Positions 1-52,203 are shown, numbered from the stretch's first letter. The stretch is DNA of 52,203 nt from Curvularia clavata (GCA_023920165.1 CP089275.1:5828001-5880203), one strand, 5' to 3'. The notes: generated from the sequence alone by a model not told the origin. Translations and numbers: made by a program.

Positions 1-1695
1 AAGGACAAGGAGAAGCAGAAGCAGCAAACCGAGTCTCAAGACAATGAGGATGATCAGGCCACATGTCTCAAGGGTCTATACGCAACAGCAGAGATCGCGG
101 CGGACAATGTGGCCAAAGTATGTGCGGCCACCGACTACCAATCCTACGCGCTAGCTAGCGGCCACCTGCGTACCAGAGGCTACAACAACTACCTTGTCTA
201 CGACATTGCCGGCCCACTGGACGTAGCGCGTCTTCATCGGGCTTGCCAGCAGGTAGTTGACCAGCACGAAATCCTACGGACGGTATTTGTAGTGCGCGAA
301 CGCCAGCTGGTCCAAGTGGTGTTGAAGCATATGTCTGCCCGCATCGAATATCCGTCTCGAGTGGAGGGGCTGAGCACACTGATCAGCGACGACGGCAACG
401 AAGAGATGAAGCTTGCCAGCAGCCCTGTCAAGTTTATGATTATGCGACAAGCCGGCGACCGAAATCGCCTGGTGATGCGCATCTCGCACGCGCAGTACGA
501 CGGCATAAGCTTGCCCATCTTGCTAGATGACCTTTCGGCGGCGTATGCAGGCCGCAGGATGCACAGTAGCCTGCCTTTCTCATCCTTCGTGCGCAGTGAG
601 TGCGAGCGTCAGCAGCTTGACGGTTCTGATGGTGCTGCTGCTGCTCAGCAGCACTGGAAGGAATGCCTTGCAGGGGCGCGCATGGCGGAAATTGTCGTGC
701 ACAAAGGGCCATCGTATCGCTACGCCATGGATGCTACCAAAACCCACACCGTCTCTCCGCACATGCAGGGACTGCCCTATACGTTTGCAACGGTGCTGCA
801 AACAGCATGGGCGCTGGTGCTGGCCGAGCTTGGCGGGCGCAACGATGTCGTCTTTGGTTACATTGCGTCGGGCCGAAGCACGCTTACGGGCGGCACCGTC
901 GTGGGGCCGTGTATGAACATCCTTCCTATGCGCATCAGGGTCCCCGTCTCTGCACATGATGCGCCGCTGGATACGGAACCTTTCCTCTCGCAGGTGCAGT
1001 CGCAATACCTGGCCAACATCCCCTTTGAGCACTACGGCTTCCGCCATGTCATCGAGGCCTGCACCGACTGGCCGCCGTGGACACGCTTCTCGTCGGTCGT
1101 GCAGCACAACAACCTGCCCGCCTGGCCAGCGTCAAGCGCCAAGCAGCAACAGCCCGACGGCACCGTCTGGCATTTCTCATCATACACGCCCCCGCATGAT
1201 GCCGCTGACGTGTGGGTGAGTTCGACGCCATCGCCAACCGGACGTGGCTTCACTGTCAACCTCGACTATAGCCACCAGGCCATGCCTGATGGCGTCGCCT
1301 CCACTATGCTCGAGCTGCTGTGTCGCTACATTGAGACACTCACGAGTGCTGCGGACCCACCAGCGCCTCGCCGTGCTCCTCTCCAAGTGCTCCCCACACT
1401 GCCGCTCGAGCACAAGACGTGGACGCCGCCAGACTCGCCTCCTGTCAACGAGGGCCCTTCAGACCCCTACAAGCTCGTCAACACGGTCTGGGACACGGTG
1501 CTGGGTGTCGACAGCGCTATCGATGGCAACACACCCTTCTTCGAAATCTGGGGCGACGCGATACTGGCCGCCGCCTGCCTCAGCGAGCAGTACCGTCGCA
1601 TGGGTCTGGCCGTTTCAACGGAAAATGTCATCGACCGCCCCACCAAGCGGTTACAGGTGCTGATGCTCGGAGGCGAAATTGACCACGTAGCCTGA
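1..1695 (+). CDS. NRPS, C-terminal part (5' truncated by window): terminal condensation-like domain plus degenerate thiolation domain
   Basis: Frame is open from base 1. C-domain motifs HEILRTVF, SHAQYDGIS (484-510), DVVFG and VGPCMNILP; a C-terminal T-like segment FFEIWGDAILAA; stop at 1693-1695. Confidence 0.9.
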   Translation, partial: KDKEKQKQQTESQDNEDDQATCLKGLYATAEIAADNVAKVCAATDYQSYALASGHLRTRGYNNYLVYDIAGPLDVARLHRACQQVVDQHEILRTVFVVRERQLVQVVLKHMSARIEYPSRVEGLSTLISDDGNEEMKLASSPVKFMIMRQAGDRNRLVMRISHAQYDGISLPILLDDLSAAYAGRRMHSSLPFSSFVRSECERQQLDGSDGAAAAQQHWKECLAGARMAEIVVHKGPSYRYAMDATKTHTVSPHMQGLPYTFATVLQTAWALVLAELGGRNDVVFGYIASGRSTLTGGTVVGPCMNILPMRIRVPVSAHDAPLDTEPFLSQVQSQYLANIPFEHYGFRHVIEACTDWPPWTRFSSVVQHNNLPAWPASSAKQQQPDGTVWHFSSYTPPHDAADVWVSSTPSPTGRGFTVNLDYSHQAMPDGVASTMLELLCRYIETLTSAADPPAPRRAPLQVLPTLPLEHKTWTPPDSPPVNEGPSDPYKLVNTVWDTVLGVDSAIDGNTPFFEIWGDAILAAACLSEQYRRMGLAVSTENVIDRPTKRLQVLMLGGEIDHVA

Positions 1696-3088
1696 TTGTG
1701 CGACGGTGAGCTAACGCAGCATGCTCCTGAAGGATGTATCTAGAGACTATGGACAGAGTGCAAACTGGAGAGAGTGGGTGCAAAAATATGTCGACGATCC
1801 CAAAATAGAGGTAAAAAAAAGGCCAAGTAAATTAAGCGATATGTCTGTAATCGTATATAGGTTTCCAATTGGCCAGAATTCACAGCATCCTCATGCACAA
1901 CTCATGATATACCAAGGATGCTCTCTGCGAGTCCATGTCGTGGGCCTGGGTGTAGCACTAGCATCGTCAGGACGATCTAGAACACGGTCAAGAGCCGCAT
2001 TTCAGACTATCGCGATGGCCTTAACCCTCTTTAACCCTTCAATCATTGCCCTTACCGGCTGCCCTGCATGCAGTCGCTGAAACAGGAGCTCCAACCCCGC
2101 TACACCCCAGCTAGCCAAATACATACATTTGGTCAGCTATCTACTTCCAAAACGCTCTGCGAAACGGTGATTTAAATGTCAAACCGGAAATGGTTGCTCT
2201 GCTGCCTTCTCATATCGTTCACAAAGAAGCAAAATGCATGCAGCAAAAACATCTATACAAGCATCTCATCACTAGCACCGAATATAACAAAACTAGCAAA
2301 GCAAGCTTCAGCCATAGGTTGTCGTGTTTTCCCCAACATGTGGACTCTGCTACCGCCACACCAGTACTAACAAGGAAGGTAAGGGTCTGTTCCGTCCCGC
2401 ATTTTGCGGCTCCTAAGCTGGGCTCCTAAGCTCCAAACCATGACAAAAAGATTAGCGCATCTGGTGACTTACCCGGCGCGTGATTTTTACCCTGCCAGCT
2501 GTTGGTAAGGCGTCCCTCAGCACCCATAACAATGCCCCCATTGAGCTGGTAATCCGTTGTCCGAGTATAACAGTTTGATTACTTATGCCAAAGATTCACG
2601 CTTACTGACTTGCAGCAATTTTTATGCCTGATCTGACAAACGATTCATTTATTATATTTTGTCTTTATATCTCTGCCCAGGGACTAGTGTAACACAACGT
2701 TATTGCAAAGGTGGAGCGCCATGGAGCAACTTCCAGTCTAGTTAGAATGTCGGTCATCCGATAGTAGAACACGTTAGCCAAAAGAGACATCAGGATACCC
2801 ATGTACTAGCGTTTCCCACTGGGTTGTACCTACCGTAAGCGGTCCATGAGTGTCACAGCCAGTACAAAGACGACATTTCAGCCACTCCCTCTCCATTACG
2901 TCGGCTTCTCTTAACTTGGGGTTGAAGCACGACGACGAACTATCACTGTTCTTCCCTCCCAACTCAATTTCGATCCAACTTAATTCCATTGTTGGTACTT
3001 GTTGCATTCACTTGCTGGGGCTACTTACGATTGGACTTGCGACGTGTTGAGAATCGACACTTTGCCACAGCCCTACCCGTCCTCGCGG

Positions 3089-4653
3089 ATGAGACACCAC
3101 GACGACGACACTGAAGAGCTTCAACAGGAGTTGAGGGAAGCCACATCCAAGGAACACAGACGGAGGCTGCAGAATCGAATCGCCCAGCGCAATCACCGTA
3201 AGTTTCTCAATCAGACTATTGGGAATGCTTGTATCATGACTAACCATTACGTGTGGGGGAGATAGGGAAGCGTGTGCGGCAGCAGCAACAGCAGGATCGA
3301 CAAGAGCAAGGGAACTTGAGGAGTCGGCTGCAGCAAAAAACGCAGCAGCAGCAAACGCAGGAACAGGAAGACGATCGAGAGGGCCACAAACAAACGCCAG
3401 GGGAAGCCTCCGACAAGCAGCAACAGCAGCCACATCCACCAGACTCTGACCTTCAACACGAAGATTGCGACGCCGTCATCTCCCAGACGTACTCGCGTCA
3501 CCACCTAGACGTCGAAGACGAGCCGGACCCGGATAGTAACGCACTCGAGTTTGACCTATTCAACACCACTGACGCGACCCACCCTCTGCCCTCCACCGTG
3601 GAACTCCCCCTCCCGCCTCCGCTGTCAATCTCACTGTCACTGGCTATGGATAGACTCAGCAAACGCGACTCACGCCGCATGTCGACCACTTCCTCTTTCT
3701 GCGCCTCCTGTGGTGCCGTTGACAACATGATTGATCCATCGCTCCTCCTTGACGTGCCCATGTCGCCAGGCCGGGGCCGCCAAAATGACTGGCAGGTCGT
3801 CGGCTCGCCTATGGTATTTGATGACTCTCTTGTAGACCACAACTTCATACCTACGACAACCCAGACGAACATAGATGCAAACGGGAGTGCTGGCAGTGTG
3901 TCGTCACATTTGAGTAGCGCAAGCGATGTTAGTGGTGGTGGGGGAGGAGCAGGATCAGGAGTAGGAGCAGGAAGGAACAGCCGGTTGCGGAACAGCACCT
4001 TAAACACCACATGCCAGCCCGCGCAAAGCCAGCATCAACACTGCCGCAGTCACACACCGGACTGCTTCAAAGCCGTTGGCCAATCCCACATCCATAGCTC
4101 GCTCTCTTCCTCAAATAACAACACCACATGCTGCTCACACTCACACCACACACAGCTCTCATCACGCCGCCACAACCACCGCCATTGCTCAACCTCGCCA
4201 GCCTCCTACAAAACGTCTTCAAAATCCTCCAACTCCTCCAACTCCCCTCCTTCCCCCTCCCCATCGCACCTCCATAACCGGCCCTCTGCGTCTTCCTCTA
4301 CGCCCGCGGCCACACCAACCTCACGCTACATCAACCTCAAAGCAGGTACCTCGTCCGACTGGACAACACCTTTACATATTGCCGTTGAGAAAGGCCACGA
4401 AAAGCTCGTTCGCTTGTTGCTTATGCAGGGCGGAAATGTGAATGAGAAAGATGCAAAGGGCAGCACGGTACTGCATAAGGCGGCGAGTAGGGGGTATGAT
4501 AACGTGGTCAGGGTGTTATTAGATGCGCCTGGGTTGGATTTAGATGTTGTTGATGCAGAGGGCTGGACAGCCTTGCATAGAGCGGCGGAGAGTGGAAATG
4601 AGGCCGTGGTGCTGTTGTTTCTGGGGCATGCTGCAGCAGTAGGGTCGTCGTAA
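3089..4653 (+). CDS. bZIP-basic-region / ankyrin-repeat (bANK) transcription factor, ToxE/Aps2/Fgm4-like; exons 3089-3197, 3266-4653
   Basis: Basic region RRRLQNRIAQRNHR|KRVR is joined across a GTAAGT..GACTAAC..TAG intron (3198-3265). No clear leucine zipper. C-terminal ankyrin repeats TPLHIAVEKGHEKLVRLLL, TVLHKAASRGYDNVVRVLL and TALHRAAESGNEAVVLLFL. Confidence 0.88.
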
Positions 4654-4820
4654 ATCTTTCTCATTCTTTCGTCATCCAAAGAACAAAAAAGCATCTCTCT
4701 AGACGTCATGGATTTGTGGAATTAGTACGTTAGTCTATCCGGAACTCGCGCATAGTAGGTTCCCTATCAACCTTTTTGCTCTCTCTAGTGTTTTATCAGG
4801 CGAGATTGCTAGGAGTGTCC

Positions 4821-5291
4821 TGTTACAAGTAATAAGAAATAATCTCTCTTAGAGGAGGCCGCATGGTAAGAGACCATTCGGCGACATGTCAGAAGGTAAT
4901 AATCTCCGCGGGGCGGCCGTCACGTAAAAGAGGTAATATCTCGCTAAACAAGAGATGCCACCACGTCTGAAGATGCCACGGCATCTGGGACATCTAGCGA
5001 TGCCTAGGTAATAGCAAAAGAATATAGATATTAGTACTACAAGCAATAGATATAAGAGTAGGTTTGATTTTATTATTACACTTAGTATAGTCAATTCTAA
5101 CAATTTCTTCTCTTATACAGATAAATACTTGGTTATTCCATTTCTAATAGAATTAGTACGTCTACCTTTATTTATATCTCTCCTCTCCGAATCACCACAC
5201 AATTGCCGCACGGTATACTTTAATAAATTATCTCGCCCTAACCCGGATCGAGATTAGGTAAGTATATGTGAGGCCAACTTCACGCAGTACA
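4821..5291 (+). mobile_element. Diverged solo LTR related to the gypsy LTR at 23539/30450, opposite orientation
   Basis: Starts TGTTACAAGTAA and aligns to the reverse complement of both ends of the 507-bp LTR (e.g. GTCAGAAGGTAAT, CGGTATACTT, CTCGCCCTAACCCGG, TAGGTAAGTATAT). Right boundary is approximate; no clear TSD. Confidence 0.8.
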
Positions 5292-6502
5292 AGTGGTCGA
5301 GCAGAAGAGGAGAGAAAGAAGTAACAATCTATTTGAGGCACGGCCTGATGCAACGAATAATGGAACTGCGGATCCGCTAGTACAGAAGAGCTGAAGAGAT
5401 CCCTAGCTCTCTAGTTGAAGTACTATTCTTGCATGCCGGGACTGCTGAGCTACCTTCTTCTGGTATAATCAAATGAGTTCTGCGTACGTCTGCTATGGGG
5501 GAAATGACCACGTAGCGGGCTTCTGGAGCGACGCGTATAGATGAAAGTCACTCTTATGTAGTTCACTTCTTTTGCATGGATATTTTTAGTCTTTTACCAG
5601 GGCCCAGTTCGTTAAAGCAGCCTACAAAGATATGCCAACGCAACCTGATATCCGCCGTGATTGATAGCTCCTTATTGTTCGCGTTCCGTATAATGCTACA
5701 ACACTGGTATCATTCGCCTGTACTCGTTGTTTGTGCTGTACCTCGACTTCTTTGAAGCGCGTGGTTCTGAGCGCTACACTAATCTTGGTTAAGCCACGTT
5801 TGCTAGCCTAGACATCACTGGTTATCTTGATGCTCCCGGGTGCCCCGGCCTCCAGGCGCACCTGGCACAGTGTTCATGCGTCCTCGTCGAGGCTGTTGTT
5901 CTGGGCGGCAGGCTGCTGACGCAAGCAATTGGCTTCTCCCGACATAGTAGCAAAGCCGAGAGCTTCGTATCGCTTCTGTGGCTTTTAAATATGCGGTCTC
6001 CCAGATGGAATGATAATGATGAGATGCAAAAGTGACTAAGCTACCACACTATCCAAATCCAAGATTACCATGGGTGAGTTGTAGTTTACGGTGCTAATCT
6101 TTTCATTACATCAACGAGTAGCGAACTAGAATTCAAGCTTTCCACCTCGTATTCCAAAGCCCCCTCCTAATGTGCGCTAGTCTGCCCACACAACTTATAA
6201 ACTAATCATTCAATGAGTATTCTGCAGAAACATTTGTAACTGACGGCGAAGTATTATAACTTCTTTGTCTCGTCTTTAGTCTAGTACGATGACATCATTA
6301 GCCTGAATGAGAAGACCACTCGATAGTCACGGAAATGGAAATTGTGGGACCACAGACCGAGAAGGTCCGATCATGACGTCATAGCAAAGCACTCTGGTCC
6401 TCCGAAAGGTGCATGCGATGAGAGAAGCCGGTTACAGTATATACAGTTGTATATTCCAAAGTTGAGGATCTCTCGAATACACCACAGACCTATTACTACG
6501 TC

Positions 6503-7672
6503 ATGGCGCCGAAGATCTTCATGTATGTACCGCCCCATTCAGTCGAGCCGGCCATCCCAAAACGCTGTTCGGGTGATCTCTAAATTCGCAGACCACTAAC
6601 AATTCCCAAATAGCACAGGAGCCACAGGCTACATCGGTGGTGATATATTGTATCAGTTGTACAACACCCATCCGGAATACGCGTACTCAGCTCTGGTGCG
6701 AACAAAGGAGAAGGCAAAGTCTGTGACTGATGCATTTCCCGATGTGCGCATTGTTATCGGCAGTCTTGATGATTCGGATATTCTGAAAGAAGAAGCCTCG
6801 AAAGCTGATGTTGTCATTCGTACGATGTACCTTCTCTATTCTCCGTATCTTATCCTAACAGTCCCTTAGACACAGCAGACGCATCTGACCATGTTGGTGC
6901 TGCTAAAGCCATCGCAGCAGGTCTTGCGTCGTCGCACTCGGCCACAAACCCAGGATTCTGGTTGCATACCGGCGGAACAGGAATTTTATGTTGGGAGACA
7001 ATGCGCTCAGATGAGCGACTAGGAGAAGAATCCTCCCGCCAATACGACGACTGGACAGGGATTGCAGATCTGATCGGCCTGCCGAGCGACGCATTCCACA
7101 AGAATGTGGATGATATTGTCCTATCTTCCAACTCCGATGCGGTAAAGACTGCCATTGTGTGCCCTCCAACCATCTATGGGCGCGGACGTGGGCCTGTTAA
7201 CTCGCGCAGCCGACAAGCGTACGAGCTCGCAAAGTTAATCCTCACGGGTGGCTACATTCCCATCGTCGGCCAGGGAAAGGCTAGGTGGAACGCCATTCAT
7301 GTGCAAGATCTAGCGAATGTTTTTGTTCTGCTGGCAGAAGCCGCCGTCTCAAAGAACGAAAACAAGGGGTTGTGGAACGATAAAGGTTACTTCTTGGTAG
7401 AGAATGGTGAATTCTTCTGGGCTGATTTAGCTCGTTTGATGGGTCGACGTGCCGTGAAATTGGGTCTTGTGGGAGATGGGAAAGCGTTGGAGGAAAAGAA
7501 CCTAGGAAAAGACAAGGCAATTGAGCAAGCTGGATTCGAAGCAGTCAGCTGGGGCTACAACAGCCGAGGCAAGGCAGAGCGAGCAAGGAAAGTGCTTGGA
7601 TGGGAGCCAAAGAAGGGAAAGATCGAGGACTGGGTCGATGAGATTCTGGAGGATGAGAAAGCCAGACTCTAG
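6503..7672 (+). CDS. NAD(P)-binding Rossmann-fold oxidoreductase (extended/atypical SDR, epimerase-like); exons 6503-6522, 6614-6819, 6870-7672
   Basis: Spliced N-terminus MAPKIFITGATGYIGG; motifs HTGGTG, IVCPPTIYG and IHVQDLA. Both GT-AG introns have CTAAC branch sites and keep the frame. Confidence 0.85.
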
Positions 7673-8149
7673 TTAAGCAGCGATGTACCGTAAAAATCAG
7701 GCACATGAGCTATGCGCGTATTATCACCTGGAATTTTGAGAAGAACAGACAGCAGATATTGTTTGGTATTGTCCTCAAGCTAAATCAAGTCTATCCATTA
7801 CTGCTCGACCATCTCTCACCTCTCGCACAACCTCTCAGCCTACCTATATTATGCTTCTCCCTGGTCTTTCCAGCGGATCCTCCGTACTTCTCTACAACAG
7901 TTGTACCGTCTAAATCAACTTTTGGGCTGCCGATGTGACCAAATGATGCATAGGACAGTTCTGCTCTTGCATACCGACTTTGTTCACTTGGCTGAAGAAT
8001 CGACCTCTGCGGCAGGATAGATCGCGCTCACTCCCGTACCTCCGCTTCTTAATTTTAGTCGCTTGTATATACTGTTGAACCGCCATCTCTCTGAAACATA
8101 CTATAAGATGAAGCAGAAATTGCGCAGCTATATTGACAATTATTTGCCT

Positions 8150-9300
8150 CATATCATGGTACTGCAGAGCTGAAATAAGCGCAGTCAAGGGCAGACCGGC
8201 CTTCGCGAAATTCACTGAGCGACAACTCTCTCGACGCTCAAGTTGCGTCAGCTCAGCCTCAAAGAACTGCATAGAGGACTAGCACAGAGCGACTGCTACC
8301 AACACGTCTCTCAACATCAATCGGAGGAAGCGGCGAAAAGGCTGGGCTGACAGCACATCGCTCAGCTTGCGCAGCTTCTGCAGGATAGACTACGTCGTCG
8401 CCTAGAGCGTCGTGACATTATAGCTGCAGGCGACATGTAGTTGGAGAATCATCATTGTATGCGCTACTTTAATAGAGGTGAAGGTCATCGAGCAGCATTG
8501 CTTCAAACCTTCTAAAACGCGGTATGAGCTCATGAAGCTTCGCGAATGTAGATACAGTCACGGTGTGTATACTCTGTATAATCTTCCTTGGTGTGTCTCG
8601 ACTACTGGGACAACGAGTCTGGACACTTGAAAACGAAGGGAGATTTCTCTTCTCTATCAAAGAAGCACAAGTCTTTGATCCCTTCATTGCTTTTCAGCAT
8701 AAAAGGTCCGCTTTCTGTTTCCTGGTCAACATCAATGACTAGAGAAACGTACCTAACAATCTTTCTCGTGTCCATAATGCCCCTGTTATGCTTGTTGACG
8801 CAACTCCAGTAGGTGGAGAGATATGTTACCCCTACAGAATGCAGAACATCACGGTCTCTAGTAACCATCGTCCAATAAGGGACACCTCGTCCGGAAGCGA
8901 GCGAGGTGCCGACAGAACGGGCAGGCTGGAGGTACTTTCCGCTGTCCATTGCGTCTACTACACTACAGGCCATCACGTTCATCGAGTGCTAGGGTGGCTA
9001 ATCATCTTATGTGAATGGCAGTCCAGTGCGGCCCAAGTAAGCCTTGAGACCCTCGATGATGGACTGGTGAAATTGACTGTTGCGTCTTCGCCATTTGCTC
9101 AGGACCTGAAGAAGCTCAAGTAGACAGCTCTTCTGAAATTCGTCAAGGCCGTTTCGAAGGATATAGCGTCTATATACACAGAAGTCGGCAAATGGCTCGC
9201 CGTAGCCAACGAATTGAGCTAATATGCTCGTGTTTAGACTCTGCGAGCTGGTTTCAGCTTCTCCTGTTGCAAGTCGAACATTCTAACTACACATGTTGGC
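8150..9300 (-). pseudogene. Possible degraded gene of unknown function
   Basis: Protein-like stretches on the minus strand (HQSIIEGLKAYLGRTGLPF; SILQKLRKLSDVLSAQPFRRFLRLMLRD; FFEAELTQLERRE) broken by stops. No family recognised; boundaries approximate. Confidence 0.25.
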
Positions 9301-10806
9301 AACGATTGGAAGGAGATCAGTGCGTTTTCTCAATTTGCGCCTATTGAGGTGATAAGGATGCTGAATGCTATTGATTTCGTAGTGTCGATTGCCTTGGCGT
9401 ACCGATACTTGAGCATGATATCGTACTTGGCCACCTTCTCGAGGATTGTTCGTGGATTTCTTGGAAATCCACTAATCGTGTATTGTGGTGCCGAAGCAAG
9501 CTAAGCATAACAGCTGTAAAGCCCTTACAACGGGAATGCAGCTTGAATGGGACCTCTTCCGGTGACGGGAGTCCTGATACCATCTTCTAGGGTCCGGTTC
9601 TCAGGTGCGCACGGCCGCTGAGCGGTTCGATACAGCGACTAGGCTACATAAGGCTTGGCGTACAATACTTTCCTGTTTGCGTATAATGCATCGAATACTG
9701 CGCACGCCGCGTTATCACGAACAGGACTTTGTTCACTATCATACAGTCCCTTTGCGAGGGCCAAACTGCTTGTCAACTACACGCCATAGGTTCTAGTATA
9801 ATTATCCTGTATCCGATCTGTGCACTTACCTCCGTGGTACACCAGCAAATAATCGAGAAGGGCGTTCAAAAATGAGTGAAATTGAACAAATTGCATCTTG
9901 TATGCAACTGAGGATTTCCTTGGAGGAACCAAGTCAGCGAGAGGTCAGACATGGTTTACACTTTGAGGCTCAGAATCTCACCATTCAACTCTCAGCTCAT
10001 TGGTGATATGATTTTAGGTTCGTCAAAACATTACTTAATTGGGGCTAATGCAACGTGTATCCTTGTTTGTGCACCACCACAAGGTATAGAGTGATATTTG
10101 TCCTCGAGAGGCGCTTCTATCCCTTTTCTTGGAACTAGAGTAGAAAAATTTTGAATACGTTGAAAATGCTTGGTTCGCAAATGCTAATATCTTTCTATGA
10201 AATGGACTCTATCTAAACAGAAAACTGCACTTCTAACACAAGGCTCAAGGGTTTATGGAGAGTTAGGTCGAAAGCAGTAGAGTCAGAAGGGGGATTGGGA
10301 ACGAAGTTTAGCTAGTATCGGAGATGATATAAAAGAGCTTAGGACGACTTACTCTAGTTACATAGAATAGGTGTTTTGGTCTGAGTTCTTGAAGTATAAT
10401 ATAGGGTAAAAAGATTACAATTACTATAGGATGTTAAATTCTGTTTGCACTTAGACCGCGAGATAAGGGCCGATTTAGCGTGGTAGCGAAGCCTACGTAG
10501 ACGGCATTATAGATAGTGAAATTAGAGAAACCTTAAAGTATAGTAATTTATCTTGTTATAAGTTCTCTATCTACGCATAAGCAACTAGAAAGCTACTTAG
10601 TGCTGGGATAAGTTTTCTAGTCCAATTCTTCACTGGAAGTTCTGCGGTTTTGGCAAACGCGAAAACCGCTTGAGCCGTATTGGCTATCAACCTCGCTTAT
10701 CCTGGTTCTTCCCCTCCTGCACGTCGTAGCCACATGACTTGGCGAGTGTCACAGCTGTCGCCCACCTTCATCTTCCTCCTTCATCTACCACGACAAGAGC
10801 GCAAAC

Positions 10807-13104
10807 ATGCTATGCAACATTTGTGTTGGTGCTTTGACACACCGAGCGAATCTTATCGCGAAAGAACATGGAGATGATGGTCTCGTCATAATGTGCGCAC
10901 ACCACCGAACGCTGGAAACCCTTGAGATGTCTGCAGCGCAAGGATGCCACATATGTCAAGCATTTTGGTTGCAAGTGTCCGAGACTGAACAAGACGCTTT
11001 GCGAGCTGCTGAGACGAAACGACTCTTAGCGACTCCTGGCCGACCGCCGGAAAAGCCACAACCCGATAACCTAGAGGAGTATTTCGAGTGGCTGACTTTG
11101 ACCCTGCTTCTCAAAGAGCCGTGGGGCTTGGGGGTGGATTACGTTTTAATGATTAAGTTCAGTGGCGAGGGAATCGATTGGAGAAGTGTCAGCTCTAAGG
11201 ATACTCTTGCGCTTGGTTTTCACACTTTTCAGATATGCTTCAGTACGTGGCTCACGCTCCATTTTTTAAAGTAACTAAAACATAGAAGATCCCGACTGTC
11301 AATCTCCTCAAGCAGTCAACTCATACAGCACAGATTCAGATGAATCCTGGGCTACTGCAATGACATGGTTCGACCAATGCGTTAAAACGCATGTGAAGTG
11401 CAACCCAAACCGCGACCGTCCGGCCTGGTATCCAACAAGGCTATTGGATCTTGGATCAGGTCAAAATGGTAACCAAACTGTGCGACTGATTCAAACAGCC
11501 GATGAAGCGATGAGTGGTCCGTACGTGACATTGAGCCACTGCTGGGGGAAATCCCAGTTCATCCAATTGAACAAGAACACTTCCGCGAGTCTGCGCTCTG
11601 GCGTTTCCATCGAAGTCATGCCAAAGACTTTTAGAGAAGCTATTCTCACCACGAGACGATTCGATACTAGGTACATTTGGATCGACAGCATGTGTATACA
11701 GCAGGTATGAATGCATATGGGCGAGGACTGTTCAAGACAGTCGCTGACAGAACACAACGAAAAGGACGATCGATCTGACTGGTTTCACGAAGCAGGTAAT
11801 CGTACCCATCTGCTCCAGGTTTTCCAAAACACGCACTGACAAGGCATGACATAGCGCTCATGCACAAAGTATACTCGCATTCATATTGCAATTTTTCTGC
11901 TGCTTCGGCAGTCGACAGCAGTCAAGGTCTCTTTCGCACGCGAGACCCACAGGCACTGAACGAGACACGAATAAAACTCTGCGTCGCCGATCTTGAGGAA
12001 TCGCGTACCCACATCCAGTGCGACGTTCACAACTACTTCTTCTGGTCGCACAACATTCCCGGCTGTATTATCAACAAACGTGCTTGGGTTGTCCAAGAAC
12101 GTCTTCTCGCACCACGCGTTTTGTATTTTGGCCACTCACAACTTCTCTGGGAATGCATGGAACATGATGCCTCTGAGTCGTATCCAAACGAACTACCTGC
12201 TTTCTTCCAGAAACAAGTCCTCACCAACTTTAAGGCCCTGGACGCAGACACACACATCAGGAAGATCGAAGCTCAAGGGCGCCAAGTCGATCAAGACATT
12301 GCCTGTTACGAGATCTGGAACAAGATCATCTCAGCGTACTCCGAAACACTCCTCACGGTAGCAAGCGACAAACTGATCGCGCTGTCTGGTATTGCAAAGC
12401 GTATAAGGCCGAGCGTCAACAACGATTCATACGTTGCTGGTATGTGGAGAAAGCACCTCGAAAGCGCATTGCTTTGGCGAGTAAAAAATCACGAGAAGAT
12501 TGATGGCTCGCCTTCCTGTCGACCTACACCCTACCGAGCTCCAACCTGGTCATGGGCCTCAGTTGACGGCGTCGTGGGCATGGAAGCTGTGAGAAGCAAA
12601 AGCGAATGGGCGATCGAGGTTGTTGATTACCACCTTGAATATGCGACAAAAGATACCACGGGTGTTGTTACCGGTGGCTGGCTCGACTTGCAAGGTGCAC
12701 TGAAACCATTAGGTCTTACGCACGAAACACAAGATCGATGGCGCATGTTGGCAAACAATGCGCTTGTCTGCCCGCAGGATGAAAGTCTTCCAGACTGGAA
12801 GCGTATAGGTCCTATTGTCTACCTCGACGTACCCGCCACAGATGACGCTTTTGTGCGCGACATGGCTGAGCAACGTCTCTTCTTTATCGTCGCTCGGAGG
12901 TCAGATAGCGAGAACGAGTACATCCCGGCCTTATTACTGCGTCTCTGCGATGTAGAGCGGAGGTTGTTCGAGCGCATCGGTATTGCAACAGGTGGTCCGA
13001 AAGGTGGGATAGAGATGCTACTAGCGGAGCTAGACGAAGAGACAAGAGCTTCTCTACCTTGCCTTCGCTATGACAACAAGTTGCACACAGTCCGAATGAT
13101 ATAG
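10807..13104 (+). CDS. HET-domain (heterokaryon incompatibility) protein; exons 10807-11242, 11286-11704, 11765-11795, 11855-13104
   Basis: Motifs PTRLLDL, YVTLSHCWG, YIWIDSMCIQQDD..DW..EA.LM.KVYS, RAWVVQERLLAPRVLYF, DKLIALSGIA and APTWSWAS. Three introns keep the frame. Confidence 0.92.
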
Positions 13105-15125
13105 AATAACGTTTGGATTCCATAATCACGAAACGAGCTCAACTTACCCCACAAACAAGTGGCGATTGCAGGTACATGGTGAGTTTCTGCTAAGTCCCCA
13201 CTGTGACTCCATCTAGCTCGTAATGCGTCAACGTCACGTCAATATATTAGATCAGAGGGACTTTTCCACAGTGATATCCCATATGTCTCGCTCTCACCTG
13301 TTCCTTCCGCCGCTCTGATACTGTTCGCTTATTCGGGTTGCTTGTAGTCATGGTTTCGACTATATGTCATGAAAATGGGAAGGCAGGATGTCGGAGGAAA
13401 TTGGCAATATAGTACAGCAATTTTTTATTCTGTCGATCAGAGGCTAAAACAACAGTTAACTAATAAACTGGATATTCTTAGGAAGAAGGAGCAAAAGGAC
13501 AGGGACTTACTAATAGAAAACTTTGGAATTAGGATGAAGAAACCCCACAACTAACGTGAGATATCTTAGGATCTAGCTAAGATGGTATTCACTAAGTGCA
13601 GAATATAGAGTAAGTATCTAAATAGAAAGATTAATATAAATCTCATCTAGGCTATTACTCGTACTAGCACATAGATTTAATATTAAAGGGCTGTATGCTG
13701 CAGAACTATCGCATTATACACGTAACGCATACGCGCTGTTTGTAGAATGACCTTAGATACGTGGCGGTATAGCAGCACAGCGGGTGGCCCGAAGGTCGGT
13801 ACTGACGGGAGGGTTCTGGGCGTTGACGCCGAAGCAAGGTTACTTGAGCTTGAGAAAGCTTGATTTCGTAGCACTGATAGGTAAATGCACCCACCTCCAT
13901 GCTAGCGCTAGCACGGTTCGAGGGGTCCAAAATCTGCGGTTCGGGGGGTACAGAATGGCTGATATAGACAAAAACTCTAACGCTAAGTCAATCTTGGCAC
14001 GGCTCGGACTCGAATCCGCGTCTTATATTGGTTAGGTCTTACTGTATACAAACTAGAGCCAAAAATCCTCGGAGGTTCCGTAGACGCGTCGCTACCACCT
14101 TAGATAAGCAAGCTCTGGTTGGTCAGATGGTATAGAGTTCAGAGCGCACGGCTTCGGTGCGTCTGATTTATGAGATGATACATCACTCGTTAGTTATCTC
14201 TGTAGCTGATCAACGCCTTAGCAGGTCTCATCTCTAGTTCCACCAATGAGAAGTCTGCACAAGCCTGTTACTGCAGTGACTACAGCCTCATCCATCAGTC
14301 AATTACACACGGGGAGTTCACTTATTGACTGACTGCCAAGGAACCTGACTGTTAGTAACAGTAACTGGCAGTCGGATGGACTATTGGGAACGATTAACTG
14401 TTTGCCTGCGCCGGCTAAATGCCAGAATAAAGTTCCTAAACCTCTAGCGAGTATTACTGAGATTTAGAATTGGATTATTATATTCGCCGACATTTCGCCG
14501 CGGATGAGCAAGGAACATCAATCTAGTCTGAAGATGACGCCATGTGAAGTTGTTAGGCATAAACAAGTGTTTGAGTAGTTCAGTTCGGCGCAAAGTCTTT
14601 GAAACTATAATCGGTCTGTTACCGATAGATTGTACATTATACAGAAAAGTGACATTCAAGATGGCGTATAGCCTCCCTGAGAGTTGCTCACAGTACAATC
14701 TGTTGGACGTTGCTAAGCTTGGTCTTTGCCTAATTCTCCTTGATAAATTGAATACAGGTACGTCATTTGCATGTAGGCAGCGGTGATGTGTCTTGAGAGG
14801 GGGTGGCTGTGTGCCGACTGCGCACAATCCCGGCGTCTCATAAGCCGTATCGGCCCGCGATACCTCGAGATGGCTTGTTGCCTGATACAAATCTTACTCA
14901 CCTCTCATTCATCCTACCCCCTTGTACTATTTTCGAGGGCATTTTGGGATTTAGGCATGATATTATTCCGCCAACGGTGAAGTCGTCCGGATAAACTGTT
15001 TATGAGCTAGGAAAGCTTCAGGCACAGACCATACTGCAATGTTTAAAAACCATACGAGTTATCTTCCTTCTGTACATAAAATACTTCACGTTCATTGTTA
15101 GTTTAGTAGCTTAACAACGAAAATT

Positions 15126-18100
15126 ATGGCAAGCTCCATGCTTCTGCCAACTTTGGTAGCCGCAGCTCTTGCGCAGACCTCATCCCCTACCAAGTTTATC
15201 TGTGATACCGGACCAACAGCAGTGGCTTACAAGGCAACATACACATACCAAGGCTGCTATAGTGACCCCAATAGCAGTATCCTTTCTGCCGCAAAGATCA
15301 ACACCATCCTCGTAACTCCACAATATTGTGCGACCTACTGCGGCGGCCGTGGCTTCGCCTATGGTGGGCTCAGAAATGGAAAGTAAGAGTAAACAAAGCC
15401 GAAGTATTAAATAAAAAGAAAATAACATAAGATTGTAGTACATGTTATTGTGGAGCTACGCCCAATTTCGACAACGCCAACAAAGCGAATGATACTCAGT
15501 GTAGCTATAAGTGTCCTACAGACCCTTCGTTCGCCTGCGGTTCGTATAATTCCATGTCTCTTTACAAAGTCGATAACCCGAAGTCATCGAGTGGGATCGA
15601 AAAAAGTACTGCACGTACTCCAGCTTGTTATACCAGCCCTCTCTGTGGCCATCAGGTTTGCAATACTTCCCTGAGTATTTCGGAACGGGTTGCATCTCTC
15701 GTCAACTCTCTCACAGAGCAGGAGAAGATTTTTAACTTGGTTGATGCATCTGGGGGCTCCGAGCGTCTTGGTCTTCCTCCCTACGCGTGGTGGAACGAAG
15801 CTACTCATGGTGTCGGCGAAGCCCCCGGTGTCCAATTTAACCCTATGCCTGGCAACTTCAGTTACGCGACTAGTTTTCCGAGTCCGATTCTTTCTGCTGC
15901 CGCTTTTGATGATGACCTCATCTTCAAGATTGGGCAAGTCGTTGGCAAAGAGGGTAGAGCCTTCGGCAACAATGGCTTCTCTGGTTGGGACTTTTGGGCT
16001 CCTAATATGAGTGGGTTGATCGCGCTCAAGACATATTACTTTGGCTAACACTCATAGATGCTTTCCGTGATCGTAAGTTCTGCCGGCAAATTTAATGTTC
16101 ATTTGTTCTTAGCTTTTCCACAAGGAATATATTTGCAGGACCGATGAGGTTACATCAGCAAAGATTAGTATCCGACTAACATGTTCCATGTAGCTCGATG
16201 GGGTAGAGGCCTAGAGACTCCTGGCGAAGACCCTCTCCGCGTCTCAAATTATGTCCGAGCTTACGTTCCTGGTCTTCAGGGTAATGATCTGGATCATAAG
16301 CAGATCATTGCTACCTGCAAGCACTACGCTGTCTACGACATTGAGACTGGTCGTCGTGGCAACAGTTACAACCCAACTCAGCAAGACATGGCCGACTACT
16401 ACATGGTTTCATTCAAGGCATGCGTTCGAGACGCCCATGTCGGTTCCATCATGTGCTCATACAACTCCGTCAATGGAATACCATCTTGCGCCAACGAATA
16501 CCTTCTTCAAGACGTACTCCGAGACCACTGGAATTTCACCGGTCCAGCGGACTATGTTGTCTCGGACTGTGGTGCTCCCCAAGCCGTCTTCTCATGGCAC
16601 AACTATACCAATAGTGCGGCGGATGGAGCGGCCGTCTCCCTCAACGCGGGAACTGACCTAGAATGTGGAACTACCTTTCGTACGTCACGACCTCAGTCCT
16701 TTCATCTAGACAAGCGGTACTGATCAGATCCTACAGTCAATCTCAACATATCTCTTGCAGCCAACACGACATCAGTTGCCAGAATGGATCAAGCGCTCAC
16801 CCGTCTCTATCATGCTCTTTTCAATGTCGGCTACTTTGACAGCAGCCCCTATCAAAATCTTGGTTGGTCTGACGTTGGAACGCCCGACGCACAACAGCTG
16901 GCTTATCAAGCAGCTGTTGAGGGCATCGTTCTTCTCAAGAATGACGGCGTCCTCCCTGCAAAGCATCCGCGAAAGGTTGCCCTTATTGGGCCGTACGCCA
17001 ACGCCACAGTCCAGATGCAAGGTACTTACAGTGGTACAGCTAAAGACATTGTGTCACCTCTCCGTGCCGCCCAGGAAATGGCCAATTGGGAGGTTACCTA
17101 CGCTGGGGGAACTGCAATTAATACAACGAACACCACCGGCTTTACCTCTGCACTTTCAGCAGCCACACAAGCCGACCTTGTAATCTACCTTGGCGGCCTC
17201 GATACATCTGTGGAAAAAGAAGCTCTTGATCGCACAACACTCACTTGGCCTGGTAATCAGCTAGATCTTATTGAGCAACTTGCCAAAGTCTCTAAAAGTC
17301 TTGTGATTGTGCAGTTTGGGGGCGGCCAAGTTGACGACGCTCCTCTGCTCAAAAATTCCGGCGTTAACGGCATCGTATGGGCGGGATATCCATCTCAGGA
17401 TGGTGGTCCAGCTATTATGGATATAATTACAGGAAAAGTCGCGCCTGCTGGTCGTCTGCCAGTCACACAATATCCGGCAAGCTATGTGAATGATGTATCA
17501 ATCTACGACATCGAGCTTCGGCCTAATGGTACCTATCCAGGGCGGACTAATAGGTTTTACACTGGCGTTCCGACATTGCCATTCGGTTACGGTCTCTCAT
17601 ACACCACCTTTGAATTCGCATGGAGTCGCGCCCTGAAGCCTCAGTACAACGCTCAGAGCCTGATTGCTGAGCACCGCGCTGCTGTTAAGCTTAGTGGTAC
17701 TTCGGGCGACGTGAATGACGCAACACCTTTCGCCAATGTTGAGGTTGAAGGTGGGCAGGCTGATTCTATGTTTCAGATTTACCAGCTAACAAGCCGTAGT
17801 GAGCAATACCGGAAAAGTGACTTCTGATTTTGTGGGCCTTCTCTTCCTTAGTAGCGAAAATGCCGGGCCAAAACCACGTCCTCTCAAGACTCTCGTTTCG
17901 TACGCTCGTCTGCACAACATAAAAGTCGGCGCACCGCAGAACATGTCATTACCACTCACTCTAGGATCCCTCGCCCGGGCGGACGTAGACGGCAACCTCG
18001 TCATCTACCCAGGGGATTATACCCTGTTTTTGGACGTGAACGGCAACAAGAGTTTGAGTTTCAATTTTACGATTACGGGTAATCAGACGGGCAATGTGAT

Positions 18101-18194
18101 CGACACGCTTCCGATCCCAAAGTCAAGCTATCCTGCGACTGTTCCTGTGCATCTGCAAGCGCCCTCGAGACAGGCGTATGGACCAAATTATTAA
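15126..18194 (+). CDS. Secreted GH3 beta-xylosidase-like glycosidase with N-terminal WSC domain; exons 15126-15382, 15439-16010, 16058-16072, 16194-16679, 16737-17750, 17800-18194
   Basis: Signal peptide; WSC cysteine pattern (YQGCYSD..C..YC..TCYCG..C...C......CG); GH3 motifs [35 protein letters not shown], MCSYN, nucleophile VVSDCG and AGRLPVTQY; Fn3-like C-terminus. Confidence 0.93.
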
Positions 18195-18606
18195 CCATCG
18201 TTCTATGTTTAAGGTCATTTTTACCAGAGAGGAGCATGCAGACGTAGGAACAATCAATTCTAAATAATATGAGACGCGGATTATAGGATAACCCGCGCTA
18301 GGAGAGACATAGCGTTAGAGTTTCTATCTACATTGGGCCATTTTAATCTCCTAAATCTATATCATTTTGACCTCTATAAGCCGTACTATTTAGACTTGGT
18401 ATTAGAGTTAACCTAACTTTAAGTACACTCTAATATAGACTCTAGAAGGTATTGTAGAATATATAGTAAGAAAGTCTTTTTTAGTCTCTCTAATAGCAGC
18501 GCGAAACTCGCGGCTTTATATATATAAGTGCATAGGGTAATCGCTACATCCAGAATTAGAGCTAGAGTTAGGGCTTAACCCTAAGCTAACCCCAAGTTTA
18601 GGGTTA

Positions 18607-20114
18607 TCAAGAAAGTCTCAATAGCTGTCCTCGTCTAGAGCCATCGCGAAGACTGCATGCTACAAGCCACGCGAGCCAGTACCTATAGTCATCGACAAGA
18701 ACTACAGAGCACACAGAAGCCCGTGGCAGAAAGCTTACGAAGCCCTGAGGAGCAAGCAGGTGCGCGACCTCGACAGGCAAGAGCCCATCCCCCTTCATCA
18801 CCCCTCCGTGGCGACGAGGTCCGCATACCTATATCGACACGATACACAATGCGCAACAGGCAAGAGCCTCAGCATCTACACGGATGGTAGTGGCATCGAG
18901 GGCGAGATCGGCTTCGCAGCGGTATGCCCGCTAACACAACAGCCGTGCTCCGTACACATGGGTTCAGACACACTGTCGACAGTATATGCTGCAGAGCTAC
19001 AGGGCATCAGCTTAGCATTGCAGATCGCGCAGGAGTACGCAGACGGAGACGGCGAGCGGAAGGATATAGCCATATATACAGACAACCAGGCCGCTACCTG
19101 GTCCGTAGCCAAGGCGGAGGGGCGATCAGGCGTCTACATCCTTGCGGATATTGCGCAACAGGTCCTAGAGCTCCAGAACAAGGATACTCAGTAACCGTCC
19201 GATAGATCCCTGCCCACGTGGGCGTCCCAGGAAACGAGGACGCCAACCTGGCTGCCAAGGAAGCCACCGGATGGAGAAAGGACGGCCGCAGCCAGCAGCT
19301 AGCAGACCCGCCGCCGCCGCTATACCCACTCAGAACAACACTCAGAAGATAGTGCAAGACACAGGCGGAGAGAGCGTAAATCAGCGCATAGAGAGAAGAC
19401 AAGAAAGGCCGCGCGATATACAGGCACACGCCGACGCCCACAAAAAAAGTGCTGCAGCTCCACAAGAGACTCAGCAAGAGGGAGGAGCACGCTGCTGGTG
19501 CAACTGTAAACCGAGAAGATCGGGTTCAACGACTTCCTATTCAACCAACACGTTCCGGACATCACTAGCCCTCGCTACAGCTGCGGGGAGAGGCGATAGA
19601 CCGTCGCTCACATCCTCCTCCACTGCAGCAAGTACAAGAACCTCCGGAATCGCATCTTCGCCAACCTGTCCGGACAGAACAGCCTCAGGACCATCTTGAG
19701 CACGCCGCAGCTAGCCACCAAAGCCATCAAGTATATGGAGCAGACGCAGATCCTTAGACATGTGGGGATCAGAGACATGTAGACGACACCGAGCGTTAGA
19801 GGGAGACTATAGGTATAGCGGACGCGACAGACGAGGCAGCGCGCCTCTACGAGCCTAATATCACAGCATACAGTTAGGAGGACCACTATCGAGATAAGCT
19901 GCCCGGCAAATTGTAGATAGTGGTTGATAAAAAGCGGCAGGTTTTCGGAGAGCTGGTCCTTCTTGAGGGATGAAGTGGGGCGGCGCGGATCAACATCTGC
20001 GCCGCGTCCGCTGTCTGCCACGATCTATCTTTCCGGGCATAGCTGCGCAGTACGCGGCTGAAACCGAGTAGGACTCAATAAATAAATGAATAAATAGATA
20101 AATAAATAAATAAA
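18607..20114 (+). mobile_element. 5'-truncated, RIP-damaged non-LTR retrotransposon (Tad1-like LINE): RNase H, C-terminal zinc-finger region and 3' tail
   Basis: RNase H motifs IYTDGS, TVYAAELQGI, IYTDNQAA and (W>stop)IPAHVGVPGNE; a later VAHILLHCSKY; premature stops; (AAAT)n-like tail at about 20077-20114. 5' limit is approximate. Confidence 0.85.
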
Positions 20115-20438
20115 CCCATCTTTGGACAGGGGGTTTCTCGCTACAGTGGTGGGGCATTAGGGTAATGTTGCAAAGCAATAATAGCCATAGATCTGAACCA
20201 CCCAAGACCTACCACGTCGTGCTGTCGTCATTGATCGCCAACATGGCTCAGAACATGCCTCTATTTGTGCAACAGTTGCGCTTTCTCTTCTTCATCTTCT
20301 GTCTATTTCCTCCTCTCTACAATTCATACTACTCTGCGCGTGCAGAAGTCCAGCAGACATCGACTCCAAGTTCACCGACTTGAACCCGCAACACAGCGTT
20401 CAAGAATCCATATATACCATTCCTAAGCATCCGGAACC

Positions 20439-21494
20439 ATGAAGCACCTTCGACTCACCCCCGGGTCCGGAGTCAAGCCCTTAAAAGACAGCCGATCCGT
20501 CCCAGCCGCCCTCCCAGAAGCCCAAGAAACAAGAATCCACCCAGCGAACGCACCAGACGCCTCAACAAACGCCTCCCTCTTCTTCGTCGGCACTGCAACC
20601 ACGATCCTAGAATGGGAAGGCCTGCGCATTCTCACTGACCCCAACTTTCTCCACGCAGGCGAACACGTGCACCTCGGCCCCGGCGTCAGCGCAACCCGGC
20701 GGACCAATCCCGCCATCGACATCGAAGAGCTGCCGCACATCGATGCCATACTGCTTTCACATTATCATGAAGACCACTTCGACCGGCTCGTCGAAGACAA
20801 GCTGTCCCGTGATATTCCGATCATCACCACGCCCCACGCCCACAGCTGTCTCACGAACAAAGGCGCGGACTCGTTTACCAATGTGCACGCGCTCGACTTC
20901 TGGGACAGCCTGATTGTCGACGTGCACCCCACGATAAGTACAACACCGAGTCTGAGAATAACCGGCATGCCGGGAAAACATGTTCCCCCGGGTCCTCTCA
21001 ACGCGGCCAACGAGATCTTCGGCGCCGTACCCCCGACAAACGGATGGATGATCGAGCTCGGCTATTCATCTCCACCGTCATCAAGCGCGGATGAGTTCGC
21101 AAGCGGGTACATGATGTACATCACCGGGGACACCCTTCTTGTCGACGAGCTCAAGGAAATACCGCAGCGCTATGAAGGGATGGATATCGATCTCATGCTC
21201 ATTCATTTGGGCGGGACTACGATTCCGGGACCCAGTATGCCGTTGTTGATGGTTACTATGGATGCGAAGCAGGGCGTCGAGTTGATGCACCTCATCAACC
21301 CGGATGTGACGATTCCGATTCATTATGATGATTATGATGTTTTCATGAGCCCGCTGGATGACTTCAAGAAGGAGGTTGAGAAGGCGGGGTTGGGTGCAAA
21401 GGTGGTGTATTTGGACCGTAAGGATCAGTATAAGTTTTTGGTTAAGCAGGAGGGGGAGAAAAAGGGGATTAAGGATTTGCCGAGTATAGGCTGA
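20439..21494 (+). CDS. Metallo-beta-lactamase-fold hydrolase (UlaG / Lactamase_B_2-like), single exon
   Basis: Motifs ILTDPNF, LLSHYHEDHFD (HxHxDH), YITGDT and IPIHYDDY. Confidence 0.88.
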   Translation: MKHLRLTPGSGVKPLKDSRSVPAALPEAQETRIHPANAPDASTNASLFFVGTATTILEWEGLRILTDPNFLHAGEHVHLGPGVSATRRTNPAIDIEELPHIDAILLSHYHEDHFDRLVEDKLSRDIPIITTPHAHSCLTNKGADSFTNVHALDFWDSLIVDVHPTISTTPSLRITGMPGKHVPPGPLNAANEIFGAVPPTNGWMIELGYSSPPSSSADEFASGYMMYITGDTLLVDELKEIPQRYEGMDIDLMLIHLGGTTIPGPSMPLLMVTMDAKQGVELMHLINPDVTIPIHYDDYDVFMSPLDDFKKEVEKAGLGAKVVYLDRKDQYKFLVKQEGEKKGIKDLPSIG

Positions 21495-21608
21495 GAAGAT
21501 AGCTGGAAATGAATACAGTCTTTGACAGCGCAAAAGTACTCTGGCGTACAGATTTATGCGCAACTCTCCAAGCACTCTTATGTGTCATCATCATCAATTG
21601 GGAAGTAC

Positions 21609-21696
21609 TGTTTGATTGTTTGATTGTTTGATTGTTTGATTGTTTGATTGTTTGATTGTTTGATTGATTATTTGTTTGATTGTTTGTTTGATTGAT
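21609..21696 (+). repeat. Tandem repeat (TGTTTGAT)n, 8-bp unit
   Basis: About 7 perfect units followed by degenerate units, just 3' of the MBL-fold gene. Confidence 0.9.
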
Positions 21697-21981
21697 TCCT
21701 ACTCGATTTCAGCCGCGTTCTGCGCAGCTATGCCCGGATGCAAAGGGTTGGCGGACAGCTGACGCTTTGCCGAAAAGATATCGGCATCGCCCTACTTCAC
21801 CATACCAGTGGCATGGCCAGCTGCCCCCTCGCCTTTGCGTGGTCTGGCTTCTATCTACGACTCACTACCAATACCCACATTTCATGTCTAGCAATTAGAA
21901 GAGCATGAACTTACGTCGCTGTTGTCTTATTGCGTTCTAAAGGTGGGTGCTTTTCGCTGCCAAAAAGGCGCTATACTACTA

Positions 21982-22059
21982 TTGAATTTCGCGGACACCA
22001 CTAAGCCCAATTCGAATTTCGCGGACATTCTAGGTCTATTTTGAATTTCGGTGACACCA
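21982..22059 (+). repeat. Three spaced direct repeats, T(T/C)GAATTTCG..GACA
   Basis: TTGAATTTCGCGGACACCA (21982), TCGAATTTCGCGGACATTC (22012) and TTGAATTTCGGTGACACCA (22041), at about 30-bp period, at the edge of the AT-rich block. Confidence 0.7.
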
Positions 22060-22754
22060 GCCATCACGGCCATGCTACACCTGCAGCATATAACACAAGG
22101 CCGCGTAGTATTGTAATGGGCTAAACGCCCTTTATATACCAAGCGGTTACTCTATAGAGTATAGCCTCTTATATACATATAAGGTTACGAGAATATTGTT
22201 AAGAGTAGGATCTCGAGTAGAAGTAATATAAGACTTCTGGTATTAAGATCTTCTTAGGCTAGTTTTCGCGGATAAAGTAATAGTATAACTATTATAAACA
22301 GGTTTTATAAATAACTTATATATTATACCTATACTTATAACTTAAGTTAAGTATATTAAGCTATAAGAGTTTAATATCTAATACTACAGTGGGGTGACAC
22401 GAAAAAAGATCACAAGGAAAAATAGCATTTTTCACTAGGCTATATCTTAGCTAATAAAATAGCTAAAAATATAAAAGCTTAAGATTTGTATAGAGAATTA
22501 CCAGCTCTTCTAGTCTATAATCTAAAAAGAAGCTTAGTAAGTATATAGCTCTTAGAAAGAAATGCTGAACTAGAGAGAAAAAAAAACGTCAACTTTGCAC
22601 GTATTTTTCGCGCTGATATTTGTTATTTTATACAGCTATCTATATATAGATATATACTATTAGTATTTATATATAATATATATAGTTTTAAGCTATAGTT
22701 GTCTATCTAGTTAAATAGCTATATGAGATTTGAAATTTTGGCACTAGCTTACAT

Positions 22755-22963
22755 TGTCAGGACCTGGTCCAAATTGGGACATGTTGGTCCAATTCCCTCC
22801 TTCTTCACGCTAGTTAGTCAGCTAGGGCTTACCTAAGGCTATAAAGCCTCCACGATCGCTAGAGGTGCTCGATAGCGATTCGTCTCGTGAATACATGGCT
22901 GTTAAAGCATAGTTCTCTCTCATCTATCTCGTGCTGTACCTTCACGCCACTAACAGTCTAACA
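22755..22963. mobile_element. Short solo LTR (209 bp) inside the Tc1 element
   Basis: TG...CA ends (TGTCAGGA...GTCTAACA) flanked by a perfect 5-bp TSD TACAT (22750-54, 22964-68); higher GC than its surroundings. Confidence 0.85.
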
Positions 22964-23538
22964 TACATAAGCACTAGCTTAGTCAGCTATTAGTAATCAA
23001 CTAGTATATAACTATAGCTTTTCATTTCTAGCAACTTAAAACTGTATTCCCCACACAATGGAGCCACAACTGTCGAATTTCGAACGCCAAATCAAAGCGT
23101 TTTTAGACGCTAATACACCTATAAAAAATATAATAAATTACTTTCAAAAAAATCCACGGTCTATATATAACGCTATAGCTCGAATAAAACGAAAATATAA
23201 AGCTATTAGTGAGCCAAAAAGAGCTAGTTTAGGCGGAATTTCTAAGACAACTTCTAGAGCAATAAGAGCTCTAAATAGAGATATACTACGCAGTCTAAAA
23301 AAACCAAAAAATAGATTATTAAACGAAAATAATCTAGAAATATCTAGTAGAACTCTTCAAAGAGTTTTAAAAGCAGAGGGCTGGACTATAACAACTAGTC
23401 AAAAAAAGCCGATTTTAAACGAGAAAAAAGCTAAAAAACGCCTACTCTACGCTAAAAATAAGCTTAAAAAGCTTAGTAATATTAACTTTAAAAAAGTTAT
23501 ATTTTCTGACGAGTCTGGAATCCAGCGTGGATATGGAT

Positions 23539-24045
23539 TGTTACACGGGGTCCTACTGGTTAGTTGGGAATATACTTACCTAGCCTAGATTCCGGGTTAG
23601 GGCGAGGCCAGTTTCTATGAAGTATACCGTGAGGTAGTTGTCTGGCGATTCGGTGGTAGGGATTAACGGAAGATAGACAAAACCAATCCTATTGGAAGAT
23701 AGAATAACTAGTATCAATCTGAGTATGAAAGGTAACTATGAAAGATACTTTGCTGAGTTGACCACAACGAGTGTAATAATGAAATCCAACACATTCTTAT
23801 ACCCATTGCTTCCGGTCCTGTCCTCACTGTCCTCACGGAATAACCCCTGTGTTCTCTGAAGTCCCTGAAGTCACTTTGGTCACGTGTGAGCGTGTCCTCA
23901 CATACTAGCGTGGTTTCCCGGTCTTGGCCTGAGGCCAGTCATGTGATCGCCCTTCCGCGGGGATCATTACCTTCTGACGTGTCGCCCAATGGTCTCCTAC
24001 CTGCGGCCATCGTCAAGGAGAGATCCTTCTTTGTTACTTGTAACA
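23539..24045 (-). repeat. 3' LTR (507 bp)
   Basis: Identical by eye to 30450-30956; adjacent to the polypurine tract. Confidence 0.96.
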
Positions 24046-27000
24046 TTATCCCCCCTCTTAGGGTTATCGTCCCGATACCCTGGATTATCGTTTTCCCGTG
24101 CGTCGCTTGGCGCTGGTGGCTTGGATAAGTATCGAGGTATGCCCGTTGTGTCGTAGGCGCTTCTTCCTCCATGCCTTCCTAACCATGCCCAAGGTTCAAC
24201 CAACTCGTCGTGTCCGTAACCAGAATTCGACTCTTCAGCGTCGGGCCCGCGCTGACCGTATAAGGGAACAAGGCCGCGAGATGACTTTTCGGTGTAAACG
24301 TTGTGAAGAGAAGAATCTTCGTTGTTTCGTGGACACAGCATCTGGTCGCTGCGCTGGTTGTATTTCGGTTTCCGCTGAGTGTAGCCTTTTTGTTTCTGAG
24401 GAAGAGTGGGAGAAGGTCGAGGCTGAGAAGCGGCAAAAGCGTCTCGAGATTGCTCGTGCTGAGGAGCGCCAGCTTCAGGCTGCGATGGAGACTGCGCGAC
24501 TTCGGCGCGAGCTCCTAGAGGTTGAGGCGCGAGAGCGAGAATTTGCTGATCGAGATCATGCCATCTTGAGCCTTCAGGATCGTGCGCAAGAGCAGGCCGA
24601 GGGGAGCTCCGCCCCTGGTACGGACCATCCGACAACCGAACCATCGCTACCCGGACTGTCGACTGACTTGGGCTGGTTACAGGCTGACGTTTCTTACGAC
24701 CCTTTTTCACTTGATTATTTCCTTTCCCTCGAGGGTCCGTCCCTCGCTTCCGTGGATGTTTCCGATGGTACTCGCGTACCAGTGACCTGCAGTTCGTCAA
24801 GTTTCCTTCAGGTTCCCAAGTGTTGTGGCTATCTGGCCATCCTTCCCACCTGACCAAGTACTTCCACTGACCGCCTATTTTCTGTAGGTCCTTGATTTCT
24901 TCGACCGTATATTCGTCGTCCTCGAGCTCGATATCGTCCATTAGCTCGGCTTCTGGGGGTGCAGGTTCTAGCAGTTTCTTGTGAAAAACGTTGTGTATGC
25001 GCATGCCTGGTGGTAGCCGTAGTTTATAGTTTACGGGTCCCATTTTCTCTAGGATTTCGAATGGTCCTAATCGGAGATTGTCCAATTTCTTGCTTGGTCG
25101 TTTAGTTTTCAAGTTTTGTCGTGACAAGAAAACTCTGTCCCCCTTTTTAAAGGTTGGTCCCTCAATCCTTAGCTTATTCGCAGCTTTGGACGTCGTGAGG
25201 TTCCTATGAGCGATGTTCCTGCTCAATTCTTTATGCAATTCGCGCATTAGTCGGGCTTTATCGTCTGCTCCGACTGCGATACTTTCAATATCCTTTGGAT
25301 CTCGATGAGCAACCGGCTCATATCCGTAGTTCGCGTAGTGTGGCGAGTACTTCGTTGTCGCCGATCTTGAACTATTGTAAGCCAATTGTGCTGTCGGCAA
25401 GAGTTCAACCCAGTTGTCCTGCAGCTTGTTGGCGTAAAATCGCAGATACTGTTCTAGCGTTTGGTTTGTTCGTTCCGTTTGTCCGTCGGTTTCTGGGTGG
25501 AAGCTAGTCGATAGCTTCTTCTTAACTCCCAGTTTTGCTAAGAACGTTGACCAGTATTTCGATGTGAACAGCTTATCTCTGTCCGTTATGAATTCTTCGG
25601 GCATCCCGTGCTCTGATATTAGTGCTTTGGAAACTTCGTACGCGCATTCCTCTGCCGTAATTGTTTCTTCTGTGGGCACAAACTTTGCCCCTTTGGTCTG
25701 TCGACACATTATGACCAAAATGGTGTCGCAGAGTCGAGCCGATCCTGGCTCTAACGATTTCGGGAGCTTCACTATGAAGTCCATCGTTACGCTGCTCCAT
25801 GGTCGCGTTGGTGGCGGTAAGGGTTGTAACAGGCCATAGGGCTTATGTCTTTTGGGCTTGTTCTGGTGACATGCCACACAGTTGCCTACAACTTCCTGCA
25901 CCTGCGCCCTCAAGCGCGGCATATAAAACGCCTTATTCAGTCGCCTGACCATTTCGTCGATGCTTGCATGTCCGTATTCTCGTGACTCATGCAGTTCTTT
26001 GATGAGATCTTTTCTCATGTGCGTGGGTACGTAGGGTCGACTCTCGTTCCGCGGCTCACCTTTGTTCTGTAGCCCGTTGAGTTCCTTTTGTCCGTCCAAT
26101 GGTACCCATTCATTCGCTTTTTGTTGCCATTGCTGTTGCAACGTTTCCACTTGCTCGGCTATCTTGGCTAATCTAGCCAGATCCGGCTGGTTGTACCTCA
26201 AGCTGCCGTCGGGCATTCTCTTGAGTACTGCGTCGTGTGGCTCTTTGTGGCCTTTTCCGCGTAAATCGGATCTTCGGCTCAGAGCATCCGCGGCTCCGTT
26301 GAGCGATCCTGCTCGATGCGTGATTTTGAAGTCAAACTGAGCTAACATCTCAGCATATCGGACTTGTCTTCGGTTGAGTTTCTTCGTTGTCATAAAACTC
26401 GTGAGGTTCTGATGATCGGTAAAAACCTCGATCGTGTGTGGAAGTCCTAACAGGTATACTTCCCATTGTTCAAAGGCATCGACTACTCCAAGTAGTTCCT
26501 TATCGTGAACATCGTAGTTCAACTCTGCTTCGTCGAACTTTCTGGAATGGTAGAACACGGGTCTCCATTTCCCATCTGGGCACTGCTGTGACAATACAGC
26601 TCCGAGTGCGTAATCAGACGCGTCAGTCTCGAGTCTGGTTGGTCGTTGAGGATCGTACATCTCTAGTACGGGTGCCTCTAGGAACGTCTGCTTGAGCTTG
26701 TCGAAAGCTTTCTGTTGTTCCTGTTTCCATCTGAAACCTACTTCCTTCTTCGTGATCTCCGTAAGGGGTGCTGTGATCTTCGAATAATCTTTTATGAACT
26801 TCCGGTAGTAGTTCGCTAGCCCTAGGAAGGACTGAACATCCTTAACTGTTTTGGGCGTTTTCCAATCCCGTACAGCCTGTACCTTTTTTGGGTTCATTTT
26901 CACTCCTTCGGTCGAGATGATGAATCCGAGGAATTCCGTTTCCTGCGTGTGGAATTCGCATTTCCCTGGCTGCAGATATAGCTTGTATTCCTTGAGCTTT

Positions 27001-28307
27001 CTGAGCACTTTCTTGACATGTTCGATGTGTTCTTCGAGCGTTCCCTTGGAGTACACTAGTACATCGTCCAAGTAAGCTGTTGCGAAGACACCAAGGTATT
27101 CGTGGAGAGCGTTGTTGATGACTGATTGAAAGGTCGCCGGCGCATTCGTTAGGCCGAACGGCATGACCGTATACTCGAACAGTCCATACTTCGTCTTGAA
27201 CGCTGTTTTCCATTCGTCTCCTTCCTTGATCCTGATCCGATAAAATCCTTCTCGGACATCGAACTTCGTGAACCACTTGGCTCCCTGGAGTCGATCCATG
27301 AGCTCTGTTATGAGTGGTAGTGGGTACCGATTCTTTCGGGTTACCGCGTTCAACCTTCGGTAATCGACACATAGTCGCCATTTTCCGTTAGGTTTCTTTA
27401 CGAACAATATGGGTGAGGCCATCGGGCCTGACCCCGGTCTGATGAATCCTTTCTTAAGATTCTTCCGGAGGTATTCCTTGAGCTCGGCGTCGTGCTCGGG
27501 CGATATAGGATACATGCCTCCTGGCGTCAACTTTGCTCCATCCTCGAGGATGATCTCGTGATCCCAATCCTGATGTTCTGCTAAGTCTGTTGCCTCGTTT
27601 TCTTCGAATAGTTCCTTGAACTCATTCGTTCTGTATTCTTTAGGAATGTCCAACAATACGTCTTTGGGCTTTTCCTGGGGTAAGGGTCTGTCCTTCTTGG
27701 GCACGACTCGTCTTAACCAAATGACTCCTACTTGCTGAGGGTCCTTCGCATAGATTCTCGCGATCTTATGCGGTGAGATCTTGCCGAATCTCCCATCCCG
27801 GGTTGTGCACTGATTCGTCGGGCGTATCTCATGTCGTACTCCAGCAACCCTTTTCGCAGGTTCTCGGCTGAGTATCGTTCTGTTTCGCCAGTCGATGGCG
27901 GGGTTATGGGCATCCAGCCAGTCATAACCGATCAATAGATCCGTTTCTCCTAGATCCATAATGCTAATGCTCATTTGACTCTTGGTATCGGACACCTCCA
28001 GTGTCACCAGTTCTGTCTCGAGCCTTATCGTGCCTTTGCCGTATGCTACGGGCGTTTCTTCGGCCGATATTACCTGTAGCGGACGCTTCTTGCTCCGGTA
28101 TGGTATTTCGTACTTCTCTACCACTCGGGGTGAGATCATTGTTCGTGCGGCACCGCTGTCTACGATTGCCTGTAATTTGTGTCCCTGTACATACACGGTC
28201 GTTACCAATTCCTTTGGGCGATCATCGGTGTAATGTACTCGTCTTAGGGTCGTTTTAGGACTGCCTTTACCAGCGTGACCCTGTCCCTGGTGGCATCCTA
28301 GTTTTTT
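23997..28307 (-). CDS. pol: Pol: protease-RT-RNase H-integrase-chromodomain, entered by -1 frameshift from gag
   Basis: Motifs IVDSGA, LCVDYRRLN, YLDDVL, LETDASD, integrase HHCC and FITDRD..ETDGQTER; chromodomain YTVEEI..YLVRWEGWPDSHNTWEP. The stop lies inside the 3' LTR. Confidence 0.95.
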   Translation of the reverse strand, partial: KKLGCHQGQGHAGKGSPKTTLRRVHYTDDRPKELVTTVYVQGHKLQAIVDSGAARTMISPRVVEKYEIPYRSKKRPLQVISAEETPVAYGKGTIRLETELVTLEVSDTKSQMSISIMDLGETDLLIGYDWLDAHNPAIDWRNRTILSREPAKRVAGVRHEIRPTNQCTTRDGRFGKISPHKIARIYAKDPQQVGVIWLRRVVPKKDRPLPQEKPKDVLLDIPKEYRTNEFKELFEENEATDLAEHQDWDHEIILEDGAKLTPGGMYPISPEHDAELKEYLRKNLKKGFIRPGSGPMASPILFVKKPNGKWRLCVDYRRLNAVTRKNRYPLPLITELMDRLQGAKWFTKFDVREGFYRIRIKEGDEWKTAFKTKYGLFEYTVMPFGLTNAPATFQSVINNALHEYLGVFATAYLDDVLVYSKGTLEEHIEHVKKVLRKLKEYKLYLQPGKCEFHTQETEFLGFIISTEGVKMNPKKVQAVRDWKTPKTVKDVQSFLGLANYYRKFIKDYSKITAPLTEITKKEVGFRWKQEQQKAFDKLKQTFLEAPVLEMYDPQRPTRLETDASDYALGAVLSQQCPDGKWRPVFYHSRKFDEAELNYDVHDKELLGVVDAFEQWEVYLLGLPHTIEVFTDHQNLTSFMTTKKLNRRQVRYAEMLAQFDFKITHRAGSLNGAADALSRRSDLRGKGHKEPHDAVLKRMPDGSLRYNQPDLARLAKIAEQVETLQQQWQQKANEWVPLDGQKELNGLQNKGEPRNESRPYVPTHMRKDLIKELHESREYGHASIDEMVRRLNKAFYMPRLRAQVQEVVGNCVACHQNKPKRHKPYGLLQPLPPPTRPWSSVTMDFIVKLPKSLEPGSARLCDTILVIMCRQTKGAKFVPTEETITAEECAYEVSKALISEHGMPEEFITDRDKLFTSKYWSTFLAKLGVKKKLSTSFHPETDGQTERTNQTLEQYLRFYANKLQDNWVELLPTAQLAYNSSRSATTKYSPHYANYGYEPVAHRDPKDIESIAVGADDKARLMRELHKELSRNIAHRNLTTSKAANKLRIEGPTFKKGDRVFLSRQNLKTKRPSKKLDNLRLGPFEILEKMGPVNYKLRLPPGMRIHNVFHKKLLEPAPPEAELMDDIELEDDEYTVEEIKDLQKIGGQWKYLVRWEGWPDSHNTWEPEGNLTNCRSLVREYHRKHPRKRGTDPRGKGNNQVKKGRKKRQPVTSPSQSTVRVAMVRLSDGPYQGRSSPRPALAHDPEGSRWHDLDQQILALAPQPLGARAEVAQSPSQPEAGAPQHEQSRDAFAASQPRPSPTLPQKQKGYTQRKPKYNQRSDQMLCPRNNEDSSLHNVYTEKSSRGLVPLYGQRGPDAEESNSGYGHDELVEPWAWLGRHGGRSAYDTTGIPRYLSKPPAPSDARENDNPGYRDDNPKRGDNVTSNKEGSLLDDGRR
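24185..24853 (+). CDS. Antisense ORF of the retrotransposon: Zn(II)2Cys6-like cluster plus coiled coil (222 aa)
   Basis: ACCATG start; basic N-terminus; CKRC-x6-C-x8-CAGC-x6-C; then an E/R/K-rich heptad helix and an acidic tail. Confidence 0.7.
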   Translation: MPKVQPTRRVRNQNSTLQRRARADRIREQGREMTFRCKRCEEKNLRCFVDTASGRCAGCISVSAECSLFVSEEEWEKVEAEKRQKRLEIARAEERQLQAAMETARLRRELLEVEAREREFADRDHAILSLQDRAQEQAEGSSAPGTDHPTTEPSLPGLSTDLGWLQADVSYDPFSLDYFLSLEGPSLASVDVSDGTRVPVTCSSSSFLQVPKCCGYLAILPT

Positions 28308-30388
28308 GACGGTCCCCTGGACCCAAGCTTCTTTCCCTTTCTTTTCCGCGGAAAGTAGCCATGGTTCTGTTTTGCGTCCAGGTGGATTCTGCAGTTGTCG
28401 TCTGTGCAGAAGGTCCAGTGTTCGTTTGGGTGGGGGATCATTTCTTCCAGCGTCTCTGGCAGGTTGATCTCCTTTGTCCCGTGCATCCTGCACTTGATCG
28501 TCCGGCATTCCTTAGCCGCGATCGTGCCGTGCAGATGGTGATCTGCATGTCTTGCCGCGATTCTCTGTTCTCGGTGGAATCGGCATTTCTCTATGCAGTT
28601 GATCCAGCAGAGCTGCTCGTGAGCTCGTTGATGTTCTTCCTTGTGGATGTGGCAATCCAGCATGGGGCAGTCGTTTGCCCATAGATGCTTGTGATTAGGA
28701 TCATGCTCGTCCAACTTGCATTGTTCTTTAGCATCTGAGTGGAACATACAAAACCTCCTTTTGCATTCGTTCCAGGCGATCATTTCGTGATCGTCGTGTT
28801 GCTTCCATGGTGCGTGGATGGTGCAATCCAATACCTTGCATGCTTCACTTCTTAAGTGTGCGTGGCAACATTCTTCTGCGTCGTACTGGGACAGTCTCGA
28901 TTCTTCGGCATGGAACTCGCAGTAGTCTATACTGTCGCATTCGATCCAGTGCAGCTTTCTATGTTCGTCTTCGCGGTCGTTTTCTGGTTCCGGTAGCTCG
29001 TCCTTAAAGTACGGTTGTTCCTGGGCTGCCTGGGCAAGTACTTCCCTGGCCATCGGCCCTGTGACTGCAATTCTTCTTCCTCGAAGTGGGCAGCCATTGC
29101 CGTGGTGTGCTGGGTCTCCGCACATCCAGCATAAGTTTTGTGCGATCCGACGCTGGGCATCTGTGTCCTTCACGATCCAGTCGGATGGCTGTGGTGGTTC
29201 CCATTTCATGTGTTTGTCCGCTCTGACGAGCTCCGGGACAATCACATAATCCGTGTTCTCAGCTAGACGTGCTTCGTCGTAGAGGTCTAGATCGCTGAGG
29301 TCGTCGTCGGAGGGTAGTGTAGATGGCTGTGACTTCAGCATCCTGATCTTTACTACTGCCTGCTTGACTTCGTTCTTCGGGCAGTCTCTGCGGAAGTGTC
29401 CTACTTCGCCGCATCGGAGACATGCTTTGTTGTCATAACGCTTCTGGCGTTCTTCCTTGGAAAGGCCGTCCTGGCCCTTTCCTCGGGGTTTCTTGTCTCT
29501 GGTCTTTTCTTGTACTTTTCCCGTCATGATTGTATCGCCGTCCTTGTCTCGGTTGTTGCGTTGTTTCTTGGTGTTAGCCATGTTGGGTCGAAATTGCCGT
29601 TTCTTTTGTTCGTTTCGTTCCCAGATCCTATTGTCGATTCGCGTGGCCAGCTCAATCAGAGCTTGTAACGTTTCTGGCTTATCATGGTGTACTAGACCGT
29701 CTTTGACAATTTCCTTCAGACCGTCTTCGAATACCGTTCGAAGAGCTGCGTCGTCCCAATCAATTCGCGCTTGTAGCTGCTTAAACTCAGCTGTGTAAGC
29801 CGAAACGGACGTGGTCTGCTTCAGGCGTGTGATCGCTTTCTCTGCTTGGTTCTTGGCGTCGACCTCTCCGAAGACACGTCCCATTTCATCCTTGAAGTTG
29901 TTCCAACTTGCGAATAGGGCCTTGGTTTCTTCCTTGGTCCCTTTGGTCTTTATTGACGATAGGTAGTCCTCCACATATGGTTGGACCCAGTTAGCCGCTT
30001 TTCCTTTCATATGCGTACTGGCCATGAGGATCTTTTCCTGATCACTAGGTACCTCGTTGAATTCGCAGTATAGGTCGATGGTGGTGAGGAACGTTCGTAG
30101 GTCGTTACGGTTTCCGTCATACTTTTCGGGAGTTGCCATCTTAGGTTTCTTGACAACCTTTTCGTTTGGCGTAGCCATCAGCTGACTCATAAGCTGATTA
30201 ACCATATTCTGCATTTCGATCATCTGCTGTGCCTGAGCCTGGTGCTCGCGTCTGAGATTGGCAAGTTCCCACTCAGGAGTCCCTGGGGCATGCTCGTTGC
30301 CCACTCCCTGGGTGCTTCCGGCCATGTTGATGTCCTGTGCGGGAGCCGGTCCCTGGACGTTGACATACTCGTTGGAGTTGCGTGACAT
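28298..30388 (-). CDS. gag: Gag (696 aa) with two CCHC knuckles and a His/Cys repeat array
   Basis: PEKYDG..LRTFL and LKQTTSVSAYTAEF capsid-like motifs; knuckles CLRCGEVGHFRRDC and CWMCGDPAHHGNGC; ends TCA AAA AAC TAG. Confidence 0.93.
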   Translation of the reverse strand: MSRNSNEYVNVQGPAPAQDINMAGSTQGVGNEHAPGTPEWELANLRREHQAQAQQMIEMQNMVNQLMSQLMATPNEKVVKKPKMATPEKYDGNRNDLRTFLTTIDLYCEFNEVPSDQEKILMASTHMKGKAANWVQPYVEDYLSSIKTKGTKEETKALFASWNNFKDEMGRVFGEVDAKNQAEKAITRLKQTTSVSAYTAEFKQLQARIDWDDAALRTVFEDGLKEIVKDGLVHHDKPETLQALIELATRIDNRIWERNEQKKRQFRPNMANTKKQRNNRDKDGDTIMTGKVQEKTRDKKPRGKGQDGLSKEERQKRYDNKACLRCGEVGHFRRDCPKNEVKQAVVKIRMLKSQPSTLPSDDDLSDLDLYDEARLAENTDYVIVPELVRADKHMKWEPPQPSDWIVKDTDAQRRIAQNLCWMCGDPAHHGNGCPLRGRRIAVTGPMAREVLAQAAQEQPYFKDELPEPENDREDEHRKLHWIECDSIDYCEFHAEESRLSQYDAEECCHAHLRSEACKVLDCTIHAPWKQHDDHEMIAWNECKRRFCMFHSDAKEQCKLDEHDPNHKHLWANDCPMLDCHIHKEEHQRAHEQLCWINCIEKCRFHREQRIAARHADHHLHGTIAAKECRTIKCRMHGTKEINLPETLEEMIPHPNEHWTFCTDDNCRIHLDAKQNHGYFPRKRKGKKLGSRGPSKN

Positions 30389-30449
30389 GGTGATATCTCA
30401 ATCGGACGCTTGGTGTTAAACCGCTTACCGAATCCGTGGGTGGTCAAAG

Positions 30450-30956
30450 TGTTACACGGGGTCCTACTGGTTAGTTGGGAATATACTTACCTAGCCTAGA
30501 TTCCGGGTTAGGGCGAGGCCAGTTTCTATGAAGTATACCGTGAGGTAGTTGTCTGGCGATTCGGTGGTAGGGATTAACGGAAGATAGACAAAACCAATCC
30601 TATTGGAAGATAGAATAACTAGTATCAATCTGAGTATGAAAGGTAACTATGAAAGATACTTTGCTGAGTTGACCACAACGAGTGTAATAATGAAATCCAA
30701 CACATTCTTATACCCATTGCTTCCGGTCCTGTCCTCACTGTCCTCACGGAATAACCCCTGTGTTCTCTGAAGTCCCTGAAGTCACTTTGGTCACGTGTGA
30801 GCGTGTCCTCACATACTAGCGTGGTTTCCCGGTCTTGGCCTGAGGCCAGTCATGTGATCGCCCTTCCGCGGGGATCATTACCTTCTGACGTGTCGCCCAA
30901 TGGTCTCCTACCTGCGGCCATCGTCAAGGAGAGATCCTTCTTTGTTACTTGTAACA
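30450..30956 (-). repeat. 5' LTR (507 bp)
   Basis: Upstream of gag; TATAAGAA on the minus strand at 30712-30705. Confidence 0.96.
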
Positions 30957-32389
30957 TGGATCTCGAGCCGAATTTTCTCGAAATAGGCCAAAATACCACC
31001 AAAATCCAAAAATATACTCTACTAAAAATACAAGTACGTTTAAAAATATTTCTAATAAGCCAAAATATAGTTATATGTATATATAACTATATATATATAT
31101 TATATTTTATATATCTAGCTGACTAAGCCAATTTTTAGCCCATGATATAACTATCCAAGTTTGGGGAGCTATTTGGATAGGTGGCAGATCCAATCTAGTG
31201 GTTATTAAGACGCCAAATAGCGTAGTAAAACATCGAAATCACCACTATATTAGAAAATGTCTAATACCATATATAAAACCGAATATAAAACGCGGTAAGT
31301 TCTGCTATATATTTTTACTTATATATATATATATATATCTAAATATATAAATATATATATATATAAGTCTAACTATACAGTTATAGTTAGCTAATCTATA
31401 TCTATTTAGGCTGGAAATTCCAACAAGATAACGCAACAATCCACAAAGCTAGAAACGTTTTAGACTGGTTTAAGCGCCATAAGATTACACTTTTCGACCA
31501 TCCAGCGTATAGCCCAGATCTAAATCCAATAGAAAACGTATGGAGCTTGCTTAAAAATCGGCTTACTAAGCTGCCAAGCTCTAGTCTTGGCATTGGCGCT
31601 AGTGAGACTAGTATAAATACGTTTATTACAGCTATTCACCAAGAGTGGCATAAAATACCACAAAAAGACATAGATAGCTGTATTTTATCTATGCCCAAAC
31701 GCTATAATAGAGTAGTGGAAGCTAAGGGCTGGTATACAAAATATCAGATAGTAATTTACTATTATTATCTTGTATATTTACTAAAATATAAGTTATATAT
31801 ATATCTTCTAATTTAGATAAATAACTATAGCTATAAAAAATATATATTATATATGTATACTAATAGTATATATCTATATATAGATAGCTATATAAATTGC
31901 AAGATCTCAGCGCGAAAAATACGTGTAAAGTTGACGTTTTTTTTTCTCACTAGTTTAGCTTTGTTTTATAAGAGCTATTTACTTACTAAACTTTTTTTTA
32001 GATTATAGACTAGAAGAGCTGGTAATTCTCTATACAAATCTTAAGCTTTTATATTTTTAGCTATTTTATTAGCTAAGATATAGCCTAGTGAAAAATGCTA
32101 TTTTTCCTTGTGATCTTTTTTCGTGTCACCCCACTGTATATATCTATAGTGCTCGCAACGTTTAGTTAGAGAAGTCTAAAAATTTCTTAGTAGTATCTGT
32201 ATAAGGAGCGTTCCTCTCTAGCTTATATATAAAGAATAGACTAAGACCCTTTCTTAGAGCTGCGCTACTAAAGGAGTTATATAATATATGCCCCCGCGTT
32301 ATATATGACCTGGTCGACTGGTTGTCGATACTTCTTATCTTGACCACCATGTCTCCTCATTCCAGGTTCGTAACACTTTTATATATATC

Positions 32390-32564
32390 AATACTAGTTA
32401 TTCTATTTTTTTAATAGAATCTGTTTTATCTATCTTTAGTTATTCTCTACTTCTGAATCGCTAGATAACTACTTTATAGTATATTTTATAGATACTAGTC
32501 TCGCCCTAATCTAGAATCTAGGCTAGGTAAGTATATTCCCACTAACCTAGGACCCCGTGTAATA
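32390..32564 (+). mobile_element. RIPed partial LTR of the same gypsy family, opposite orientation
   Basis: ATACTAGTTATTCTAT...TCGCCCTAAT..GGCTAGGTAAGTATATTCCC..GGACCCCGTGTAATA matches the reverse complement of 23539-23715 with C>T and G>A changes. Confidence 0.85.
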
Positions 32565-32705
32565 ATTAAAGTAGCGTATACGTAGAAGTTACAAACAATA
32601 GTATTAGTATAAATAGTAGAAGTATATTAAATTAAGTCTATATATTGGTGCAAATCATAAGTAATAACTTTGTTGTTTGTAGTCAAAGTACTCTGATAGC
32701 ATTAG

Positions 32706-32850
32706 TGTTAGACTAAGAGCTAGATTAAAGTACAGTACAAAATACATCAGGTGTATTAGAGCAAACAGTCATATTGTTACGAGAAGAATCACGTAGGCAA
32801 TACGAGTCGAAATCGGCCCAGTATAGACCAGATTAGACTGGGTCCTGACA
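32706..32850. mobile_element. Short diverged solo LTR related to 22755-22963, inverted
   Basis: Begins TGTTAGACT and ends GGTCCTGACA, the reverse complements of the two ends of the 209-bp LTR. TSD imperfect (ATTAG/AGGAG). Confidence 0.6.
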
Positions 32851-33405
32851 AGGAGTATGTTTCACTTAAACTCCTCTTCTATTGTTATACGCCTTTGCTG
32901 TTAAAATATACTACAATCTAAATTACATCACGTTCGATACAACTTACGCATTTATAGATAAGGTTAGTATAATAAGTAAAAAGTAATTCAACGCGGTGAA
33001 GTTACACCTCCCCAGCAGCTGATGCTGCTTGTGTCTAGCCTAGGCTTAGTGATTTTTATAACTACCCCAGCAATCTGCATTGCCTGCTTGAATCAGGTGA
33101 CAGGTTTTCCATAGGCTGTAGACTTAAACCAAACATATCCCTATATATAAGAAGTTCAAAGAAGATCCCTTGCACTTCAATCAAGAATTTTCAAATTCAC
33201 ACAAAAGTTCCAGTCCTTCTTTTGCCCTCAGGATCATTACGCATGTCACAGTAAAGCTTAATGCAATCAGAAGTCGCCACAAAAAAGCCTATGACTTTTA
33301 ATTCGTGTATACATATGGATCGATATGTCTTGTTGCCAAGACTTAACCCTGATCCATCTGAGATCGTAAACTTATCCCGTGTCAAGGTCCTCGAATCCTA
33401 TCCGC

Positions 33406-33806
33406 TTAGCGGCAGGTATCGCTTCTTCCGGAACCATTGTCCTTGCAGCCGCCAGAGCAGCCCTTGATGAACTCAATGGATCCACTAGACCCACCAAGGC
33501 AGTAAAAGAGTACATTGTCACCGTCCCAACTAGAGTGACCTGCAACGGCCAAGGCCTGGTCGATCTGCTCGCGATAATCGCCTGTAGTGTGAGATTCAGT
33601 GTCAGTACTTGACTCCATTCCAAGTAGATGCTATAGAGTAAACTGACCCTTCTTAAGGAGAGAGGAGCCACAGTAGTCAAGGCCCTGCTTGTAGTTAGTA
33701 TTGTGCATTTGGTGAGGCATTCCATTGAACTCACCCGCTTGCAATTGTCGGCGACGACACCCGCGGCGAACATGGCCAGGATTGGAGCAATGACGAAGGA
33801 CTTCAT
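33406..33806 (-). CDS. Small secreted cysteine-rich protein (94 aa, 6 Cys), effector candidate; exons 33806-33735, 33684-33648, 33581-33406
   Basis: Spliced product MKSFVIAPILAMFAAGVVA-DNCKRGLDYCGSSLLKKGDYREQIDQALAVAGHSSWDGDNVLFYCLGGSSGSIEFIKGCSGGCKDNGSGRSDTCR. GTGAGT and GTCAGT donors, CTAAC and CTGAC branch sites, CAG acceptors. Confidence 0.88.
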
Positions 33807-34839
33807 TTTGAGGTTGAACCTAGTGATTTCTGGTTGATTTGATGTTTGGATAGTTGCTTTCGAAGGTGGTGACTTTTTAACGAGGATATCCTTGGGCCTT
33901 ATATACTTCACGCTGATACTATTTTTCATGCGCCGCCTTATTCGACATGCAACGTTATTAAACTAAATGAGGACAAAGCATATGGTGTACATCGCCAGTC
34001 TAGAATATCCTCCAATTGTCTTGATGCAGTGGTTGAATCCTTCGCAGTCCGTGAGATGGGCCTTAACTACGGGAGTCTCTGAGGTCGTACCGAACGACGT
34101 TTTCGCATGATGAAGCCATTCTGAGGTGAACGATAAATCTGTCCGCTGAGGACCTAACATTATCAGCCACTGGAATGTAAGACCCTGCCTTCCTGAATAC
34201 GAGGTTGCTATACGCCCTACCTGTTTAGGTGTACAAGCTAGCCAGAAACGACCGTCAGGTCCAACTTTTAGTCACCACCAGCTGATTCAGTGGAACATTT
34301 GGATCTAGACGGAGCAGAAAGTGGAGAATATTTCTTTCAGCCCCATGCATAAATAGTGGAGTTGTAGATTATGCTTGTGTTCAACCTTGGGAGGCCTTAC
34401 AAAATTTTGTACGTAATGCACAACTTTTTCTTGATCGGGAAGGTACCAGATAATTTCAGTGCTTCTCACCTCCTGCAAGATATATTCCTCATTAGGCGGG
34501 CTTACATGATTATGCATGCAAGCGATGTGCTTGAAAATGAGTAAACAATCAGGCGGCAAGCCTACATTAGCAAATTGATGCACCCTATTAAGGTAATCCG
34601 GACCTCATGTACAGGTTTGGCACTACGCTTAAACAGGAAACTGACCTCTAACGTCTAGTATAAAAAGCCTTCTTCTAACGTTATCTTCTATCCCCTTCTT
34701 CGTTTAATACTCTCTACTCTTATCACGTCTATTCACAAATCCTCCTCTGCTCTCAGTCGCCACCCTTCTCCATACGGCTCATCCATCCTTTAAGGGGCAA
34801 TTTCCTCACACCCGGCTGCCAGCTTGGAAGAATCAGGCC

Positions 34840-35025
34840 GCCTTGCTCCAGTGCCACCAAAACCACCACGCGCGGCCGCAATATTAAGCTCCCCAAGAAG
34901 TTTGAGTAGATAGTAATAAACTACAGTACTATTAGACTACTACACCAAAAATTCTCGCGATATCAGCTTTTGTGTGGGGATCTACAGCCTCATATTTGGT
35001 GAGCACCCATATTTGGTGGGGTGTT
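34840..35025 (+). mobile_element. Possible 3' remnant of a DNA transposon
   Basis: Short coding-like tail KTTTRGRNIKLPKKFE* followed by a duplicated CATATTTGGTG motif that resembles the internally repeated TIRs of pogo-type elements. No partner end found. Confidence 0.35.
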
Positions 35026-35583
35026 GCATTCAGTGATCTGTTGCACGGACTGACCATTTACACTATGAATTAACTAGCCCAACTAATCAAGCTGTGCCCA
35101 ATCATGGGACGCAAGTATTGCGCATAGTTAGTCGACAACACTAATTTGTCCGGCCATCCGTACTTCATGGGGCATACATGGGCTGGCGTAATATTGATGC
35201 AAACGCTATGATCCTACCGTACGAAATTCGAATTATGATACTGAAGTGACGTGTGACTGATAGGCAAGATGCCAGGCAGACGTCAGTAATCCCCAGGGAT
35301 GTCAACACTACCTGCGTTCTATTGCACTCACAGCGAACTACGTGGGTATTCAGTCGATGGCGTATTGTTGTCAGCGAATGAACTTTATGCGACATTCCTG
35401 AGCTGTTTGCGCTAGATATATAATCCCAGACTGTGATGCTACGATAGTAGACTTATTGCGATGATGTGACGTTAGTAGCAAGACCAGCTGTGTATACTAA
35501 AACGTCGTGAGAATGCTCAAAAAGCAGCTGTTGGTCACGCAAGATCTACCCTTACAGGCTCCCAGCTACTACAATCACACAAC

Positions 35584-36480
35584 ATGCTCTCATCAAGTAT
35601 CTTCATCAGACCTGCCATAAGCGGGGCGGTCAGGCCGCAGGTGATTCGGCTCACCATCGGCAGCAGACTGGCGTCGACACACACCCCATCTACGATCTCG
35701 GAGGCCATCACCCGTGACCATCGAGATCTCCGAAAATACTACGACGAGATTGTGGACAACAAGGGTGACTTCGGCACGTAACACTCGCAAACGAACTGCC
35801 AATGATACATGCTGACTTTGTACCCTGAATCTCAGACCATCAGGACCGTTATGGCAACCAGTTCAGATGGCAGCTAGCGCGCCACTCGGTTGCTGAGGAG
35901 TTGCTCGTGTACCCGGCCTTCGAGAAGTATTTGGGAGATGCGGGCAAGGCGCAAGCTGACCACGATCGTGAACAACATCATAAGGTCAGTGTAAGCCCTA
36001 GTCTTGTAACTGCCGTTTGATGCTAATACAGCAAAGATCAAGGTGCTTCTGAAAGAATTCCAGAACCTGAACGCGGTCGACGATGCCTTCGTCCCCAAGT
36101 TGGAAGAGATCTGGACAGAGCTCGAGCACCATATCGAGGAGGAAGAGTCGAAGGATCTGCCGGATCTAGAAAAAGCTTTGAGCTCGCGTCCGATCCGTGG
36201 CTCATCTGACGGCTCATCTGAAAGCTTGGTAAAGGAATTCGAAAGAACCAAGGCCTTCGTGCCGTCCCGCAGCCATCCTGCTGCTGGTGAGAACCCATAT
36301 TTCGAGAGCGCTATTGGTATGCTCGCAACTCCGATTGATCGTATTGCCGACTTGTTCCGTAAGTTTCCTTATGACATTACCGATGCAGATGCATCGAGTA
36401 CGGATGCGGTTAATCGTGGTGTTGATGGTCGTCATGTGTATGGGCGCGATGATGGCGCTGTTGATAAGAGTCGTATTTGA
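35584..36480 (+). CDS. Hemerythrin/HHE cation-binding domain protein with probable mitochondrial presequence; exons about 35584-35773, 35836-35984, 36037-36480
   Basis: Motifs AITRDHRDL, NQFRWQLARHSVAEELLVYPAFE, HHIEEEESKDLP and FVPSRSHP; the N-terminus is R/S-rich and acid-free. Confidence 0.87.
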
Positions 36481-39138
36481 TCATAAACCAGCCAAATTCA
36501 AGGCACATTATAAACAGTCTAATGTGCACCAAATGAATGTTTCGTTTGCTTTATGGCAGAGTATACGCACGCAGTGCTAGTGACGGTCCTTGTACGCAGA
36601 AGCACTGGCAGCGCGGCACGGTACCATGGCCGAGTCCGCATGTGGAAGCCGTTGGGCTTAATTGTGAGCGTGGGCATCTACTTGACTTTTAAGTGGTACG
36701 ATGGGTTACTTATGCAGAGATCGAAGCTCTGTAGAAATATTGCTGTGACAACAAACGCCTACTGCCACGCGAAAGAGCACATAATGCACCCTCGTGTGCG
36801 GTGAACTGCAGCGAACAGAGCAACAATTGGCGTGTTCGCTTTGCCCTGGTACTTGCCGCTGAGCGTGGTGTTCTCTTTGGCAGCGATCGCGATCGTAGGA
36901 ACCGTTGGCGACAGCTGCAGCGACTCGAGTCTACCAAGATATATGATAGTGATTGTAGCGCGTTAATAAAGGGACATATCAAGTCTTCATAGAACAGGTT
37001 AAAACAATAATCTATAGCAGACAGCGCGATCGCGTCTAGAGTCAGATGTGTAAAGTCTTCTATTACCTACATGTTGTACTTAGACCTGTGGCGAGCCCAC
37101 TTTAGGACGAGCTGGCTAGCAATATCGTGCATGTTGCCAAACGTGTTCTTGATAGCTAGTAGCGCAAAGTGCGGAACCAGTATGCAGTGCACGATACCCT
37201 AGTTAGTTCCTTTCCTCTAAGCCGTGAGCGGTTCCCCGGCCATCGCGCACGCCATTACGGGCTTGTTTGAGCATGGCAGCAATGACATTAGTGAAGTGGC
37301 CTTTATCGCACACCTCATCCATGAGCGCTTGCGAGCCTACAACAATCCTCTCTTCGCTGCCTAGACGGAACTTTTAGAATCGGCACTGTGCTGTTCAGCA
37401 GTAGTCTTGACAGCTCCTCCTGCGCATAGAAGTCGCCAACGCTGCTGCATTCAGAACCAGGAACACCCACCCTACGTACGCGTCAGGCTGCACAGCGACT
37501 GCGCTGTCTTGTCAACATCAATGTCACCAAGGCTACCAACGAGCCAGTTGCCGGCAGGTCCAGAAATGTCAGTTTCTGACAATATGCTTGGCTGTGGAGG
37601 GAGGACAGGACTGGCTGGCGTACAATGTTCGAAGATAGCGGTTGGCGTACTTTTGCCTGCTGTGAAATGAGATATGGCTGTGTTCGAACAGCCGTTGCGG
37701 TAGAGCCCTTGCTAACGTCTGATATGTTCTGTTGTGCCGTCTTCTCCTAGCAGTGGGCTCGCCAGTCATGCAAACGGCTTACTACAGTATACGTGCATCG
37801 CGCAAGCCAAGCTCTAAGCTTGCCCGACTGTACAGATGCTTGTATCGGTGTTGAGTTGATCCAGCAGACGCCGAGACAAGTGCTAGACTCGCACCTTCTT
37901 GATACGGCCCACAGCGGACTAGGCCGCTATCGCGGTGCTGTAGGCTTTGCACAATGGTACAGTACTGTACAGCACAGTAGATGGGGCACGGGCCGGATTG
38001 TTACAAGGACCTCGTCATAGGAGCGGCATGGGCCTCAGCACTGCTTGTTGACTACTGATGCGCTGACTGTTGATAGACGTGCATTTTAAATGGTTCGCAG
38101 CTGCCGTGCAATCGCTCATCGTGCACAACGCCTTACGGCCAATCGATTGACACTACTTGAGATTTTTGAGCCTCGCGTGTACTTTAAGCAATCTTTTGTG
38201 ATCTCTAGCGGAAGGCTGCTGCAGCTCGTTCAGGCGCTGCGTCCAGCCGCTGAACATGCTCATATCTCGACCCTTGGCGAGAGAGATAGTCATTAGCTGT
38301 GGAACTGAGAGTGAGCCCCTGACGCTTTGCTAAACAGATCCGGATCCTCCTTTCACTGGTCGCATTGCACGCAACGCTGACTCCCTCGCTCCTACTACTC
38401 ACCCTCGTGCTTCCTTCAAGTGAAAACTCACAATGAGCCAACCGCCCAGCGCTGCATCTTCTTCTTTGTCCACGACAGAGAAGATGACATTGTCACCCAG
38501 CATTGTTCGCAACAAGGGGGGCTGCTCACCGCAGAGAAGGTAGACACGCGACTGCAACAGTTGGGAAACTATGTTGGACAGCATTGACAACAGCAGTTCC
38601 TAGGCTTTTCACAACCCCCACCATGCCCGCGGGTGCGTACAGCCCAAGTCCAGCGTCCGCTGTCCCGCTGTTGAGGCTCATTATGGTGGTAGCAATTGCT
38701 GCTGCTACTGCTGGAAGAGAGACTAGCGAATACGTGGCGACTGTAAGTGTACCTGACCTCTAATGTAATTGATCTCTATATTATCTATTAAAGAATACAG
38801 ACATTAGATATATATAAACTCTTCTTCTATTAGTTACTTTATTTAAATATAGAGTACAGTAGTACGTAATTCGAATACCAGAATTTATAAGAATTTACTA
38901 CAATAATAACTACTTCTATATAGCCTCTGTAGATCCAGATATTGACATGCAATAGGTCGATTAGACTGCCCAATAGTAATCAAGCCTAGAATGCAGCCTC
39001 TCCTCTTGGCTGCGTGCAAAACAGTCTTTGACGAAAACATGACGAAGAGTCTTCGTCATGTCTCTAATATAAGGAAGTGGTACACCAACGTGCACTTGAT
39101 GTCATAATTTCGAACATCTATATCTGCGCTATCTGCAT

Positions 39139-40630
39139 TCACCAATTATTACTAAAAATCTTGCCATCAACATAATTGACCATGTCCCCAACAGGCGCTA
39201 GATGGTCACGGCCGGCGCCAAAAGCCATCCCCCTCCTCATCACATTGCGGTAATTTGCACCTGGTGATACCTTGCCGAGGACATACTCGCGGCGGGTTTC
39301 AACACGCGTGGGGACGGGTATAGAACGACCAATGATGGCCTCCATAGCCTGCCAGGCAAAAGTAATGCTCTCCTTCGCGCCTGCAGGCACACCAGCTGCA
39401 TCCAGCATCATGATCTTGGTATTGGGGTATGCCTGCTGAATGAAGCGGGTGATGTTTGGATTGTAGGCACCGCCACCGCACATGAAGAGCTCTTCGATCT
39501 CCATGTCGGCTGGAGCGTAACGGCGGTAATGGTCTACAATAGCTTGGGCGGTGATGCGCGTGACTGTGGCGACGACATCATCGGGTGACATGCCCAGCTT
39601 CTCAGCCTTCTCAATCAGCTCGAAGGCAAGTGTATCTCGGAAAACCTCGCGGCCGGTCGTCTTGGGTGGGTTGAGGCTAAAGTACCTATGCTGCAGAAAC
39701 TCATCGACCAGGGTCTGGTTAACAGTGCCTCGGGCGCCCATCTCGCCATCTTTGTCGTACTCTAACTCGCCATTTGTGTAGTGTCGCACGACGGCGTCGA
39801 TGAAGACGTTGCCTGGGCCTGTGTCGAAATCGTACGTCTCGGACACGCCACCCTTGTTGTCCGGGGGAATAAAGCAAACGTTCGCGATACCGCCGATATT
39901 TTGGCAGGCTCGGAGTTTAGTGGGATGATGAAGAAGGAGCGCATCGAAGAAGGCGATTAATGGAGCGCCCTGACGGCCAGCTGCTTGGTCTGAGACACGA
40001 AAATCGGTTACAGTGGTAATGCCAGTCCGGGAAGCGATATAGCAGCCCTCCGCCATTGTAAGCGCCGATTTGACCTGGCCGGGCTCGGGCATGGACAACA
40101 GCCAGATAGTCTGACCGTGGGAACCGATGACGTCAATAGACGACTTGTCCACGTTATGCTTCTTGCAAAACTCATCGACAGCGTCGGCAAAAGTTTCACC
40201 AAGAATAACGTTTACCTCAGATAGCCCGGAAGCGGTCGTACGGTCGTGCAGGATGATGTCCATAACGCGCTTCTTGATGGGTTGAGGAAGAGGGGCCTCA
40301 TCATATTTTAGGAGCTCAAAATGCAGAGGCGACTCGGGGGTCTCCTGGCGAAAGCGGCACAAAGTGCAGTCAATGCCATCCTAATGAAGTCAACACTTGT
40401 TCAAACAGTACAGACAAGGGACGACCGAGTGCTGCATAGGCTAAATTCCTATGCAAGAGGACGATTGTGGAGAAAGAAACGATATGCCAAACAACTTTAC
40501 TACTCTTTGGTAAAGTGCATGAAAGGGTTAAGAGCGGAAATGATCATTCCATGGGAGAACTTACCATAGAAGTACCAGAGTTTAAACCTAATACAGTGAA
40601 GTCAAGGGGCTGATGATCTGCAAGAGCCAT
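39139..40630 (-). CDS. lgk: Levoglucosan kinase (AnmK / anhydro-sugar kinase family); exons 40630-40565, 40380-39139
   Basis: [73 protein letters not shown] and MCGGGAYN. These long blocks match my recollection of Lipomyces starkeyi LGK much more closely than bacterial AnmK. Confidence 0.9.
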
Positions 40631-41033
40631 TTTATGGATGCTGTGAATTGAAAAGGTTCGTAAAGGAAAAAAGTAAATGAAAGTAAGAGTAGAAGGGAGA
40701 AAAATGAAGATAGCTGTGAATTGATGAAGATGAAAACTACACCATAGTCCGTCTAGAGCATCTTTATAAGTCAACTGCGCTTAACTCTCTTAGCTAAGAA
40801 GGTATAACGGTAAACATCCACACACGCACGCTCTGCCCTTGAGAGTAGTTCAATGGCTTCCGCCACCCAGAAAATCCAGTTAACCGGGCAAGTGGGGCTG
40901 GATAGGGATGTCAGGGCCATTCTGAGAACTCCGAATTAGGCCATTTGTCGGGAATAATCGATTGAAAATACAACCGAGTGATCTAGAGAAAAGCCTTCCG
41001 TTGTTGAGTGGAGAGGTTCTCTGCTTGGTCAGC

Positions 41034-41060
41034 CGGTTACGCGGTTACGCGGTTACGCGG
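41034..41060 (+). promoter_or_regulatory. CGG-N5 tandem array (CGGTTACG x3 + CGG) in the divergent promoter; candidate Zn2Cys6 site
   Basis: CGG triplets at 41034, 41042, 41050 and 41058; related CGGCTAA at about 41070 and CGGTTAA (minus strand) at about 40880. Confidence 0.4.
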
Positions 41061-41605
41061 CTTGTTAAACGGCTAAGTGGGATGTTAGACTGCAACACGG
41101 CTGTCAAAATGGCAATTCGCATCGAGCCTTGCTAATGGCTTCTAAAAGCGCCCCACCTCGACCATTTCCATTGGTCTATGGTGCCTTTCTGTGCACTCCG
41201 TCCCGGATTTCCTTCCATCCGCACAGCAACGGTCGCTCAAGCTGACGTGCATATTTGCCCTTGTCGGCTTCATCCGAGCACGCGAGTATGGAGTAACCAT
41301 GAAGACACTCCGTGGGGGAGAACCTTGAAGTGAATTATCCCCGGATTGCGGCCTGGTTGTATCTGGTCCTTGCATTTTTTCACACTTGACAGCCCGTGGT
41401 ACTCGCAGTTAGCCATTCCTTTACTGCGGCAGCCTGTGGCAAATCTCCTGTAGGCCTTGGCTCCAGATGCGATATATATGACCGAAGAACCCCAGTTGTA
41501 GGACAAATGCATCTCAGTTTCCATTCTTTGATCCTATTCAGACTCTTGACACCTATTATAAGCATAAGAGCTTTTGAACTCGTTGGCATTCTCTAACTTC
41601 GGACC

Positions 41606-43244
41606 ATGGGTTACACGAACTTATGGAGGAAGCTGTCGGCTTCACAGCTGAACATAGCTATCCAGGTTTTCTCCTTGATCTCCATTTTCTTCGAAGGCTA
41701 TGATCAGGGCGTCATGGGCGGCGTTAACAGCTCGCCGCGGTACGTTCAAGAAGTAGGCATTGGCGGCTCGGATGGAAAAATCACCAACACTTTCCACGAA
41801 GGTGGCATCGTCTCTGTATACTACCTTGGCTGCATTGTCGGCTGCTTTGCTGGCGGCTGGCTGGCTGACCGCATTGGTCGCATCAATGGGTAAGTAACCT
41901 TGTAGAGATATCTTCATTCCATAAATTCTAATCAATAACCTCAGTCTTTGGATCGGCTCCGGCTTTGCTCTGATCGGAGGCGCGCTTCAGGCTGCTACGC
42001 AATCTTCGGACTTCATTCTGATTGCTCGCGTCATCACTGGCCTTGGAACCGGAGCTCTTACCGGCATCACTCCTGTGCTTGTTTCTGAGACTTCATCGGC
42101 TTCCCATCGTGGCGGTTTCCTTGGATACGTCTTCATTGCTAACTACTTGGGCATCTCCGTCGCCTACTGGCTCTCGTTTGGCCTCTCTTTTATCAACAAT
42201 GGCTATTCCGATATCCGCTGGCGGTTTCTTCTCGCTTTCCAATGCATTCCCGCCATTGTGCTACTTCTGGGTGTAAGGATACTCCCTGATTCCCCGCGTT
42301 ACCTTGCATCCGTCGGTCGCTTCGATGATGCACGCGAAGTGCTTACTCACGTCCGCGGAGGCTATACCCCTGAAATTGAGCACGAGTTTCTCGAGATTGT
42401 CACCGTGGCCAAAGATAGCAAACCTAGCTCTCCCCTTCAATTCGCCAAGATTCTCTTCGGTAAAGGCGGCAGGCCTGGCGCTCACCTGGGCCGCCGTGCC
42501 TGGCTCTGCTTGTTCCTCCAGATTATGGCTTCTTGGACTGGTATAACCGCTGTCACCGCATATTCCCCCGTCCTTTTGCGTGCTGCAGGCTACTCCACCC
42601 TTACCCAGAACGGCTTGGCGGGTGGTCTAAACACCGTTGGCATTGTTGGCACAATTATCTCTGCTCATATTGTCGACCGCCTCGGTCGTCGCAGTTGTCT
42701 GATGATAGGCTCTTTTGGTCTCTTTGCCGTCAACCTAATCGCCGCCTCCTTATATGGAGCGTCACGATCCCAGCTTCAGAAAGCCGATAAGTTTGCACCC
42801 GCGGCCGTCGCCATGCTATTCCTTTTCAACCCTATCTACGCATCGACCTGGGGTACCGTCGCGTTCCTGATCCCGACGGAGATCTGGAGCTCTAACCTGC
42901 GTGCGCAGGGTAATGGCTTCGGTATCACGGGCTGGGCCATCGGCGTCGGCATGACCGTCCTCGTCAACCCAATCATGTTCGATAAGCTCGAGAATCGCAC
43001 GTACTTCCTCTTCGCCGGCCTCAATCTGCTCTGGATCCCGATCGTGTACCTTTTCTACCCAGAGACGGCCGGTCGCTCCCTCGAGTCCATCGAGGCCCTC
43101 TTCTCTACGAATAGTCCCTTCAACTGGAATATGGAACAGGCGTACTCGGCCCATGGCGACATTTTGGATAGGAAGAGTCTCAATGGCATCGAAAACTTGC
43201 ATGATGCTGATAAAGACAAGATTGTTAAGACTGAGTCTGTCTAG
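41606..43244 (+). CDS. MFS sugar porter family transporter; exons 41606-41889, 41945-43244
   Basis: Motifs FEGYDQGVMGG, ADRIGR, VSETS...RG, PDSPRYL, VDRLGRR, PTEIW...RA.G and YPETAGRSLESI; multiple hydrophobic helices. Confidence 0.93.
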
Positions 43245-43704
43245 GTGGCCTCTTTAGATATGCTGTAGATACTCTAGTAATCATATACTGTGTTCCTCCA
43301 AACTCATACAAACATGGACATGAAAATGAGGCTAGACGATATAGTAAAGCTCAGTACGCTGGGATACATAGCTGCGTTTTCTAATTACCAGCAGCTGTCT
43401 GCCGGTTATCTCGAACAACCCTACCCTGTGCGCATTGTCGGCAGGTTCGCTTTTCACAAATCCCAAATTTTGTGGTTTTGTTCATTGCCTAGGTTTCATT
43501 ATTTCGCGTGCTGTTGTCTGATGTCCTAGTGTATTCGGAGACGGAGTACCTATGTAATAGCTAAAATAATTCCTCCGCGGTTCTTCGCCCATTCTTAAAA
43601 CTCATATAGTGCCCGCCTGTTGTGATAAAGCAGTAGTAGAGTTATCGTGTTTCAATGAGGCATAAAGTAGTCGAGATCAGTACCGTATGCTGCTATAGCG
43701 AATA

Positions 43705-45559
43705 ACGTGTATGGCAAGCGAGCGGCGCAGGCAAGCGAGCGGCGCACCCCACCAACTTCGCGCACCTTTACAAGCGTGTAGCTCCACCATATAATATTAG
43801 TTTTAATAGATATAAATATAGTAGATTAATTACTATCTATAGTATCTTTCTTACACGTACGTAAGTTATGGCCAGTCTCTCTACACCTACTATAGCGCGC
43901 TAGAGCCTGGCGGCTAACACCTGATCGCTCTCCTCCCTGGCGCTCTTCACAAGCAATCTGCTCATTAGCCTCACGTTAAGCAAGTATATCCTCTCCAGCT
44001 CTCTTTGTAAGGACTCCACGCTTCTATATCCGCTTTTTTTTACGCTGTCTATACTCTAATATTACTGTATTAGCTTTTTCAAGACTAGCAATCCAATCGC
44101 GCATTAACTCAGCCGAGAGCATCATTACCTCTGCCCCCTTCTTAAGCTAGTTAATTGCCGTAATAATTAAAGCTAGCAACGAGTCTTAATACCGCTGAAC
44201 GCGATCACGTATTAATATTAATTAAGCTTCAAGCTCGCGTGCGTTGCTAGGCGTACGAGCCTGCTAGAGGGCTTCTGCTAGAATAGCTGGAGGAGTAGGC
44301 GTACGTAGCTGTACGTCAAGCTTTGATAGAACAGTGTCTGGCTGGAGAGAAATAAGGCCTGCGCCTCGGAAAGCTAAGCAGATATTGGCTGGCGTAAATA
44401 ATTGATCGAAAGCTGTTTTAAACGCTGGCAGAAACTCGAGCTTAGTAATATAGTTAATATAGTTGCGTATCAGACTCTCCACCTCACGGCTATACGCGCG
44501 CTTTAATGGCGAGAAGCAGCTAATGTTAAGAGACTGGAGTAGGTAAGACGAGTGGGGTGGCATATAGAGCGTATAGATATTGTTCTCCTTATAGAGCTCT
44601 TAAAACGCAAGAGAGTTATAACTCTTATGGCCATTAAGGATAAGTAGACGGCGCGCGCCTATAACGCGAGTCTTCGTATGGGCGTTAAAGTGCTTTAGCC
44701 ACTCAACTCCTAGCTCGTTGGTCGTCCAGCCGTTATCGCTAACTGCGATCGCCCAGTCGCGTGGGATCTCTGCCTCCTTATACTAGATAGATAGGTGATA
44801 CTTACTAGTAAAAATTAGAAACGGTAGGATAGACTAGCCAGCTGCGTTAATCCCAGCGATAAACGTCACCCACTCTCGGCTATCTGGCTGGATAGCTTTT
44901 GGCCGGCCTCTTCTCTCTGACGCTGTAACGACAAGCTGAGTCGTGATCTTGCCTATTGAGAAGCCAGCTTCGTTAAAGTTATAGACGTCCTCGTTACAGA
45001 TGCCGTACTTGGCCTTTGTCTGCTCTACAAGCTCAAACCAGCTCTTGATTAAGACTAAATCTTCACATAAAGCTCTCTGCCTATCGTATGTCCGACTAAA
45101 ACGCGTCGTAAGACTGTCTGTACGCTTAACAAAGTTGGCTGGCCACTTTTGCCCAACCTGTCTAGCGCCGCGCGTAGTCAGCAGCTTATTAGCCATATCG
45201 CGTATAGCGGCGTACGTGGGCGCAAATCTACGTGAGTCAAGATCAAGTATATGACTAACTATTACCTCCTCTTCTAGCTTGGTAAGCTTCTTTAAGTTGG
45301 GCTGGCAATCGCGTCGGGCAAGCTTGCCAGCGCGTCGGCGGCGGAGCGTCGTTTCGGCTACATTGTAGACTGTAGCAGCGCGGCGATTTCCTTGAATCTG
45401 TTTATTTTTAAGAGATTGGATAGCAAGCTGGATATCTGGTTTATTTGAAGCCATTTGATTATAACAGTGTTGAGTAATTAGATGTTTAGTTCAAGGAGGT
45501 GCGCAAGTTTGGTGAGGTGCGCCGCTCGCTTGCCTGCGCCGCTCGCTTGCCATACACGT
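43705..45559 (-). mobile_element. pogo/Fot1-type DNA transposon, RIP-inactivated (1855 bp)
   Basis: TA TSDs (43703-04, 45560-61). The 44-bp TIR ACGTGTATGGCAAGCGAGCGGCGCAGGCAAGCGAGCGGCGCACC contains a 17-bp direct repeat. Transposase fragments (YNFNEAGF, MPPHSSYLLQSLN, a C-terminal knuckle) carry many TAG/TAA stops. Confidence 0.93.
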
Positions 45560-45880
45560 TAAGGAACTTGAACCTTTTACGTAACTAGTGACGCGCCTCA
45601 TGTTAAGAAGTCTGAAGCTAACACCGGAGAACCCTGCGCAAAGGTCCCCACCCCCGGCAATTACCAGTAACCATATCGCTTGCTTCTGACAACGCCAAGC
45701 CAGGGACTTGTTGCATACGGCATCGTTTGGTCATGGGATTTAGCTTCAATCAACATGCGCTCTTCCATTTCGCCTCATATTCGTCAACAACCAACTGGGT
45801 CTAATCGATACATTTGCCACTTGATTCTATTCATTTATCCAAGACCCCTAAGCTGAAGTCGAAAAAGTTTGCTTCCCAAG

Positions 45881-48342
45881 CTGGCGGATAAGCAGCGGCC
45901 AAAGAAGCTCTTACGAGCGAGCAGAGCTTGTACGTGTTAAAAACGCCTACCTACCCTGCGCAATTTCCTAGCTTCAACCAAAGTTGTGTTGCATGCTACC
46001 ATCTTTGCGATGCGTATGGATTGTTAGAGAACGATCGTGCTAGTATCGCGTGGAGCTATTTTTTCTTCTACTTTCATGATTTTGCAGCCCGTCTGCCTTT
46101 ATTATCGGACCTCTGCTGACACGACAATCTCCAAGGTGACTTCTGCCACAAACGTAGCATCAAATGCCACCCCAGTGCCACGGACCCCCACAGGTGCCAG
46201 AACTGTTATGATTTCGACGTGCTATGCACGTACGAGCGCCCACTGAAGCGGGGTCATGCTGCGTCTGGCAACGTTTCTTCAGGAAGACTTGGGTCATTCG
46301 CAGCCGCTAGCGATGGAGCCCGGGATTCACGGTTTCGGCGGCACCAGCACCAGCACCAAGATCAGAATTATCGTCAACAATTAGGGCCTGGGCGATTGCA
46401 ACATATTGACAAGATCGCAGATGCAGCGCCTCCAATGGGTGAGGGTGCGGAGAAGGCGAGCCCGTCGTCTGAGAGGCCCGGTAAGGGCTCCACAGCGTCG
46501 AGAGTGCAGATGGCAGTGCGGGAGGAGCTGAGAAAGGAGTGGTCCGGAACTGCGTGGACTGCATTTGCCGCTGTGAGCGCGGGAACCATTGAATATCTGG
46601 TTGGTGTGTATTTCCAGGTTGTTTATCCAATGTAAGTGGCCGAGACTATTCATGTTCTTTGCAAAGGGCGCGACTCTCCTTTGTTAGGGCTAGACTGGAA
46701 TTCCTATTGTCCATTTCGCGAATTCGACTGTCAAACTTTTATGTAACCTGTGCTGACTTGCATCCTGAAGATTCCCTCTCTTCCATAAACCTACGTTGCT
46801 CCAGAGGGTACGCGACCAAGAGTACCTACAGAACCGGGGCTGTTTCACCTCGTTGATGGCAGCATGCGCTCTGGCATCAGCTCGAGAAAGAGATGGCGCG
46901 CTATATGTCTCGGTTAGGGATGGGCTGCATTCGGCCACTATCCCATCAGAAACATTCTATACAGCAGCAAAAGATACGCTACCTAAGAATCTGGTAGAAG
47001 CTCGGGAACTAGATTTTATAAGGGCATGTGTTCTGCTGTCCATCACTAGCCTCCAGTATGGGGATATTGAGGCCATGCAGCTATACTTGGGTCACTATTT
47101 TACCCTGGTTGGAATTCATAGGTTTCATGACGAAGCGTGTTGGCCCAAGAACATAACAAATATCGAGGTTGAGGAGAGGCGGCGCTTGGTGTGTGTCCGA
47201 CGCTACATGCTACCCATTGACACATACGCTAACCATGATAACAGTATTGGTCGACATACACATTCGATATCTATACTTCCATCGTGTGGAATGGTAGCGT
47301 CCACGCCTATGGCGCCAACGCCCGAGTCCATTACCCAACTGAGGTTGAAGATGAGCTTATCACGCCTCTCGCAACGTTATCCTCTCCACAGTCCGCCACC
47401 TCGTGGCTACGTGGGTGGAATTTCACCACGGACCTATATTTGACGCTCGAGCACGCTGCCAACCGGCTGCGCGCGCGCCATGCCCGTCTTGGTGACGGCA
47501 TCGACGTCGCTGCCATCTTTGGCATGCCCGCCTCTTCCTCCGCCGCCGTGCTGGCGTCTATCAACGCGCACTATGCCGCCCTACCAGCAGAGTTCAAGAT
47601 ATTCGCGCCGCCTACAGGTGACCGCGGCCGCGACATCTTTGGATTCCAGGCTGCAAATATTCAGGCGACACTGATGCTGTTGCGCATGCTCTTCCTTTGC
47701 ACCGACGACAACTGCCGCTCACCCTTGGACGTGCAGCTTAAATGCAACGTCGCAGCCGAGGTTGTTGCCGTCTTTCAGACTATTCCAACCGCTTATCTGT
47801 GCGGTATCAGCACACCCCTCATCTACCATCTTGCAGGCATTGGCGTGATTCTTGGGTCCGTCATGGAGGGCCCACTCTCTGAAGAAAGTTATCAGAAGGT
47901 TAAGGGTGTGTTACTTTCCATGGCTGATTTGCTTGAGAGCCTCGAAAGTGGCTTGTCTCGGGCGACTGATATCAGTAAATGTCTCCGTGCACAGGTGGAG
48001 CGGATGGATGAATATATGCGTGCCCAACGTCGGCCTGGAGAAAAGCCTTACGCGCAATTACAGCCAAATGATGGTTCATCCATTCACACTACTGGGACAC
48101 GAATTTCGCAAGCACAACACCTAGCTTCCAACGATGAAGCTGACATGCATATTGTGGGAACTATCAACGACCCAGGCAGCACGTTACCATTGGAGATGGG
48201 AGGTGCAAGTGCAGAGGCAGAAGAAGGACAGTTCAATAACCAGTGGCTTGGTGAGTTCCAGTTCCCACCTGAACTGTTAGAAGACTGGCCGTGGCCGTTT
48301 AGTCTGCAACCTGAAAGCTGGGCTTTCTTAGGACTGGGGTAG
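45881..48342 (+). CDS. Zn(II)2Cys6 transcription factor with fungal-specific TF domain; exons about 45881-45929, 46136-46631, 46771-47188, 47245-48342 (start uncertain)
   Basis: Spliced cluster RASRAC|DFCHKRSIKCHPSATDPHRCQNCYDFDVLCTY; motifs VYPIFPLFH, EERRRLYWSTYTFDIY and WLRGWNFTTDLY. Three introns keep the frame. Confidence 0.88.
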
Positions 48343-48599
48343 GTGTAAGAGAAGGTGTAACCATGCATAGACCAAAACATACCCCAGCCAGGGCAGCTTA
48401 TCAAGATCCGATTAAGAGCCGGGTCAGACCCGATGAAGACCCGCACCCAGGTATAAGTACCAGGTACCTTCCATAGATGTTCGGTAGATTTTTAATATCC
48501 TTTCGTACCAGGCCTATAAGTGTCTACTAAATCTAAAGTATTTCTGCTGTCCCACGCACTTCCATATGCATTTAAGTGACACTTCCCACCAGAACTAAT

Positions 48600-51026
48600 T
48601 CGACTAGTCTTGCTCGCGCCGTTATATTATATCAAAAATCTCGTTCTAGCTAGTAATAGTCTTTAAAATAATATCGCAGCTTATTTATTAAGACTGCGTC
48701 TAAGCCTAAGTCCCTCTAGAACTACTCTAGATACTTCACACTATTACATCCTACATTCACACACAGGCGGGATCCCTTTAATCTCCCGCCAACTAAAGCT
48801 TTTTAGATTTAGATCTCCTATACTAATTATAGTTAGATTAACTTTAGAGAAGTCGCGTAGATTGCGCTAGAGTAGAGACTTAGAGACTACTAAAAACCTA
48901 TTAGCTATAAAGACAACTATCAATAGCTAACCGAATTCTATCTAGCTTAGGAGAGCTTTCTAGAAAGTTGCCGCACTTCTAAAATTTAAAGTTAAGAGAG
49001 AAGATATCTAGTAAACCGCCAGCTATTAAAAAAGAAGAGAATTTAGAAGAGAATAAGACTAGCCTTCTTTAGGCAGAGATTAATAGACTAAACGAATAAA
49101 TCGCACAGCTATCCTACCAAAATACCGCAGCCCTAGATTAACCTCTCCTCTCTATTAAATTACTATAGCTATAGGACAAAAGTTTTGCCTCGGTAACCTA
49201 GCCACCCCACCAACCACTAACACTACCCACTACTTCGAGCGCCCACCACCAACGCTCCACTACCTCAATGCGATCTAGCAGTACTGTAAAAGATGCCTAG
49301 AGGTCGCAACATGACCGTGGACGAGCGTAATATCGCTGTCGGCATGTTGCAGGCGGGTGCAAGCTATTAAGAAGTCGCGATAGTGTTCCGCCGCGATGCC
49401 TCCACCATCCGACGACTATACAATAAGTATAACACTACCCACACCACTTGCGATAGGCCTCGCTCCGGCCGTCCTACAATACTATCTGATCGTCAGAAGA
49501 AGATTATCTATCGTATTGCACGTCGATCGCCTAAAATACAATATAAACAACTTGTTAAAGAAGCCGTCTTTATACATGCCGACGGCTCGACTTCTAAGCC
49601 CCCTAGCAGCCGTACTTTATGCCAGGTCCTTTCAAGCTTTGGCCTACGCAAATATCGCTGCAAAGGCTGGCCAAAACTGACCCGTCTTCTTGCCTATCAG
49701 CGCTATAAGTTTGCCTGTAGGCACCGGCTTTTCCCTTGGCATCGCCGCACGGTTATCTTCTCAGACGAGTGCTCTGTTCAGAAGGGCTCTGGCGCCCAAC
49801 GAGAGTGGTGTTTTCGCTATCCACACGAGAAATGGAGCAAGGATATGATCAGCGAAATAGATCCAAAATAGGGCCCACAGCAGATGGTGTGGGGGGCTAT
49901 ATGGCTGGATAGAAGAGGCCGCGCTTAGCGGAGTCCTCTCGTGATCATGGAAAGGGATCCCAATACCTAACATAGTGGCTACTCTAGCCAAAGTTACATC
50001 CAAGCCCTTCGTCAAGGCCTACTCCCTTTCTACCGTTCGAATCAGATCTTCATGCATGATAACGCGCGTATACACACGGCCCGAGTCGTCCGGACGTTTC
50101 TCGCGGATCACCAGATTCAGACACTTGACTGGCCAGCCTACTCACCAGATTTGAATCCAATCGAACACCTCTGGTGGACACTTAAAACAAAGATGTGGGA
50201 TATATATCCACAATATAGAAATTATAGCCAAGCCTAAGACGAGTGGCATGGGTTTTGCGAGGCTTTAAAAGACTGCTGGAGTCGGATACCAGACGAGCTG
50301 ATTTCTCGGCTAATTGCGTCCATGCCGCGCCGCCTTTCGGCCTGCCGGCGCGCGCGAGGCTGGCAAACTAAATACTAGTATCTAGGAAATATATCTGCTT
50401 TTGAAATTTGAAAAAAATGCTATTGTTGGTGGAGTTACAGCTGTTTTTTTTATAGGTGATCAACTTCGGTGGGGGTGAGGATTCGGCTAGCGCGGCAAGA
50501 CTTTTGGCGTAGTACTATACCAACTATTACTAAACTAACTAAAACTTAATTTAGAAAGTACTAGTTAGCAACTTTAAACCTACTATATATTAAACTTATA
50601 GAACGTACCTCTTCTATTAATAACTTTAGTAATAGAACAGAACCTATATTCTACTAATAGCAAGCATTAATAGAAGACTGCTTAATAATTAATATAGACT
50701 ATTATTAGAGTAAACGCACACGTATAGCTTTAGTCTAGAGATATACTATAGGTATCGCCAAGGAATATCTAGAACTATAGTACCTAGCCAATTTAGTAGA
50801 GGATTAGTTCTAAAATGCCAAAAATATAATAGCTACTCTAAAATTATACTTCGTATCTAGTAATAAGTAAGTAGAAAGCCGCGCTGCTTTCTACTGCTTA
50901 TTTATAGATAAAAAGAAAATCTTCGCTAAATTTAAAATAACATTTATAAGTACTACTATTAAAGAATCTATATTAAAGTTAGAGTAGTTTTTCTACTTAT
51001 AGGAAAAAATTACCCCTGTCTTACGT
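48600..51026. repeat. Heavily RIPed AT-rich relic interrupted by the Tc1 element at 49166
   Basis: TpA-rich, CpA/TpG-poor sequence on both sides of the insertion; origin not identifiable. Confidence 0.5.
49166..50517 (+). mobile_element. Tc1/mariner (DD34E) transposon, inactivated; transposase 49293-50378
   Basis: Imperfect TIRs sharing CAAAAGTYTTGCC, with TA flanks. Motifs RPRSGRP, VIFSDEC, MVWGAIW, FMHDNARIH, SPDLNPIEHLW and GWQTKY; several in-frame TAA/TAG stops. Confidence 0.88.
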
Positions 51027-52049
51027 TGTTACACGGGGTCCTACGCGTTGGTAGGAATATACTTACCTAGCCTAGATTCTGGGTTAGGGCGAGGCCAGTT
51101 TCTATAAAGTATACCGTGGGGTAGTTGTCTGGCGATTTGGTAGTAGGGAATAATAAAGATAGACAAAACTAATTCTATTTAGAAGATAGAATAACTAGTA
51201 TTAATCTAAGTATAAAAGAACTATAGAAAGATATTTTGCTAAATTAACTATAATAAGTATAATAATAAAATCTAATATATTCTTATATCTATTGCTTCTA
51301 GTCCTATTCTTACTATTTTTATAGAATAATCTCTATATTCTCTGAAGTCCCTAAAGTCACTTTAGTTACGTGTGAGCGTGTCTTTATATACTAGTATAGT
51401 TTCCTAGTCTTAGCCTAAGGCTAGTTACGTAATCGCCCTTCCGCGGGAATTATTACCTTCTGACGTATCGTCTAGTAGTCTCCTACCTATAGCTATCGTT
51501 AAAGAGAGATCTTTCTTTATTATTTATAATATTATCTCTCCTTTTAGAGTTATTATCCTAATACTCTAGATTATTATTTTCCTATACGTTGCTTGGCGCT
51601 AATGGCTTAGATAAGTATTAAGATATATCTATTATATCGTAGGCGCTTCTTCCTCTATGCCTTCCTAACTATACCTAAGATTTAACCAACTCGTCGTGTC
51701 TGTAACTAGAATTCGACTCTTTAGCGTCGGGCCCGCGCTAACTATATAAGGGAATAAGGCCGCGAGATAACTTTCTGGTATAAACGTTGTAAAGAGAAGA
51801 ATCTTCGTTATTTCGTAGACATAGCGTCTGGTCGCTGCGCTGGTTGTATTTCAGTTTCTGCTGAGTGTAGCCTTTTTGTTTCTGAGGAAGAGTGGGAGAA
51901 GGTTGAGGCTGAGAAGTAGTAAAAGCGTCTCAAGATTGCTCGTGCTAAAGAGCGCCAGCTTTAGGCTGCAATGGAGACTGCGCGACTTTGGCGCGAGCTT
52001 CTAGAGGTTGAGGCGCGAGAGCGAGAATTTGCTAATCGAGATTATGCTA
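51027..52049 (-). mobile_element. Truncated, RIPed copy of the gypsy element: 3' LTR (51027-51531), polypurine tract and part of the antisense ORF
   Basis: Colinear with 23539-24563, differing mostly by C>T and G>A changes (ATGCCC>ATACCT at 51671); ends abruptly at the telomere tract. Confidence 0.93.
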
Positions 52050-52148
52050 GGGGTTAGGGTTAGGGTTAGGGTTAGGGTTAGGGTTAGGGTTAGGGTTAGG
52101 GTTAGGGTTAGGGTTAGGGTTAGGGTTAGGGTTAGGGTTAGGGTTAGG
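52050..52148 (+). repeat. Telomere (TTAGGG)n, about 16 units
   Basis: Perfect array with the G-rich strand running 5'->3' toward the contig end. Confidence 0.97.
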
Positions 52149-52151
52149 TTA

Positions 52152-52203
52152 GCTGTCACACGAGTATGGAAGTCGTTCTTTAACCTTAGCAATACGTAAC
52201 TGA
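52152..52203 (-). other. Untrimmed Oxford Nanopore native barcode and adapter (technical sequence)
   Basis: GCTG flank, the 24-mer TCACACGAGTATGGAAGTCGTTCT (52156-79, recalled as barcode 13), TTAACCTT flank, then AGCAATACGTAACTGA (reverse complement of the ligation adapter). Confidence 0.92.

Follow-up and report, generated by a model that had tools for sequence, protein, structure and literature searches.

The question raised by this locus, which occupies positions 39139 to 48342 of a 52,203-nucleotide stretch of Curvularia clavata DNA (the window, from whose first letter all coordinates are counted), is whether a filamentous fungus keeps together, as a single unit, the genes for taking up, sensing and phosphorylating levoglucosan (1,6-anhydro-beta-D-glucopyranose), the main sugar of fast-pyrolysis oils. 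Biomass burning yields roughly 100 million tons of anhydrosugars per year, mainly levoglucosan, according to PMC4752346. In yeast engineered for levoglucosan it is uptake that limits use, and the 2022 paper that established this describes the finding of a better, efficient levoglucosan transporter as a remaining challenge (PMC9476349). The initial annotation had placed a kinase, a sugar porter, a pogo element and a Zn2Cys6 gene in this region, and all are present at the coordinates it gave; its further remark, that it knew of neither a levoglucosan importer nor a regulator characterised in fungi, agrees with our literature search, which found no paper characterising either. The evidence set out below leads us to read the locus, with a probability of roughly 0.7, as a self-contained and evolutionarily conserved fungal levoglucosan utilisation cluster, in which we infer the roles of the porter and the factor.

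The kinase gene (LGK, 435 aa) lies on the minus strand at 39139..40630, with its ATG at 40630, exon 1 at 40630-40565, an intron of 184 nt at 40564-40381, exon 2 at 40380-39142 and the stop codon at 39141-39139, and an RNA contig from run X6, extending from 39100 to 40967, crosses both the gene and its intron. The product matches the AnmK profile PF03702 (E 1.4e-83, covering 13-366 of its 367 positions), and its exon 2 matches chain 4yh5 of Lipomyces starkeyi LGK with E 1.1e-211 and 706 bits, all 413 residues aligning end to end with chain residues 26-438 of 447, with two gaps, each of a single residue, and with the LGK-specific C-terminal extension present. Since the best bacterial AnmK, 3cqy, reaches 170 bits (E 5e-49), the comparison of the two groups proposed by the initial annotation favours its assignment of the kinase to the LGK type. 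The stretch FDTGPGN, containing chain residue D212, which we take to be the catalytic aspartate, is identical between the window kinase and 4yh5 and invariant across 14 fungal sequences. Judged by its sequence, the window kinase is a true levoglucosan kinase. Fungal homologues share 76-93% identity with it, the Rhodotorula toruloides protein named 'AnmK' (P0112) standing at 76%; in PMC9476349 the R. toruloides 'AnmK' lets Saccharomyces cerevisiae grow on levoglucosan and has kinase activity clearly above control, the activities of five other fungal homologues in yeast extracts being near control.

The second gene, on the plus strand at 41606..43244, encodes an MFS sugar porter (PF00083) of 527 aa, with its ATG at 41606, exon 1 at 41606-41889, an intron of 55 nt at 41890-41944 and exon 2, including the stop codon, at 41945-43244; an X6 RNA contig contains the splice and gives the mRNA an extent of 41216-43651. 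Both exons match the Sugar_tr profile, exon 1 with E 6.1e-11 over profile positions 4-76 and exon 2 with E 7.8e-72 over positions 78-452, and orthologues share 69-98% identity. Solved porters are distant (best E 2e-32), and in HMMER alignments to three structures, STP10 (6h7d), GlcP (4lds) and STP6 (9g11), the porter has A290 and S291 under the Q-Q of TM7, T296 under the Asn of G-x-N and F402 under the TM10 Trp. The residues canonical for hexose transporters of the Hxt/Gal2, GLUT, XylE and STP types (TM7 Q-Q...G-x-N and TM10 Trp) are therefore absent from the porter, which reads A-S...G-I-T and Phe. Of 121 sequences (the window porter and 120 orthologues), 120 or 121 share each of the four replacements, and among 20 de-duplicated metagenome orthologue rows the pocket reads A-S-T-F in 17. 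The four linked porter paralogues of 36-39% identity retain Q-Q, and two of them also the Trp. This substitution of A-S/T/F for Q-Q/N/W throughout an orthogroup is a new finding and, since the canonical residues are lacking, the porter should not be classed among the ordinary hexose carriers. We take Q341 and W455 of Gal2 to correspond to the aligned Q and W columns, an equation made through known motifs rather than through the Gal2 sequence itself, and on that footing the Q341A and W455A exchanges in an engineered hexose facilitator put a small side chain in place of a bulky Gln or Trp of the pocket, where the window porter, belonging to a natural orthogroup, has Ala, Ser, Thr and Phe. Either Gal2 exchange raised levoglucosan consumption about tenfold, as reported in PMC9476349. 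The porter is a candidate levoglucosan/H+ symporter.

The kinase and the porter diverge from a shared promoter which, as had been proposed, measures exactly 975 bp from ATG to ATG (40631..41605). RNA contigs carry the LGK transcript to 40967 and the porter transcript to 41216, leaving about 250 bp between them untranscribed, and at 41034..41060 Tandem Repeats Finder locates an array in which the 8-bp unit CGGTTACG is repeated 3.4 times in tandem with 100% matches, the only place in the 52-kb window at which the site CGNNTANNCGNNTA occurs. The copy number of the array is polymorphic, run X4 having one unit fewer. Of 23 LGK-porter promoters, 17 contain CGNNTA units arrayed with an 8-bp period and six do not, the count over 200 shuffles averaging 0.5 and never exceeding 4. 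Likewise, 28 array clusters fall within 57 kb of sequence upstream of LGK as against 10 within 495 kb elsewhere (0.49 versus 0.02 per kb, an enrichment of about 25-fold), and those elsewhere are mostly intergenic, beside or between linked genes, where they adjoin a porter of 44% identity (L059, L060) or extra oxidoreductase and porter genes (L018, L057). A tandem CGNNTA array marking the shared promoter is a new finding, and the array is a candidate operator of the Zn2Cys6 factor.

The gene for this factor, on the plus strand at about 45655..48342, was delimited by RNA joints, an open spliced frame and a Zn_clus match, in agreement with the expected Zn2Cys6 gene and its end at 48342. Its first transcribed exon runs from about 45655 to 45929, its introns of 206, 139 and 56 nt lie at 45930-46135, 46632-46770 and 47189-47244, with joints seen in X6 RNA contigs and some also in X23 and X24, and its stop codon is at 48340-48342. 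For the locus as a whole RNA contigs bear out all five introns as modelled (one in the kinase, one in the porter, three in the regulator), spliced transcripts of all three genes being seen in X6, pieces of regulator and porter transcripts in metatranscriptome X23 and pieces of the regulator transcript in metatranscriptome X24. The spliced frame carries the pattern C-x2-C-x6-C-x9-C-x2-C-x6-C, which fits a six-cysteine binuclear cluster; exon 2 alone scores 20.8 bits, just below the Zn_clus cut-off of 21, because the first Cys sits in exon 1. For Fungal_trans (PF04082) exon 3 alone gives 16.4 bits (E 0.0048; cut-off 23), and the closest relative, Paraphoma protein P0241, 60% identical end to end, scores for both domains, with 48.6 bits for Fungal_trans.

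The start of the regulator frame holds a peculiarity that the initial annotation did not mention. At the position of the orthologues' ATG, as defined by the N-termini of P0241 and P0243, the window has a CTG (45881..45883, plus strand), from which the protein would count 686 aa; no ATG start for the regulator is found in this genome, and the RNA contig shows no further intron. Eight codons upstream of the CTG an in-frame TGA at 45854-45856 ends an in-frame upstream reading frame that opens with an ATG at 45755. An independent X24 RNA contig covers 45853-45929 with 0 differences and confirms the CTG, whose surroundings, with A at -3 and G at +4, favour initiation at a near-cognate codon.

Between the 3' end of the porter and the regulator promoter lies a degenerate pogo/Tc5 DNA transposon of 1855 bp on the minus strand (43705-45559, or 43703..45561 with its TA target-site duplications at 43703-43704 and 45560-45561), recognised by DDE_1 and HTH_Tnp_Tc5, with terminal inverted repeats of 65 nt that are 94% complementary (43703-43767 and 45497-45561) and a reading frame disrupted into pieces of 218 and 111 aa. 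In run X4 a DNA contig that matches the window at about 99.8% identity along 7.4 kb passes straight from 43702 to 45560, and this empty site with its TA target duplication substantiates the view of the element as a later insertion. Since the element ends about 95-100 bp ahead of the regulator's first transcribed base seen, and since the regulator has CTG for ATG, its output may be reduced or altered in this genome.

How far is this arrangement conserved? Collapsing 80 metagenome contigs at 97% or higher LGK nucleotide identity gave 59 lineages. A divergent porter orthologue (at least 50% identity, gap under 2 kb) is present in 21 of the 32 lineages that are informative by virtue of at least 1.5 kb of upstream sequence, and missing in 11, three of which (L019, L030 and L040) have no sugar-porter match whatever. 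Where at least 6 kb upstream and at least 3 kb downstream are available, 15 of 18 lineages have a regulator orthologue and three do not, and the complete trio occurs in 17 metagenome lineages. Of the 30 de-duplicated lineages whose locus spans 6 kb or more, 18 have the porter orthologue and 24 have the regulator, as against 4 for the next-best flanking ORF family, which served as control; the linkage of kinase, porter and regulator thus exceeds chance. The place of the regulator differs: 13 lineages have it upstream on the plus strand, 9 downstream on the minus strand, 7 downstream on the plus strand and one upstream on the minus strand. Going by their nearest named proteins, the trio-linked contigs come from four ascomycete classes. 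In some lineages the LGK cluster also includes Gfo/Idh/MocA, SDR and GMC oxidoreductases, the first of these in L018 and L057 and partly in L048. In named genomes, consecutive locus tags are found in Penicillium canariense (N7482_007167, _007168, _007169), P. herquei (N7540_003576, _003577), P. angulare (N7456_009662, _009663), P. riverlandense (N7474_002702, _002703) and Elasticomyces elasticus (LTR66_004500, _004501), Leptodophora has ACEPPN_013711 and _013713, and Aspergillus fumigatiaffinis joins PF03702 and PF04082 in one fused gene model. For Zymoseptoria tritici a published table (PMC7317419) lists the successive genes G1889 as AnmK, G1890 as an MFS sugar transporter and G1891 as a transcription factor. 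Among the matches listed, separate contigs carry LGK and factor in P. manginii, LGK and porter in P. brevicompactum and A. glaucus, and porter and factor in Coniochaeta ligniaria. The conserved synteny on which the initial annotation had made its reading depend is therefore borne out by the metagenome lineages and by the consecutive tags alike.

Taken together, these elements suggest a simple scheme, for which we infer the substrate of the porter, the binding of the factor to the array and the inducer of the factor. The MFS porter, probably a proton symporter, would bring in and concentrate levoglucosan through a pocket lined by the small residues Ala, Ser, Thr and Phe in place of the Gln, Gln, Asn and Trp of hexose porters. 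The kinase would then open the 1,6-anhydro ring and phosphorylate O6 with ATP, yielding glucose-6-phosphate in one step, and the Zn2Cys6 factor, bound to the CGG-containing 8-bp array in the middle of the promoter, would switch on both genes when the sugar is present.

The caveat already attached to the initial annotation, that the true substrate could be another 1,6-anhydro sugar, still stands. The cluster might serve other or wider 1,6-anhydro sugars, such as mannosan, galactosan, cellobiosan-derived products or the anhydro-amino sugars of bacterial cell walls, with levoglucosan a side substrate of the kinase. Bacterial members of PF03702 have 1,6-anhydro-N-acetylmuramic acid as their substrate, LGK has a very high Km for levoglucosan, in the tens of millimolar, which has cast doubt on levoglucosan as the native substrate, the porter pocket is unlike that of hexose porters yet does not indicate which sugar would fit it, and the additional oxidoreductases of some lineages hint at a broader chemistry. 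We nonetheless hold this to be unlikely, given the end-to-end match of the kinase to a solved levoglucosan kinase, the growth on levoglucosan that the Rhodotorula homologue confers on yeast (PMC9476349) and the natural abundance of levoglucosan, which far exceeds that of any other 1,6-anhydro sugar (PMC4752346). That the porter carries polyols or hexoses in general and the factor regulates other genes, the three genes having no substrate in common and lying together because of inherited synteny or a promoter they share, seems to us more improbable still. Annotators have named some porter orthologues 'Sugar transporter STL1' (STL1 being the name of a glycerol symporter), 'hexose carrier protein' or 'plastidic glucose transporter 4', and in some named genomes the listed matches are on different contigs, as noted above; but the linkage persists although gene order and orientation differ between lineages, and other neighbours are unconserved (at most 4 of 30), which is contrary to what inherited synteny predicts, while the pocket lacks the Q-Q/N/W hexose-binding residues and the promoter array is both shared and specific.

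A further possibility concerns this genome only and is compatible with a levoglucosan utilisation cluster as the main explanation: the cluster could here be partly disabled, with kinase and porter improperly induced. The CTG in place of the relatives' ATG, with a stop 8 codons before it and the same letters repeated in the X24 data set, would be in keeping with such a loss, as would a transposon ending about 95 bp short of the regulator's first transcribed base seen. Against this, the regulator otherwise retains an open frame of 686 codons, with 60% identity to its closest relative along the full length, the gene is transcribed and correctly spliced, the context of the CTG is favourable, and transcripts of both LGK and porter occur in X6, so that we consider partial loss rather doubtful, if somewhat less so than the two preceding alternatives.

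By its linkage the locus joins the enzyme-permease-regulator type of cluster, similar fungal catabolic clusters being qa of Neurospora and alc and prn of Aspergillus. In yeast MAL-type clusters (PMC6070925), as in the window, one catabolic enzyme, an MFS permease and a pathway-specific Zn2Cys6 activator are kept together, and enzyme and permease diverge from a shared promoter with CGG-type sites. The differences are that the substrate would here be a pyrolysis-derived anhydrosugar, that the enzyme is a ring-opening kinase and not a hydrolase, that the candidate operator is a tandem 8-bp direct-repeat array, and that the regulator sits at different positions and on either strand, depending on the lineage. 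Rgt1-type Zn2Cys6 factors bind several CGG-containing half-sites, and multiple, closely spaced CGG-containing units in sugar-transporter promoters are common to that system and the window, whose unit, CGG(T/C)TA(A/C)(G/A), however keeps a strict 8-bp period; the window factor was not an Rgt1 orthologue by the tests run in this analysis. Bacterial Lgd operons also include a sugar transporter, and the Gfo/Idh/MocA oxidoreductase of the LGK clusters in L018 and L057 presumably belongs to the family of LgdA. The levoglucosan dehydrogenase pathway of these bacteria (LgdA/LgdB1/LgdB2/LgdC) is likewise dedicated, clustered and directed at the same sugar, as described in PMC7676230 and PMC10066097, but it proceeds by oxidation, elimination, hydration and reduction to glucose, in contrast to the one-step phosphorylation by fungal LGK, and its transporter and regulator classes differ from those of the fungal cluster. 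The L. starkeyi enzyme (PDB 4yh5, 4zlu, 5bsb and others) belongs to the same family as the window kinase and is by sequence the same enzyme; published work on it concerns the kinase alone, whereas the window kinase, of predicted activity, comes with linked genes, and the accessible part of PMC9476349 reports no neighbouring transporter or regulator of LGK.

The recurrence of the trio across many moulds points to a natural levoglucosan importer and sensor. In our estimation the chances are even that it constitutes the first dedicated eukaryotic uptake-and-sensing system for the pyrolysis sugar, made up of a proton symporter specific for levoglucosan and a Zn2Cys6 activator that responds to this sugar and recognises a tandem 8-bp CGG(T/C)TA array. 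If so, the symporter pocket would have evolved a widening (Gln to Ala, Trp to Phe) akin to that engineered in Gal2, and the unit would exist in at least four classes of filamentous ascomycetes, repeatedly rearranged yet kept together, with some lineages extending it by a Gfo/Idh/MocA-SDR-GMC oxidoreductase module under the same promoter array; those fungi may therefore also run an oxidative anhydrosugar route. The cluster offers a specific natural candidate family of transporters with a distinctive pocket, a candidate levoglucosan-responsive factor with its operator, from which an inducible promoter or biosensor could be made, and a genomic marker for which fungi feed on fire-derived carbon.

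Over its second exon the kinase aligns end to end with the levoglucosan kinase (LGK) of Lipomyces starkeyi (the solved structure 4yh5 and four further entries, E 1.1e-211), compared with E 5e-49 for the best bacterial AnmK, and on the strength of this alignment we identify it as a levoglucosan kinase. The FDTGPGN stretch is identical in the two fungal proteins, including D212, which we take to be the catalytic base of LGK. Fungal homologues are unusually conserved, at 76-93% identity among the best 120 matches, which include proteins of Alternaria, Coniosporium, Aspergillus, Penicillium, Mollisia, Rhodotorula and Lyophyllum. According to one study (PMC9476349), an AnmK-annotated protein of Rhodotorula toruloides enabled S. 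cerevisiae to grow on levoglucosan and gave clear kinase activity, while the activity of five other fungal homologues was near that of the control. An R. toruloides protein likewise named AnmK (database protein P0112) is 76% identical to the window kinase.

Features were called from stop-to-stop ORFs and Pfam matches, and gene models were then drawn by reading the sequence. The AnmK-family kinase was called on the minus strand at 39139-40380 with a short 5' exon, and the resulting LGK model has exons at 40630-40565 and 40380-39142, encoding 435 aa. The Sugar_tr porter, on the plus strand, comprises exons 41606-41889 and 41945-43241 (527 aa), and its ATG lies 975 bp from that of the kinase, the length that the initial annotation had assigned to the intergenic region. 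The gene with the Zn2Cys6 cluster, hereafter the regulator, was called from about 45900 to 48342 and is modelled with four exons, ending at 45929, 46631, 47188 and 48339. The public sequencing run X6 evidently yields RNA contigs, since all the predicted introns, each with GT..AG ends, are missing from them (184 nt in the kinase, 55 nt in the porter, and 206, 139 and 56 nt in the regulator). In these contigs kinase, porter and regulator are separate transcripts, the kinase transcript extending to 40967 and that of the porter to 41216, which leaves about 250 bp between the divergent transcripts. Two metatranscriptomes contain further pieces with few or zero differences from the window, from regulator and porter in X23 and from the regulator in X24. 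The contig depths, 440 for LGK, 68 for the porter and 95 for the regulator, are unfit for ranking expression.

The 5' end of the regulator is unusual. Its closest relatives start MPVERHKPKK and MPVDRQPPKK; the window protein reads L-A-D-K-Q-R-P-K-K, with CTG at 45881 where the orthologues have ATG. A TGA lies in frame eight codons 5' of this CTG, and an in-frame upstream ORF of 33 codons runs from 45755 to this TGA, the whole arrangement occupying 45755-45883. The RNA contig from X24 is identical in its letters across the CTG site and the X6 contig is intron-free upstream of it, so that an assembly error is excluded; an upstream spliced start exon is ruled out by the same X6 contig, which continues from 45929 for about 275 nt in the upstream direction with no splice. 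With A at -3 and G at +4 around the CTG, and the remaining frame intact, either translation would start from CTG, or this is an allele yielding little protein.

The initial annotation had proposed that kinase, porter and regulator form one unit and that their synteny be followed across ascomycetes. Metagenome contigs were scanned with the LGK alignment, and the 80 loci obtained, grouped into 59 lineages at a threshold of at least 97% LGK nucleotide identity, were searched with the window porter and regulator as queries. The linkage proved to be conserved: a divergent porter orthologue, at 54-90% identity and with a gap below 2 kb, is present in 21 of the 32 lineages with at least 1.5 kb upstream of LGK, a regulator orthologue in 15 of the 18 with at least 6 kb upstream and at least 3 kb downstream, and consecutive locus tags occur in named genomes. 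The regulator occurs in 30 of all 59 lineages and the complete trio in 17.

Among the 11 of these 32 lineages that have no orthologous divergent porter, two have a divergent porter of 37% identity only. In three a porter of 44% identity lies 2 kb downstream, in two a porter of 36% identity lies 8 kb downstream, and one has a same-strand upstream porter of 39% identity; the other three show zero sugar-porter match. Two of these last, L030 and L040, share an ORF family upstream of LGK on the opposite strand (L030:7582-8268, L040:264-860), whose L030 member scores as MFS_1, and this ORF may be a non-orthologous transporter replacement. The regulator is absent from three of the 18 lineages with sufficient flanks (L017, L022, L030). 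Where present, it lies upstream on the plus strand in 13 lineages, downstream on the minus strand in nine, downstream on the plus strand in seven, and upstream on the minus strand in one, the class to which the window arrangement belongs. Of the 30 lineages whose locus spans 6 kb or more, 18 have the porter orthologue and 24 the regulator, and every other flanking ORF family is found in at most four; a fourth conserved cluster gene was sought in the related loci, and none was common to the lineages. Since the trio is kept while both its surroundings and its internal order change, this pattern argues for linkage maintained by selection rather than inherited synteny.

In named genomes, regulator orthologues were searched for with the last exon alone as query among proteins of at least 640 aa. 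In Penicillium canariense porter, kinase and regulator bear the consecutive tags 007167, 007168 and 007169, and tags are likewise consecutive in P. herquei, P. angulare (two assemblies), P. riverlandense and Elasticomyces elasticus; in Leptodophora they are two apart. A gene model of Aspergillus fumigatiaffinis fuses PF03702, the AnmK/LGK kinase family, with PF04082 (Fungal_trans). Matches fall on equally long contigs in Aplosporella (all three genes), Saccharata, Neofusicoccum, several Aspergillus, Cadophora, Rhexocercosporidium, Niveomyces and Paraphoma. There are counter-cases, however, the listed matches lying on separate contigs in P. manginii, P. brevicompactum, A. glaucus and Coniochaeta ligniaria. 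In a published table of genes flanking an unrelated cluster, Zymoseptoria tritici G1889 (AnmK), G1890 (MFS sugar transporter) and G1891 (transcription factor) stand consecutively and uncommented (PMC7317419). The regulator column of the comparison with named proteins was left out, the fused model P0265 having spoiled it. By best match to such proteins, the trios found in metagenomes belong to relatives of Aureobasidium, Helotiales, Sordariales and Penicillium, and the kinase-porter pair is seen in Alternaria relatives as well, so that the cluster spans Dothideomycetes, Eurotiomycetes, Leotiomycetes and Sordariomycetes. For the window itself the nearest group is Pleosporales; over its full length the regulator shares 60% identity with a protein from Paraphoma.

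A candidate for the regulatory element that couples these genes lies between kinase and porter, where 3.4 tandem copies of CGGTTACG occupy 41034-41060. The pattern CGNNTANNCGNNTA has a single site in the 52 kb, the array itself, with 4 overlapping matches observed against 1.44 expected per whole window. Among 23 LGK-porter promoters K-mer counting indicates the same class of unit, and 17 of them carry arrays of two to six CGNNTA units with an 8-bp period, against a mean of 0.5 and a maximum of 4 promoters in 200 mononucleotide shuffles. Counted on a single locus from each lineage, array clusters number 28 in the 57 kb that lie within 1.5 kb upstream of LGK, and 10 in the remaining 495 kb; of the 40 lineages with 600 bp or more upstream, 26 carry such a cluster. 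Most of the 10 clusters elsewhere are intergenic, beside or between linked genes, such as the 44% porter (L059, L060) and extra oxidoreductase and porter genes (L018, L057). Zn2Cys6 factors bind CGG triplets, and for this reason we propose that the 8-bp array probably serves as operator for the factor encoded in the cluster itself. Run X4 has one 8-bp unit fewer (window 41034-41041), so that copy number varies within the species.

The porter also carries a distinctive pocket. In HMMER alignments with the solved porters STP10, GlcP and STP6, A290-S291 aligns with the TM7 Q-Q, T296 with the Asn in G-x-N and F402 with the Trp of TM10. Across 121 sequences (the window porter and 120 orthologues) the first of these columns is A or G in 120, the second is S and the third T in 120 each, and the fourth is F in all 121. 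A-S-T-F is found in 17 of 20 readable de-duplicated metagenome rows, the exceptions being AATF, ASTV and LQKF; in the linked paralogues of 36-39% identity Q-Q is retained, and the Trp in two of the four. In the Gal2 work (PMC9476349), levoglucosan consumption rose about tenfold with either Q341A or W455A, a gain explained there by a wider channel for the thicker bicyclic sugar, and the residues listed are Q341, Q342, N346, N347 and F350. They fit the Q-Q-x3-N-N-x2-F spacing of the TM7 motif, and Q341 is thus very probably the first Q. W455 presumably corresponds to the aligned TM10 Trp. Given the gains of these mutants, the natural pocket seems to be of the kind reached by the Gal2 engineers.

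In a 14.5-kb DNA contig from X4, position 43702 is followed immediately by 45560; over about 7.4 kb this contig differs from the window at 12 letters and by a single 8-base gap. The pogo element at 43705-45559, with minus-strand pogo/Tc5 transposase fragments at 44264-45490, has 65-nt inverted repeats and a TA duplication. The empty site, repeats and duplication together indicate a recent, polymorphic insertion, as the initial annotation had supposed in calling it later than the cluster. In X4 the element is multicopy, its summed depth reaching about 7400 where the flanks have 110; where differences from X4 and X6 copies are listed they are almost only transitions, mostly A/T here and G/C there, and the window copy looks like a product of RIP-type decay. 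The cluster is located in a transposon-rich region, with a Ty3/Gypsy-type LTR retrotransposon at 23997-30397 (long open pol and gag frames of 1504 and 699 aa), an AT-rich stretch after it (28-33% G+C at 31000-33000) and Tc1/mariner remnants at 23040-23588 and 49371-50237. Farther left are an open frame with an NRPS condensation domain (1-1695, running off the window end), an ankyrin-repeat gene (3244-4653), a HET-domain gene (11800-13104) and a metallo-beta-lactamase-fold gene (20427-21494).

A GH3 beta-glucosidase gene at 15431-17827, with Glyco_hydro_3 N- and C-terminal domains, encodes an enzyme for which the cleavage of cellobiosan to levoglucosan and glucose is conceivable in principle. 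It was rejected as a cluster member, being 21 kb distant beyond the retrotransposon, and no GH3-like family recurs in the related LGK loci. Elsewhere, at L018:11320-21082 (also L020 and L057, partly L048), kinase and regulator are followed by Gfo/Idh/MocA, SDR and GMC oxidoreductases and a 36% sugar porter, with 8-bp CGNNTA arrays between these genes. As Gfo/Idh/MocA is the family of bacterial levoglucosan dehydrogenase, loci of this type may represent an enlarged anhydrosugar cluster that is oxidative in part.

In literature covering few subscription journals we found no description of a fungal levoglucosan transporter, regulator or gene cluster, and in full-text search the phrase 'levoglucosan transporter' appeared in a single paper, on E. 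coli. Clusters of enzyme, permease and Zn2Cys6 factor are of a well-known kind; the novelty here lies in the proposed substrate, in the promoter array and in the signature of the porter pocket.
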